Program-made: the position numbers and the translations under genes
The notes under the pieces: model-generated
The model's database searches: none
The model's input: only the letters and a program-made list of their open reading frames with translations
Told to the model about the DNA's origin: nothing
Shown here: piece after piece, positions 1-64,000 of the stretch
Numbering within the stretch: position 1 is the first letter of the stretch
How the letters are laid out: the number at the start of each line of letters is the position of its first letter
DNA from: Mustelus asterias
Taxonomy: Eukaryota
DNA length: 64,000 nucleotides
Direction: 5' to 3'
NCBI RefSeq assembly: GCF_964213995.1
Contig: NC_135815.1
Span: 2,418,001-2,482,000 of the forward strand

Positions 1-26
1 TTATTGTTTTCGATATTTCTCAGATA

Positions 27-1606
27 TGTGACGATACTGTGCCTTTTAAAAATGTATTTTAATCATGTTTCTGATCACCCTATTATAGAAAGGATATTAT
101 TAAACTAGAAAGAGTTCAGAAAAGGTTTATGAGGATGCTACCGGGACCTGATGGTTTGAGTTATAAGGAGAGGCTGGATAGACTGGGACTTTTTTCTCTG
201 GAACATGGAAGGCTGAGGGATGATCTTTAGAGACTTATAAAGTAATGAGGGGCATAGATCAGCTAGATAGTCAATATCTTTTCCCAAAGGTAGGGGAGTC
301 TAAAACTGGAGGGCATAGGTTTAAGATGAGAAGGGAGAGATACAAAAGGGTCCAGAGGGACAATTTTTTCACACAGAGGGTGGTGCCAGAGCTAGTAGTA
401 GAGGCGGGTACAATTTTGTCTTTTGAAAAGCGTTTAGACAGTTACAGGATAAGATGGGTACAGAGGGATATGGGCCAAATGCAGGCAATTGGGACAAACT
501 TAAAGGTTTAAAAAAGGGCCAGCATGGACAAGTTGGGCCGAAGGGCCTGTTTCCATGCTGTAAACCTCAATGACTCGATGACTCTATGACCTGTTTTTTA
601 TGTCATGGGCCTGAGCTGTCTGATCCGATGCCCTTTCATTGTTGCTAGAATGATACAATAGGTTTTTTGTTTACCTTTAATTTGGGCCTAATGCAATGTC
701 CTGGGGTGTTATGAGTTTTACAACCCTTTTGAATTGTTGGAGGAAGACTGTTTGAAAAGGTCAGGTGCTTCTGGACATTTTTATTTCACAGGGAAATCCA
801 GACTCTTCACTGTCAGTTTTAGTTAGAAGCTGTTAGGACTACAGACTGCAAGCATTATTTCTCTGTCTGTCCCTGGGATGGGAAATTTAGCTCTTGGGGG
901 TGGCTAGCTAGTAACGAGAGGCAAGGGTTGCCTCTGTTTCCTGAAGTGGTTTGCTGCCTAAATGCTGGCGGCCAGCAGTGGCTGTCTCTCTACCTCGAGG
1001 TCTGCTGGGAGCTCCAGGACAGCGAAGTCAGAGTTTCAATTCTCCATCCAAAGGACTAAGTCACAGCAGGTGTTGTAAAGCTGCAAGACCCAGCATCATG
1101 TGAGCATACTTAATTTCTGTGTTAAACCGAAACTGGGGTGCATGTTGGTAAGAATATTGGCTGGAATTCTCACCGGTGGGATTCTCCGGTCCTGCCGGCA
1201 GCACACACCCGCCCGTGTGTGGCGTGATGACAGAGGGAATTCCCATTGACAGCGGGGGTTCCAGAGAATCCCGCTGCTAGCAAACAACATGCCTCCTCCT
1301 GCCACCGGGAAACACTTGGCTGGGAGGCTGGAGAATCTCACCGATTGTGTTGGAAAAGTTTTTGAAGCTGTTAAGATTTATTCGAGATCATGGTTGTATT
1401 TTTTCCTGTTTGTAATTGGTCAAAGTTATTGCTAATTGTTTCATTATTTGTTGACTGTATTCTGAAATAAACATTGTTTGATAAAAGCTCCCCAGTGGGT
1501 CATTCGAATCATCTTATGCTCACCCTCACGGCAAAATTAAATCTAAAGCCTAAGGTCTAAGCTGACTCCATAAAACACCTTGGAGTTTCTGACCTGGATT
1601 ATAACA
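27..1606 (+). mobile_element. LTR-like dispersed repeat (TGT...ACA) containing a CR1 3' fragment (about 86-590) and a small MITE-like insert (about 1159-1342)
   Basis: The terminus tgtgaygatactgtgccttt and internal motifs recur at about 30957 (+), 19354 (-) and 49696 (-). ORF 245-511 resembles the CR1 ORF2 C-terminus (GGHRFK, FFTQRVV). Confidence 0.55.
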
Positions 1607-3367
1607 CGGATCATTCTTTTATTTTGGTTTCCTGGCCTGTGTGCCAGCTTCTTCCTTTGACTTTATATTCTGTCTCACCTCATACAGCTGCTTAACTTTG
1701 CAAGTGGATATTTTTATTCTCGATGAATATCTATTGCATTGTATTGTGCTGAACATTAATTTCAATACTTCTCAATGTTCTTCTGTAGGTTTATGAATCA
1801 ATAGCTTCGCTCAGCTTCCCAGTTTAACATGTTGACTTCATGCCTCTTTCCTGCAAAGGCAGCCTTACCTCAGTTTCAAAGCTTTGTGTATGAGTGATCC
1901 TTCTCTGTCTCAAACCTAATATCAACTCTCCCATGTTATGATCACGGTTTGCTAAATGTCCCCTTCCAGTCAGATTATCAATTAAACCTGTCTGATTATT
2001 CATTACTAAATCCACACAAACCCCACCCAGACTGACTGGGTGCTGGGAGCACAAACAAGCAACAGGGGCTGAAGCTGGAGACTCTTGGGGAAGGAGCCTG
2101 ACAGATAGTGGGACAAACCCTGAGCCTGGATTGCAGGGCTGAGAGGTCAGTGTGATGCCTCTTCACAGCTCTGAATAAGAAAAGGACTTTTCCCAGCGCA
2201 CACACTGAGTGTATTGGAGAATTCGGATCAAAGTGGGAATTCGCTGCAGAGGGAAAGAGAGGAGCTTTTTCTTTCTAACTTTTTCACCCTTCAGAATGTG
2301 GTCCTGCCCAGCTGCAGGAGTAGAGGCGAGTGATTTGGTGATTTGATGATTTGATGATCTCATGAGTTGGTGATTTATTCATTTGGTGATTTGTTGATTT
2401 GGTGATTCAGTGATTTAGTGATTAGGTGATTTGGTATTTCAGCTGCTGTGAGGCAGCATTGGCAAAATAACAACCATGACACCACAGGAAATTAGTAAAT
2501 TGATTGGCTGATACAGGCTCGGTGTAAGGGGTAGCGTGTGAAAAACCAGCGGCAGGAGTGGCACCGCGCTATGGCAACTCGGATATGTGTGTTCCACTCA
2601 CCTCAAAGTCTCGAGTGAACTGAGATCCATCTTCACATCACTGTTTATCAAACGGCTTTGAGGCTGACATGATTTCCCGCTGGCGTGACACGTCAGCCTG
2701 ATGGGATTTCAGTGAGCAGCTGTTTAATGAGTATTCATGATATGCAAATTAATGGAAATTGTATTCATGCCGCCAGGCAGCAGGGTCACTAACCTGCCAT
2801 AACCCCGTCTTTAGGAGGATTTACAAACTTCTTTAATCCCGGTGGGATTCCGACTTTTTCCTTCCTACTGGATTCTCTGCTCCCGACGTCACCAAACTCT
2901 CCGCGGGCGGGATAGGAGAATTCCACCCAAAATCTTCCAGTGAGATCCAGCACTGACTCACTGCCTGACCTGTATTTCCCTCAATCTGCCTCTCCTGGGA
3001 CCCCCGCTGGCTCCGTGCCCTTTACCAACATGGAAATGCCAGCTGGAGGATCAGGGATTGGCTCCCTCACATTTACCTCTAGTCATAAGTTCATAAGATA
3101 TAGGAGCAGAATTGGGCATTCAGCCCATCGAGTCCGCTCCGCCATTCGATCATGGCTGATATGTTCCTCATCCTCATTTTTCTGCCTTCTCCCCATAACC
3201 CTTCAACCCATTACCAATTAAAAATCTGTCTAACTCCTCCTTAAATTTACTCACTGTCCCAGCATCCACCGCACTTTGGGGTAGCGAATTCCACAGATTC
3301 ACAACCCTTTGGGAGAAGTAGTTTCTCCTCAACTCTCTTTTAAATTTGCTGCCCCTTATCCTAAGAC

Positions 3368-4063
3368 TGAAGTCGGTAAAAATACCTCTTGAGGCTGGTA
3401 TGAGTCAAAACAGAGTAGGCTTTATTCTCACAAGCTTGTGGGAGAACTTGACCCCTTGAAAGCGGAAGCCAAAGTTCTCTCTGAACACAAGAAGCGTGGA
3501 CCTTTATACATCAGGGTTCCCAATACAAGTCATGAAGCAAAGTCCAGTTAACAGTCCTTGATCATAAATTATAGTTCCTTTCACAGCTTCTGATACACTC
3601 TGGTTTATGGTTAGAGACTATCTGGTATCCTTGGGTCATGAAGCGCAATTCTCCTGGTAGTTGGAGTCAAGATGCAACCTCTGGTCCCCCGCTCTTCCCG
3701 CGGCCTTTCCTTTGAAGTGACTGTGTGCGATTGCAGCTGTCCCAGTGGGAGTCCTCCTTCAAACGGCCATTCTCGCACTCTACCATTTGGTAGCTGCTTC
3801 CTTTGTTTAAATCATACACAAGCCTACGGGAAACGTAAGACTTACCACCCAACATTTACATTTAACTGTCTGTTTTATCAGAATGATATAAACAAGCAAG
3901 AGAACCATGAACAAATGGCTTATACTACTACCAGGAGCAATATAAACAAAGGGGAGACTAGCCATAAGGAAGGGTTATGTTTGTGATACATTCCAGGTAC
4001 AAAGTTCAACCTTTTAGGTACAAAATACATTGAGTACAAAAAAAAAACCCTTTCCCTTCTTCA
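3368..4063 (-). mobile_element. Solo LTR (696 bp) inserted in CR1 host A
   Basis: Termini TGAAG...CTTCA, 4-bp TSD AGAC (3364-3367 and 4064-4067), TATAAA (about 3503) followed by AATAAA (about 3421) on the - strand; CR1 sequence resumes exactly across it. Confidence 0.8.
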
Positions 4064-7000
4064 AGACTATGACCTCTTGTCCTAGAATGCCCCACAAGAG
4101 GAAGCATCTGCTCCACATCCACTTTATCCATACCTTTTATCATCTTGTATACCTCAATTTGATCTTCCCTCATTCTTCTAAATTCCAGAGAATATCGGCC
4201 GAAACTGTTCAATCTCTCTTCATACGACAAACCCCTCATCTCTGGAATCAATCCAGTGAATCTCCTCTGAACTGCCTCCAATGCCACTACATCTTTCCTC
4301 AAATACGGGGATCAAAACTGTGCACAATACTTCAGGTGCGGCCTCACCAATGCCTTGTATTGTTGCAGCAATACTTCCTCACCTTTATATTCTATTCCTT
4401 TAGCTATAAATGTTAACATCCCATTTGCTTTCTTTATTGTCTGCTGTAGCTGCATGCTAGTTTTCTGTGACTCATGAACGAGGACACCCAGATCCCTCTG
4501 CACCAGAGCTCCCCAAAGTCTCTCTCCATTTAGATAATAAGTCGCCTTCCCAATTTTTCAACCAAAATACATGACCTCACACTTATCCATCTGCCACATT
4601 TTGGCCCACTCTCCTAACCTATCTACATCCATTTGAAAAGTTCTTATTTCCTCATTGCAACTTACTGTCCTACCTATTTTTGTGTCATCTGCAAATTTGG
4701 CTATAGAGCCTTCTATCCCATCCCTGTATCCAAGTCGTTAATATAGATTCTAAATAGCTGGGGCCCCAGGACTGAACCCTGTGGCAGCCCACCAGGTACT
4801 TCTTGCCATCCAGAAAAAAAACATTTATCCCAACTCTCTGCCTTCTGTCCATCAGCCAATCACCTATCCAAGGTAATAAATTACCCTAATCCCCTGTGAT
4901 CTAACCTTGTGAATTAACCTTTTGTGCGGCACCTTCTCAAATGCCTTCCAGAAGTCCAGATATACTGCATCTACAGCAACCCCATTATCCACTTTGCTTG
5001 TTACATCCTCAAAGAACGCTCGCAAATTAGTCAAACATGATTTGCCTTTCATATAACCATGCTGACTCTGATGGATAGTGTTTTGATTTTCCAAATGTCC
5101 TGATATTGCTTCCTTGATAATTGATTCCAACACTTTCCCAACAACAGATGTTAAACTAACTGGTCTGGCATTTCCGACATTTTGCCTCCCTCCCTTTCTG
5201 AATAAGGGCATTACATTAGCATTTTTCCAATCCATTGGAATCTTTCCTGTGTCCAGGGAATTTTGGAATATTATAACCAATGGATCCACCATCTCTGCCG
5301 CCACTTCCTTTAATACCCTACGATGTTGGCCATCAGGCCTGGGGGACTGAACTGCCCTCAATCCCAATAGTTTGCTGAGTACCTTTTCTTATCAATGTTG
5401 ATCGTTCTAAGTTCTACCCTTTCTATTGCCTCTGACTTGCCTGTTCCTATAGGAATGGTACTGGTGTCCTCCACTGTGAAAACTGAGGCAAAGTATTGAT
5501 TTAGCATCTCTGCCATTTCAGTGTTTCCCACTATTAACTCTCCGGTTTCATCTTCCAAGGGACCAACATTCACCTGAGCGACTCTCTTCCCTTTTATATA
5601 CGTATAGAAGCTTTTAGAACATAGAACATAGAACAGTACAGCACAGAACAGGCCCTTCGGCTCATGATGTTGTGCCGAGCTTTATCTGAAACCAAGATCA
5701 AGCTATCCCACTCCCTATCATCCTGGTGTGCTCCATGTGCCTGTCCAATAACCGCTTAAATGTTCCTCAAGTGTCTGACTCCACTATCACTGCAGGCAGT
5801 CCATTCCACACCCCAACCACTCTCTTAGTAAAGAACCTACCTCGGACATCCTTCCTATATCTCCCACCATGAACCCTATAGTTATGCCCTCTTGTAATAG
5901 CTCCATCCACCCGAGGAAATAATCTTTGAACATTCACTCTATCTATCCCCTTCATCATTTTATAAACCTCTATTAAGTCTCCCCTCAACCTCCTCCGCTC
6001 CAGAGAGAACAGCCCTAGCTCCCTCAACCTTTCCTCATAAGACCTACCCTCCAAACCAGGCAGCATCCTGGTAAATCTCCTTTGCACTCTTTCCAGCGCT
6101 TCCACATCCTTCTTATAGTGAGGTGACCAGAACTGCACACAATATTCCAAATGTGGTCTCACCAAGGTCCTGTACAGTTGCAGCATAACCCCATGGCTCT
6201 TAAACTCCAACCCCCTGTTAATAAAAGCTCACACACTATAGTCCTTCTTCACAGCTCTATCCACTTGAGTGGCAACCTTCAGAGATTTGTGGATATGGAC
6301 CCCAAGATCTCTCTGTTCCTCCAAAGTTTTCAGAACCCTACCGTTGACCCTGTAATCCACATTTAAATTTGTCCTACCAAAATGAATCACCTCACATTTG
6401 TCAGGGTTAACCTCCATCTGCCATTTTTCAGCCCAACTTTGCATCCTATCTATGTCTCTTTGCAGTCTACAACAGCCCTCCACCTCATCCACTACTCCGC
6501 CAATCTTGGTGTCATCAGCAAATCTACTGATCCACCCTTCAGCCCCCTCCTCCAAGTCATTGATAAAAATCACAAAAAGCAGAGGACCAAGCACTGATCC
6601 CTGTGGCACTCCGCTAGCAACTTGCCTCCAGTCCAAAAATTTTCCATCCACCACCACCCTCTGTCTTTGATCAGATATGATGTGGAGATACCGGCGTTGG
6701 ACTGGGGTAAGCACAGTAAGAAGTTTCACAACACCAGGTTAAAGTCCAACAGGTTTATTTGGTAGCAAATACCATAAGCTTTCGGAGCAATGCTCCTTCG
6801 TCAGATGGAGTGGTCTCTGTTCTCAAACAGGGCACAGACACAGAAATCACATTACAGAATACTGATTAGAATGCAAATCTCTACAGCCAGCCAGGTCTTA
6901 AATGCACAGACAATGTGGGTGGAGGGAGCATTCAACACAGGTTAAAGAGATGTGTATTGTCTCCAGACAGTACAGCTTGTGAAATTGTGCAAGTCCAGGA

Positions 7001-7067
7001 GTCAAGCTGTGGGGGTTACTGATAATGTGACATAAATCCAACATCCCGGTTTAGACCGTCCTCATGT

Positions 7068-7607
7068 GTGCGAAACTTGGCTATCAAACATCTTGCCTTC
7101 AAACAACCACGCAACCTCAAACAGACCATTGTCCGCAGCAAACTACCCAGCCTTCAGGAGAACAGTGACCACGACACCACACAACCCTGCCACAGCAACC
7201 TCTGCAAGACGTGCCGGATCATCAACACGGATGCCATCATCTCACGTGAGAACACCATCTACCAGGTACATGGTACCTACTCTTGCAACTCTGCCAACGT
7301 TGTCTACCTGATACGCTGCAAGAAAGGATGTCCCGAGGCATGGTACATTGGGGAAACCATGCAGACGCTACGACAACGGATGAATGAACACCGCTCGACA
7401 ATCACCAGGCAAGACTGTTCTCTTCCTGTGGGGGAGCACTTCAGCAGTCACGGGCATTCAGCCTTGGATCTTCAGGTAAGCGTTCTCCAAGGCGGCCTTC
7501 ACGACACACGACAGCGCAGAGTCACTGAGCAGAAACTGATAGCCAAGTTTCGCACACATGAGGACGGTCTAAACCGGGATGTTGGATTTATGTCACATTA
7601 TCAGTAA
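7068..7607 (+). CDS. GIY-YIG endonuclease domain of the Penelope-like element (C-terminal fragment)
   Basis: NVVYLIRC...WYIGETMQTLRQRMNEH...VGEHF...E...GLN motifs with the upstream CxxC of PLE endonucleases. Confidence 0.88.
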   Translation: MRNLAIKHLAFKQPRNLKQTIVRSKLPSLQENSDHDTTQPCHSNLCKTCRIINTDAIISRENTIYQVHGTYSCNSANVVYLIRCKKGCPEAWYIGETMQTLRQRMNEHRSTITRQDCSLPVGEHFSSHGHSALDLQVSVLQGGLHDTRQRRVTEQKLIAKFRTHEDGLNRDVGFMSHYQ

Positions 7608-7814
7608 CCCCCACAGCTTGACTCCTGGACTTGCACAATTTCACAAGCTGTACTGTCTGGAGACAATACACATCTCTTAAACCAGCGTTGAATGCTCCCT
7701 CCACCCACATTGTCTGTGCATTTAAGACCTGGCTGGCTGTAGAGATTTGCATTCTAATCAGTATTCTGTAATTTGATTTCTGTGTCTGTGCCCTGTTTGA
7801 GAACAGAGACCACT

Positions 7815-7851
7815 CCATCTGACGAAGGAGCATTGCTCCGAAAGCTTATGG
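7815..7851 (+). ncRNA. Minimal hammerhead ribozyme motif in the Penelope pLTR (identical inverted copy at 6772-6808, - strand)
   Basis: CCAT-CTGACGA-A-GGAGC-ATT-GCTCC-GAA-AGCT-T-ATGG: CUGANGA and GAAA core, 5-bp stem II, palindromic AGCT in place of stem III, CCAT/ATGG stem I. PLE-associated minimal hammerheads are established. Confidence 0.7.
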
Positions 7852-10800
7852 TATTTGCTACCAAATAAACCTGTTGGACTTTAACCTGGTGTTGTGAGAC
7901 TTCTTACTTTGATCAGATAGCCGGTTACCTATCCATCGGCCAACTTTCCCTCTATCCCACACCTCCTTACTTTAATCATAAGCCGACCATGGGGGACCTT
8001 ATCAAAGGCCTTACTAAAATCCATGTATGTGACATCAACTGCCCTACCTTCATCAATTCACTTAGTTACCTCCTCAAAAAATTCTATCAAATTTGTGAGG
8101 CACGACTTGCCCTTCACAAATCCGTGCTGACTATCCTGGATTAATCCACATCTTTCTAAATGGTCGTAAATCCCATCCCTAAGGACCTTTTCCATCAACT
8201 TACCAACCACCGAAGTAAGACTAACTGGCCTATAATTACCAGGTAATTTCTATTCCCTTTCTTAAACAGAGGAACAACATTCGCCATTCTCCAGTCCTCT
8301 GGCACCATCCCCGTGGACAGTGAGGACCCAAAGATCAAAGCCAAAGGCTCTGCAATCTCATCCCTTGCCTCCCAAAGAATCCTAGGATATATTTCATCAG
8401 GCCCAGGGGACTTATCGACCTTCAGTTTATTCAAAACTGCTCATACATCCTCCCTCCAAACATCTACCTCCTCCAGCCTATTAGCCTGTAACCCCCTCTC
8501 TTCCTCAAAAACATGGCCCCTCTCCTTGGTGAACACTGAAGAAAAGTATTCATTCATCACCTCGCCTATCTCTACTGACTCCATACACAAGTTCCCACTA
8601 CTGTCCTTGACTGGCCCTAACCTCGCCCTGGTCATTCTTTTATTCCTCACATAAGAGTAAAAAGCCTTGGGGTTTTCCTTGATCTGACCCGCCAAGGACT
8701 TCTCATGCCCCCTCCTAGCTCTCCTAAGCCCCTTTTTCAGCTCATTCCTTGCTAACTTGTAAGCCTCAATCGAGCCATCTGAACTTTGTTTCCTCATCCC
8801 GACATAAGCTTCCCTCTTCCTTTTTACAAGACATTCCACCTCTTTTGTGAACCATGGTTTCCTCACTCGGCCATTTCTTCCCTGCCTGACAGGGACATAC
8901 CTATCAAGAACACACAGTATTTGTTCCTTGAAAAAGTTCCACTTTTCATTAGTGCCTTTCCCTGACAGTTTCTATTCCCATCTTATGCCCCCTAATTCTT
9001 GCCTAATCGCATCATAAGTACCTCTCCCCCAATAATAAATCTTGCCCTTCCGTACGGCCCTATCCCTCTCCATTGCAATAACAAAAGACACCGAATTGTG
9101 GTCACTATCTCCAAAGTGCTCACCCACAACCAAATCTAACACTTTGCCCAGTTCATTTCCCAATACCAAATCCAATGTGGCCCCACCTTTTGTCGGCCTA
9201 TCCACTTATTGTGTCAGGAAACCCTCCTGCACACACTGCACAAAAACTGCCCCATCCGAACTATTTGACCTACAAAGGTTCCAATCAATATTTGGAAAGT
9301 TAAAGTCCCCCATGACAACTACCCTGTGACCCCCACACCTATCCATAATCTGCTTAGCAATTTCTTCCTCCACATCTCTATTACTATTTGGGGGCCTACA
9401 GTAAACTCCTAACAATGTGACCGCTCCTTTCCTATTTCTAACTTCAGCCCATATTACCTCAATATGCAGATGCCCCTCGAAGTGCCTTTCCGCAGCCGTT
9501 AAACTATCCTTGATTAACAATGCTACTCCTCCACCTCTTTTACCAGCTTCCCTGCAATTACTGAAACATCTATACCCCGGAACGTCCAACAACCATTCCT
9601 GTCCTTGTTCGACCCATGTCTCCGTAATGGCCACAACATTGTTTTCCCAAGTACCAATCCACGCCCCAAGTTCATCTACCTTGTTCCGGATGCTCCTTGC
9701 ATTGAAGTAGACACACTTCAACCCACCTTCCTCTCTACTGGTACCCACCCTTGACCTTGATACCTTCCCCAATACCTCATTACCCTCAACACTGACTTCT
9801 GGACTACAACTCCTTTTCCCACCCCCCCTGACAAATTAGTTTAAACCCCCCTGAAGAGCCGTAGCAAATTTCCCTTCCAGGGTATTGGTACCCCTCTGGT
9901 TCAGGTGCATCCCGTCCTGTTTGTACAGGTCCCACCTTCCCCAGAATGTGTTCCAATTATTCACGTATCTGAAACCCTCCCTCCTACACCATCCCTGCAA
10001 CCACATGTTTAACTGCACTCTCTCCCTGTTCCTCAACTCGCTACCACGTGGCACCGGCAACGTACCACAGATGTCCACATGTTTTGTCTTGGCTCTCAGC
10101 TTCCAGCCCAGCTCCCTAAATTCCTGGTTAATCCCCATCCCTTCTCTTACCTATGTCGTTGGTACCAATGTGGACCACGACATGTGACTGTTCCCCCTCC
10201 CCCTTATGAATTCGGAAAACACGGTCCGAGACGTCACGGACCCTGGCATCCGGTCGGCAATATACCATCCGTGAGTCTCTGTTGCTGCCACAGAACCTCC
10301 TATCTATCCCTCTAACTAACGAGTCCCCAATAACTATTGCCCTCCCGCTCTCCCCCTTACCCTCCCGAGCCACAGGGACGGACTCAGTGCTGGAGATCTG
10401 CTTACTGCGGCTCACCACTGGTATGTCGTCCCCCTCAACTGCATCCAAAGCGGAATACTTGTTGCTAAAGGGGAACGACCACAGGGGAACCCTGCACTGA
10501 CTGCTTCCTCCCAGCCCCTCTCACTGTCACCCATCTATTTTCCTTTCCTGGAGTAACTATATCCACAAAGCTTCTGTCTATGGCCACCTCTGCCTCCCTA
10601 ATGATCCTAAGTTCATCCAACTCCAGCTCCAGTTCCCTAACACGGTTTTGGAGGAGCTGCAGATGGGTGCACTTCCCACAGGTGTAATCAGCAGGGACAC
10701 TGACGGCGCCCCTCACCTCAAACATAGTGCAAGAGGAACATAGCACTGCCTTCACACCCATCCCCTCGAGATACCTTGCCAATGCCACTAGCACATAGAG

Positions 10801-12192
10801 TTGCTCCAATGGAACAATGAACTATTTTCCCCCTCATTTCCTTGGAATCCACATGGACTGAACTTAAGATTTGCAATTGAAGAGACAACAAAATGAATTC
10901 AACTTACCCCGCCTCACCCTTTCCGCCAAGCCCTTGTAGCCAAAGCCCTTACAGCTCTCACTCTGCTCCCTGCTTACTCCTCTGCCCGCGACAACGCTGC
11001 CCGCTACAACGCTGCCTGCTCAAAAGTGCGGCCTGCTTTTAAACTCACCAAAAACCTTCCCAAGCCTCTCCTGGGCCTACTTCCGGTTTCGGAAAAAACC
11101 TCCGATTTTAAACACAAAAATCACTGAAAAATAAATAAATAAATCAAGTCGAGAAACAAACTCTCTTACCCTCAGCCTGCTCCTGTGGAACAATGTGGAA
11201 CTTTTATGATCCTTATTGATATTTTGCAATGGTTTTCTTTTGTAATTTAGCATGGCCCTTTTTATTACTTTTTTAGTATCCCTTTATTTATGTTTGAAAG
11301 TTTCCCAATCTTCCAGCCTGCTGCTGGTCTTTGCAAGATGGTATACCTTAGTTTTTGTCTTTATATTGTCCATGACCTCCTTGTTTAGCCATGGATGTTT
11401 TTTACCCCCCTTCCCACCTTTCTTCCTCACTGGGATATGTTTGATTGTGAGGACTTGAGTATCTCCTTAAACAACGGCCACTGCTCATCCACTTTCCAGC
11501 CTTTCAGCCATCCTGCCCACTACTTGGGCCAACTCTGTCCTCATGTCTATGTAATTTCCTTTGTTTAATTCCAGAACGCGAGTGTGAGACTCCACTTTCT
11601 CACCCCCAAACTGGATTTTGAATTCTATCACACTATGGTCACTGCTCCCCAGAGGATCCTTAACTATGAGGTCATCAATTAATCCCTCCTCCCTTCACAA
11701 TACCAAATCCAGAGTCGCCTCCTCCCTGGTTGGTTCCACAACATACTGTTCCAGGAAACAATCTCTAATACATTCAATGAACTCTGCCTCCAGGCTACTT
11801 TTGCCTATTTGATTCTTCCAATCAATATGCATATTAAAATCACCCATGATTATTACCGTGCCTTTCTTGCCCCCAGTATTTCCTGGTTTATACTGTGCCC
11901 CACTGCAGAACTACTGCTTGGGGACATATAGATTACTCCCACCAAGCACTTCTTCCCTTTGCTATTTCTTATTTCTACCCAGACTGATTCCACATCTCGA
12001 TCTCCCGTGCTTATGTCATTTCTCATTACAGCACGGATCCCTTCCTTCACTAGAAAAGCTACACCACCTCCTTTTCCTTTCTGTCTATCTTTCCGAAATG
12101 CTGAGTACCCTTGGACATTCAATTTCCAGACCTGATCTCCTTGTAACCATGTCTCAGTAATTGCCAACAAATCATACCCTTCTGTTCCTATT

Positions 12193-15100
12193 AGAACATA
12201 GAACAGTACAGCACAGAACACGCCCTTCGGCCCACGATGTTGTGCTGAGCTTTATCTGAAACCAAGATCAAGCTATCCCACTCCCTATCATCCTGGTGTG
12301 CTCCATGTGCCTATCCAATAACCGCTTAAATGTTCCTCAAGTGTCTGACTCCACTATCACTGCAGGCAGTCCATTCCACACCCCAACCACTCTCTGCGTA
12401 AAGAACCTACCTCAGATATCCTTCCTATATCTCCCACCATGAACCCTATAGTTATGCCCCCTTGCAAAAGCTCCATCCACCCAAGGAAATAGGCTTTGAA
12501 TGTTCACTCTATCTATCCCCTTCATCATTTTATAAACCTCTATTAAGTCTCCCCTCAGCCTCCTCCGCTCCAGAGAGAACAGCCCTAGCTCCCTCAACCT
12601 TTCCTCATAAGACCTACCCTCCAAACCAGGCAGCATCCTGGTAAATCTCCTTTGCACTCTTTCCAGCGCTTCCACATCCTTCTTATAGTGAGGTGACCAG
12701 AACTGCACACAATATTCCAAATGTGGTCTCACCAAGGTCCTGTACAGTTGCAGCATAACCCCACGGCTCTTAAACTCCAACCCCCTGTTAATAAAAGCTC
12801 ACACACTATAGGCCTTCTTCAGAGCTCTATCCACTTGAGTGGCAACCTTTAGACATCTGTGGATATGGACCCCAAGATCTCTCTGTTCCTCCACAGTCTT
12901 CAGAACCCTTTGACCCTGTAATCCACGTTTAAATTTGTCCTACCAAAATGAATCACCTCACATTTATCAGGGTTAAACTCCATTTACCATTTTTCAGCCC
13001 AGCTTTGCATCCTATCTATGTCTCTTTGCAGCCTACAACAGCCCTCCACCTCATCCACTACTCCACCAATCTTGGTGTCATCAGCAAAATTACTGATTCA
13101 CCCTTCAGCCCCCTCCTCTAAGTCATTAATAAAAATCACAAAGAGCAGAGGACCAAGCACTGATCCCTGTGGCACTCCGCTAGCAACCTGCCTCCAGTCA
13201 GAAAATTTTCCATCCACCACCACCCTTTGTCTTCGATCACATAGCCAATTACCTATCCAATCTGCCAACTTTCGCTCTATCCCACAACTCCTTGCTTTCA
13301 TCATATGCCGACCATGGCGGACCTTATCAAACGCCTGACTAAAATCCATGTTTCTGACATCAACTGCCCTACCTTCATCAACACACTTAGTTACCTCCTC
13401 AAAAAATTCAATCAAATTTGTGAGGCACGACTTGCCCTTCACGAATCCGTGCTGACTATCCCGGTTTAATCCGTATCTTTCTATATGGTCGTAAATCCCA
13501 TCTCTAAGGACCTTTTCCATCAATTTACCAACCACCGAAGTAAGACTAACCGGTCTATAATTACCAGGGTCATTTCTATTCCCTTTCTTAAACAAAGGAA
13601 CAACATTCGCCACTCTCCATTCCTCTGGCACCATCCCCGTGGACAGTGAGGACCCAAAGATCAAAGCCAAAGGCTCTGCAATCTCATCCCTTGCCTCCCA
13701 AAGAATCCTAGGATATATTTCATCAGGCCCAGGGGACTTATCGACCTTCAGTTTATTCAAAACTGCCAGTATATCCTCCCTCCAAACAACTATTTCCTCC
13801 AGCCTGTAACACCTTCTCTTCCTCAAAAACATGGCCCCTCTCCTTGGTGAACACTGAAGAAAAGTATTCATTCATCACCTCGCCTATCTCTACTGACTCC
13901 ATACACAAGTTCCCACGACTGTCCTTGACCGGCCCTAACCTCACCCTGGTCATTGTTTTATTCCTCACATAAGAGTAAAAAGCCTTGGGGTTTTCCTTGA
14001 TCTGACCCGCCAAGGACTTCTCATGTCCCCTCCTAGCTCTCCTAAGCCCCTTTTTCAGCTCATTCCTTGCTAACTTGTAAGCCTCAATCGAGCCATCTGA
14101 ACCTTGTTTCCTCATCCCTACATAAGCTTCCCTCTTCCTTTTCACAACACATTCCACCTCTTTTGTGAACCATGGTTCCCTCACTCGGCCATTTCCTCCC
14201 TGCCTGACAGGGACATACCTATCAAGGACACCCAGTATTTGTTCCTTGAAAAAGTTCCACTTTTCATTAGTGCCTTTCCCTGACAGTTTCTGTTCCCATC
14301 TTATGCCCCCTAATTCTTGCCTAATCGCATCATAATTACCCCTCCCCCAATTATAAACCTTGCCCTGCCGTACGGCCCTATCCCTCTCCATTGCAATAAC
14401 AAAAGACACCGAATTGTGGTCACTATCTCCAAAGTGCTCTCCCACAACCAAATCTAACACTTGGCCCAGTTCATTTCCCAGTACCAAATCCAATGTGGCC
14501 TCACCTCTTGTCAGCCTATCCACTTATTGTGTCAGGAAACCCTCCTGCACACACTGCACAAAAACTGCCCCATCCGAACTATTTGACCTACAAAGGTTCC
14601 AATCAATATTTGGAAAGTTAAAGTCCCCCATGACAACTACCCTGTGACCCCCACACATATCCATAATCTGCTTAGCAATTTCTTCCTCCACATCTCTATT
14701 ACTATTAGGGGGCCTATAGTAAACTCCTAACAACGTGACCGCTCCTTTCCTATTTCTAACTTCAGCCCATATTACCTCAGTGTGCAGATCCCCCTCGAAG
14801 TGCCTTTCTGCAGCCGTGAGACTATCCTTGATTAACAATGCCACTCCTTCACCTCTTTTACCAGCTTCCCTACACTTACTGAAACATCTATAGCCCGGAA
14901 CGTCCAACAACCATTCCTGTCCTTGTTCTACCCACCTCTCCGTAATGGCCACAACATCGTAGTCCCAAGTACCAATCCATGCCCCAAGTTCATCTACTTT
15001 GTTCCGGATGCTCCTTGCATTGAAGTAGACACACTTCAACCCACCTTCCTGTCTACCGGTACCCACCCTTGACCCTGATACCTTCCCCAATACCTCACCA

Positions 15101-16415
15101 CCCTCAACACTGACTTCTGGACTACAACTCCTTTTCCCACTCCCCAGACAAATTAGCTTGAACCCCCCTGAAGAGCCGTTGCAAATTTCCCTCCCAGGAT
15201 ATTGGTGCCCCTCTGGTTCAGGTGCACCCCGTCCTGTTTGTACAGGTCCCAACTTCCCCAGAATGTGTTCCAATTATCCACGTATCAGAAACCCTCCCTC
15301 CTACACCATCCCTGCAACCATTTGTTTAACTGCACTCTCTCCCTGTTCCTCAACTCGCTATCACGTGGCACCGGTAACGTACCAGAGATGACCACATGTT
15401 TTGTCTTGGCTCTCAGCTTCCATCCCAGCTCCCGAAATTCCTGTTTTAAATCCCCTTCCTTTCTCTTGCCTACGTCGTTGGTACCAATGTGTACCATGAC
15501 TTGTGACTCCTTTCCCCTCCCCCTTATGAATCCGGAAGACACGGTCCGAGTCGTCACGGATCCTGGCTTCCGGTAGGCAGCATACCACCCGTGAGTCTCT
15601 TTTGCTGCCACTGAACCTCCTATCGATCCCTCTAACTAACGAGTCCCCAATAACTATTGCCCTTCCGCTCTCCCCCTTACCCGCCTGAGCCACAGAGATG
15701 GACACAGTGCTGGAGATCCTCTCACTGCGGCTCACCACTGGTATGTCACCCCCCTCAACCGTATCCAAAGCGGAATACTTGTTGCTAAGGGGAACGACCA
15801 CAGGGGATCTCTGCACTGACTGCTTCCTCCCAGCCCCTCTCACCGTCACCCATCTGTTTTCATTCCTCAGAGTTACTGTATCCCTAAAGCTTCTGTCTAT
15901 GGCCACCTCTGCGTCCCTAATGATCCGAAGTTCATCCAACCCCAGCCCCAGTTCCCTAACACGGTTTTGGAGGAGCTGCAGATGGGTGCACTTCCCACAG
16001 ATGTAATCAGCAGGGACACTGACGTCATCCCTCACCTCAAACATGGTGCAAGAGGAACATAGCACTGCCTGCACACCCATCCCCTCTTGATACCTTGCCA
16101 GTACCAGGTAGAAACAGCAAAAATGAATTAAACTCACCCCTGCTCGCCCTTTCTGCCTAAGCCCTGTGAACCAAAGCCCTGACAGCTTTCACTCAGCTTC
16201 CCACTCACTCCAAAGCCCACTGCCGACGCTGCCCGCTGTATAGAGTGACTTTTATACTAAAAAACACAATCTCCCAGAATCCCCAGCAGCCTACTCCCAC
16301 TTCCTCAGAGTTTAAACCCTTGAAAAAAGCCCGCGAAGAAACGGATTAAATAAATAAAGAAATCACAGCACTTTACTCACCCTCAGTACTCCTGCCGAAA
16401 ATCTCTCCCTCTGTC
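12193..16415 (-). mobile_element. Full-length CR1 LINE 'C' (same subfamily as B), disrupted
   Basis: 3' tail and UTR nearly identical to B; RT (13098-13871), endonuclease (14524-15273), ORF1 (15285-16137). Confidence 0.92.
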
Positions 16416-16435
16416 CTGCACCACTCATTAATTTT

Positions 16436-17130
16436 GATTTTGATTTGATTTGATCTGATTTGATTGATCATTGTCCAATGTATTAACATACAGTGAAAAG
16501 TATTGTTTCTTGCTCGCTATACAGACAAAGCATACCGTTCATAGAGGAGGAAACGAGAGGGTGCAGAATGTAGTGTTACAGTCATAGCTCGGGTGTAGAG
16601 AAAAATCAACTTAATGCAAGGTAAGTCCATTCAAACGTCTGACAGCAGCAGGGAAGAAGCTGTTCTTGAGTCAGTTGGTACGTGACCCAGATTTTTGTGT
16701 CATTTTCCTGACAGAAGAAGATGGAAGAGAGAATGTCCAGGGCTGCTTTGCCGAGGCAGCAGGAAGTGTAGACAGAGTCAGTGGATGGGAGGCTGGTTTG
16801 CGTGATGGACTGGGCTACATGCACAACATTCTGTAGTTTCTTGCGGTCTTGAACAGAGCAGGAGCCATACCAAGCTGTGGTACAACCAGAAAGAATGCTT
16901 TCTATGGTGCATCTGTAAAGGTTGGCGAGAGTTGGAGCTGACATGCCACATTTCCTTAGTCTTCTGAGAAAATAAAGGCGTTGGTGGGGCTTTCTTAACT
17001 AGAGTGTCGGCATGGGGGGACCAGGACAGGTTGTTGGTGATTTGGACACCTAAAAACTTGAAGCTCTCGACCCTGTCTACTTCCTCCCCGTTCTCCTTTA
17101 CACTTCCTGAAGTCGATGACAATCTCCTTC
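16436..17130 (-). mobile_element. Rex1/Babar-type LINE 3' fragment
   Basis: VESFKFLGVQITNNLSWS and LANLYRCTIESILSGCTTAWYG motifs; (AAATC)n tail. Confidence 0.75.
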
Positions 17131-17676
17131 ATTGTTCTGAATGTTTTGTGCATTCAGATACAAAGCTTTTTAATTTGTTCTACTGGTAAATTTACCGAAT
17201 CTTTTATAATTCCTTGGTGCATTAAGACATTCACCCGTTCTGTCCCTCTCTTTTATTGTCTGGTAACCATCGGCCACATCGCTAACCAGCACTCTTACAT
17301 CCTCCTTCAATTTGGGTTTTCTAATTTCCCCGACAACTGAACGCTCGCCGCACCCCCTATTCAGTTTAAAGCCCTATCTACTGCCTTAGTAATGCAATTT
17401 GCTAGGACTCTGATCCCAGCATGATTCAGATGAAGACCATCCCATGGGAACAGGTCCCTTCTTCCCAGTTACCCCCACTCCCGTACCCACCATGTTGAAG
17501 ATGGCAGCAGGAAAGATCCTGCATTCAGGGAGTGGAGGGAAGAGACACCACTGACCCTAATCTGACCCCCCGGACCCATTCCCTGGAGAGAGGCCTCAGT
17601 TTTCAGAGACCCAAAAGGCTGTGGTTCTGTTGATCTGTGGGGAGGTCTGGCCCCTTTAAATGTCTGACTGTCTCCA

Positions 17677-19354
17677 GTTAGGGACCAGATCAGAAACTCC
17701 GAGGTAGATTGTGAAGTTAGCCCAGATCCCAACTTTATTTGATTTGGGCATTCGTGTGAGGATAAGATGTTTCACTCCAGGTGTGATTCTATTAACCCAA
17801 CAGGAAGCTTTTATTAAAACAAACTTTATTTAACAACACAGTTTGAATTTAACAAAAAGAATGAGCATAACTTTTACTAATTGACATACTGATTGTGTAC
17901 AAGAGTTGGGAAATCATGTTGCAGCTATATAAACCTTAGTTGGGCCGCATTTGGAGTATTGCGTGCAGTTCTGGTCACCACAATACCAGAAGGACGTGGA
18001 AGCTTTGGAGAGAGTGCAAAGAAGGTTCACCAGGATGTTGCCTGGTCTCGAGGGTGTTGGCTATGAGGAGAGGTTGAATAAACTAGGATTGTTTTCACTG
18101 GAAAGACAGAGGCTGAGGGGAGACCTGATAGAGGTCTACAAAATTATGAGAGGCACAGACAGGATGGAGAGTCAGAGGCTTTTACCCAGGGTGAAAGTGT
18201 CAATTACAAGGGGGCACGGGTTCAAGGTGAGAGGGAGGAAGTTTAAGGGAGATGTACGGGGGGAAGTTTTTCATGCAGAGAGTGGTGATGTGGGAGATCT
18301 AGGGTACCAGCAACATGAGGCACTATTAGCTCCTATCGTCGACTTGGGAACAAACAGTGCGAGACACAATGAGAACTCGATCTTACAATCTTTAATTACT
18401 TGTGCACGAGGTGAAACAGTCCTCTGCAGAATGTTTCTGAAGTTACATCCAAACAACTTGGCGATTATAGTTAATTACAGCAAATGAGAAACAAGCAATT
18501 TTTCCAATCCTTCATTTGCATACATATTCACCAATCAGACCCGAGCTTTTCACCCTTTCTTATTCGATGAAAACTGTCTCCTGCTAATCCTGCATTTGTA
18601 TCGCATGTCCCCATATCTTGCCCTTGGTATTCCGTTACGGAAAACTCTGATTTTTCTTATCCTCTGGTGAAGGCCAAAAACAGAAAGTTTATGGGATTTA
18701 TGCAGGTGAAGGCCAGCCGTTCATGCGAAATACGCAAGCACTGACCCCATTGAAGGCCTGTATGCTGATTTCCCATTGGCTGACAGAGACTTATGCAACC
18801 TTAGTTTTAACAATTTAACTTCCACAGTGGGTGCTGGAACGCGCTGCCAGAGGAAGTGGTGGAAGCAGGCACATTAGCAATGTTTAAGAAGCATCTGGAT
18901 GGGGACATGAGTAGGGAGGGAACAGAGGGATACAGAAGGTTTTTTTTAAAGTTTAGTTTGGACATCATGATTAACACAAGCTTGGAGGGCCGAAGGGCCT
19001 GTTCCTGTGCTGTACTTTTCTTTGTTCTTCTTTGAACTTTAAACATGACAAGGTATAATTCTGAACTTCAATCTATCTCTATCATGCCAATTTAAGCAAT
19101 ATCCCCAAAGACACACATCCTTCTTCAGAATCAGTTAGCACAAAATATATAGCTCATGTGGATGCGAGGTTTCCAGACTCTTAACACTTCTGGACAGAGA
19201 TCCAGCAATTCGGATCAATTATGCATCTGCAGCATCAACATGTGGGCTGCCAGTTACAGACAAAGTGGCACCGATACATAGAACTGACTGCAAAGAACAT
19301 CCTGCACAAGAAACAAGACACAAATATGTTTCTTAAAGGCACAGTATCATCACA
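17677..19354 (-). mobile_element. LTR-like repeat (family of 27-1606) hosting a CR1 3' fragment (about 17896-19035, +)
   Basis: Shared terminal and internal motifs with the other copies; ORF 17951-18487 begins as the CR1 RT C-terminus. Confidence 0.6.
18289..18826. mobile_element. Solo LTR (538 bp) inside the CR1 fragment
   Basis: Termini TGTGG...CCACA; near-TSD GTGA/GTGG; CR1 sequence (agagtggtg|ggtgctggaac) resumes on both sides. Confidence 0.7.
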
Positions 19355-19682
19355 CTCTTCTAATGTTGCAGACATTCCCCATTCTCATTCCCACAGCTGC
19401 TTCAGATTGTGAGAAACACAAATAGTTCAGAAAAGTTAATTCCATGGACTGCAGTGTTTCTCGAAGGCAGTTCACCACCACCTTCTCCAGGGACCGTTAG
19501 GGATGGGTAATTAATGCTGGTCTAGCCAGTGACACCCACATCCCATGAATGAATTAAAACAATAACTGGGAGGAGGAGCTTTGTCTGAGAGAGCTGTTCC
19601 ACAGTGTGAGGACAACATTGTATTCCATTGTTATATCAACACATCTGTAATGCTGAGGTCAGCACACTGTAATCCCCAGGAT

Positions 19683-22570
19683 ATAAGACCAGAAGACCAT
19701 AAGACATAGGAGCGGAAGTAAGGCCATTCGGCCCATCGAGTCCACTCCACCATTCAATCATGGTTGATTTCAACTCCATTTACCCGCTCTCTCCCCATAG
19801 CCCTTAATTCCTCGAGAAATCAAGAATTTATCAATTTCTGTCTTGAAGACGCTCAACGTCTCGGCCTCCACAGCCCTCTGTGGCAATGAATTCCACAGAC
19901 CCACCACTCTCTGGCTGAAGAAATTTCTCCTCATCTCTGTTCTAAAGTGACTCCCTTTTATTCTAAGGCTGTGCCCCCGCGTCCTAGTCTACCCTGTTAA
20001 TGGAAACAACTTCCCTACGTCCATCCTATCTAATGACAACGTTCCGATGAGACAGGGGGGTGTTGGTAGGGTACGGGAACCGTGGTGCACGAAGGTTGTG
20101 ATGAACCTGGTGAATAAGAAAAGAGAGGCGTACAGAAGGTTCAGAGAGCTAGGAGGTGTTAAGGATTTAGAGGAGTATATGGGATGTAGGAAGGAGCTTA
20201 AGAAGGAAATTAGGAGAGCGAGAAGGGGTCATGAGAAGACCTTGGTGGGTAAGATTAAGGAGAATCCCAAGGCTTTCTACAAATATGTCAAGAGTAAAAG
20301 GATGAAATGTGAAGACATAGGACCCTTAAAAGGTGAAGGGGGAAAAGTTTGTGCGGAACCGTTAGAAATGGCGGAGGTGCTTAATGAATACTTTACCTCG
20401 GTATTCACGGTGGAAAGGGATCTGGGTGGTTGTACTGCTGGTTTGCGGTGGACAGAAAGGATCGAGCATGTGGACATAAAGAAAGAGGATGTGTTGGAAC
20501 TATTGAATGGCATCAAGGTTGGTAAGTCGCCGGGACCGGATGGGATGTACCCCAGGTTACTGTGGGAGGCGAGGGAGGAGATTGCGGAGCCTTTGGCGAT
20601 GATCTTTGCATCGTCAATGGAGACGGGAGAGGTTCCGGAGGATTGGAGGATTGCGGATGTGGTCCCTATATTCAAGAAAGGGAACAGGGACAGCCCGGGA
20701 AATTACCGACCGGTGAGTCTAACCTCAGTGGTTGGTAAGTTGATGGAGAGGATCCTGAGAGACAGGATTTATGATCATCTAGAGAAGTTTAGTATGATCA
20801 AAAGTAGTCAGCACGGCTTTGTCAAGGGCAGGTCGTGCCTTACGAGCCTGGTTGAGTTCTTTGAAAATGTGACCAAACACATTGACGAAGGAAGAGCGGT
20901 GGATGTGGTCTATATGGACTTCAGCAAGGCGTTCGATAAGGTCCCCCATGCAAGACTTCTTGAGAAAGTGAGAGGGCATGGGATCCAAGGGGCTGTTGCC
21001 TTGTGGATCCGGAACTGGCTTGCCTGCAGAAGGCAGAGAGTGGCTGTGGAGGGGTCTTTCTCTGCGTGGAGGTCAGTGACCAGTGGAGTGCCCCAGGGAT
21101 CTGTTCTGGGACCCTTGCTGTTTGTCATTTTCATAAATGACCTGGATGAGGAAGTGGAGGGATGGGTTGGTAAGTTTGCTGACGACACCAAGGTAGGTGG
21201 TGTTGTGGATAGTTTGGAGGGATGTCAGAAGTTGCAGCGAGACATAGATAGAATGCAAGACTGGGCGGAGAAGTGGCAGATGGACTTCAACCCGGATAAG
21301 TGTGTAGTGATCCATTTTGGCAGATCCAATGGGATGAAGCAGCAGTATAATATGAAGGGTACCATTCTTAGCAGTGTAGAGGATCAGAAGGACCTTGGGG
21401 TCCGGGTCCATAGGACTCTTAAATCGGCCTCGCAGGTGGAGGATGCGGTCAAGAAGGCGTACGGCGTACTAGCCTTCATTAATCGAGGGATTGAGTTTAG
21501 GAGTCGGGAGATTATGCTGCAGCTTTATAGGACCCTGGTTAGACCCCACTTGGAGTACTGCGCGCAGTTCTGGTCACCTCATTACAGGAAAGATGTTGAA
21601 GCCATTGAAAGGGTGCAGAGGAGATTTACAAGGATGTTGCCTGGATTGGGGGGCATGCCTTATGAGGATAGGTTGAGGGAGCTTGGTCTCTTCTCCCTGG
21701 AGAGACGAAGGATGAGAGGTGACCTGATAGAGGTTTACAAGATGTTGAGAGGTCTGGATAGGGTAGACTCTCAGAGGCTATTTCCAAGGGCTGAAATGGT
21801 TTCTACGAGAGGACACAGGTTTAAGGTGCTGGGGGGTAGGTACAGAGGAGATGTCAGGGGTAAGTTTTTCACTCAGAGGGTGGTGGGTGAGTGGAATCGG
21901 CTGACGTCGGTGGTGGTGGAGGCAAACTCGTTGGGGTCTTTTAAGAGACTTCTGGATGAGTACATGGGATTTAATGGGATTGAGGGCTATAGATAGGCCT
22001 AGAGGTAGGGATATGATCGGCGCAACTTGTGGGCCGAAGGGCCTGTTTGTGCTGTGGCTTTCTATGTTCTATGTTCTATGTTAAGCCGTTCATTATCTTG
22101 TAAGTTTCTATCAGATCTCCCCTCAACCTCCTAAACTCCAATGAATATAATCCCACGATCCTCAGACGTTCATCGTATGTCAGGCCTACCATTCCTGGGA
22201 TCATCCGTGTGAATCTCCGCTGGACCCGCTCCAGTGCCAGTATGTCCTTCCTGAGATGTGGGGCCCAAAATTGCTCACAGTACTCCAAATGGGGCCTAAC
22301 CAGTGCTTTATAAAGCCTCAGAAGTACATCCCTGCTTTTGTATTCCAAGCCTCTTGAGATAAATGACAACATTACATTTGCTTTCTTAATTACGGACTCA
22401 ACCTGCAAGTTTACCTTTAGAGAATCCTGGACTAGGACTCCCAAGTCCCTTTGCACTTTAGCATTATGAATTTTGTCACCGTTTAGAAAATAGTCCATGC
22501 CTCTATTCTTTTTTCCAAAGTGTACGACCTTGCACTTGCCCAGTTGAATTTCATCAGCCACTTCTTGGAC
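19683..22570 (-). mobile_element. CR1 3' fragment 'F', interrupted at about 20033-22081
   Basis: 3' tail at about 19683; RT C-terminus ORF 22076-22561 is collinear with 19683-20032. Confidence 0.8.
20033..22081 (+). mobile_element. Young 5'-truncated CR1 'G' with uninterrupted RT ORF (20047-21996, 649 aa)
   Basis: [34 protein letters not shown] motifs; (TTCTATG)n tail. Confidence 0.92.
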
Positions 22571-24625
22571 CGCTCAAATGTTCCTAAAGTGTCTGACTCC
22601 ACTATCACTGCAGGCAGTCCATTCCACACCCCAACCACTCTCTGCGTAAAGAACCTACCTCTGATATCCTTCCTGTGTTTTGTGAGAGGGAGGTCATGCC
22701 TCACTAACCTGGTGGTGTTTTTTGAAGAAGTGACCAAAATGGTTGACGAAGGAAGGGCCGTGGATGTTGTCCATATGGACTTTAGTAAAGCGTTTGACAA
22801 AGTCCCTCATGGTAGGCTAGTGAAAAAGGTTGGATCCCATGGGATAAAGGGGGAGGTGGCTAGATGGGTGGAGAACTGGCTTGGTCATAGAAGACAGAGG
22901 GTGGTAGTGGAAGGGTCTTTTTCCGGCTGGAGGCCTGTGACTAGTGGTGTACCGCAGGGCTCTGTATTGGGACCTCTGCTGTTTGTGATTTATATAAATG
23001 ATCTGGAAGAAGGAGTAACTGGGGTGATCAGTAAGTTTGCGGACGACACAAAACTGGCAGGACTTGCAGATAGTGAGGAACATTGTCAGAGGCTACAGAA
23101 GGATATAGATAGGCTGGAAATTTGGGCAAGGAAATGGCAGATGGAGTTCAATCCTGATAAATGCGAAGTGATGCATTTTGGTGGGAATAATGTAAGGAGG
23201 AGCTACACGATAAATGGAAGAACCATAAAGGGTGTAGAGACGCAGAGGGACCTGGGTGTGCAAGTCCACAGATCTTTGAAGGTGACGTCACAGGTGGAGA
23301 AGGTGGTGAAGAAGGCATATGGCATGCTTGCCTTCATAGGACGGGGCATAGAGTATAAAAGTTGGGGTCTGATGTTGCAGATGTATAGAACGTTGGTTCG
23401 GCCGCATTTGGAATACTGCGTCCAGTACTGGTCGCCACACTACCAGAAGGACGTGGAGGCTTTGGAGAGAGTACAGAGGAGGTTTACCAGGATGTTGCCT
23501 GGTATGGAGGGGCTTGGTTATGAGGAGAGATTGGGGAAACTGGGGTTGTTCTCCTTGGAAAGACGGAGGATGAGGGGAGACTTAATAGAGGTGTATAAAA
23601 TTATGAAAGGCATAGATAGGGTGAACGGTGGGAAGCTTTTCCCCGGGTCGGTGGTGACGTTCACGAGGGGTCATAGGTTCAAGGTGAAGGGGGGGAGGTT
23701 TAACACAGATATCAGAAGGACATATTTCACACAGAGGGTCGTGGGGGCCTGGAATGTGTTGCCGGGCAAGGTGGTGGAGGCGGACACACTGGGAACGTTT
23801 AAGACTTATCTAGACAGCTATATGACCGGAGTGGGAATGGAGGGATACAAAAGAGTGGTCTAGTTTGGACCAGGGAGCGGCGCGGGCTAATTGTTCCTTG
23901 TTTCTCGTGGAAGTGGAAATGACTAGGGTTGGGAAGTATTTTCCGATCAGGGCCATTGTGATCTCCTGGACTCGTTTCGATCGCCTCAGGGGGTCGGAGA
24001 GGAATTTCCCAGATTTTTTTTTCCCCATATTGGCCCTGGGGTTTTTCACTCTGGGTTTTCGCCTCTCCCTGGAGATCACATGGTCTGGAATGGGGGGGTG
24101 GGGGTGAGTTAATAGGTTGTAATGAACAAAGCATCGTAGCTGTGAGGGACAGCTCGGTGGATAGGATATTGGTATGTAGATAGGCTGGAAAATTGGGCGG
24201 GGATCCTGGATTCAGGATTCAATCCTGGACCGGGGAGCGGCGCGGGCTTGGAGGGCCGAAGGGCCTGTTCCTGTGCTGTATTGTTCTTTGTTCTTTGTTC
24301 TTTGTTGTATCTCCCACCACGAACCCTATAGTTATGCCCCCTTGTAATAGCTCCATCCACCCGAGGAAATAGTCTTTGAACGTTCACTCTATCTATCCCC
24401 TTCATCATTTTATAAACCTCTATTAAGTCTCCCCTCAGCCTCCTCCGCTCCAGAGAGAACAGACCTAGCTCCCTCAACCTTTCCTCATAAGACCGAACCT
24501 CCAAACCAGGCAGCATCCTGGTAAATCTCCTCTGCACTCTTTCCAGCGCTTCCACATCCTTCTTATAGTGAGGTGACCAGAACTGCACACAATATTCCAA
24601 ATGTGGTCTCACCAAGGTCCTGTAC
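22571..24625 (-). mobile_element. CR1 3' fragment 'H' (B/C subfamily), split by CR1 'I'
   Basis: 22571-22676 and 24306-24625 are collinear and match the B/C 3' ORF2 sequence. Confidence 0.75.
22677..24304 (+). mobile_element. 5'-truncated CR1 'I' (RT frame open to 23863) with extended 3' UTR
   Basis: RT motifs in ORF 22520-23863; (GTTCTTT)n tail at about 24283-24304. Confidence 0.88.
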
Positions 24626-25699
24626 TTTCAGCTCAGAATTTAAAGAACAAAGAAAATTACAGCACAGGAACAGGCCCTTCGGCCTTTCCAAGCCTGCACC
24701 GACCATGCTGCCCGACTGAACTAAAACCCCCTACCCTTCCAGGGACCATATCCCTCTATTCCCATCCTATTCATGTATTTGTCCAGTCGCCCCTTAAAAC
24801 TCACTACCGTATCCGCTTCCACCGTAACCCCTGGCAGCGAGTTCCAGGCACCCACCACCCTCTGTGTAAAAAACCTTGCCTTGTACATTTCCTTTAAACC
24901 TTGCCCCTCACACCTTAAACCTATGCCTCCGAGTAATTGACTCTTCCACCCTGGGAAAAAGCTTCTGAATATCCACTCTGTCCATGCCCCTCATAATCGT
25001 GTAGACTTCTATCAGGTCGCCCCTCAACCTCCATCGTTCCAGTGAGAACAAACCAAGTTTCTCCAACCTCTCTTCATAGCTAATGCCCTCCATACCAGGC
25101 AACATCCTGGTAAATCTTTTCTGTAGCCTCTCCAAAGCCTCCACATCCTTCTGGTAATGTGGCGACCAGAATTGAACACAGTGTGGCCGAACGAAGGTTC
25201 TATAAAGCTGCAACACGACTTGCCAATTTTAAAACTCAATGCCCCAGTTGATGAAGGCATGCATGCCGTATGCCTTCTTGACTACCTTCTCCACCTGCGT
25301 TGCCACTCTCAGTGACCTGTGTAACTATATACCCAGATCCCTTTGCCTCTCAATACTCGAAAGGGTTCTGCCATTTACTGTATATTTCCTATCTGTATTA
25401 GACCTTCCAAAATGCATTACCTCACAATTGTCCGGATTAAACTCCATCTGCCATCTCTCCGCCCAAGCTCCAACCTATCTATATCCTGCTGTATCCTCTG
25501 ATGGTCCTCATCGCTATCTGCAAATCCACCAACCTTTGTGGCGTCCGCAAACTTACCAATCAAACCAGTTACATTTTCCTCCAAATCATTTATATATATT
25601 ACAAACAGCAAAGGTCCCAGCACTGATCCCTGAGGAACACCACTTGTCACAGCCCTCCATTCAAAAACGCACCCTTCCACTTCTACCCTCTGTCTTCTG

Positions 25700-26756
25700 G
25701 CCATAGGAGACAGAGGGTAGTGGTCGAAGGGTCTTTTTCCGGCTGGAGGTCTGTGACCAGTGGTGTTCCGCAGGGCTCTGTACTGGGACCTCTGCTATTT
25801 GTGATATATATAAATGATTTGGAAGAAGGTGTAACTGGTGTAATCAGCAAGTTTGCGGATGACACGAAAATGGCTGGACTTGCGGATAGCGAAGAGCATT
25901 GTCGGGCAATACAGCAGGATATAGATCGGCTGGAAAATTGGGCGGAGAGGTGGCAGGTGGAGTTTAATCTGGATAAATGCGAAGTGATGCATTTTGGAAG
26001 AAATAATGTAGGGAGGAGTTATACAATAAATGGCAGAGTCATCAGGAGTATAGAAACACAGAGGGACCTAGGTGTGCAAGTCCACAAATCCTTGAAGGTG
26101 GCAACACAGGTGGAGAAGATGGTGAAGAAGGCATATGGTATGCTTGCATTTATAGGACGGGGTATAGAGTATAAAAGCTGGAGTCTGACGATGCAGCTGT
26201 ATAGAACGCTGGTTAGGCCACATTTGGAGTACTGCGTCCAGTTCTGGTCGCCGCACTACCAGAAGGACGTGGAGGCGTTAGAGAGAGTGCAGAGAAGGTT
26301 TACCAGGATGTTGCCTGGTATGGAGGGTCTTAGCTATGAGGAGAGATTGGGTAAACTGGGGTTGTTCTCCCTGGAAAGACGGAGAATGAGGGGTGATCTA
26401 ATAGAGGTGTACAAGATTATGAAGGGGATAGATAGGGTGAATGGTGGGAAGCTTTTTCCCAGATCAGAAGTGACGTTCACGAGGGGTCATGGGCTCAAGG
26501 TGAGAGGGGCGAAGAATAACTCAGATATTAGAGGGATGTTTTTTACACAGAGGGTGGTGGGGGCCTGGAATGCGCTGCCAAGTAGGGTGGTGGAGGCAGG
26601 CACGCTGACATCGTGACTTACCTGGATAGTCACATGAGCAGCCTGGGAATGGAGGGATACAAACGATTGGTCTAGTTGGACCAAGGAGCGGCACAGGCTT
26701 GGAGGGCCGAAGGGCCTGTTTCCTGTGCTGTACTGTTCTTTGTCCTTTGTTCTTTG
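25700..26756 (+). mobile_element. 5'-truncated CR1 'K' inserted antisense into J
   Basis: RT ORF 25720-26616, tail ...gttctttg, then J resumes (acagagccagttttg). Confidence 0.85.
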
Positions 26757-27158
26757 ACAGAGCCAGTTTTGTATCCACCTTGCCAGCTCACCTCTGATCC
26801 CATGCGACTTCACCTTCTGCACCAGTCTGCCATGAGGGACCTTGTCAAAGGCCTTACTGAAGTCCATGTAGACAACATCCACTGCCCTACCCTCATCAAT
26901 CATCTTCATCACTTCCTCAAAGAATTTGATCAAATTAGTGAGACATGACCTCACCTTCACAAAACATGTTGCCTCTCGCGAATACGTTCACTTATTTCCA
27001 AGTGGGACTAAATCCTGTCTCGAAGAATCCTCTCCAATAATTTCCCTACCACTGATGTAAGGCTCACTGGCCTGTAATTACCTGGATTATTCTTGTTACC
27101 CTTCTTAAACAAAGGAACAACATTGGTTATTCTCCAATCCTCTGGGACCTCCCCTGTA

Positions 27159-27374
27159 CAGTAAGAAGTCTCACAACACCAGGTTAAAGTCCAACAGGTT
27201 TATTTGGTAACACAAGCTTTCGGAGTCTCGCTCCTTCTTCAGGTGAGACTCACCTGAAGGAGGAGCGATAGTCCGAAAGCTTGTGCTACCAAATAAACCT
27301 TTTGGACTTTAACCTGGTGTTGTGAGACTTCTTACTGTGCTTATCCCAGTCCAACGCCGGCATCTCCACATCAT
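27159..27374. mobile_element. Palindromic mini Penelope-derived insertion (216 bp)
   Basis: 13-bp TSD GACCTCCCCTGTA (27146-27158, 27375-27387); two inverted pLTR ends centred on caggtgagactcacctg, each with a degenerate hammerhead core. Confidence 0.85.
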
Positions 27375-29229
27375 GACCTCCCCTGTAGCCAGTGAGGGTA
27401 CAAAGATTTCTCTCAATTTCCTCCCTTGCCTCTCTCAGTACTTTGGGGTATATCCTATCAGGCACTGGGGACTTGTCTACCTTAATGTTTCTCAAGAATC
27501 CCAATATCTCCACCTTTTTGATCTCAACATGACTCAAACTATCTACACACCCTTTCCCAGATTCCTCGTCCACCCAGTCCTTCTCTTTGGTGAATACTGA
27601 CCCAAAGTACTCATTTAATACCTCACCCATTTCCTCTGGCTCCATGGATAGATTCCCTCCCTTGTCTTTGAGTAGGCCAACCCTCTACCTGGCTACCCTC
27701 TTTCTCTTTATATATGTATGAAAAGCCTTGGGATTTTTCTTAATCCTGCTGGCCAATTATTTTTCGTGACCTCTTTTAGCCCTCCTTACTCCTTGCTTAA
27801 GTTTCTTTCTACTTTCCTTGTATTCCACACTTGCTTCGTGTGTTCCCAGCCTCCTGGCCTTGACAAATGCTTCCCTTTTCTCTTTGACTCGGCTCACAAT
27901 ATCTCTCGTTATACAAGGTTCCCAAAACTTGCCATACTTATCTTTCATCCTTACAGGAATGTGTCGGTCCTGAGTCCCTATCAACTTCTACTTGAAATTC
28001 GCCCACATGCCAGATGTTGATTTGCCCTCAAACATCTGCCCCCAATCTACATTCTTCAGTTCCTGCCTAATATTGTTGGAATTAGCCTTCCCCCAGTTTA
28101 GCACCTTCACTTGAGGACTATACTTTTTTTCATCCAACGGTAAAGCTTACTGAATTGTGGCCACTGTTTCTGAACTGCTCCCCTACTGAAACATCGACCA
28201 CCTGGCTGGGCTCATTCCCCAACACCAGGTCCAGTATGGCCCCTTCCCTAGTTGGACTATCTACATATTGTTTCAAGAAGCCCTCTTGGATGCTCTGCCT
28301 CATCCACGCCCCTAGCACTAAGTGAGTCCCAGTCAATATAGGGGAAGTTAAAATCTCCCACCACAATAACCCTGTTACTTTTACACCTTGCCAAATCTGC
28401 CTACATATCTGTTCCTCAATCTCCCGCTGGCTTTTGGTGGCCTATAGTAAATCCCCAACATTGTGACTACACCTTTCCTATTCCTGAGCTCTACCTACAT
28501 TACCTCGCTGTATGAGCCCTCCGAGGTGTCCCCCCAGAGTACAGCTGTGATATTCTCCTTAACCAGTAGTGCAACTCCCCCACCCCTTTTACATCCACCT
28601 CTATTCTGCCTGAAACATCTGTACCTTGAATGTTAAGCTGCCAATCCTGTCCTCCCCTTAACCAAGTCTCTGTAATGGTAACAACATCATAGTTCCAAGT
28701 ACTAATCCAAGCTCTAAGTTCACCTGCCTTACCTGTTACACTTCTCACATTGAAACAAATGCACTTCAGTCCACCAGACCCTCTGATTAGCAATCCCACC
28801 CTGCCTGCTGTTTCTCTGAGTCTTACTGGTTCTACTCTCTGGTTCTCCTTCAGTTAATTCACCTTTGTTTTAGATCCCACCCCCCTGCCAAACTAGTTTA
28901 AATCCTCCTGTGTGACACTAGCAAACCTCCCAGCTAGAATATTTATGCCTTTCCAGTTTAGATGCAACCTGTCCTTCTTGTACAGGTCCCACCTTCCCCT
29001 GAAGAGATCCCAATGGTCCAGATATCTGAAACCCTCCCTCCTACACCAGCTGTTTAGCCACGTGTTGAGCTGCACTATCTTCCTATTTCTAGCCTCACTG
29101 GCACGTGGAACAGGGAGTAATCCTGAGATTACAACCATTGATTTCTTTAATTCACTGATTTCTTTATCCTATTGATTTCTTTAAAACTGATCCAGTCCCA
29201 TCTTGTCCCCCGGACCCCCCCGCCACCCC

Positions 29230-29551
29230 CCCACCAGCCCATTCGGGATGACTGCCACATTCCTACACTCTGTACCTGTGTTCTGCCATTTACACATTCC
29301 AGTCTCTGAATGGACACCATTATCACCATTCTCAGCCTTTATCATCACCATTTACATTCCTTTTCCCTATCTGTCTATGCTATTCTTATTTACAGCCCCC
29401 GCCGCCCCCAACAGTCTAAATCCTGTCTGATTTTATTTGTCTTCAGCTCTGACGAAGGGTCATCCAGACTCGAAACATTGGCTCTATTCTCTCTCCACCA
29501 GATGCTGTCAGACCTGCTAATATTTTCTATCGTTTTGTGTTTTTGTTCCAG
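29230..29551 (+). mobile_element. 3' end of a second Penelope-like/retroposon family with a degenerate hammerhead motif (29445-29483), abutting V1
   Basis: AGCT-CTGACGA-A-GGGTC-ATCCA-GACTC-GAA-ACAT-T-GGCT followed by a pyrimidine-rich tail. Confidence 0.6.
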
Positions 29552-29887
29552 TCCTTACCCAGTCTCCGAGTGTGGAACGTGTCACAGAGGGTCAGACTGC
29601 ACGGTTACAGTGCACCATGGGGAACGCTGCAGTGACAGACACTGATGTTTACTGGCACCGGGAGCGACCTGGGAAAGATCGGGAGAGAGTTTTAACACAT
29701 TATACAAGGAATAACATACACCGGAGCCCAGGTTTCACTGAGCGTTTCCAGCCTTCCACAGACACCTCCAATAACAGCTTCATTCTGACAATCACCATGG
29801 TGCAGCCCAGTGACACTGCCGTCTATTACTGCTCAGTGTGGGAAGGAACCTGGGTCTGGGGGAAAGGAAGCCGGCTGAATGTAACCA
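29552..29887 (+). CDS. Ig V-set exon 1 (V1), pre-joined VJ domain
   Basis: LTQSPSVERVTEGQTARLQC...DVYWHRERPG...RFQPSTDTSNNSFILTITMVQPSDTAVYYCSVWEGTWVWGKGSRLNVT: B-strand Cys, C-strand Trp, DxAxYYC and J-type WGxG-x-x-L-x-V. Donor GTGAGT at 29888 (phase 1). Acceptor ttttgttccag ends at 29551. Confidence 0.85.
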
Positions 29888-32800
29888 GTGAGTAAAGTTT
29901 CATTCCAATAATCCACAGCAATAACCTCTTCCAGATGAGTGAGTTGGAGGTGAGTTTGTGATGATGAGGAGCTGGGAGTGATGTCAAGTGATCTTACTGA
30001 TGGATTCACTGTGGGGAAGAAGCTGAGCTCAGGTTCAGCAACTCCCCAAAGTTCCACATCTCGGGCTTCATCCTGACGGGGTGTCTGGGGGGATTAGTGC
30101 CGTGAGGCTGTTCACTAAGCTGCAGAAGAAGCTTTCTCTTCGCCGAACCCTCATGTCGGGCAGGGATCCGGAGGGAGAGGAAAGAGCCTTGGGATGGATG
30201 GAGGAGGTGGAGAGACACAGCTGAGTGACGGTGGAGATGGAGATGTTGAGCAGGTTTCTGAGGGTGAAATGATGAGGAGGAGGAAGCCACGGATGGTGCC
30301 TTGGGGACACAGCAGAGATGATCATTCAGACACTGGGGGAGACACCAGTGGTGCTGATATAATATTAATGATGTGAGCAGCAGGAGGGGCAGTGTGGGAG
30401 AGCGGTGCCAGGAGCTGGAATGTGCATCAGAAACTTTCAAACAGGAATGTGTGCTCAGTGGTGTAGAAAGGAGAGCAGAGGTGAAAGATTCTGAGGAGGG
30501 ATAGACAGTGGACATCACAATCACACAGATATCACTCATCATCTTTATCTGTGAAGTTGTGGTTGGAGTGAATTCTGATTGCAGGGTCAGGAACAGGGAG
30601 TGGGCAGGAGGGGGGTCTCGGGATGTGGTGGTGCAGTGATATTGTCACTGGACTAGTAATCCAGAAACCCAGGGTAATGCTCTGGGGACTTGTGTTCGAA
30701 TCCCACCACGGCAGATGGTGAAGATTGAATTCAGTAAAAATATGGAAGAAAACTTTTAATAGTGACCATGAAACCATCATTAATAGTTGCAAAAACCCAT
30801 CTGATTCATTAATATCCCTCAGGGAAGGAGGTCTGCCGTCCTTACCTGGCCTGGTTCTACATGAGACTTCAGACCCCCAGATTACAGGAGGAAAGGGTCA
30901 GGAGGATGGATGGTCTTTATTGTGGAGACAAAGAAATCCATCTGTTCCTTAGAATTATGATGATACTGTGCCTTTAAGAAATGTATTTGTGTCATGTTTC
31001 TTGTGAGGGGACTATGTTACACTTCAGCTCTGATTACGGTGCCGATTGTCTGCAACTGCCGAAAATGCAGATGAAAAGTTCCTCCGAATTATTGGGGTGT
31101 TTGTTTTACCTGAGTGAATGCATTTTTGCTATTTTTAGGGTTGCCCACTGGGATTTTCAGTTATATAGTTAAACTGTGTTATTAAATAAGGTTTGTTTTG
31201 ATAAAGGCTTCCCAGTGGGTCAATAGAATCACACCTGGAGTGAAACACCTTTAAGAGGTGTAGTTTGATCAAGTTTCTCTGCAGGATGTTTCTCGCATGC
31301 CCTGGAATTTTGTTGGCACCGTGTTGTCTGTGACTGGTGTCCGTTATTGTTGCTGAAGCAGTATAATTGAAGCAATGTTTATTTTCATCTGGACTAAAGC
31401 AGTGTCCTCTGGTTTTAATGTGTGCCCTGGGATTGCTGAGTGGAGCTTGATTGGATAGGATTGACAGCTTCAGTCATGTGACTACAGACAGCTATTTTCC
31501 ACAGAGCAATCGAGTTTTAGTTTTGATTTGAGCTGCTGCCAGAAGCTGATGGGAGCAGGCAGTGTTTCTGTCTCTCTCTCTCTCCTGAGACTTTCTCAAT
31601 GTTCCAAGACTGGACAGCCTCCGAGATTTAATCCAACATTCAAAAGACCAATTCACATCGCTGTTCAAAATCTGCAAATGCAGCATCACATGAGCATACT
31701 TGCTTCAGTGCTAACTTCATCTGAAGCATGGTGTGTGTCTATGGGGTTGCTTTACATTGCATCAACAGAGGGAGCTAACTGTTAAGGATTAAACTGTTTC
31801 ATCTTTAATTCTTGTTAGTGGTAAAAGTTATGCTAATTTTTATTATTATATGTTAACTGTTTTTAAATAACCTTTCTTTGATAAAAGCTTCCAAGTGGGT
31901 CACTTGAATCATACCTGGAGTAAAACACCTTAGACTCACCCTAAAGCCAAAATCAAATGTGAAACTTAGGGTCTGGGCTAACTTCACAGAACACCTTGGA
32001 GTCTCTGGCCTGGGTTTTACCACACTTTATCCTCACACTAATGCCAAAATTAAAAACAGTTCGGGTCCAACTAACTTCATTTGTACCTTGGAGTTTTTGC
32101 GATGATCCCTAACAGAATTGGTGTGTGAAATGAGCGTGGGGGGTGTGGGGAGGTGTGGGGAGGTGGGGGGAGGTGGCAGGGAGGGGGGTGGGTAGGGGGG
32201 TGCAGATGGTTAGTGGTGGAGAGGAGCAGTTTGAATATGTTCCTCGTCTCCAGGTTTAACTGAGAGCCGGAAGAGGATTTGTTTTTGAAAAGGGAACATT
32301 GCAGCATTCTGTGTTTGAGGCACATTTAACCAGAAACATCTGGGCAGGTTACTCACCAACTGTTCCAGCTTCTGCCCTGTGAGACCATGGGGGTGACAGT
32401 GAGCGTGGGGATGGAGAATTATTTGTGATAATTGGGGGAGAATGCTGAAGATAACTGAAACTTTAACCAGGGGATTGGCAGATATTAATATCATTCTTCA
32501 CATAATGGAGTCTCAAATTGGGGAAGTCTTGCTGCAGTTTCACAGTGAATTAGTGGGACTGTAACTGGAGAATGGGTACAGCTTTAGCCCTCCTCCCTAA
32601 GGGGGGATATACTTGTAACAGAGGAAGTTCTGAGAAGGTTCATTACACTGATTCCTGGGATGATGAGTTGTTTGATGAGGAAAGGTTGAGAAGATTGGTC
32701 TGAGACTCAGTGGAGTTTTGAAGAATGAGGTTATCTTATTGGGATGTGTGTGATTCCTGAGGGGACTTGATGGAGTAGATACTGAGAGGGTGTTTCTCCT

Positions 32801-35800
32801 CTTGGAGGAATCTCAAACTAGGCAACGCTGTTTAAATTTAAGGAATTAAGATTGAAATGAGGAGTAATTTCTTCCCTCAGAGTCGTGAACCTTTGGAGTG
32901 CTGATTCCAGACAGCAGTGGGATTTGGGTCATTGAATATATTCAGGGCGGGGCTGCAGGAAGGGATTTCTTCTCCAGGAATCGAGAGTTTGGGGAAGCTG
33001 GCAAGAAAGCTGGGCTTAGTTAACAATCAGACCTCCCATCATTGTCTTGAATCATGGACAGGCTCGAGGGGCCAAATGGCCTCATACTGTTCCCATTTCT
33101 TATGTTCTTTTATGACCATGGGTGCAAGGCCAGTGTCAGGGAGGTTGGATGGTGAGGTGACAGAGTTCAAGTTGCCAGACCTTTGAAGGATATATATGAG
33201 TTAATGAGATGAATAATAGAATGAGGATGTAATGAGAAAGATCCCTGTTTGTGATCAATGTGAAGCAGCAGATATTGGAAAGGTCACACAGTTGCTTCCG
33301 TTATAGTCGGTGTGTGTGTAACATTAATCTACCCTGTCAGTGAGGAAACTGATAGGATTGGGTACAATGTTGTTCACACACCCACTCACCATCCTCGGTT
33401 TTACTTTCTGTTCTATAAGAAGCAATACTGGCTGGGTGTGAAATCTGAATTCCACCTATTCCTGTTTGTTTTCCACCCAAACATTCACATTCCAACTGTC
33501 CCCATTCACCCTTTATTCTCCCCACAGATGCTGCCAAAAACCTCTGCGTATTTCAAGAATTTCCAGAGTCATTTTGTTCAGATTTCCAGAATCGACATTA
33601 TTTTATATTTTATATCCACAGGCCAAGCTGGGATTGGGGAAATGTTTCTGCCACCGTTCAGTGGTTTTGGGAATGGGAATATGGCAGTTACGATGTCCTG
33701 GGAGGAAAGGAATATGATTTTTCCCAATATTACTATGGGATACGGTGAAGCAGGTTTCGGGGGCTGTGTGTGTGTTTGTGTGTGTGCAACTAATTTAATT
33801 GAACTGAAGACAGTTAGACTGAACAGTTTAACTCATCAAAAGGGTTCGGTATAAACGCAAGTTTTTGGAATGGAGATGATCAAAGCTGAGAGAGGATAAG
33901 TACGGGGGCGATTCTCCCATTGCAAACCGCAACTTTTCTGACGGGTCGGGTGGGGAGATGCGCGTGTCGGCCATTTAGCGGGTTCCCCGCAAACATTTAC
34001 GACCCGCGCGCATCTCCCAACTGGACAATAATGGTGCCGCTGGAACCACGCAGAAAACCGGCGGGAAGAGAGATAAGTGATTGAAATCTGATTTTAATGT
34101 ATATATTAAACCAAAGGTGATCCAAGGTGAACTATCAAGATGGGTACAGAACTGGCTTGGCCATAGAAGACAGAGGGTAGCAGTGGAGGGGTCTTTTTCT
34201 GATTGGGGTTCGTGACTAGTGGTGTTCCGTAGGGCTCTGTACTGGGACCTCTGCTGTTTGTGATATATATAAATGATTTGGAAGAAGATGTAGCTGGTGT
34301 GATCAGTAAGTTTGCGGACGACACAAAGATTGCTGGAGTTGCGGATAGTGATGAACATTGTCAGAGAATGCAGCAGGATATAGATAGGCTGGAAAGTTGG
34401 GCGGAGAAATGGCAGATAGAATTTAATCCAGATAAATGCAAAGTGATGCATTTTGATAGATCTAATAGATGGGGGAGCTATACAATAAATGGCAGAACCA
34501 TCAGGAGCATAGACACACAGAGGGATGTGGGTGTGCAAGTCCACAGATCCTTAAAGGTGGCAGCCCCGATAAAAAGGTGGTGAAGAAGGCATATGGCATG
34601 CTTGCCTTTATTGGACAGGGAATAGAGTATAAAAGTTGGCATATGATGTTGCGGTTAGATAGAACGTTGGTTAAGCCACATTTGGAATACTGCGTCCAGT
34701 TCTGGCCGCCACACTACCAGAAGGACGTGGAGGTTTTGGAGAGAGTGCAGAAAAGGTTTACCAGGATGTTGCCTGGTATGGAGGGTATTAGCTATGGGGT
34801 GAGATTGAGTAAACTAGGGTTGTTCTCCCTGGAAAGACGGAGGTTGAGGGGCAACCTAATAGAAGTTGATAAAATTATGAAGGGCATAGGTAGGGTGAAC
34901 AGCTGGAAGCTTTTTCCCAGGTCAGAAATGACAAACACAAGGGGTCACAAGTTCAAGGTGAGGGGGGCAAGGTTCAATACAGATATGCGGGGGACGTATT
35001 TTACACAGAGGGTGGTGGGGGCCTGGAATGCACTACCAAGCAAGGTGGTTGAGGCAGACGCGCTCGGATCATTTAAGACTTATCTAGATAGCCACATGAG
35101 CAGACTGGGAATAGAGGGATACAAACGGATGGTCTAGTTAGGAACACATGATCGGTGCAGGCTTGGAGGGCCGAAGGTCCTGTTCCTGAGCTGTATTGTT
35201 CTTTGTTTCTTTGTTTGTTTCTTTGTATTTTAAATCTAGTTTGCATCTCCCATCCCGCCAGGAGGATGTCATTCGGCGGGGTTTAGAGTAGCTCCCCTTG
35301 TTCGGGGAACCAGTGGGAGACCCCGCCGGAGTGAAGGGGTGGCAATTGGGTCCCCCCCAGGGGTCTGGGCAAAAGGGGGGTGGTGCCCCCTGGGCATGGG
35401 CACGTTGGCACTACCCAGCAGGCATCATGCAATGTCAAGGGGGTGGGGTCCATTGTGGGAGGGGCCAAGGCAGTGACTGGTGGGGTTGGGGGGTTCCACT
35501 GCCACTCTGCATTGAGATTGGTCTGGGCTGGAGGGAGGCCAGCGATTGGGGCGGGCTGAGAGGGGTGGACTGCTCAGGGGGCCCTGCCTCCCTGGGGGGG
35601 GCTGCCTCCTGGGATGGGGGGTCTGACCCCAGGGGGGGGTTTCAGCAGGGGGGTGGGGTCTGCCTCCTGTCAGGAGGTCAGGGGGGAGTCTGCTGGGGTG
35701 AGTGGAGTGGGGGGATCACCACTGCTGTGTACGGGGGGCTGGGCATTGGGGTGCTCCAGGACGGGGTCGGGGGGGGGGGGTGGTAAGGGCTGGCCCAGGA

Positions 35801-38800
35801 ATGGTCCTCGGTGCCGTGATCGGGCCGTGGAGGGGGCTGGAGGGGCAGCACTGTGGGGGTCCCGGGCTGGCCAGTGATCGATCTGGCCAGCAAATGGCGC
35901 ATGCACAGAGTTCCAGAACTGCCAGACCCCGCCGCGAATAGGCCCCGCCTCCGGATTTTTAATAATATTAACAATTGGGACATCTGCATTGCACAGAGTG
36001 CAGAGATTCGGGCCTGAAAAAAGAATCATGATCGAAACCAGTTTTCTCGACAATTCAGCACTTTTGGGAGAATTGCCCTCTTCATTTCTGGGAATGGGAG
36101 TTTTTATTCCTGAGTTCCGGACACATAGTTTCTTGCAATAAAATATAAATTGCAAATGGTTGTAGTAGCTTGATCAATTTTCCCTTTGTGATTTGGTCAG
36201 CCTGGTTATTACCACCTGCCATGTCTTAAATGTGGATGGAAATTTGCATGAGGAGATACGAAGTTTGCTTGTGCTCACATGGGGAATTTCAGAGATAAAT
36301 AACAGGGTATTTACAACTGGCAAAGATCAGAAATGAATAAAACAATGTTATTAAATTTATTCTGATCAAAGGAATAGTGGCCATAAAGACAACACGCACA
36401 AGGCCGCTCTCTGCACACAAAAGGACTATGTTCCAGCTGTGCGCCTTTTTCCAAAATAAATGGGAAATTTGGGAGTCTCTAATTCAGACAACTCTCTCCA
36501 TGGCAACAAGTCAGCCAATCTGAGTTGACTTTCTAACCAATTGTCCTATTTTTCTCCCGTTGAGTAAATTGTGATTGTTTGAAATTTAATATTCTTGTGT
36601 TTTTCCTGATGAGTGTAAAATGAAAAGCTTCAGCAACACGTCTCTCTATTCGATGAGATTCAGGTCCTAAACCACGAAGGGACGGATCATTTATAATTCC
36701 TCACACAAATCGATATGACTTCATTTGAATCACCCAGCCCATTGGTTCAGTCTCAGCATCTCTTTAACAACAAACTTTCCCTTTAAACGTTTTGTAACCT
36801 CCAGACTGGTTTTTAAATTGTTGATATTTTCCTCTTTTTAAAGGTGCGAATGTTCCAGTCCTTACCCAGTCTCCGAGTGTGGAACGTGTCACAGAGGGTC
36901 AGACTGCACGGTTACAGTGCACCATGGGGAACGCTGCAGTGACAGACACTGATGTTCACTGGCACCGGGAGCTACCTGGGAAAGATAGGGAGAGAGTTTT
37001 AACACTGGATACAGGCAATAACATACACCGGAGCCCAGGTTTCACTGAGCGTTTCCAGCCTTCCAGAGACACCTCCAATAACAGCTTCATTCTGACAATC
37101 ACCGTGGTGCAGCCCAGTGACACGGCCGTCTATTACTGCTCAGTGTGGGGAGATATCAGTGGGAACGGGACACAGCTGAATGTAACCAGTAAGTCCAGTT
37201 TACATAACAATCTCCTGAAGTAATCACCACTTGTGACTGTGTGGGAGATGAGTATGTGAGAAATATCACAAACCCCTGTGGTAATGGGAACACATTAGAA
37301 AAATAGACTGGGTGATCTCATGCGCTCTTATTAAAGAATAAAAATTGTGCATCGCTCCTGATTTCTCAGTCTTCAATTCTTTGACATTTTCTCTGTTTCT
37401 CTGTTTCTGTTTGTTTCTAATCTTTCTCCCTCTCCTTTGTTTACTCAGCTTTCTGTCAGCGTGCTGTCTCCAGCTGTTTCTGTTTTATATTCATTCTTGG
37501 TGGGCATTACTGGTTAGGGTCCACCACTAGTTGTCCTTGAGAAGGTGGTGATGAAACAGCCTCTTGAACTGTTGCAGTCCATGTGGTGTAGGTGCATCCA
37601 CAGTGCTGTCAGGATTGGAAATTCCAGGATTCTGACCCAGCGACAGTGAAGGAACAGCGATATATTTCCAAGTCAGGATGGCGAGTGACTCGGCGAGAAG
37701 CCTCCAGGTGGTGGTGTTCCCATGTGCCTGCTGCCCTTGTCCTTTTAGAGTCATAGTCATCGAGTCGTAGAGTCGCAGAGTGCAGAAATGGTTGAGGTTA
37801 TGGGTTAGGAAGGTTCTGTATTTGGAGCCTTGGTGAGTTCCTGCAGTGCATCTTGTAGATGGTACACACGGCTGTCACTGTGTGTCCATGGTGGTGGGAG
37901 TGAATGTTTAATGTGATGGGTGAGGTCCCAATCAAGCACATTGGCTTTGTTCTGGATGGTGTCGAGCTTCTTGAGTGTTGTTGGAGCTGTACTCATCCAG
38001 ACCAGTGGAGAGTATTCCATCACACTGCTGACTTGTGCCTTGCAGGTGGTGGACAGGCTTTGGGGAGTCAGGAGGTGAGTTACCCTCTGCAGGATTCCCA
38101 GCCTCTGACCTGCTCTTGTAGCCATAGCTTTTATATGGCTAGCCCAGTTCAGTTTTTGAACAATTCTAACCCCAGGATGTTGACAGTGGGGATTCAGTGA
38201 TGGAAATGCCATTGAATGTCAAGGGGCGATGGTTAGATCCTGTCTTGTTGGAAATGTTCATTGCCTGACACTAATGTTACCCACCACATATCAGCCCGAG
38301 TCTGAATGTTGTCCAGGTCCTGCTGTGTGCAGGAACAGCCTGCTTCAGCAATGGAGGAGTAATGAATGGTCCAATCATTAATGAACATCCTCACTTCTGA
38401 CCTTATGATGGAAGGAAGGTTATTGATGAAGCAGCTGAAGATGGTTGGGCCTGGGACACTATCCTGAGGAACTCCTGCAGTGATGTCCTGGAGCTAAGAT
38501 AATTGACCTCCACCCATCTTCCTTTGTGCCGGGTATGACTGCAGGTGGAGAGGAAAAGGTGAGGAAAGCAGTGAGAAGAGTGGGATTCGGGAAATTAGGG
38601 GTTTCTGGGAATATGATGTCATACATGAGAAATGAGCAGGGAACCAGTGGAGGCTGGGATCAGGGAGGAGGAATGGGTGAGGTTTCGAGCTTGGCACACT
38701 GCTGGGTGCCAGGAATAGTGAGAGTCATAGGGATGAGGAACGTATGTTAGCCGAGGCAACAATGTCCACATCTTGGGAAAGACAATGCTTCAGGTTGGGA

Positions 38801-41800
38801 TCCGTAGAAGGAGCACAGCCAAATTGCCTCTTTAGAGTTGGGAACCACGTGTCAGGCCATTTCATCTCAAAAAACAACTGTCTGGCTATCTGTTCAATAT
38901 GTTACTGTTGGTAGAGTTGCCAGATGCCCTTGTTATGAATCTTGGTTGAGTTCCAGATTGACTATGGACCGAGTCAATGAGATAATGTTAACATAGTTTG
39001 AAGCAAAGTGCTCCTAGTTATTTGACTGACATTTCTAAGGTTGCGAGAAGTTTCTTTCTTTGTGGTTTTTCAATGCCTGTTTGTTTATTTGAACACAGTT
39101 AAGAGATGTTAAAAGGCTTAAAACTTTACCCACTGATGCTACGAGTGGCAATGGTTATTTGACACTTTGCCTCTTGCTCACTGTATCAATTTCAGAAACA
39201 TTTCAATGAATTCCCAGCTGTGCTCATGGCATATGGCTTCTATACATAGTGGATACTTGGAGAGTAGGTGTGGAGCATGCATGGGAAAATGGAAAGGGCA
39301 TGAGGTTGCAGTAAGCAAGGAAGGATATGATGAGTCATGGAGGAGGCCTGAGGGTTATCAGGAAGGGCGGGATCTTAGAGTGAAGTTCCACAATTGGCAG
39401 AATGTAACAGGACAGGTCGATATGGTGGGATAAGTTTGAAATTCCCTGTGTCTATTTTTACCAATTCCCAACAATCCCGGAAGGGGAAAATCCAGGCCAG
39501 ATTGATAGGATGGGGTAAAGAAGAGGATTAGCAGCAGTAAATCAGTCCGTGTGCGGTCACGCTGCAATTATTATACAGGAAATTTCAAACTTTATACCTT
39601 TACTTTCGCCTTTCATTCATCTTTTTAAACAATAATTTGAGTTCTTCCAATAATCAGCTGTGAAGATTGTGAAGTTTATCTAGTCGATAGTTTGTTTTCT
39701 GTGGGTGGGAATGTGCACTGAATGGATAATATCAGCAAATTCTAGAACATTCAGCAGATGCCCTTTTGTCACATCATTCCCTCCCTCGCTGCAAACAACA
39801 ATTTCCATGTTGGAAGAATGAGAAAATTGGGGTGGCACGATGGCCCAATGATTAGCATTGCTGCCTCACAGAGCCATGGACATGGGGTCGATTCCCAGCT
39901 TGGGTCACTGTCTGTGTGGAGCCTGCACGTTCTCCCCGTTTCTGCGTGGGTTTCCTCCAGGTGCTCCGGTTTCCTCCTACAGTCTGAAAGATGTGCCGGT
40001 TAGGGTGCATTGACCCGAACAGGCACCGAAGTGTGGCAACGAGGGGATTTTCACAGTAACTTCACTGCAGTGTTAATGTGAGCCTACTTGTGACTAATAA
40101 ATACATTTTACTTTAGAATACTCTGCAGATCATTATTGTAACCAGAAGAAGATTTCTAAAATGTTGCATTTCAAGTTCTATGATTTTTCTTTCTCAATAT
40201 TAACAGCTCCATTGTCTGACCCAGTCCTCATGCAGTATCCAACAGTCAGCAAGGTGCCAGAGGGTCAGGCTGTCGACTTACAATGTGCCATGTACAATGC
40301 CAGTGTGATTGACACTGATGTCCACTGGCATTACCAGCGAGCTGGCTACCGCAGTGAGTGGCTGATCAGCCAGTTTGTGAATGGCACCATTACCAAGTCC
40401 CGGGATTCCCACCACCGTTTTCAGCCTTCCCGGAATGTCAGCAGCAACAGCTACATTCTGACCATTGTGAATGTGACCCTCAATGATACAGCTGTGTACA
40501 GATGCAGTGTGTGGAGCTACATTCATGGAGCAGGGACCCAGCTCAATGTCACTGGTAAGTCAATGCTGAGTGACTGGCGTGTGCATGGAATGGAAGGGAG
40601 CATACAGAATGGCAGAGTGCTCATCCAGGCCTTCGTTCCAAAGATTGAATTAGGTTGGACTGGTTAGGAAGTCAGGCCTGGAGGGACCTAAGTGAGAAAC
40701 TGAATCACAGAATTGCAGAGAAGACCATTCGTCCCATCATGTTTTCACCCTCGCTCTGAATGCTCAACTCGCCGAGTGCCATTCCCCTGCAACCCTGAAC
40801 ATTTCTCCACTTTTGATAACAGTCTAATTCCCTTTTGAATGCTTCAATTGAACCGGTCTCCACCACACTCTCAGACAGTGCATTCCAGATCCTAACCACT
40901 CGCTGTGTGAATCTGTCTCCACCACACTCTCAGACAGTGCATTCCAGATCCTAACCACTCGCTGTGTGAATCTGTCTCCACCACACTCTCAGACAGTGCA
41001 TTCCAGACCCTAACCAGTCGCTGTGTGAACCTGTCTCCACCACACTCTCAGACAGTGCAATCCAGATCCTAACCACTCGCTGTGTGAATCTGTCTCCACC
41101 ACACTCTCAGACAGTGCATTCCAGACCCTAACCAGTCGCTGTGTGAATCTGTCTCCACCACACTCTCAGACAGTGCATTCCAGATCCTAACCACTCGCTG
41201 TGTGAATCTGTCTCCACCACACTCTCAGACAGTGCATTCCAGATCCTAACCACTCGCTGTGTGAATCTGTCTCCACCACACTCTCAGACAGTGCATTCCA
41301 GATCCTAACCACTCGCTGTGTGAATCTGTCTCCACCACACTCTCAGACAGTGCATTCCAGATCCTAACCACTCGCTGTGTGAATCTGTCTCCACCACACT
41401 CTCAGACAGTGCATTCCAGATCCTAACCACTTGGTGTGTGAATCTGTCTCCACCACACTCTCAGACAGTGCATTCCAGATCCTAACCACTCGTTGTGTGA
41501 ATCTGTCTCCACCACACTCTCAGACAGTGCATTCCAGATCCTAACCACTCGCTGTGTGAATCTGTCTCCACCACACTCTCAGACAGTGCATTCCAGATCC
41601 TAACCACTCGCTGTGTGAATCTGTCTCCACCACACTCTCAGACAGTGCATTCCAGATCCTAACCACTTGGTGTGTGAATCTGTCTCCACCACACTCTCAG
41701 ACAGTGCATTCCAGATCCTAACCACTCGCTGTGTGAATCTGTCTCCACCACACTCTCAGACAGTGCATTCCAGATTCTAACCACTCGCTGTGTGAATCTG

Positions 41801-44800
41801 TCTCCACCACACTCTCAGACAGTGCATTCCAGATCCTAACCACTCGTTGTGTGAATCTGTCTCCACCACACTCTCAGACAGTGCATTCCAGATCCTAACC
41901 ACTCGCTGTGTGAATCTGTCTCCACCACACTCTCAGACAGTGCATTCCAGATCCTAACATCTCGCTGTGTGAAAAAGTTTTTTCTTCATTTCTCTTTGGT
42001 AAATTACTTTATTTTGATGCCCTGTGGTTCTCGATCCTTTCACAATGGGAACAGTTTCTCCTGATCTACTCTGTCAGACCTCCAATGTTTTTGAATACGT
42101 GTCAAATTTCCTCTCAGCCTTCTCTCCTCCATGGAAATCAGTCCTAATTTCTACAATACTTCTCCAAAGGCCAGGATACTGTGTGCTTTATTAACTGCTC
42201 TCTCCACCTGTCCTGTCAGCTTCAATGAATTATGCATACACACACTCAACTGTCTCTGTTTCTGCACCCCCTTTAGATTTGTAACCCCTATTTACATTGT
42301 CTCTTTATGTTCTTCCCACCGACATGTATCTCCTCACATTTCTCTGTGTTGAACTTTATCTGCCACCTGTCTGCCCACTCCAACATTTTGTCTCTGTCCT
42401 TTTGAATTTCCAAACGATATTCCTCACAGTTTCCAATACTCTCAAGTTTCAGATCACCCACAAATGTTGAAATTGTGTTCTGTACACTAAGGTCTCGGTC
42501 ATTCATGTATCTCAGGAAAAGCAAGATCCCAGCACTCAGCCCTGGGGAACTCCACTACAAATGATGGGCTGATCTTGGGCTTGAACTCCATTCGCTGCCT
42601 GCTCACCATGTCTCTGAATTCCCCGACAGAGCAACATCTCTGTATTCCAGCCTTAAATGTATTTAACAATGGAGCATCCACATCCCTCTGGGTGCAGCAC
42701 TGGAGAGATGGTTGCTGAGTTTGTGAGGTTTGGTGAGTGTGGACAGGCAGAGAAAGCGGATCATTCCTCATCCTCCCAACTTCACACAAACAAGCGTTTG
42801 GAAGCTCTGGGATTGTTTTGAATGTTCTGTGATTCTTTGGTATTGGTGCAAACTGCTACTGGATCACGGGTCTCTGCTCTGCTAAATGACTGATCTCTGG
42901 GATTGTTTCAGATCCATAAAAAAAGGCAACAATGTTAGAGGAAGAAGCCATTATGTTGCACTGGCCTTTCATTCCAGGCTGTTAACTTGCCACGTATCAA
43001 AGGGACATGTTTACCCGAATGTGCTCAGCAGAAACTGACAGAAACAGGTTCTGTCTGATTTTATTTCCATTCAGGTCGATGTACATTACTCAAACTGAAG
43101 CTGTAGTGTGTGTAACATTCTGATATTTTACAGAAGAATCATCCTCCAATAATCCCTGGACTTCAGATCCCGTTGTGTTCAGCCTGGCTATCATTCTGCC
43201 CTTGGTTGTCTTGTTCTGCATTGCTCTGCTCACAGGTTATCTTGTAAAAAAGAGGTTCTGTTCAGCAAAGAACTCCACACCAAGGTAAATACGATTCATC
43301 TTGTGTCTGCTGCTGTAACTGGACAGGGGCACTATTTTATAACTTGCTGCTTTTAGTGAGGAGTAACTTTTCCCTTGTCGCGTACAGTTCATGCGGAGTG
43401 ACCTGCTACTGATGAGAGCCACACATGTCCAGATGCTCAACTGGTGCCAGTCATCTCCAACTGTCACGGCATCACACTTACTCCAGCACTGACCAACAGG
43501 CACCTAACCTGCTGCTGAGAGTCAGGAAGGTTTTAACAGTTAAAGTACGAAACATCACCCTCAGGATATAAGTGCTGGATAATTCCCCACCTAGCCCACC
43601 GAATGAACTAGATCAGAGCGCTGGTTTCATGCCTGTGTCTCGCTAGCTGCACAGTCCCTCATGATGCTCAGACCAAGTGAGAACAGTTAGAATGGACACT
43701 CTGTGTAAGCAGCCTACTTCAGCCATTACCCTCCCCACAAGGAAACAATCCAATCATATTTACCCACCCTGTTCCCACATCTCTTCAGTTTCCTTTTCCA
43801 TCACCTCCCCCTCGAATCTAATCTCAATGCTGACATTATTTCTGCCTCACCCTCCCTTACGTGGCCAGGAGTTCCAACCTATCTGGAAGAGACTGAGACA
43901 CAGGTTCTGTCCCGTTGTCCCCAATCCAAACTCCCTGTGTGTCCTCTCGCTGCTCCCCGGGCTTTGGGATACAGGAAGCAAGAAGCAAAATGATTGGTTT
44001 ATTGATATCGAGACACAACAGTTTTATGAACTTACCCAGGTGTGGAAATCAGAATCAAGGATCATCATTCCCTCTGGGAGACCAAGGGTTAATCGCTCAC
44101 GACTCTGAACTTGTCCCTGACGAGAAATCATTGCAAAATGAGAAGTTTCTCAAACAATTCTTTCACTTCCTCAATCTGGAACAATAATAAGTTGCATGAT
44201 CCTGATCAAGCTTCCCAGCATGCTTTCTGATTTTGGTCAAATTCTTTGCCTTATTGTTGGAGCAAGTTCTGTCTATTTAGGAAATGATTCAGTTGATCTT
44301 GCTCATCCGTGAAATCTTCCATAAAAAACTAATATGGGAAATCCATGTTGTAAAATCTAAACTGCATCTCCACCCAGAGTGTGAATATTACAGCGCTGTT
44401 CTGTGGTAAAGTCGCAATTAAGCTAATGTGTGGCATTTCTTTAGGGTTCCTGATGGAGACCAGAACCCTGTGTACGCAACAGTGGATAGTAAGTAAACTC
44501 ATTCAATCATTATTGCAAAGTTTGGCAGGAATTACTCTCAATCCCAGATGTCCCTTTGATGCTGATAGTTTTGTGATGTAATTAACTTGAGAATAATTTG
44601 ACCAATTCATTGTCTGATTGACAGAATTTACTGTTAAAGGTTGTAAATCTACATCCTACAGAATGAAGATGGCAGGAGGCTGCCCCCAGCCTTGTAGCTG
44701 CACTGTGAAACACCCCCTCAGTGTGGCAATGCTGCAGCCAGTGGTCCCAAAGAGATAGAAACTTCCAGAAAGCCCAAGGAACCAGCTTGTAGTGATCACG

Positions 44801-46555
44801 CCTTTGTAGATCGAGCACATTGTCCGTTCCCAGAGGGATTCCTCGGGATAGAGAAGGTTCAGATCTGACCCAGTAAAGAGTTTAAAGATAGTGAGGTTTT
44901 GATGGAGAGAAAACCTATTCCCTCTGGCGAACGGATCAATAACCAGTGATCATCGAATTCAAATCACTGGGTAAAGATCTAGAGGGCAGATGGGGAGAAA
45001 TGAGAGTTGTTGGGATGTGGAATACTCGAGCTGGAAATGTGCTGGAAGCTGATTCCAGAAATAATCGGAAAAGAGAGTTGGACAAGTGCTGGAGGATGAG
45101 GAATTTCATGGATTGTGGATAAAAAGCAGAAATGTGGGATGAAGCACAATGACCTAGTACAGGCCGAATGGGGCGAATGGCCTCCTCCTGTTGTGTGAGA
45201 TTCTGATTTGGATGATGAGGTTTCGAAGACAGTGCAGCTGATGGAGAATAATCCACACGTCCCCCATTAGCTTCACTCTGAGAAAACTGCCCAAGGTGAC
45301 ACTGGGATTTTTCATTCGCTCTCATTCAAAGTTTAAAAAGCTCCATCTTTCTGTGGATCTATTCAGAAGTAACATCGTTGTGTTTCCTTTCAGATAAAAC
45401 CCAGAGCAGCAATCAAGAAGCAGCTTCTTCTGCCTTGGTAAGGAAATGCCGTACAGCTGTTGTGTTGCACAACACCAAGTTATTGAGAATGTCGTTAGTT
45501 CCCTTTCTGTAACTAACAGGTCCCGTCCCTTGTAACATCAGCAATTACTGTGGAAGAGCAGCTTTCCAACTGCACTGAGTCAACTCTCTGCCTCACCCAA
45601 CACAGAAATATTCTGGAGTTTACTGTACAGAACCAGTTACACAATATGTATGAAGTTTATATAAAATGTGCAATTCGGACAGAATTAGAAGCGTTTTGCA
45701 GCTAAAACCTAAACAATAGCAGTAGGAGTCGGCCATTCAGCCCATTGAACCTGCTGTCCCATTCGATACAATCATGGCTGATCACCCACCTCAATTCCAA
45801 CTTCCTTCACTATCTCCATATTCTTTAATTCATTTATTATCCCAAGTATTCCTGTTTAGGTTCCTGTAAGAAGCTGCAACACACAAATAGGCCTTGGATC
45901 GGGGAGATGGAATCCGTTGATTCCAGTTGGGAGAGAGAGCGGCTTGTCTCAACTGGCTTTGGATTTTTTACAATCTGTTTACAGGACATGGGCGTCGCTG
46001 GCTCGACCCAGCATTTATTGCCCATCCCTAATAGCCCCTTGAGAAGGTGATGGTGAGCTGCCTTCTGGATCCGCTGCAGTCCCTGTGGTGTAGGTGCTTG
46101 AGCTGTAAAAGATCCCGGGGCACTATTTGGAAGGTTGGCAGAGGAGTTGTCCTTTAATGTCTCGGTGGTATTTATCCCTTGATCAACATTATCACAGCCC
46201 ATAATCAGGTCACTGTCACATTTCTCTTTATGGGATCTTGTTTTGTACAAATTAGCAGCTATCGCAGTGTGACCAGTGTCAATAAAAAGCACATCCCAGC
46301 AGCTCGTCAGTACCTTCCAGAGAGAGAAAGAAACCATTCAGTTAAAAATAACTCCATTCGATCTGTTCACAGAGACATTCCTTTGTTGCGTTTGGACGAT
46401 GTTCAGTGATGAATGTTTCTATTGGATTCCAGGCCGGTGAAGGGGAATGTAGTTACGCCGAGCTTCGATTCCATGGTCAAGGCAGCATCCAGCTGAGAGT
46501 AACAGTTGCTGAGAGTCCCACAGAGTACTCTGCTGTGAAGCGCACTCAAAACTGA
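29552..46555 (+). CDS. Spliced gene model, 5'-partial (leader exon not found): tandem VJ-type IgSF inhibitory receptor, V1-V2-V3-TM-cytoplasmic tail with ITIM-like and ITSM motifs, about 463 aa without leader. Exons 29552-29887, 36844-37188, 40207-40554, 43134-43284, 44445-44488, 45394-45437, 46433-46555
   Basis: All junctions are GT-AG with pyrimidine tracts. Intron phases chain correctly (1,1,1,2,1,0) into one open frame ending in TGA at 46553-46555. Domain order is that of a type I receptor. Inclusion of V1 in the same transcript is inferred from phase only. Confidence 0.8.
30618..30878 (+). mobile_element. tRNA-derived Deu-type SINE (SacSINE-like); related copies at about 56970-57275 and 59386-59720
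   Basis: B box GTTCGAATCCC, then conserved core gggaaggaaatctgccgtccttacc(t/c)ggtctggcctac shared by the three copies. Confidence 0.65.
30957..32100 (+). mobile_element. LTR-like repeat (family of 27-1606) with internally duplicated 3' part
   Basis: Starts ...gatgatactgtgcctttaagaaatgt; contains gaatca(c/t)acctggagt twice. Confidence 0.55.
33905..36078. mobile_element. Non-autonomous DNA transposon (possibly PIF/Harbinger-like), GC-rich interior, hosting a CR1
   Basis: Terminal inverted repeats GGGCGATTCTCCCA / TGGGAGAATTGCCC. Confidence 0.55.
34110..35225 (+). mobile_element. 5'-truncated CR1 (frameshifted RT C-terminal half)
   Basis: ORFs 34260-34583 (FADD) and 34469-35137; (GTTTCTTT)n-like tail. 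Confidence 0.85.
36844..37188 (+). CDS. Ig V-set exon 2 (V2), pre-joined VJ domain
   Basis: Acceptor cctctttttaaag|GT GCG AAT GTT CCA; ANVPVLTQSPS...LQC...DVHW...DTAVYYCSVWGDISGNGTQLNVT; donor GTAAGT at 37189; phase 1-1. Confidence 0.92.
37495..38545 (-). mobile_element. Degraded LINE (CR1/L2 group) 3' fragment in the V2-V3 intron
   Basis: LNWASHIKAMATRAGQRLGIL...KAQVSSVMEYSPLVW resembles a non-LTR RT C-terminus. Confidence 0.65.
39829..40115 (+). mobile_element. HE1-like V-SINE
   Basis: tRNA-like head (GGTCGATTCCC) plus V-domain core tgtgtggag..tgcacgttctccccg...gggtttcctcc.ggtgctccggtttcctcc.acagtc; AATAAA/TTTA tail. Confidence 0.8.
40207..40554 (+). CDS. Ig V-set exon 3 (V3), membrane-proximal, rich in N-glycosylation sequons
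   Basis: Acceptor tttctttctcaatattaacag|CT; PLSDPVLMQYP...LQCAMYNASVIDTDVHW...DTAVYRCSVWSYIHGAGTQLNVT; donor GTAAGT at 40555; phase 1-1. Confidence 0.92.
40855..41972. repeat. 59-bp minisatellite, about 19 copies, derived from the CR1 3' coding end
   Basis: Unit TCTGTCTCCACCACACTCTCAGACAGTGCATTCCAGATCCTAACCACTCGCTGTGTGAA; the - strand reads FTQRVVRIWNALSESVVET; embedded in a degraded - strand CR1 (about 40703-42560). Confidence 0.95.
43134..43284 (+). CDS. Stalk/transmembrane exon
   Basis: Acceptor tgatattttacag|AA; EESSSNNPWTSDP-VVFSLAIILPLVVLFCIALLTGYLV-KKRFCSAKNSTP(R): 25-residue hydrophobic stretch followed by basic KKR; donor AG|GTAAAT (phase 2). Not in the ORF track. Confidence 0.88.
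44445..44488 (+). CDS. Cytoplasmic exon 1 (VPDGDQNPVYATVD)
   Basis: Acceptor catttctttag|G completes the phase-2 Arg codon; donor GTAAGT at 44489 (phase 1); carries a tyrosine motif. Confidence 0.8.
45394..45437 (+). CDS. Cytoplasmic exon 2 (NKTQSSNQEAASSAL)
   Basis: Acceptor gtttcctttcag|AT, donor TTG|GTAAGG; converts phase 1 to phase 0, as required to join the flanking exons. Confidence 0.75.
46433..46555 (+). CDS. Terminal cytoplasmic exon with ITIM-like (CSYAEL) and ITSM (TEYSAV) motifs
   Basis: Acceptor gtttctattggattccag|GCC (phase 0); AGEGECSYAELRFHGQGSIQLRVTVAESPTEYSAVKRTQN*; aligns without gaps to the - strand exon at 60684-60803. Confidence 0.85.
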   Translation, partial: AGEGECSYAELRFHGQGSIQLRVTVAESPTEYSAVKRTQN

Positions 46556-46679
46556 AAGCAAATCAACAAGACAAAGCAAGCAGGCAGGAAACCCCTCACC
46601 CAATCACAATCATCTCTGCCTTTGCTGCACATTTTGACAGGTTCAATCTCCCACACCAATATTCCTGCAAGATCAGACA

Positions 46680-46825
46680 TTCCAGACCCTGATATTACTG
46701 GACAGACAGACCCTCCCAGACCCTGATATTACTGGACAGACAGACCCTCCCAGACCCTGATATTAGTGGACAGACAGACCCTGATATTACTGGACAGACA
46801 GACCCTCCCAGACCCTGATATTATT
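46680..46825. repeat. Short tandem repeat, about 34-bp unit, about 4 copies, in the presumed 3' UTR
   Basis: CCAGACCCTGATATTACTGGACAGACAGACCCTC repeated, one copy internally shortened. Confidence 0.8.
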
Positions 46826-47441
46826 GCATGGACTGAAATTGCTGACATGTGAATATTGTGGTGAGGATATTATATACACAAAATGAAGCCAATAATTCTC
46901 CTTTGAATCTTTTCTGTATGAATATTGCTACAACCATGTAACTCATAAAAGCACATTGCATTTATAAATTCCTTTTGTTGAGTGAAATGCTGGTTTCGAT
47001 TTGCAATATGAAGGACTAACAATTGCTGGCTACTGGTCAGTGATTAATCTTTTCCAATGGGAGTTGGTGTGAATTGTGAAGAGAATGTTGGGGGTCTGGA
47101 TGAGCCTGTGTTCAATTATCGAGGCCCCAGTGAAGGGTGGAAATCTCAAGACTGTCTGCTCCTGGGCCCACGGGAAGGAGTTTGAATGAGGCTCGTTGCT
47201 GTGGTTGGTGGCCAGAGGTCAGTGGAGATTCCTGAGCCAGACTGGTGTTGGTGATTGATAGTGGGGCCAAGGAGTTCTTGTAAAACGGAATTCAAATGTG
47301 ATCATAGAGCTAATTACCAAAACCCTCAGGGCAGAGTCCTCATCTCAACCACCTTCAGCTGCTTCACTAACCACCTTCCCTCTGTCTGAGTAACAGCGAG
47401 GAGGGTATTTGCTGATGATTTCACACTCCTCTCCATTCACA

Positions 47442-47530
47442 GTAAGAAGTCTCACAACACCAGGTTAAAGTCCAACAGGTTTATTTGGAATCACGAGCTT
47501 TCAGAGCATTGTTTCTTCAGCTGAGTGGCC
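47442..47530 (-). mobile_element. Short Penelope pLTR-end insertion
   Basis: Matches 6716-6800; TSD CTCCATTCACA (47431-47441, 47531-47541). Confidence 0.75.
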
Positions 47531-48605
47531 CTCCATTCACAACTCTCCTATCAATGAAGAAGCTAATGATAATCTGCAGTTAGACCTGGTTAACATTCAT
47601 TGGCCGAAGTGGCAACTAACATTTGTACCTTAAAGGAATTCCAGTTACCATCTCTTGATCTCCAAGGGCAACAGCACCCTGGGAGAGCTGCCATTGCCAT
47701 CCTGGGTCACCTGTGAGCAGAGGTTGATCTGGAACAGTCATATCGATGCTGTGGCTACAACAGCCGGGAAGATGTTGGACATTCTGTGATAACTGGTTCA
47801 CCTCAAAGCTTCTCAACAATCTGAAAGGTATGTTAGGTGTGGACCTGAAGACTCACTCCTTGCCTGGGTGGGTCAGTCTGCAGCAACAGACTGATAGAGT
47901 GGACGTGGAGAGAGTGTTTCCACTCATAGGAAAAACTAGAACCAGAGGGCACAACTTCAGGCTGAAAGGATGATCCTTTAAAAAAGAGATGAGGAGGAAT
48001 TTCTTCAGCCAGAGAGTGGTGAATCTGTGGAACTCTTTGCCGCAGAAGGCTGTGGAGGCCGGGTCATTGAGTGTCTTTCAGACAGAGATAGATAGGTTCT
48101 TGATTAATAAGGGGATCAGGGGTTATGGGGAAAAGGCAGGAGAAACAGGATGAGAAAAATATCAGCCATGATTGAATGGCGGAGCAGACTCAATGGGCCG
48201 AGTGGCCTCATTCTGCTCCTATGTCTTATGGTCTTATGATCTCACACTGGAGAAGCTCAATACTGTTCACGACAGTGCAATTCCCTGGGGGGCGGGGGGG
48301 CGGCCGGGGGGTTGGGGGAGGAGGTTTGCCATTTCCACCCCCACCAGCACACACTCTGCTGTGTGATCCACAGGATCAGATTACTTGGAGTGTGCTGCCC
48401 TCTCCTGATTTTTTCGCACAACAGCAGGAACATTGTCAGAATCTTTTCAGCGGTCCAAGTCACACACTCATCCTGTTTGTGTTATATCCGCCATTCCATT
48501 GTCATCCGGTCATGGGACTTTCCCACCTATCAGAACCTTGGGAATACTGTCAGTACACAGACTGCAGTGGGCCCAGTATCACAGGTCAGAGGTTAACTAG
48601 GATAG

Positions 48606-49696
48606 TATTATTGTACGGCTCAGAAACCCCAAGTAAATTATGACGTTAGATTCGATCCCAACTAGTTGTTATTTTTGCCATTGGTGTGAGGATAAGGTGT
48701 TTCACTCCAGGTGTGATTCTACTGACTCACGAGGAAGCTTTTATTAAAAGAAACTTTATTTAACAACACAGTTTAACTGTAACAGATTAATTAGTTTAAC
48801 ATTTAACATACTTCAGCTTGAAAAGATACAATTCTTAACTGCTAACCTATTCCTATGAGTTCCAATTCAAGCAATATTCTCTTTTAGACTTAAAACCTCT
48901 CTTTAAAATCAGTTAGCAAATCCCATGTTGTTTGTAGTACTAAAGCATTTTGAACACCTCTGGAGAGAAAGAGAGAGACACCTGTCTTCTGGCACCCTCA
49001 AACAGCAGCCTCCAGCGTGACAAGAGAGACACATCTTGCTTCCTTCAGGACCAGACAGAAACTAACTTTTAAAATAAAAGAGAAACTGTGTATCTTTCCT
49101 GCAAGCCCAGCCCTTCCCATTGGCACATGACTCTGTCTCTTGACAAGCAACCTAATCAAAACCCTACTCTGAAAACCCCAAGAGAAATCTAAGTAAACAC
49201 AAATGCAAGGAAGTTAAAACTAGAGGACACAGCCTCAAAATAAAGGGGGGTCGGTTTAAGACAGAGTTGAGGAGGAACTTCTTCTCCCAGAGGGTGGTGA
49301 ATCTCTGGAATTCTCTGCCCACTGAGGTGGTGGAGGCTACCTCGCTGAATATGTTTAAAGCGCGGATGGACGGATTCCTGAGCGGTAAGGGAATTAAGGG
49401 TTATGGGGATCAGGCGGGTAAGTGGTACTGATCCACGTCAGATCAGCCATGATCTTATTGAATGGCGGGGCAGGCTCGAGGGGCTAGATGGCCTACTCCT
49501 GCTCCTATTTCTTATGTTCTTATGTTCTTATTAACTCTGATTAGACAAACACACCATTAGTTACAATCAGTCATTATTCTGCATTCTCAACATGGAGCTC
49601 CCTGTTGCCCAGGCAAATGGGCACCACATAAAACAGAGCAGAATTTTAAACATACCCCTTACAAGGAGCATTTCTTAAAGGCACAGCATCATCACA
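48606..49696 (-). mobile_element. LTR-like repeat (family of 27-1606) hosting a CR1 3' end (about 49215-49530, +)
   Basis: Near-identical blocks to 17740-17860 and the terminus ttcttaaaggcacagcatcatcaca. Confidence 0.6.
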
Positions 49697-50600
49697 TTAG
49701 AAAAGAAATATTCACACTCCAGAATAAAAATACATTGGATACATTTATTCTCATTTCTGGGGATTTTTTTGGACAATTTGATGTTAAAACCTTAATTTTG
49801 TCGTGGGAGATATATGCTGATAATTATTTTGGAGAGAAACTGTTTTGTATGATTGGCTAAGTTTGATTTTCAATTTATATATTAGTCTCGGCTGGTCAGC
49901 AGTAGGGGTTGTATTTAGAAATCATTGCCAGTAATTTCCAATTATTTCTCTCACAAATTTTAAAGTCTGTTCCTCCATCTTCAACCAACCAATCAACAGG
50001 ATATGGTCATGACAGCAGGGGCCTGACCCTGGCACTGCCCGTTGGCAGGGTTTTAGATGAGGGGTGAGTGTGAAAAAGGACAAAGGGGCTTCCTGTCGTG
50101 TTCCGACCCACTCCCACCTCGGGAGCAGAAGAGGCCTCAGACAGGCCACTCAGTCTTTCACAATTGAGGCCCTGAAACAGCCAATTACTGACCACTTAGC
50201 GGCCATTTCACACCCAGCTTCAATTTCATAGGCTGGTGCAGGGATTTCCCACCAATGGGGGAAGCCACAAAATAATCACATTTAGGCCTGGAGCAGGGTG
50301 TGTGTTGGGGAGGGGGGGGGGGGGGGGGGTGCAGGGTGGAGAGGGAGGGGGAGGGAGGCAGGGTGGAGAGGGAGCAAAGGAGTCTGGGAAGGGTTTTTAT
50401 TTTAACTTTAAAAGTCAGTTACCTGGGTGGTTCCCCCTCAGTAGTAGTTTTTTTTTTTTCTCTCGGGCCCCTAGCCCTATAAATTGGTGCAGAGGAGATA
50501 CCCGATCCTCTACACTGGTAGAGGATCCCACCCTTCCATCCTCCTCTAACCTAATTATAAGTGTGGGGAAGTTTTTTGTTTTCTTTTTTTCTTGCTGGTA

Positions 50601-51530
50601 ATGGCTTCAGGGATGGCAGTTCAGGCAGTATGCTGCATCTCCTGTGGGATGTATGTGGTGAGGAAATCCAGTAGTGTTTCAGGAGATTTTAGTTGTAAGA
50701 AGTGCATTAGATTGCAGCTTCTGGAGGAGCGTGTAAAGGAGCTGGAGGGGGAGGTAGAGGAACTCCGCATAATTCGGGAGGCGGAGGTGGAAGTTGATAG
50801 GAGTTATAGAGAAATAGTAACTCCTAGAAATGAGGCTTGGGTCAATGCCAGGAGGAGGGGTAAGAAGCAATCGGGAAGACAATCCCCTGGGGCGGTTCCC
50901 CTCCATAATAGGTTTTCGGTGCTGGAGGCTACAGTTGAGGAGGAATCAACTGAGCATAGAGAGCAGATCTCTGGGGGTGAGCCGAGTGAGAAAGCTCAGG
51001 TGGTTAGGGGCTGTAAAAGACTGGGCCTTGTGATTGGGGACTCCACAATTAAGGGGACAGATAGGAGGGTCGGAACTAAAGGTAGGGACTCAGGGTTGGT
51101 GTGTTGCCTACCAGGGGCTGGGGTCCGGGATGTGTCTGACAGGGTATTCAGGACTCTTAGGGGGGAGGGAGATAAACCACAAGTTATTGTACATGTGGGG
51201 ACACACGACATAGGGAGGATAGGGGAAGGGGATATTAGGCAGGGATTTATGGAGTTGGGGTGGAAACTAAAGGCCAAGACTGACAGAGTGGTTATCTCTG
51301 GACTCTTGCCTGTACCACGGGATAGTTTAGAGAGGAATAGGGAGAGGGAAGGTTTGAATTCATGGCTGAGGGGATGGTGCAGGAGGGAGGGGTTCAGGTA
51401 CTTAAGCAATTGGGGCTCGTACTGGGGAAGGTGTGACCTCTATGAGAAGGATGGTCTACACCTTAATCAGAAGGGGACCAATATCCTGGGGGGTAAATTT
51501 GCTAAGGCCATGCAGGGAGGTTTAAACTGA
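50601..51530 (+). CDS. CR1 ORF1p (CxxC..CxxC zinc finger, coiled coil, SGNH esterase-like domain)
   Basis: CCISCGMY...FSCKKC; LEERVKELEGEVEEL; VIGDS, VHVGTHD, DGLHLN; first ATG at 50601. Confidence 0.9.
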   Translation: MASGMAVQAVCCISCGMYVVRKSSSVSGDFSCKKCIRLQLLEERVKELEGEVEELRIIREAEVEVDRSYREIVTPRNEAWVNARRRGKKQSGRQSPGAVPLHNRFSVLEATVEEESTEHREQISGGEPSEKAQVVRGCKRLGLVIGDSTIKGTDRRVGTKGRDSGLVCCLPGAGVRDVSDRVFRTLRGEGDKPQVIVHVGTHDIGRIGEGDIRQGFMELGWKLKAKTDRVVISGLLPVPRDSLERNREREGLNSWLRGWCRREGFRYLSNWGSYWGRCDLYEKDGLHLNQKGTNILGGKFAKAMQGGLN

Positions 51531-51580
51531 TTCGGGGGGGGGGAGGGATCCTGAGTAGTGGGGCTGAAAGTGAGGGATGC

Positions 51581-54400
51581 ATGGATGGGGACTGCAATGC
51601 ACGGCATTGCAGAGGTGGGGTGGAGCAGGGTTTGAAATGTGTATACTTCAATGCCAGGAGTATTCGCAATAAAGTGGGTGAACTTGCAGCGTGGATCAGT
51701 ACCTGGGACTTCGATGTTGTGGCTATTTCAGAGACATGGATAGAGCAGGGGCAGGAATGGATGCTGCAGGTCCCGGGGTTCAAATGTTTTAGTCGAAGTA
51801 GGGAAGGAGGTAGAAGAGGGGGAGGGGTAGCATTATTGGTCAGAGATTGTATCACAGTGTCAGAGAGGAGGTTTGATGAGGACTTATCTGTTGAGGTAGT
51901 ATGGGCGGAGATTAGAAATAGGAGAGGAGAGGTCACCCTGTTGGGAGTCTTTTATAGACCTCCTAAAAGTTCTAGAGAGGTTGAGGAAAGGATTGCGGAG
52001 TCAATCCTGCTTAGGAGTGAAAGTAATAGGGCAATTGTTATGGGGGATTTTAACTTGACTAATATTGACTGGAATTGTTATAGCTCTAGCTCGTTAGAGG
52101 GGTCAGTTTTTGTTCAAAGCGTGCAGGAAGGTTTTTTGACTCAGTATGTAGACAGGCCAACTAGAGGTGAGGCTATATTGGATCTGGTGCTGGGAAATGA
52201 GCCAGACCAGGTGCTAGACTTGGAAGTTGGTGTGCATTTTGGTGATAGTGACCACAATTCGGTTACGTTCACCTTAGTGATGGAAAGGGATAGGCATGAA
52301 CCTCGGGCCAGTGGTTTTAGCTGGGGGAAGGGTAATTATGAGGCTATTAGGAGAGAATTAGGAAACATAGGTTGGACTAGGAGATTACAGGGACTGGGAA
52401 CGTCCGACATGTGGAGTTTTTTCAAGGAGCAGCTACTGCGAGTCTGTGATAGGTATGTCCCTGTCAGGCAAGGAGGAATTGGTAGGGCTGGGGAACCGTG
52501 GTGCACCAAAAAAGTTTCTTTGTTGGTTAAAAAGAAAAAGGAGGCTTATGTTCGGATGAGACGTGAGCACTCGGGTAGTGCACTAGAAAGCTTTAGATTG
52601 GCTAAGAGGGAGTTGAAGAGCGAGCTTAGAAGGGCTAAAAGGGGACATGAGAAGACTTTGGCGGATAGGGTTAAAGAGAATCCTAAGGCGTTCTATAGGT
52701 ATGTCAAGAACAGAAGGTTGGTTAGGGCAAGTTTAGGGCCAGTTATAGATGGCAGAGGGAAGTTATGTGTGGAACCGGAGGAGATTGGTGAAGCATTGAA
52801 CCAATATTTCTCTTCGGTGTTCACGCAAGGGGACATGAATATAGCTGAGGAGGACACTGGGTTGCAGGGGAGTAGAATAGACATTATTACAGTTGATAAG
52901 GAGGATGTGCAGGATATTCTGGAGGGTCTGAAAATAGATAAATCCCCTGGTCCGGATGGGATTTATCCAAGGATTCTCTGGGAGGCAAGAGAAGTGATTG
53001 CAGAGCCTCTGGCTCTGATCTTCAGGTCGTCGTTGGCCTCTGGTATAGTACCAGAAGATTGGAGGTTAGCGAATGTTGTCCCATTGTTTAAGAAGGGGAA
53101 CAGAGACTTCCCCGGGAATTATAGACCGGTGAGTCTCACTTCTGTTGTCGGCAAGATGTTGGAAAAAATTATAAGGGATAGGATTTATAGTTATTTGGAG
53201 AGTAATGAATTGATAGGTGATAGTCAGCATGGTTTTGTGGCAGGTAGGTCGTGCCTTACTAACCTTATTGAGTTTTTTGAGAAAGTGACCAAGGAGGTGG
53301 ATGGGGGCAAGGCAGTGGACGTGGTATATATGGATTTTAGTAAGGCGTTTGATAAGGTTCACCATGGTAGGCTTCTGCAGAAAATGCAGATGTATGGGAT
53401 TGGGGGTGATCTAGGAAATTGGATCAGGAATTGGCTAGCGGATAGGAAACAGAGGGTGGTGGTTGATAGTAAATATTCATCATGGAGTGCGGTTACAAGT
53501 GGTGTACCTCAGGGATCTGTTTTGGGGCCACTGCTGTTTGTAATATTTATTAATGATCTGGATGAGGGTATAGTTGGGTGGATTAGCAAATTTGCTGATG
53601 ACACCAAAGTCGGTGGTGTGGTAGACAGTGAGGAAGGGTGTCGTAGTTTGAAGGAAGACTTAGACAGGTTGCAAAGTTGGGCCGAGAGGTGGCGGATGGA
53701 GTTTAATGCGGAGAAGTGTGAGGTAATTCACTTTGGTAGGAATAACAGATGTGTTGAGTATAGGGCTAACGGGAGGACTTTGAATAGTGTGGAGGAGCAG
53801 AGGGATCTAGGTGTATGTGTGCATAGATCCCTGAAAGTTGGGAATCAAGTAGATAAGGTTGTTAAGAAGGCATATGGTGTCTTGGCGTTTATTGGTAGGG
53901 GGATTGAATTTAGGAGTCGTAGCGTTATGTTGCAACTGTACACAACTCTGGTGCGGCCGCACTTGGAGTACTGTGTGCAGTTCTGGTCCCCACATTACAG
54001 GAAGGATGTGGAGGCTTTGGAGAGGGTGCAGAGGAGGTTTACCAGGATGTTGCCTGGTATGGAGGGGAGATCCTATGAGGAGAGGCTGAGGGATTTGGGA
54101 TTGTTTTCGCTGGAAAGGCGGCGGCTAAGAGGGGATCTTATTGAAACATATAAGATGATTAGAGGTTTAGATAGGGTGGATAGTGATAGCCTTTTTCCTC
54201 TGATGGAGAAATCCAGCACGAGGGGGCATGGCTTTAAATTGAGGGGGGGTAGTTATAGAACCGATGTCAGGGGTAGGTTCTTTACCCAGAGGGTGGTGAG
54301 GGATTGGAATGCCCTGCCAGCATCAGTAGTAAATGCGCCTAGTTTGGGGGCGTTTAAGAGATCCGTAGATAGGTTCATGGACGAAAAGAAATTGGTTTAG
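51581..54400 (+). CDS. CR1 ORF2p (APE endonuclease plus reverse transcriptase), 939 aa
   Basis: YFNARS, AISETW, MGDFN, SDHN endonuclease motifs; [25 protein letters not shown] motifs; no stops. Confidence 0.95.
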   Translation: MDGDCNARHCRGGVEQGLKCVYFNARSIRNKVGELAAWISTWDFDVVAISETWIEQGQEWMLQVPGFKCFSRSREGGRRGGGVALLVRDCITVSERRFDEDLSVEVVWAEIRNRRGEVTLLGVFYRPPKSSREVEERIAESILLRSESNRAIVMGDFNLTNIDWNCYSSSSLEGSVFVQSVQEGFLTQYVDRPTRGEAILDLVLGNEPDQVLDLEVGVHFGDSDHNSVTFTLVMERDRHEPRASGFSWGKGNYEAIRRELGNIGWTRRLQGLGTSDMWSFFKEQLLRVCDRYVPVRQGGIGRAGEPWCTKKVSLLVKKKKEAYVRMRREHSGSALESFRLAKRELKSELRRAKRGHEKTLADRVKENPKAFYRYVKNRRLVRASLGPVIDGRGKLCVEPEEIGEALNQYFSSVFTQGDMNIAEEDTGLQGSRIDIITVDKEDVQDILEGLKIDKSPGPDGIYPRILWEAREVIAEPLALIFRSSLASGIVPEDWRLANVVPLFKKGNRDFPGNYRPVSLTSVVGKMLEKIIRDRIYSYLESNELIGDSQHGFVAGRSCLTNLIEFFEKVTKEVDGGKAVDVVYMDFSKAFDKVHHGRLLQKMQMYGIGGDLGNWIRNWLADRKQRVVVDSKYSSWSAVTSGVPQGSVLGPLLFVIFINDLDEGIVGWISKFADDTKVGGVVDSEEGCRSLKEDLDRLQSWAERWRMEFNAEKCEVIHFGRNNRCVEYRANGRTLNSVEEQRDLGVCVHRSLKVGNQVDKVVKKAYGVLAFIGRGIEFRSRSVMLQLYTTLVRPHLEYCVQFWSPHYRKDVEALERVQRRFTRMLPGMEGRSYEERLRDLGLFSLERRRLRGDLIETYKMIRGLDRVDSDSLFPLMEKSSTRGHGFKLRGGSYRTDVRGRFFTQRVVRDWNALPASVVNAPSLGAFKRSVDRFMDEKKLV

Positions 54401-54496
54401 GTTGGAGGGTCACAGTTTTTTTTTAACTGGTCGGTGCAACATCGTGGGCCGAAGGGCCTGTTCTGCGCTGTAATGTTCTATGTTCTATGTTCTATG

Positions 54497-56466
54497 GAGG
54501 GGGAGGGAGGCAGGGTGGAGAGGGAGGGGGAGGGAGGCAGGGTGGAGAGGGAGGGAGGGGGAGGGAGGCAGGGTGGAGAGGGAGGGGGAGGGAGGCAGGG
54601 AGGGGGAGGGAGGCAGGGTGGAGAGGGAGGGAGGGGGAGGGAGGCAGGGTGGAGAGGGAGGGGGANNNNNNNNNNNNNNNNNNNNNNNNNNNNNNNNNNN
54701 NNNNNNNNNNNNNNNNNNNNNNNNNNNNNNNNNNNNNNNNNNNNNNNNNNNNNNNNNNNNNNNNNNNNNNNNNNNNNNNNNNNNNNNNNNNNNNNNNNTA
54801 GGGAGGCAGGGTGGAGAGGGAGGGGGAGGGAGGCAGGGTGGAGAGGGAGGGGGAGGGAGGCAGGGTGGAGAGGGAGGGGGAGGGAGGGAGGCAGGGTGGA
54901 CAGGGAGTGAGGGGGAGGGAGGCAGGGTGGAGAGGGAGGGGGAGGGAGGCAAGGTGGAGAGGGAGGGGGAGAGAGGGAGGGGGAGGGAGGCAGGGTGGAG
55001 AGGGAGGGGGAGGGAGGCAGGGAGGGGGAGGGAGGCAGGGTGGAGTGGGAGGGGGAGGGAGGCAGGGTGGAGAGGGAGGGGGAGGGAGGCAAGGTGGAGT
55101 GGGAGGGGGAGGGAGGCAGGGTGGAGAGGGAGGGGGAGGGAGGCAGGGTGGAGTGGGAGGAGGAGGGAGGCAGGGTGGAGAGGGAGGGGGAGGGAGGCAG
55201 GGTGGAGTGGGAGGAGGAGGGAGGCAGGGTGGAGTGGGAGGGGGAGGGAGGCAGGGTGGAGTGGGAGGGGGAGGGAGGCAGGGTGGAGTGGGAGGGGGAG
55301 GGAGGCAGGGTGGAGTGGGGGGGGAGGGAGGCAGGGGGGAGGGAGGCAGGGTGGATTGGGAGGGGGAGGGAGGCAGGGTGGACTGGGAGGGGGAGGGAGG
55401 CAGGGTGGAGTGGGAGGGGGAGGGAGGCAGGGTGGATTGGGATGGGGAGGGAGGCAGGGTGAAGTGGGAGGGGGAGGGAGGCAGGGTGGAGTGGGAGGGG
55501 GAGGGAGGCAGGGTGAAGTGGGAGGGGGAGGGAGGCAGGGTGGATTGGGAGGGGGAGGGAGGCAGGGTGAAGTGGGAGGGGGAGGGAGGCAGGGTGGATG
55601 GGGAGGGGGAGGGAGGCAGGGTGGATTGGGAGGGGGAGGGAGGCAGGGTGGAGTGGGAGGGGGAGGGAGGCAGGGTGGAGTGGGAGGGGGAGGGAGGCAG
55701 GGTGGATTGGGAGGGGGAGGGAGGCAGGGTGGAGTGGGAGGGGGAGGGAGGCAGGGTGGAGTGGGGGGGGAGGGAGGCAGGGTGGAGTCGGGGGGAGGGA
55801 GGCAGGGTGGAGTGGGAGGGGGAGGGAGGCAGGGTGAAGTGGGAGGGGGAGGGAGGCAGGGTGGATTGGGAGGGGGAGGGAGGCAGGGTGGATTGGGAGG
55901 GGGAGGGAGGCAGGGTGGAGTGGGAGGGGGAGGGAGGCAGGGTGGAGTGGGAGGGGTAGGGAGGCAGGGTGGATTGGGAGGGGGAGGGAGGCAGGGTGGA
56001 GTGGGAGGGGGAGGGAGGCAGGGTGGAGTGGGGGGGGAGGGAGGCAGGGTGGAGTGGGGGGGGAGGGAGGCAGGGTGGAGTGGGGGGGGAGGGAGGCAGG
56101 GTGGAGTGGGAGGGGGAGGGAGGCAGGGTGGATTGGGAGGGGGAGGGAGGCAGGGTGGAGTGGGAGGGGGACGGAGGCAGGGTGGAGTGGGAGGGGGAGG
56201 GAGGCAGGGTGGAGTGGGGGGGGAGGGAGGCAGGGTAGATTGGGAGGGGGAGGGAGGCAGGGTGGAGTGGGAGGGGGAGGGAGGCAGGGTGGATTGGGAG
56301 GGGGAGGGAGGCAGGGTGGAGTGGGAGGGGGAGGGAGGCAGGCTGGATTGGGAAGGGGAGGGAGGCAGGGTAGAGTGGGAGGGGGAGGGAGGCAGGGTGG
56401 AGTGGGAGGGGGAGGGAGGCAGGGTGGATTGGGAAGGGGAGGGAGGCAGGGTGGAGTGGGAGGGGG
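54497..56466. repeat. G-rich 27-bp minisatellite (consensus GGGAGGGGGAGGGAGGCAGGGTGGAGT), with an assembly gap at 54666-54798; first units lie upstream of the CR1 at about 50330-50373
   Basis: Direct reading; variant units end in GAGA, GAGT or GATT. Confidence 0.95.
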
Positions 56467-56852
56467 TGCTCTATCAGAAGTCAACTTCAACTTTGGTTTT
56501 CCCCGCCAACTTCAGGTCCGGTGGCTGCTGGAACACCCTGCACTGGCCCATCTCCCAGCCCCTGCCAACCCACAGCCTTTCACTCAACAGGCCAATCCTC
56601 CAACATTCATTCCCCCCAAGCCTTCCCCTCTTCTCCGTATCCCCAAATGGACACAGGACACGTGCTCCCTCAGTCCTGGGGAGAAGATGTTTCACACAAC
56701 ATGGTGGGAGGAACATGCCCAGTGCACAATCCTTACCCACCATATTGGAGCCTTGATACCAGCTTCTGCAACTCAAAGGGAAGCCACACCTCCCAGTCTT
56801 CCCTGGATTCCCTGGATTCCACCCGGAATCCTGAACCCTGCCTTGTCTATCC

Positions 56853-56933
56853 AAATAAACCTGTTGGACTTTAACCTGGTGTTGTTAAACTTCTTACTGT
56901 GTTTACCCCAGTCCAACGCCGGCATCTCCACAT
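56853..56933 (+). mobile_element. Short Penelope pLTR-tail insertion
   Basis: aaataaacctgttggactttaacctgg...catctccacat; TSD CTTGTCTATCC (56842-56852, 56934-56944). Confidence 0.8.
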
Positions 56934-57800
56934 CTTGTCTATCCTTCCCATCAGCACCACCCTGCTCACCAATTTGAATTCAATAAATATCTGGAATTAG
57001 GAATCTACTGGTGACCATGAAACCATCGTGGATTGTCGGAAAAACCCACCTGGTTTACTCAATGTCCTTTAGGGAAGGAAATCTGCTGTCCTTACCCGGT
57101 CTGGCCTACTGGTGACTCCAGATATGGTTGACTCTCAACTGCCCTCTGAAAATGGCCTCGCAAGCCATTCAGTTGTTCAAGAAGGCAGCTCACCACCACC
57201 TTCTCAAGGGCACATAGGGATGGGCAATAAATGCCGGCCAACCAGCGGTGTCCATGTCCCATAAATTAATGAAAAATAAAGCTCCATCAGCCCCTTTTCC
57301 GCCACTGGCAAAATGGCAGCAGCAAGAGATCTGGCCCACCAGCTCCACCCACCTGCATCATTTTTCCAGCTTTCTCACTTTCCACCATGAAGCCAAAGGG
57401 CTTCAAAGATTCCGGGCTCGGAGTATAAACGGATGTGATCTTCTTTTCCCACTGTGCCCCTCCTGGGTGCTTTGAAGCTTTAAGCTGCTAACTTGGGTTG
57501 TGACTGTGCGACGTGGACTCTCTGTGCTCTGTCTGTGCCCTCACAGTCACATCGAATCTGATCATGGCATTCTCGTCACTAAAGTATTTTTTTAACAGCA
57601 CGACCATCAATAAGAATGGAAATGGTGGGGAAGTGGCTGGAATTATTGCAGCACCTAAAAGGGTAATGAGCTTGAGCTGGTGACCACGTACGCTTTGACA
57701 GCTCACCACAAGAGGAAGTATCTTATTCTGGTTCTGTGTAGCTGCAGCTCTCTCTCCACTGGGTATTTTGTGATTCTTTCATGGGCTGTGCTCATCATTG

Positions 57801-58318
57801 GTGATTTGATTTGATTTGATTTATTATTGTCACTTGTATTAACATACAGTGAAAAGTAGTGTTTCTTGCGCGCTATACAGACAAAGCATACCGTTCATAG
57901 AGAAGGAAAGAAGAGAGTGCAGAATGTAGTGTTACAGTCATAGCTCAGGTGTAGAGAAAGATCAACTTAATGCAAGGTAGATCCATTCAGAAGTCTGACA
58001 GCAGCAGGGAAGAAGCTGTTCTTGAGTCGGTTGGTACGTGACCTCAGACTTTTGTATCTTTTTCCCGACAGAAGAAGGTGGAAGAGAGAATGTCCGGGGT
58101 GCGTGGGGTCCTTAATTATGCTGGCTGCTTTTCCGAGGCAGTGGGACGTGTAGACAGAGTCAATGGATGGGAGGCTGGTTTGCGTGATGAATTGGGCTAC
58201 ATTCGCGACCATTTGTAGTTCCTTGCGGTCTTGGGCAGAGCAAGAGCCATACCAAGCTGTGATACAACCAGAAAGAATGCTTTCTATGGTGCATCTGTAA
58301 AAGTTGGCGAGAATCATG
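57801..58318 (-). mobile_element. Rex1/Babar-type LINE 3' fragment
   Basis: ORF 57967-58317 FYRCTIESILSGCITAWYG...RLKNSFFPAAVRLLN; near-identical to 16436-16930; (AAATC)n tail. Confidence 0.8.
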
Positions 58319-60391
58319 AGTCCAGCATTTATTGCCCATCCCTAATTGTTCTTGGGAAGATGGTGGAGGGCTGCCTTCTTGTGACGCTGCAGTCCCTGTG
58401 GTGTCGGAACACCCAGCACCGAATCACAGAGTCACAGAGTTGTAACAACACTGAAGGAGGCCGCTCAGCCCATCGTGTCCACCCCAGCTCTCCAAATGAG
58501 CATCATGTCTGAGTGCCATTCCCCTGGCTTTTCCCCGTAACCTCTGGGTGTACCCACACTCAAATAAACACTCATTAAATAAACTGTGATCTGCTTACCT
58601 GCTCACTAGATCACAGCTCTGTTTAATCACATTACTGGCAATCATTGATATCCTGCAAGCGTGCGATTTGTTCTGAATTTCAAACTGTTGTTTGTATCCT
58701 TGGTGTAACATTAAGACCTTTTGGGCAGCCAATTGTAAGAGGTGTTAGTGCAAATTAAATCTGGCTTCCTTTAATCTGCCCTATACAGTCCCATCTATTG
58801 CTCCAAGTCAACAGGGCGATATTAAGTTATCAGCAGTCAACTGAGCGAGGGAACTGCAGGAAGCTGGTATGAAAGGAAGATATTTAAGTCCAGGAGTAAG
58901 AACAGGAAGCTGGAACAGATCCTGTTCAGTGAAATTAAGAGTCAGAAGCACAGGAAAGTTTAAAGCTCAAAGCGAGAAGCAAATGTATTGCAAAGTGCAC
59001 TGTGAGAAGCCAGAGATTCAAGGGGACAGCTGAAGGTCTGGAAATCCTTACCACGGGCTGTGAAGCAGTGCTGTATGTCGGTACAGCTGAGTATCTGAGA
59101 GTGGGTGTGTAAGGTGAAGCTTGAATACATGTGGTGATCCCGGGGAGAGAAATATCGGAAGGAGTTACGGAAACCCTGGAGGTGGACTCTTGTGCAAGGC
59201 ATCTGAGGGAAAGTGTTGGTTGGGAGAAGATCCCAAAGCAAGTACTTGAATGCGGAGATTGGAAACACTTGTTTGAAAGGCAGTGAGGCTAGTTGGCTCA
59301 AAGTGGGACAATCGTCTGGGGTGAGTTGATGAGAAATCCATAGCATCTGTTTGGAGTGATATCTTGGGGAGGCAATGACCTAGCGGTGTTATCGCAAGAC
59401 TATTAACCCAAAAACTCAGCTAATGATCTGGGGACCCGGGTTTGAATCCCGCCACGGCAGATGGTGGAATTTGAATTCAATAAAAAACATCTGGAATTAA
59501 GAATCTACTGATGACCAGGAAACGATTGTCAGAGAAGCCCATCTGGTTCACTAACGTCCTTGAGGGAAGGAAATCTGCCATCCTTACCCGGTCTGGCCTA
59601 TACATGACAACAGAGCCATAGCAATGTGGTTGACTCTCAACTGTTTCCAAGGGCAACGAGGGATGGGCAATAAATGCTGGCCAGCCAGCGACGGCTGTGT
59701 CCCATGAATGAATTTTTTTAAAATCTGTCACGTGGTTTAAGAGTGTGGTGATTCTGACCACAGGGTCACCGATTGGTTTACTGGACTGTGTACATACCGT
59801 CAACATTAGAGTATAAGACAGATTTAGTAACTTGTGTTATCCATACAAATCTGTATATATCAGTAAAGGTGAATTGTCCTGTCTGTCCCCACTCACCCTC
59901 CTCCTGTCAGTGTGGAGCTGGGAAACCTGCAGGGTTATTTCCATTTCATCCACATCATTTTCCTCTTGGTGAAAATGCAAATAGAATCTGTTTTTATGAA
60001 TAGAGGCATGAACACAAAGATTTGGGTGTTATGGTGAACTTCAATAATTCAGTGGTTATCCGCAGGGGGAGTATTGTCCAAATCGGGGTCCCACATTGGA
60101 GAGGGCTCCAAGATAGTTCACTAGAATGATGCCAGGGATGAGGGACGTCAGCGATGTGCAGAGACCGGATGAGTTGGGATTATTATCCTTCGTTAATGTA
60201 CCGCAGACATGAAATAAACAGGGAGAAACTGTTTCCAACGACAGGAGTCTCAATAAGCACAGAGACGCTGATTTAAAATTAGGGTTCCAGTGGTGGGCAC
60301 TGGCCTCTCTATCCTGGGGGTGTATCTATACAGTTGATCAGGAATCAGCTTCATTGGGTGAATTCACTAATAACTGTCACACAAAGTTACC

Positions 60392-60560
60392 GTAAGAAGT
60401 CTCACAACACCAGGTTAAAGTCCAACAGGTTTATTTGGTAGCAAATACCATAAGCTTATTTTGGTATTTGCTACCAAATAAACTTGTTGGACTTTAACCT
60501 GGTGTTGTGAGACTTCTTACTGTGTTTACCCCAGTCCAACGCCGGCATCTCCACATCATG
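60392..60560. mobile_element. Palindromic mini Penelope-derived insertion (169 bp)
   Basis: 13-bp TSD ACACAAAGTTACC (60379-60391, 60561-60573); inverted arms meet at AAGCTT. Confidence 0.85.
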
Positions 60561-60683
60561 ACACAAAGTTACCACCAGAGTATTGTGATGATCGCAGAGC
60601 CGGTCTGGCTGCTCTTGGAGTTAACAGCAGCAAACTCTGCCCTTTATCCAAACAGAGTGACTTATTGAAGAATTGATGTCCAT

Positions 60684-60803
60684 TCACTGGGAATGGTTGA
60701 TGGCAGCATACACAGTCGCCTCCTCAGTGTCCAAAGGCATTGACGTTCTGCTTTTCTGATGGAGGAACTGGAGATCGGCGTAAAACAATTCTCCCTCGTC
60801 TAT
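60684..60803 (-). CDS. Terminal ITIM+ITSM exon of a second, convergently oriented paralogous receptor gene (rest lies mostly beyond the window)
   Basis: Acceptor ctctctgtctcgtttcag|ATA (phase 0); IDEGELFYADLQFLHQKSRTSMPLDTEEATVYAAINHSQ*; canonical ITIM LFYADL and ITSM TVYAAI, with Tyr at exon positions 8 and 32 as in 46433-46555. Confidence 0.82.
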   Translation of the reverse strand: MDEGELFYADLQFLHQKSRTSMPLDTEEATVYAAINHSQ

Positions 60804-61021
60804 CTGAAACGAGACAGAGAGGATTTTACCACCTGGGGAGAGACGCTCTCCCCCGACACACAGAACAAGCCCCCACAAACTACACCTCCACCCCCACCCC
60901 AACCAAACCGCCAAATCCCCAGCCCCAAATCACCCTGGCAAACCACACAACTTGTTTATTACACGATAAGACGATACAGAGGCTTGTAGCCACCTGGCCG
61001 CCATCAGCTCCCGAGATGACT

Positions 61022-61586
61022 CAAAGAAGAACGAACAAAGAAAATTACAGCACAGGAACAGGCCCTTCGGCCCCTCCAAGCCTGCACCGACCATGCTGCC
61101 CGACTGAACTAAAACCCCCTACCCTTCCGGGGACCATATCCCTCTATTCCCATCCTATTCACGTACTTGTCAAGATGTCCCCTAAAAATCAATACTGTAT
61201 CCACTTCCACTACTTCTCCAGGCACCCACTACTCTCTGTGTAAAAAATCTGCCTCGTACATCTCCTTTAAGCCTTGCCCCTCGCACCTTAAACCTGTGCC
61301 CCCCAGTAATTGACTCTTCCACCCTGGGAAAAAGCTTCTGACTATCCACTCTGTCCATGCCCCTCATAATCTTGTAGACTTCTATCAGGTCTCCCCTCAA
61401 CCTCCGTTGCCCCAGTGAGAACAAACTAAGTTTCTCCAATCTCTCCTCATAGCTAATGCCCGCCATACCAGGCAACATCCTGGTAACTCTTTTCTGTACC
61501 CTCTCCAAAGCCTCCACATCCTTCTGGTAGTGTGGCGACCAGAATTGAACACAATATTCCAAGTGCGGCCTAACTAAGGTGTACAA
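61022..61586 (-). mobile_element. CR1 3' fragment in the last intron of the - strand paralogue
   Basis: ORF 61182-61628 LVRPHLEYCVQFWSPH...FFTQRVV; tail matches 24640-24800. Confidence 0.85.
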
Positions 61587-61699
61587 GAGCCCACGCTTAG
61601 CAAGGTCATGCACCACCCTGCTCCCCAATTGGTCCCCTTGGTCATGTGAACCTCACTGTGCAGAATAATCCTTAAAGGGACAATCACCACATCCATGTA

Positions 61700-62875
61700 A
61701 TCTACACCCGGAATAATCCTATTCCAACCTATACCCAGAATAATCCCATTCCAACCTACACCCAGAATAATCCCATCCCAAACTTCACCCAGAATAATCC
61801 CATTCCAAACTTCACCCAGAATAATCCCATTCTAAACTACACCCAGAATAATCCCATTCCAAACTTCACCCAGAATAATCCCATCCCAAACTGCACCCAG
61901 AATATCCCCATCCCAAACTACACCCGGAATAATCCCATCCCAAACTATACCCAGAATAATCCCATCCCAAACTACACCGAGAATATCCCCATCCCAAACT
62001 ACACCCGGAATACTCCAATCCCAAATTACATCCGGAATAACCCCATCCCAAACTACACCCAGAATAATCCCATCCCAAACTACACCCAGAATAACCCCAT
62101 CCCAAACTACACCCAGAATAATCCCATCCCAAACTACACCTGGAATAACCCCATCCCAAACTACACCCAGAATAATCCCATCCCAAACTACACCTGGAAT
62201 AACCCCATCCCAAACTACACCCAGAATAACCCCATCCCAAACTACATCCAGAATAATCCCATCCCAAACTACACCCAGAATAACCCCATCCCAAACTACA
62301 TCCAGAATAATCCCATCCCAAACTACACCCAGAATAACCCCATCCCAAACTACATCCAGAATAATCCCATCCCAAACTACATCCAGAATAATCCCATCCC
62401 AAACTACACCTGGAATAACCCCATCCCAAACTACACCCAGAATAACCCCATCCCAAACTACATCCAGAATAATCCCATCCCAAACTACACCCAGAATAAC
62501 CCCATCCCAAACTACATCCAGAATAATCCCATCCCAAACTACACCCAGAATAACCCCATCCCAAACTACACCCAGAATAATCCCATCCTAAACTACGCCA
62601 GAATATTCCATGCCAAACTACACCCCAGACCCATCCCATCCCAAACTATACCCGGAATTATCCCATCTCAAATTACACCCAGAATAATCCCATCCCAAAC
62701 TACACCCAGAATAATCCCAACCCAAACTACACCCAGAATATCCCATCGCAAACCACACCCAGAATAATCCCATCCCAAACTACACCTGGAATAATCCCAT
62801 CCCAAACTACACCCAGAATATCCCATCGCAAACCACACCCAGAATAATCCCATCCCAAACTACACCTGGAATATC
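61700..62875. repeat. 27-bp minisatellite (CCAGAATAATCCCATCCCAAACTACAC), about 43 units
   Basis: Direct reading; accounts for the repetitive ORFs 61866-62639 and 62668-62853. Confidence 0.95.
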
Positions 62876-62915
62876 CCATGCATCGACCTGTCATGAACTT
62901 TTGAATTTGTACCAT
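62866..62915 (-). CDS. Candidate penultimate cytoplasmic exon of the - strand paralogue (xGTNSKVHDRSMHGIFQ)
   Basis: Acceptor gtgtttagtctccag|AT and donor CAG|GTGTAG give a 50-nt phase 1-0 exon, matching the architecture of 45394-45437. The donor is weak and protein similarity is low. Confidence 0.4.
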
Positions 62916-64000
62916 CTGGAGACTAAACACAATCACTGGCTGGAATCGGTCCGTAAACTGTCTCTATGTGTGAAGTTATAAACCCTTTCATAGAAACAAC
63001 ACCCTCCTCACCATAATTACCTCAAGATTGGTCTTACACTGAGCACTAACCCACTGCACACACGCAAAGCAATTAGCTAATGGCCTTGCCAGTGACACCC
63101 ACATCCCATGGCAATAAAATACAGCCATTGTCATCCCCGACATTTCAATATCCTTCTCCCTGCTCAATGAGGTGGGACTGAACAATGAAGCAGAGACCAC
63201 AACACAAGCGCTACAGGGGCTGCCTAGGAATGGGTGTACCTGAGGACAGACAGATTGGGACAGGAGAATTCGGAAAACTGTGATCTTGCCCACAATTGGC
63301 AGCGTTGGATGTTACTCCCTCTCCCCTTACTGACCTCCTGGCTCAGCACTGCCAGGTTTCCGTGAGGCCTCACTGGCTCAGTGAATAGCTATTCAGGTTG
63401 ATATTTGTAATGTTAATTGCCGCTCACTGGCTAATTTGTGTTCCGGCTGGTTGGAATCAGGATGTGTTCCCTCCAGCCAGCTCCCAGCGTGGGACAATGG
63501 CAGATTTATATCAGGCTGGTGGGGTCACAGTTGGTGGGAGGTGAAGGACCTCATCACCACTGGAATGGTCACCTGACCAGTGTCCTGTAGTCAGTCACAT
63601 GACAACACCTGTTGAGGGAGGGAGCTAGGAGGTATAACCTTTGGCCTTTGGGATGATGTCACACAGAAGGCAGTTGAGGGAATCTATAGAACATTCTCTC
63701 CCCAGAAAGACAAGGGAGGAGGTCCACTGAATATTTTAAAACTGAGATAGATTGTGAAAGAGTTGATAACAACATGTGAGTAAAATTGGACTCTCAGGAC
63801 TCAAGATGCAGCTTCAAGACCGTGTGGGAATTTCCTGACAAGGAGATGATATGCTGCTTTATCCATTGTCTTCAGTCACCACAGTCCCAGATGACCAGAG
63901 GCTGCTCTCCCCCTTTAAGGGGAGACTGGTGGTGATTTAACCTGAGGATCACCACACCGCAGGCAAGGGGAGAGGCTGAGAAAGTAGGGCTTTCATGGAC

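What the first reader, a model, noticed from the sequence alone, without database searches (positions are those of the whole stretch)
29544..37188. V1 and V2 are about 96% identical up to YYCSVW, then switch to different CDR3/J ends, as if one V were joined to two Js
Seen: by manual alignment, 11 nucleotide differences in about 299 bp (29544-29842 vs 36851-37149). Identity breaks right after TGCTCAGTGTGGG, where a V gene segment ends in rearranging loci: EGTWVWGKGSRL vs GDISGNGTQL (2 aa shorter). Flanking introns share no visible similarity. Inference: exon-restricted gene conversion or unequal exchange homogenises the framework but spares the FG loop. Alternatively these are fossils of independent germline V-J joins, which are established for shark Ig genes.
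Basis: partly seen in the sequence, partly recalled or inferred. Interest (0 to 1): 0.7.

Follow-up and report, generated by a model that had tools for sequence, protein, structure and literature searches.

The report
Shark receptor built from antibody-like exons
The two look-alike exons are successive domains of one non-rearranging shark surface receptor with a predicted inhibitory tail; they are likely old duplicates whose shared frame was overwritten by gene conversion while each kept its own tip loop, and the whole undescribed family likely descends from a germline-joined antibody light-chain exon.

Summary
Observation confirmed: 11 differences in 299 nt, then a break. V1, V2 and a third V exon belong to one gene, V-V-V-TM-tail with an ITSM and two ITIM-like motifs. 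The family spans sharks, rays and chimaera. V2 carries the near-invariant type B end; V1 is a B' domain. Among 11 B/B' exons of this genome the frames are intermixed (no fixed difference in 300 nt) and all 9 fixed differences lie just after YYCSVW. So V1 and V2 are likely old paralogues homogenised by repeated gene conversion that stops at the FG loop. 'One V, two Js' fails: no unjoined relative, no C1, no junctional variety in B. The bigger lead: the family's V domains group with Ig light chain sigma-2 V (99/96 and 90/93 in two trees; AU tests mixed), suggesting one ancient germline-joined VJ exon co-opted as an innate receptor, a case Lee et al. 2000 predicted without an example.

The parts
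29424..29551 (.). Fragment of a very high-copy dispersed repeat that abuts V1, replaces the family's usual acceptor and supplies an in-phase AG (use inferred from the RefSeq model)
   Evidence: Other copies in the cluster flanks at 75-81%; contig depth 10^4-10^6 here against 10-500 on the exon; shared by L007, L009, L011; model P0013 splices here
29552..29887 (+). V1 exon: single-exon VJ-type V-set domain, type B' (B-like frame, WGKGSRL end), membrane-distal
   Evidence: Pfam V-set E 4e-21; residues 18-130 of P0013; boundaries; model pLDDT 96, V fold
29544..29842 (+). Homogenised tract of V1, 96% identical to V2; 9 codons differ, 8 change the residue, mostly in the C strand to CDR2 region
29843..29873 (+). 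B'-specific FG loop and start of G strand, with a late 6-nt insertion found in 2 of 6 B' copies
29888..29961 (+). Intron start homologous to the intron behind V2 (about 69%)
36844..37188 (+). V2 exon: type B domain with the conserved WGDISGNG end
37189..37259 (+). Intron start homologous to the intron behind V1
40207..40554 (+). V3 exon: type C domain, 99% identical to C exons of the neighbouring gene although the introns do not align
   Evidence: contigs of three runs guessed as RNA cover exactly 40207-40553/4 and continue with other letters
43134..43284 (+). Transmembrane exon
44445..44488 (+). Cytoplasmic exon 1 with ITIM-like PVYATV
45394..45437 (+). Cytoplasmic exon 2
46433..46555 (+). 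Last exon with ITIM-like CSYAEL and ITSM-consensus TEYSAV
   Evidence: contigs of two runs guessed as RNA begin at 46432-46433
60684..60803 (-). Last (ITIM-bearing) exon of the neighbouring family member (A-B-C-C-TM), tail to tail; its other exons lie beyond the window

Best explanation
V1 and V2 are consecutive single-exon V domains of one non-rearranging V-V-V-transmembrane receptor with a predicted inhibitory tail; they are likely old paralogues (types B' and B) whose frame up to YYCSVW was made alike by repeated gene conversion or unequal exchange, while the FG loop, G strand and intron behind kept the old divergence. Shown: gene structure, mosaic pattern, breakpoint position, intron homology, B frames of this genome nesting together regardless of tail. 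Inferred: conversion as the mechanism; tracts likely stop at the loop because selection keeps the two loop types apart (B invariant, B' variable and membrane-distal, so likely the ligand-facing module) and because the diverged loop ends homology. Inferred, moderate: the ancestral domain of the family was a germline-joined Ig light chain sigma-2 VJ exon.
For: Gene model identical to P0013 maps exon by exon. 11 B/B' exons in the genome: frame distances B-B 4.1%, B-B' 4.5%, B'-B' 4.2%, no fixed difference in 300 nt; tail B-B' 31%, all 9 fixed differences in 22 nt after SVWG. Max-chi breakpoints +1 to +11 nt in 30 of 30 B-B' pairs, p 0.005 each (pairs not independent); 6 of 13 informative frame sites are four-gamete incompatible with tail type and 26 of 78 site pairs are incompatible, which a single crossover does not give without homoplasy. 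V1-V2 synonymous distance 4% against about 30% in tail and intron. Frame tree: all 11 exons of this genome form one clade (0.97) inside B, while catshark, carpet-shark and lamnid B' lie outside; B'-to-own-B frame identity is 0.91 here against 0.62-0.68 in 8 other species labels. V1 keeps catshark-B'-type residues at positions 35, 40, 52, 54 and 107; a catshark domain shows the reciprocal mosaic (B'-like frame, B end). C exons differ at 3 of 334 nt with unalignable introns; same-type B exons are identical through the tail.
Against: The 40-nt tail alone is equally far from A, B and D ends (9-12 of 40 for three B' copies; 12-14 for L008) and the B' donor heptamer equals that of A exons, so B' paralogy rests on one 67-column intron alignment and on protein comparison. 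No DNA of other species' exons was available, so tracts cannot be dated or given a direction. The six B' copies share one recent tail ancestor (introns 96-99% alike in five), so the 30 breakpoints are few events. Homoplasy under selection can mimic four-gamete incompatibility. GENECONV and RDP were not run; only own max-chi and four-gamete tests. Ligand binding and signalling are untested.
Confidence: 0.8

Rival explanations
1. V1's end comes from a type A (or D) exon: a B frame replaced the frame of the distal A exon, leaving an A-type G strand and donor.
For: B' and A share the donor heptamer and Arg107; tail distance to A (10-12 of 40) equals that to B (11 of 40); V1 sits at the distal position that A holds in most genes.
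Against: The intron behind V1 aligns with B introns (z 7-10) and with none of three A introns at z>3; catshark B' domains with a B-like frame and similar end exist beside intact A domains.
Confidence: 0.08
2. V1 is a recent duplicate of a B exon whose FG loop alone diverged fast under positive selection; no conversion is needed.
For: 8 of 9 changed frame codons are non-synonymous; B' loops are variable across species; the cluster duplicates often.
Against: The non-coding intron behind the loop is also about 30% diverged, which selection on the loop cannot cause; V1 carries B'-type residues seen in catsharks.
Confidence: 0.06
3. V1 and V2 are fossils of two independent RAG-made germline joins of one V to two J segments.
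For: The break lies near where a V segment ends; the ends carry GxG J motifs; germline joins are established for shark Ig (PMC2193156); the nearest relative in the genome is an RSS-bearing light chain V.
Against: All 11 close copies are joined and none is followed by an RSS; the nearest split V is only 47% identical, whereas recent joins have split relatives up to 99% identical; the B end is near-invariant in 108 domains from 23 species labels and similar in chimaera; 0 of 107 family proteins have a C1 motif; G strand, donor and intron are homologous behind both ends.
Confidence: 0.03
4. V1 is an assembly chimera of V2 reads and another exon end.
For: The window's gene has a 99% identical copy 124 kb upstream, which could be an uncollapsed haplotype; no listed contig of run X3 spans V1's variants and its tail.
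Against: Six B' copies with distinct variants, on both strands and up to 0.9 Mb apart; contigs of other organisms join a B frame to the B' end (X9 record 31; X5 record 23 covers end plus intron; X16).
Confidence: 0.02

Closest known systems
RefSeq-modelled chondrichthyan multi-V receptors (P0013 and 106 further proteins), automatically named IgSF3-like, pIgR-like, SIRP-alpha-like etc.
   Same: P0013 is this gene; same A, B, B', C domain types, TM and tyrosine motifs.
   Different: Names are automatic and inconsistent; no paper on the family was found in 9 searches.
Ig light chain sigma-2 (type I, NS5, sigma-cart) V domain (PMC5985310 passages)
   Same: Closest relative of the V domains: 46-48% protein and 76% DNA over 114 nt to the single RSS-bearing locus on C23, reciprocal best in the genome; one clade in two trees. 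Sigma-2 is V-J joined in gar, turtles and coelacanth and type I in skates.
   Different: No C1, no RSS, several V domains in tandem, shorter FG loop, transmembrane segment and tyrosine motifs.
Novel immune-type receptors (NITR) of ray-finned fish (bioRxiv 10.1101/2021.06.11.448072 passages)
   Same: Germline-encoded VJ-type V domain, ITIM-type tails, clustered lineage-specific expansion: it likely works like an NITR.
   Different: No six-cysteine I domain; all ectodomains are V; the paper notes no NITR evidence in cartilaginous fish; two teleost NITR-like rows (my label) did not group with the family.
UrIg and UrIg2 (PMC12227049)
   Same: Non-rearranging single-exon VJ genes of elasmobranchs; UrIg2 repeats are described as homogenised by gene conversion.
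   Different: UrIg genes are VJ plus C1 domains and root the antigen-receptor tree; this family has V domains only, a tyrosine-motif tail, and groups inside light chain V. UrIg sequences were not in my trees.
Merohomogenization of paired leukocyte receptors (PMC3210942, abstract only)
   Same: Conversion limited to part of a receptor gene; concerted evolution after speciation.
   Different: There the ligand-binding part is homogenised between opposing receptors; here the frame is homogenised between domains of the same chain and the FG loop is spared.

Membership tests
Germline-joined shark Ig gene (recent RAG join) | Closely related split V with heptamer/nonamer RSS | tested here: not met
   11 of 11 close copies joined; nearest split V 47% identical; RSS-like hits in 464 kb of the cluster lie away from exon ends
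Germline-joined shark Ig gene (recent RAG join) | VJ followed by a C1 exon | tested here: not met
   V3, TM and tail follow; 0 of 107 proteins with a C1 motif
Germline-joined shark Ig gene (recent RAG join) | Junctional variety (P/N bases, trimming) | tested here: not met
   B end near-invariant in 108 domains; the only length variant is a 6-nt insertion in 2 of 6 B' copies
NITR | V domain with joined J motif | tested here: met
   GxG motif in all types; V1 has WGKG
NITR | I domain with six conserved cysteines | tested here: not met
   All three ectodomains are two-cysteine V-set; criterion
NITR | ITIM/itim tail or charged TM residue | tested here: met
   58 of 86 TM-bearing proteins have an ITIM consensus, 32 an ITSM consensus; this gene has one ITSM and two ITIM-like motifs
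NITR | Conserved synteny with the NITR cluster | not tested
   Only two neighbours found (an alpha-4/alpha-2-type nicotinic receptor exon and a TRIM exon); NITR synteny not compared
UrIg/UrIg2 | One VJ followed by three or more C1 domains | tested here: not met
SIRP | VJ domain followed by C1 domains (definition recalled, not from a call) | tested here: not met
   No C1 motif
Descendant of Ig light chain sigma-2 VJ | V domains group with sigma-2 V to the exclusion of other antigen-receptor V | tested here: met
   99/96 and 90/93 with a mixture model; reciprocal best match in the genome
Descendant of Ig light chain sigma-2 VJ | Nested inside sigma-2, alternatives rejected | tested here: inconclusive
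   Nested at 96/87 and 83/87; AU p 0.11 (family outside all rearranging V), 0.26 (sister only), 0.029 (all 40 light chain rows without family), 0.117 (same without two teleost rows)
Inhibitory receptor | Tyrosine phosphorylation and SHP-1/2 recruitment | not testable with these tools
   Motifs only

The most novel reading that the evidence does not exclude
Cartilaginous fishes own a multigene innate receptor family that was born more than 400 million years ago when a germline-joined Ig light chain sigma-2 VJ exon was fused to a transmembrane and ITIM/ITSM module and multiplied in tandem: adaptive-to-innate co-option, the direct example that Lee et al. 2000 said was missing. It now diversifies without RAG by swapping frames under fixed FG loops, with the swap point at the old V-J junction.
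Probability: 0.5. Interest if true: 0.8.

Novelty: new variant of a known kind. Interest (0 to 1): 0.6.

Why it matters
Single-exon VJ genes are hunted as relics of the gene that RAG invaded (PMC12227049). This family would show the reverse route: a rejoined antibody exon recycled into a germline inhibitory receptor, which warns that a joined VJ need not be a pre-RAG relic and gives sharks a candidate NITR-like system that the papers read say is unknown there. The V1/V2 switch itself is ordinary concerted evolution, but it marks the FG loop as the part under type-specific selection and so points to the likely binding or pairing surface.

Tried and rejected
Search for unjoined relatives: protein and DNA searches of the own genome and an RSS scan of 464 kb of cluster DNA found none; only the best 150 of about 1,300 candidates were scored in the protein searches, and C15 1.69-2.27 Mb was not fetched. 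UrIg identity rejected (no C1). NKp30, PRARP, CD28-family identity: named in papers as joined-VJ genes but no sequence of them appeared among the best hits that were named; not tested directly. cDNA-templated conversion considered and rejected: identity runs 13-58 nt into introns for several exon pairs. Expression: no RNA holder listed; contigs of runs guessed as RNA fit V3 and the last exon at their boundaries but none showed use of V1's repeat-derived acceptor, so that stays open. Synteny: 120 of 324 candidate frames in 170 kb of flank scanned, 2 informative hits; not enough to place the cluster. Atlas search with P0046 returned the family's own cluster and generic V-set clusters. PDB sequence and fold searches gave antibodies, TCR and VpreB at 28-37% identity, no family member. 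Dropped rows: 7 domains with ambiguous ends; 4 divergent catshark B rows; 33 of 101 rows in the mixture tree; tree group labels other than those named are my own motif-based labels, and four rows first labelled sigma proved to be caecilian and turtle chains that I treat as sigma-2 following. Ohta 2019 and Flajnik 2023 (J Immunol) were not held and may mention the family; the elephant shark genome paper's main text and its one held supplement file had no relevant ITIM, NITR or SIRP mention.

Full report
Observation. The two stretches differ at 11 of 299 nt and the ungapped identity ends after the YYCSVW codons. With a 6-nt gap the ends align again: the last 16 nt to the donor GT are identical and similarity runs on about 70 nt into the intron. 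That intron match is 46 of 67 columns, z 8.6, reached by 0 of 300 shuffles, and it is found with B-type introns only, not with A, C or D introns. The upstream flanks are unrelated because a very high-copy repeat abuts V1 and supplies an in-phase AG.

The gene. A third V exon lies at 40207-40554. All three are Pfam V-set. A RefSeq protein named for Mustelus asterias (P0013) maps exon by exon: V1, V2, V3, transmembrane exon, three tail exons; the leader exon lies about 3 kb before the window. The tail has one ITSM consensus and two ITIM-like motifs. The V1 model is a confident V fold whose best structural matches are TCR, lambda and VpreB domains at about 30% identity. Contigs from runs guessed to be RNA of other organisms fit V3 and the last exon at their splice boundaries; no run is on record as RNA.

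The family. The genome holds 19 related V exons on C15 between 1.55 and 2.56 Mb, in about seven genes or remnants on both strands. 107 longer proteins from sharks and rays match V2; five chimaera proteins were named among more distant hits. 86 of 107 have a TM segment, 58 of those an ITIM consensus, none of 107 a C1 motif. Domains fall into types A, B, C and B'. The B end (WGDISGNG) is nearly fixed in 108 domains from 23 species labels; B' domains have a B-like frame, sit toward the N terminus and have variable ends. V2 is B, V1 is B'.

The mosaic. Among the 11 B and B' exons of this genome the 300-nt frames are intermixed (B-B 4.1%, B-B' 4.5%, B'-B' 4.2%; no fixed difference) while the 40-nt ends differ by 31% between types, all 9 fixed differences lying in 22 nt after SVWG. 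Max-chi breakpoints fall 1-11 nt after the SVW codons in 30 of 30 B-B' pairs; among 25 within-type pairs only the four with L010 were significant, elsewhere. The pairs are not independent. Synonymous distance in the frame is 3-4%, against about 30% in end and intron. In a frame tree all 11 exons form one clade inside B, next to catshark B, whereas B' of other sharks lie outside; B'-to-own-B identity is 0.91 here and 0.62-0.68 in eight other species labels. V1 still carries catshark-B'-type residues at positions 35, 40, 52 and 54 inside a B frame, most exons of both types carry B'-type residues at 53 and 57, and one catshark domain has the reciprocal mosaic. 26 of 78 informative site pairs fail the four-gamete test. 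C exons of different genes differ at 3 of 334 nt with unalignable introns, and same-type B exons are identical through the end. I infer repeated exon-scale gene conversion across the cluster; between B and B' the tracts stop at the FG loop, likely through selection on two loop types plus loss of homology. Against: the end alone is equidistant from A, B and D ends and shares its donor with A, and no outgroup DNA was at hand.

Why not two V-J joins. Lee et al. 2000 (PMC2193156; abstract and most of the Discussion read) define recent germline joins by split relatives up to 99% identical and RAG-type junctions. Here all 11 close copies are joined, no RSS lies at an exon end, no C1 follows, and the B end has no junctional variety. 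An assembly chimera is unlikely: six distinct B' copies exist and contigs of other organisms join a B frame to the B' end.

Deeper origin. The nearest non-family sequence in the genome is a single light chain locus on C23 with V, 12-spacer RSS, a damaged J and a C1 exon: 46-48% identical, reciprocal best, 76% in DNA over 114 nt. Its relatives are shark and ray light chains named; I call them type I/sigma-2 from recall of the sequences and the isotype table of PMC5985310 (passages). In a 101-row tree the family (98/96) sits within a clade with these chains and with coelacanth, caecilian and turtle chains (99/96); with a mixture model on 68 rows the clade has 90/93 and nesting 83/87. Only about 100 columns are available, and AU tests reject one of four alternatives (p 0.11, 0.26, 0.029, 0.117). 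Sigma-2 is V-J joined in gar, turtles and coelacanth and type I in skates, so a joined donor exon is plausible. Lee et al. proposed that a rejoined Ig gene could become a new receptor and wrote that no direct example existed. I rate this origin at about 0.5; a relic of a never-split exon is not excluded.

Comparison and novelty. It likely works like an NITR (passages of bioRxiv 10.1101/2021.06.11.448072) but lacks the I domain; it is not UrIg (PMC12227049: abstract, introduction, results and most of the discussion read). Partial homogenisation of receptor genes is known (PMC3210942, abstract; UrIg2 repeats). Nine literature searches found no description of the family; PMC11599192, PMC10751288, PMC6795676 and PMC3964593 were seen as passages only; two J Immunol papers were not held. 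Earlier notes of this scan list several other little-studied shark paired-receptor clusters (unchecked), so an undescribed family alone is not rare. Verdict: real feature, conversion reading supported, two-join reading rejected; interest 0.6, carried mainly by the possible light chain origin.

Noticed in passing
window 29424-29551: A high-copy repeat has replaced the normal acceptor of V1 at a short shared word and donates an in-phase AG, shortening the exon by 3 codons; shared by three B' copies.
   Followed up: partly
G000:C15:2293951-2338250 versus window 411-43965: The window's gene has a 99% identical copy 124 kb upstream that holds one extra B' exon (L006) and seems to lack leader and last exons in my scan; true duplication or uncollapsed haplotype.
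   Followed up: partly
L008 (G000:C15:2553354-2553689): B' loop flanked on both sides by B-type sequence, with a GC donor, downstream of a frameshifted A exon: possible short loop-only conversion tract.
   Followed up: partly
L010 (G000:C15:1550243-1553524, minus): B domain that reads on without a donor into a 1,139-codon open frame of mucin-like repeats; keeps the ancestral CDR2 inside a homogenised frame; similar proteins in other elasmobranchs (P0105).
   Followed up: partly
G000:C23:1596300-1598310 (L017, L071): Single type I/sigma-2-like light chain locus with V-RSS, a J that looks frameshifted and a C exon; may be a pseudogene in this genome.
   Followed up: partly
G000:C373:211000-217238 (L020, L075): A joined VJ exon plus one C1 exon that groups with sigma-2 and this family in both trees; isotype not established.
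   Followed up: partly
G000:C13:60.08-61.31 Mb (L027, L073, L074): Cluster of about a dozen joined lambda-like VJ exons with C1 exons, as expected for shark Ig lambda.
   Followed up: no
G000:C15:2503203-2505366: Tandem repeat upstream of an A exon with 15 heptamer/nonamer-like matches (13 or 22 spacer); probably chance within a satellite.
   Followed up: no
window 6712-7911: 375-nt inverted repeats at 98% around an open frame that looks like a GIY-YIG endonuclease remnant (Penelope-like; label recalled).
   Followed up: no
window 50550-54397: Near-intact LINE with two long open frames (326 and 964 codons), with 99.7% identical pieces elsewhere in the cluster: recent activity.
   Followed up: no
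window 40849-41973, 54451-56500, 61676-62764: 59-nt, 27-nt G-rich and 27-nt minisatellites.
   Followed up: no
L080:7494-8618 and L088:5024-5842: Cluster neighbours: an alpha-4/alpha-2-type nicotinic receptor exon at about 2.60 Mb and a TRIM RING/B-box exon at about 1.465 Mb.
   Followed up: partly

Follow-up and report, generated by a model that had tools for sequence, protein, structure and literature searches.

Tandem-VJ immunoglobulin receptors with differing tyrosine-based tails in a gene cluster of the shark Mustelus asterias

What kind of receptor ends in the two short, similar, tyrosine-bearing exons that face each other tail to tail within 64,000 nucleotides of Mustelus asterias DNA (the window; assembly GCF_964213995.1, contig NC_135815.1, positions 2,418,001 to 2,482,000)? 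We hold with good confidence that they close two intact paralogous genes, A and B, for non-rearranging tandem-VJ Ig receptors, that their tails likely recruit SHP-1/SHP-2 and inhibit immune cells, and that ITAM-tailed sisters with near-identical ectodomains likely activate.

Genes A and B

Both tail exons follow CAG acceptors and, as the initial annotation had reported, are phase-0 last exons with tyrosines at positions 8 and 32 (Table 1). They align without gaps, as it had also held, with 14 of 39 residues identical and a BLOSUM score of 52; shuffled sequences averaged -30, and none of 100,000 shuffles reached the observed score. The spacing that it took to be conserved is 24 residues in 30 of 38 homologous tails and 23 in the other 8. 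Its description of a spacer that had diverged almost completely is right between the paralogues (3 of 16 residues match) but not within each orthologue set, where the spacer is partly conserved. Similarly, its ITIM/ITSM call fits gene B, which has a canonical ITIM (S/I/V/LxYxxI/V/L; PMC8631942) followed by an ITSM (TxYxxV/I), but not the first motif of gene A, which is not a canonical ITIM because Cys occupies Y-2. This Cys is present in 9/9 A orthologues, and Thr stands at Y-2 of the second motif in only 1/9. A genome search with each tail gave one strong match apiece, and a tail-only homologue search matched members of the tandem-VJ family only. The tail also resembled Pfam DUF4578 (E 0.016), which was taken as motif likeness.

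Gene A is complete and spliced, comprising a leader, three single-exon VJ domains, an uncharged TM, two 44-nt exons, and a tyrosine tail, and it corresponds to RefSeq model P0012. Public contigs from two studies, in run X16 and in run X1 of a relative, give V3-TM-C1-C2-tail with GT..AG joints; the runs were picked by size and presumed kind. In both, a loose end at the 3′ boundary of VJ exon 3 connects to the TM exon, and another at the start of the last exon follows exon C2. The GT..AG joint of the TM exon lies in contigs that mapped onto a near-identical twin of the gene, A*.

The initial annotation had anticipated a multigene cluster and, further right, TM and VJ exons on the minus strand; the cluster continues beyond the window, and the exons are those of gene B. 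The cluster also contains debris: a frameshifted type-C gene lacking ITAM exons, an inverted leader-plus-V fragment, and orphan exons. As predicted from the genome, gene B is intact, with a 479-aa open frame from eight exons bounded by GT/AG sites that encode a leader, three VJ domains, an uncharged TM, two 44-nt exons, and a tyrosine tail. When its last exon was compared with contigs of four runs, SINE/LINE contigs swamped the mapping and the core was without cover; the low depth seen in the 3′ bin alone in two runs comes from the same swamped mapping and is uninformative either way. Homologue searches returned no database protein of Mustelus asterias for gene B or A*.

Judging from the motifs, Src-family kinases would phosphorylate the tail tyrosines, and a tandem-SH2 phosphatase could bind at two points, to tyrosines 23-24 residues apart. 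Under the rule that Ala at pY+1 favors SHP-1 (PMC8631942), the Ala at pY+1 in these tails would favor SHP-1.

Table 1. Exons of genes A and B and location of A*. Positions are in the window unless prefixed by C15.
Feature	Position	Strand	Remarks
Gene A leader exon	C15:2414982-2415033	+	3 kb left of window
Gene A VJ exon 1	29552..29887	+	phase 1-1; Pfam V-set E 3e-21; splice sites; P0012
Gene A VJ exon 2	36844..37188	+	Pfam; splice sites; P0012
Gene A VJ exon 3, membrane-proximal	40207..40554	+	Pfam; splice sites
Gene A TM exon	43134..43284	+	phase 1-2; membrane span without charged residue
Gene A cytoplasmic exon 1 (C1)	44445..44488	+	44 nt; phase 2-1; first tyrosine, NPVYATV
Gene A cytoplasmic exon 2 (C2)	45394..45437	+	44 nt; phase 1-0
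Gene A last exon	46433..46555	+	CAG acceptor; phase 0; CxYxxL and TxYxxV, 24 residues apart
Gene B last exon	60684..60803	-	CAG acceptor; phase 0; ITIM LxYxxL and ITSM TxYxxI, 24 residues apart
Gene B last intron, up to window end	60804..64000	-	remaining gene B exons beyond window on C15
Gene B C2	C15:2482107-2482150	-
Gene B C1	C15:2484703-2484746	-	TVYANV
Gene B TM	C15:2486535-2486670	-
Gene B extra VJ	C15:2489030-2489377	-	GT donor lost
Gene B VJ3	C15:2493358-2493705	-
Gene B VJ2	C15:2497696-2498040	-
Gene B VJ1	C15:2500350-2500700	-
Gene B leader	C15:2509582-2509633	-
A*, ITAM twin of gene A	C15:2274604-2346360		about 120 kb to the left

The ITAM-tailed twin and the wider family

A* is 99.4% identical to A, with 247 differences in 43779 intron bases, until the homology ends about 30 nt past exon C2. 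There its last exon differs: the ITIM exon is absent, and the ITAM is split over two half-exons that precede a last exon, with canonical splice sites. The near-identity of the twins, together with the debris in the cluster, would suit a reading in which no living activating partner exists here, A and B being inhibitory or adaptor receptors and A* either an assembly duplicate or a silent leftover of rearrangement. We think this quite improbable. A* keeps its frame open across five cytoplasmic exons whose splice sites are canonical, it has an additional VJ exon and a 3′ end of its own, DNA contigs from run X18 contain A*-only sequence, A* letters also occur in run X15, and the same type of gene, an A-type TM with an ITAM tail, is modeled in four other shark species. 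The residue after the C1 tyrosine is Glu in 4/5 of these A-type-TM/ITAM genes and Ala or Thr in 9/9 A genes. A* could also be a second haplotype placed in tandem. One DNA contig at the A* junction reaches 30 letters into the shared sequence, one letter less than our bridging rule requires, and was not counted as a bridge; its depth of 7.6, against about 24, is not a measure of copy number. Among the loose ends listed, no contig joined exon C2 to an ITAM exon, and contigs drop rare forms.

The ITAM exons of A* may be an old orthologue or may have been captured from the type-C gene. A search past the 3′ ends of gene A and the type-C pseudogene turned up no ITAM exon, and the A* intron contains no remnant of spacer exons of the orectolobiform or type-C kind; therefore, either origin may apply. 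The phase-0 junction before the last exon would make the ITIM/ITSM and ITAM exons interchangeable in frame, so that A and A* represent a predicted inhibitory-to-activating switch through the swap of one exon. The initial annotation had expected activating paralogues with a charged TM residue. ITAM-tailed paralogues do exist, but the TMs of the family are uncharged, theirs included, and activation in the cluster is predicted to proceed by their own ITAM, which would recruit a Syk-family kinase, rather than by a charged TM.

Across species, where the evidence is mostly automated gene models, we collected 77 homologues from 21 elasmobranch species: 9 with an A tail, 29 with a B tail, 15 with an ITAM (YxxL/I-x7-YxxL/I fits 14/15), 3 with a double YxN, and 21 with none classed. 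The tail exons of a type-E gene were not found. Opposite tail motifs occur on like ectodomains within one cluster, in A and A*, and in types A, B, and C across species. VJ exons number from 1 to 9 per gene model, and the neighbors are TRIM, PTK2B, ZNF395-like, and CHRNA2 genes, not MHC or IgH/TCR. One chimaera also has the family, which is common to sharks, rays, and chimaeras. Database names are scattered and misleading (Ig heavy chain-like, SIRP-like, pIgR-like, perlecan-like, ROBO-like). Our literature searches found no description of the family, which is apparently undescribed as far as they show; subscription papers or supplements, for example of shark genome papers, may hold one.

Old tails and young V exons

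The two ends of these receptors differ in age. A and B are 38% identical over TM and tail, and A tails and B tails are each monophyletic (support 100/98). TM-plus-tail identity is 33% between types within a species versus 61-64% within a type across species, whereas V-domain identity is 93-94% between types within a species versus 73-75% within a type across families. The V exons of A and B are 97-99% identical (321/330 nt for VJ2 and 327/330 for VJ3) between unrelated flanks, which match at 78-82 of 150 positions, the random level being 74 ± 6, and beyond the splice sites the identity is lost over a few tens of bases. From these comparisons, we conclude that the tails are old paralogues and the ectodomain exons are young, through exon-limited homogenization that is repeated in other sharks. 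The initial annotation had proposed an old inverted duplication; the tails are indeed old paralogues, but the inverted arrangement may or may not be as old as the duplication, and the region is rearranged.

The V identity might instead reflect very recent duplication or shuffling of exons free of ligand constraint, and not repeated conversion between paired receptors. The range in VJ exon number and the duplicate exon with a dead donor in gene B agree with such turnover, but the sharp end of identity near the splice sites, a domain order largely kept between species, and the recurrence of within-species V likeness in five genera speak against it, and we regard it as unlikely. Gene conversion between the genes would keep the ectodomains alike while opposite tails persist, possibly under a shared, fast-changing ligand of the opposite-tailed members. 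pN/pS was 1.5 in CDR2 and 0.7 in framework, from 11 non-independent copies, and hence is no test of selection. The locus offers a compact case of paired-receptor evolution, with tails older than several shark orders and ectodomain exons homogenized to 99%.

V-domain ancestry and comparison with known receptors

By sequence, the V domains come closest to those of Ig sigma-2 light chains and of VJ-C1 genes that do not rearrange. Identity was highest to Ig sigma-2 among the groups tested (mean 44%, best 50%; type I, NS5, sigma-cart; P0224 is named 'Igsigma-2'), followed by VJ-C1 (39%), lambda (34%), and TCR alpha/delta-like domains (29%). The V tree gives a family clade (95/96; 13/14 rows) and a sigma-2 clade (98/92), with no settled order among family, sigma-2, and VJ-C1. 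Unlike Ig sigma-2, a V-(J)-CL minicluster with VL pairing residues, the family has no CL or other C domain, and it has a tandem array, a TM, a signaling tail, a fixed short CDR3, and about 3.5 N-glycan sites per domain. The VL-interface Pro44 is absent in 210/210 family domains, and the V domains would be monomeric. One group of non-rearranging VJ-C1 genes we take to be PRARP. PRARP, UrIg, and UrIg2 share single-exon VJ with the family, which differs in its tyrosine-based tails, its other neighbors, and its lack of C1 domains: a C1 stretch passed alone in 0/10 family proteins. PMC12227049 defines UrIg by VJ followed by C1 domains and gives UrIg2 a TM and exons homogenized by conversion; a TM and conversion-type homogenization are also found here.

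Sigma-2 genes are germline-joined in skates (PMC5192425). We tentatively suggest, as a possibility short of an even chance, that early cartilaginous fish recycled such a germline-joined Ig sigma-2 VJ exon, a germline RAG product, which was chained and lost its pairing face, with inhibitory and ITAM tails swapping at one phase-0 junction and perhaps through alternative splicing of a single locus as well. Remnants of the precursor of antigen receptors have been looked for among single-exon VJ genes (PMC12227049). The family could be one more such remnant lineage or the opposite, an antibody gene put to new use in innate receptors, and both readings bear on the interpretation of shark VJ genes.

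The family also invites comparison with SIRPs, which have VJ-type domains and pairs of tyrosine motifs with comparable spacing, and the automatic name of several RefSeq models is 'tyrosine-protein phosphatase non-receptor type substrate 1-like'; moreover, SIRPA lies next to PDYN, whose paralogue PNOC is an 8p21 gene. Even so, it is very improbable that the family represents SIRPs by a different name, whether as divergent shark members or as ohnologues. An inhibitory SIRP has a V followed by two C1-set domains, and its activating member has a charged TM; the C1-set domain passed alone in both controls but in none of the ten family proteins, and the TMs are uncharged. P0093, a lungfish protein labeled SIRP-like here and the only one of that kind retrieved, fell outside the 60 best single-domain scores, with Ig light-chain V domains far higher, and the tree contains no named SIRP. 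On C15, a reduced search found no match to P0093 and a weak search none to an opioid precursor.

SIRP alpha/beta, CD33-related Siglecs, CEACAM1/3, and NITR include inhibitory and activating members and have an ITIM plus ITSM pair on the last exon. The tandem-VJ family resembles them in this pair, at similar spacing, and in having inhibitory and predicted activating members, some with their own ITAM as in CEACAM3, but from each of them it is set apart by its domain composition and its V lineage. CD33-related Siglecs combine a sialic-acid V-set with C2-set domains, and here every domain belongs to the V-set and bears a J motif (GxG in 206-208 of 210). NITRs carry a V and a cysteine-rich I domain; no I-type domain is present, and in the profile search NITR-like proteins came much further down the ranking. 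CD300, pIgR, TREM, MDIR, and NILT have an extra V-domain cysteine pair and no J motif, and we counted two Cys in 184/210 domains and four in 1/210.

PD-1 likewise has an ITIM-ITSM tail, with a spacing of 25 (Y223/Y248), and its T/V-EYATI resembles the gene B tail (PMC12151841 and, for the positions, PMC7078208). It differs from the family in its single V, its single-copy gene, and its (I/V)(D/E)Y(A/G)(E/V)L(D/E)F motif; here we find three VJ domains, a third tyrosine exon, another motif, a multigene cluster, and ITAM sisters. In the paired receptors KLRC, Ly49, and PIR, ligand-binding domains are homogenized ('merohomogenization'; PMC3210942), and the family shares with them old, conserved, opposite tails and ectodomain exons homogenized within species. 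It departs from them in its tandem antigen-receptor-type VJ ectodomain, in the sharing of exons by two inhibitory-type genes, and in its own split ITAM. From its sequence, we expect the family to work like the SIRP, CEACAM, and Siglec pairs while belonging to none of them.

Paired tail exons in a multigene cluster

Both tail peptides proposed in the initial annotation were confirmed at their positions, each in phase 0 and preceded by a CAG acceptor. They align without gaps with 14 of 39 residues identical, a score equalled by none of 100,000 shuffles, and a genome search with each peptide gave one strong match apiece. The suggested conservation of a 24-residue tyrosine spacing holds for 30 of 38 homologous tails; the other eight, all from stingrays and mobulids, have a spacing of 23.

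The product of the forward-strand gene (gene A) is the RefSeq model P0012 from Mustelus asterias (480 amino acids), automatically named Ig gamma heavy chain-like. In a single 981-letter contig from sequencing run X16, the transmembrane (TM) exon and the two cytoplasmic exons (C1 and C2) are spliced together at GT..AG sites; at three diagnostic sites the contig reads as gene A, and its loose ends are the end of VJ3, the third V-domain exon, and the start of the forward tail exon. Because the joints are spliced, we take this contig to be RNA-derived (the library type is unrecorded). Two contigs from a relative's run in a separate study (X1) show that exon order again, with ends at the same places. 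Of the V exons, VJ1 encodes a CDR3 that exceeds that of other copies by two codons; its splice acceptor directly follows apparently repeat-derived sequence that has taken the place of the usual exon start. Introns and intergenic sequence also hold minisatellites and long LINE ORFs.

Reverse-strand TM and VJ exons had been predicted to the right of the window, where we found all gene B exons other than the tail. The predicted product has 479 amino acids from eight exons with GT/AG sites and phases matching those of gene A; in a fourth VJ exon the splice donor is gone. Joining of the reverse tail exon to an unrelated ectodomain, the case set against the original reading, is thus not borne out at the DNA level.

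Location of family genes and associated features (C, contig of the M. asterias genome; L, fetched locus)
Feature	Location	Strand	Description
Gene A	window; leader 3 kb left of window	+	three VJ exons, TM exon, two 44-nt exons, tail
Gene A tail exon	window 46433..46555	+	
Gene A VJ1	window 29552-29887		
Gene B tail exon	window 60803..60684	-	
Minisatellites	window 40849-41973; 54495-56466; 61702-62879		59 bp; 27 bp; 27 bp
LINE ORFs	window 19951-23860; 50550-54397		CR1/L2-like
A*	C15:2274604-2346360 (L026-L033)		four VJ exons and split ITAM tail; 99.4%-identical twin of gene A
Type-C pseudogene	C15:2545461-2562238 (L007-L009)		head-to-head with gene B; frameshift in the first VJ; without ITAM exons
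Second family block	C15:1535144-1683846 (L044-L059)		type-D gene (P0069), type-E gene, orphan VJ, duplicated tail exons
Split Ig sigma-2-type light-chain gene	L062:8331-5950, C23 near 1.60 Mb		RSS, degenerate J, CL
Light-chain gene cluster	C13:60.07-61.34 Mb (L065-L080)		germline-joined VJ + CL, lambda-like

The anticipated multigene cluster was borne out: A, B, A*, a type-C pseudogene, and type-D and type-E genes share contig C15, on which the window spans 2418001-2482000, the last two genes lying 0.6-0.9 Mb to the left. Next to the cluster are a TRIM gene, PTK2B, a ZNF395-like gene, and CHRNA2, a set that in humans belongs to 8p21. The family lies in two blocks flanking the PTK2B-to-ZNF395 segment, an arrangement that, given the human gene order, would be compatible with an inversion whose two breakpoints fell inside the cluster; the tail-to-tail arrangement of A and B therefore need not be old. 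Of the old inverted duplication originally claimed, the old paralogous tails stand (TM plus tail is 38% identical between A and B, and the two tails form separate clades), but the inverted arrangement may be younger. The initial observation was real, and the locus is richer than first read.

Probable activating sisters and other tail types

Activating paralogues with a charged TM residue had been expected; we found ITAM-tailed sisters, but no charged residue in any TM inspected by eye. A* differs from A at 247 of 43779 intron bases and 14 of 1182 exon bases. Homology drops to 97% around C1-C2 and stops after C2, past which A* has two further exons, of 42 nt (phase 0-0) and 43 nt, that jointly encode YxxL-x7-YxxL, and then a short last exon; these ITAM exons are the sole ones of their kind in the 864 kb examined. 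Gene models of Chiloscyllium, Hemiscyllium, Scyliorhinus, and Rhincodon likewise join an A-type TM to an ITAM tail. Type C, with a YEN-type motif and an ITAM, accounts for 12 of 77 family proteins (nine species), and type D tails have two YxN motifs. The leader of the type-C pseudogene is identical in protein to that of the type-D gene. For the type-E gene of the second block, no tail exons were found.

Two isoforms of one modelled Mobula hypostoma locus, LOC134350038 (P0050 and P0059), differ in their TM exons and have a B-type inhibitory and a C-type ITAM tail, by alternative splicing or as a model artefact. A further type (P0106 and P0111, on the same Chiloscyllium chromosome) combines a single VJ with a long, YAN-bearing tail and lacks a clear TM; it was not found in the M. 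asterias regions fetched.

Family range and origin of the V domains

A word search returned 77 family proteins among 125 candidates, all elasmobranch and from 21 species; further members, from Narcine and Callorhinchus, came from a profile search against 1.84 billion representatives. The family's combination of V and tail occurred in none of the bony-vertebrate proteins among 30 proteins looked up, which we read as light-chain-like, NITR-like, or SIRP-like. Tests of membership in SIRP, Siglec, CD300-type, NITR, PD-1, PRARP, and UrIg failed for each. Literature searches found no description of what is apparently an undescribed chondrichthyan paired-receptor family with light-chain-like VJ domains.

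The nearest non-family V in the genome belongs to a split light-chain gene of the Ig sigma-2 group (12-bp RSS, CL exon), which is probably damaged. VJ2-class domains average 44% identity to sigma-2, 39% to VJ-C1 proteins (which carry C1-set Ig domains), and 34% to lambda. In V trees, a family clade (95/96) holding 13 of 14 rows lies beside sigma-2 and VJ-C1 with the branching order unsettled; in a larger tree, whose bootstrap is unconverged, the family is not one clade. VL Pro44 is present in 0 of 210 family domains, the J aromatic residue is often missing, and there are about 3.5 glycan sites per domain, features that together suggest unpaired V domains. Also in the genome, the single-exon VJ of L081 (contig C373), similar to the Heptranchias VJ-C1 protein P0196, is a possible PRARP-type gene.

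Old tails and young ectodomains

In the tail tree, the A and B clades each have support of 100/98. The B tail is spread over 17 species, among them rays, sawshark, sevengill, and horn shark; the A tail occurs in seven galeomorph species. Rooted on type E, a single, long-branched outgroup and so a weak root, the A/B duplication would predate the shark-ray split. Between A and B, the VJ3 exons match at 327 of 330 nt and the VJ2 exons at 321 of 330, while similarity in their 150-nt flanks equals or approaches that expected at random, save for some tens of bases ahead of VJ2. A and B domains of one species show 93-94% identity (6 and 5 pairs), compared with 73-75% for domains of the same tail type across families (44 and 48 pairs). 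Among the rows listed of a 210-domain tree, grouping is by domain class first, then mostly by species or order. We infer that gene conversion has homogenized the V exons of A and B.

From the motifs, ligand binding would likely lead to tyrosine phosphorylation of the tail, and SHP-1 or SHP-2, bound at two points by the last exon's motifs, would likely damp activation. According to PMC8631942, Ala at pY+1 favours SHP-1, and PMC12151841 reports SHP binding sites as conserved throughout jawed vertebrates. A* and type C would signal via Syk-family kinases. Variation among the 11 VJ2-class exons here is chiefly in CDR2 and CDR3-J, a distribution that may mark the ligand face. Judged by its tail motifs, the family would function like known paired receptors, and the pattern of old tails and young ectodomains is the one that PMC3210942 describes for paired receptors.
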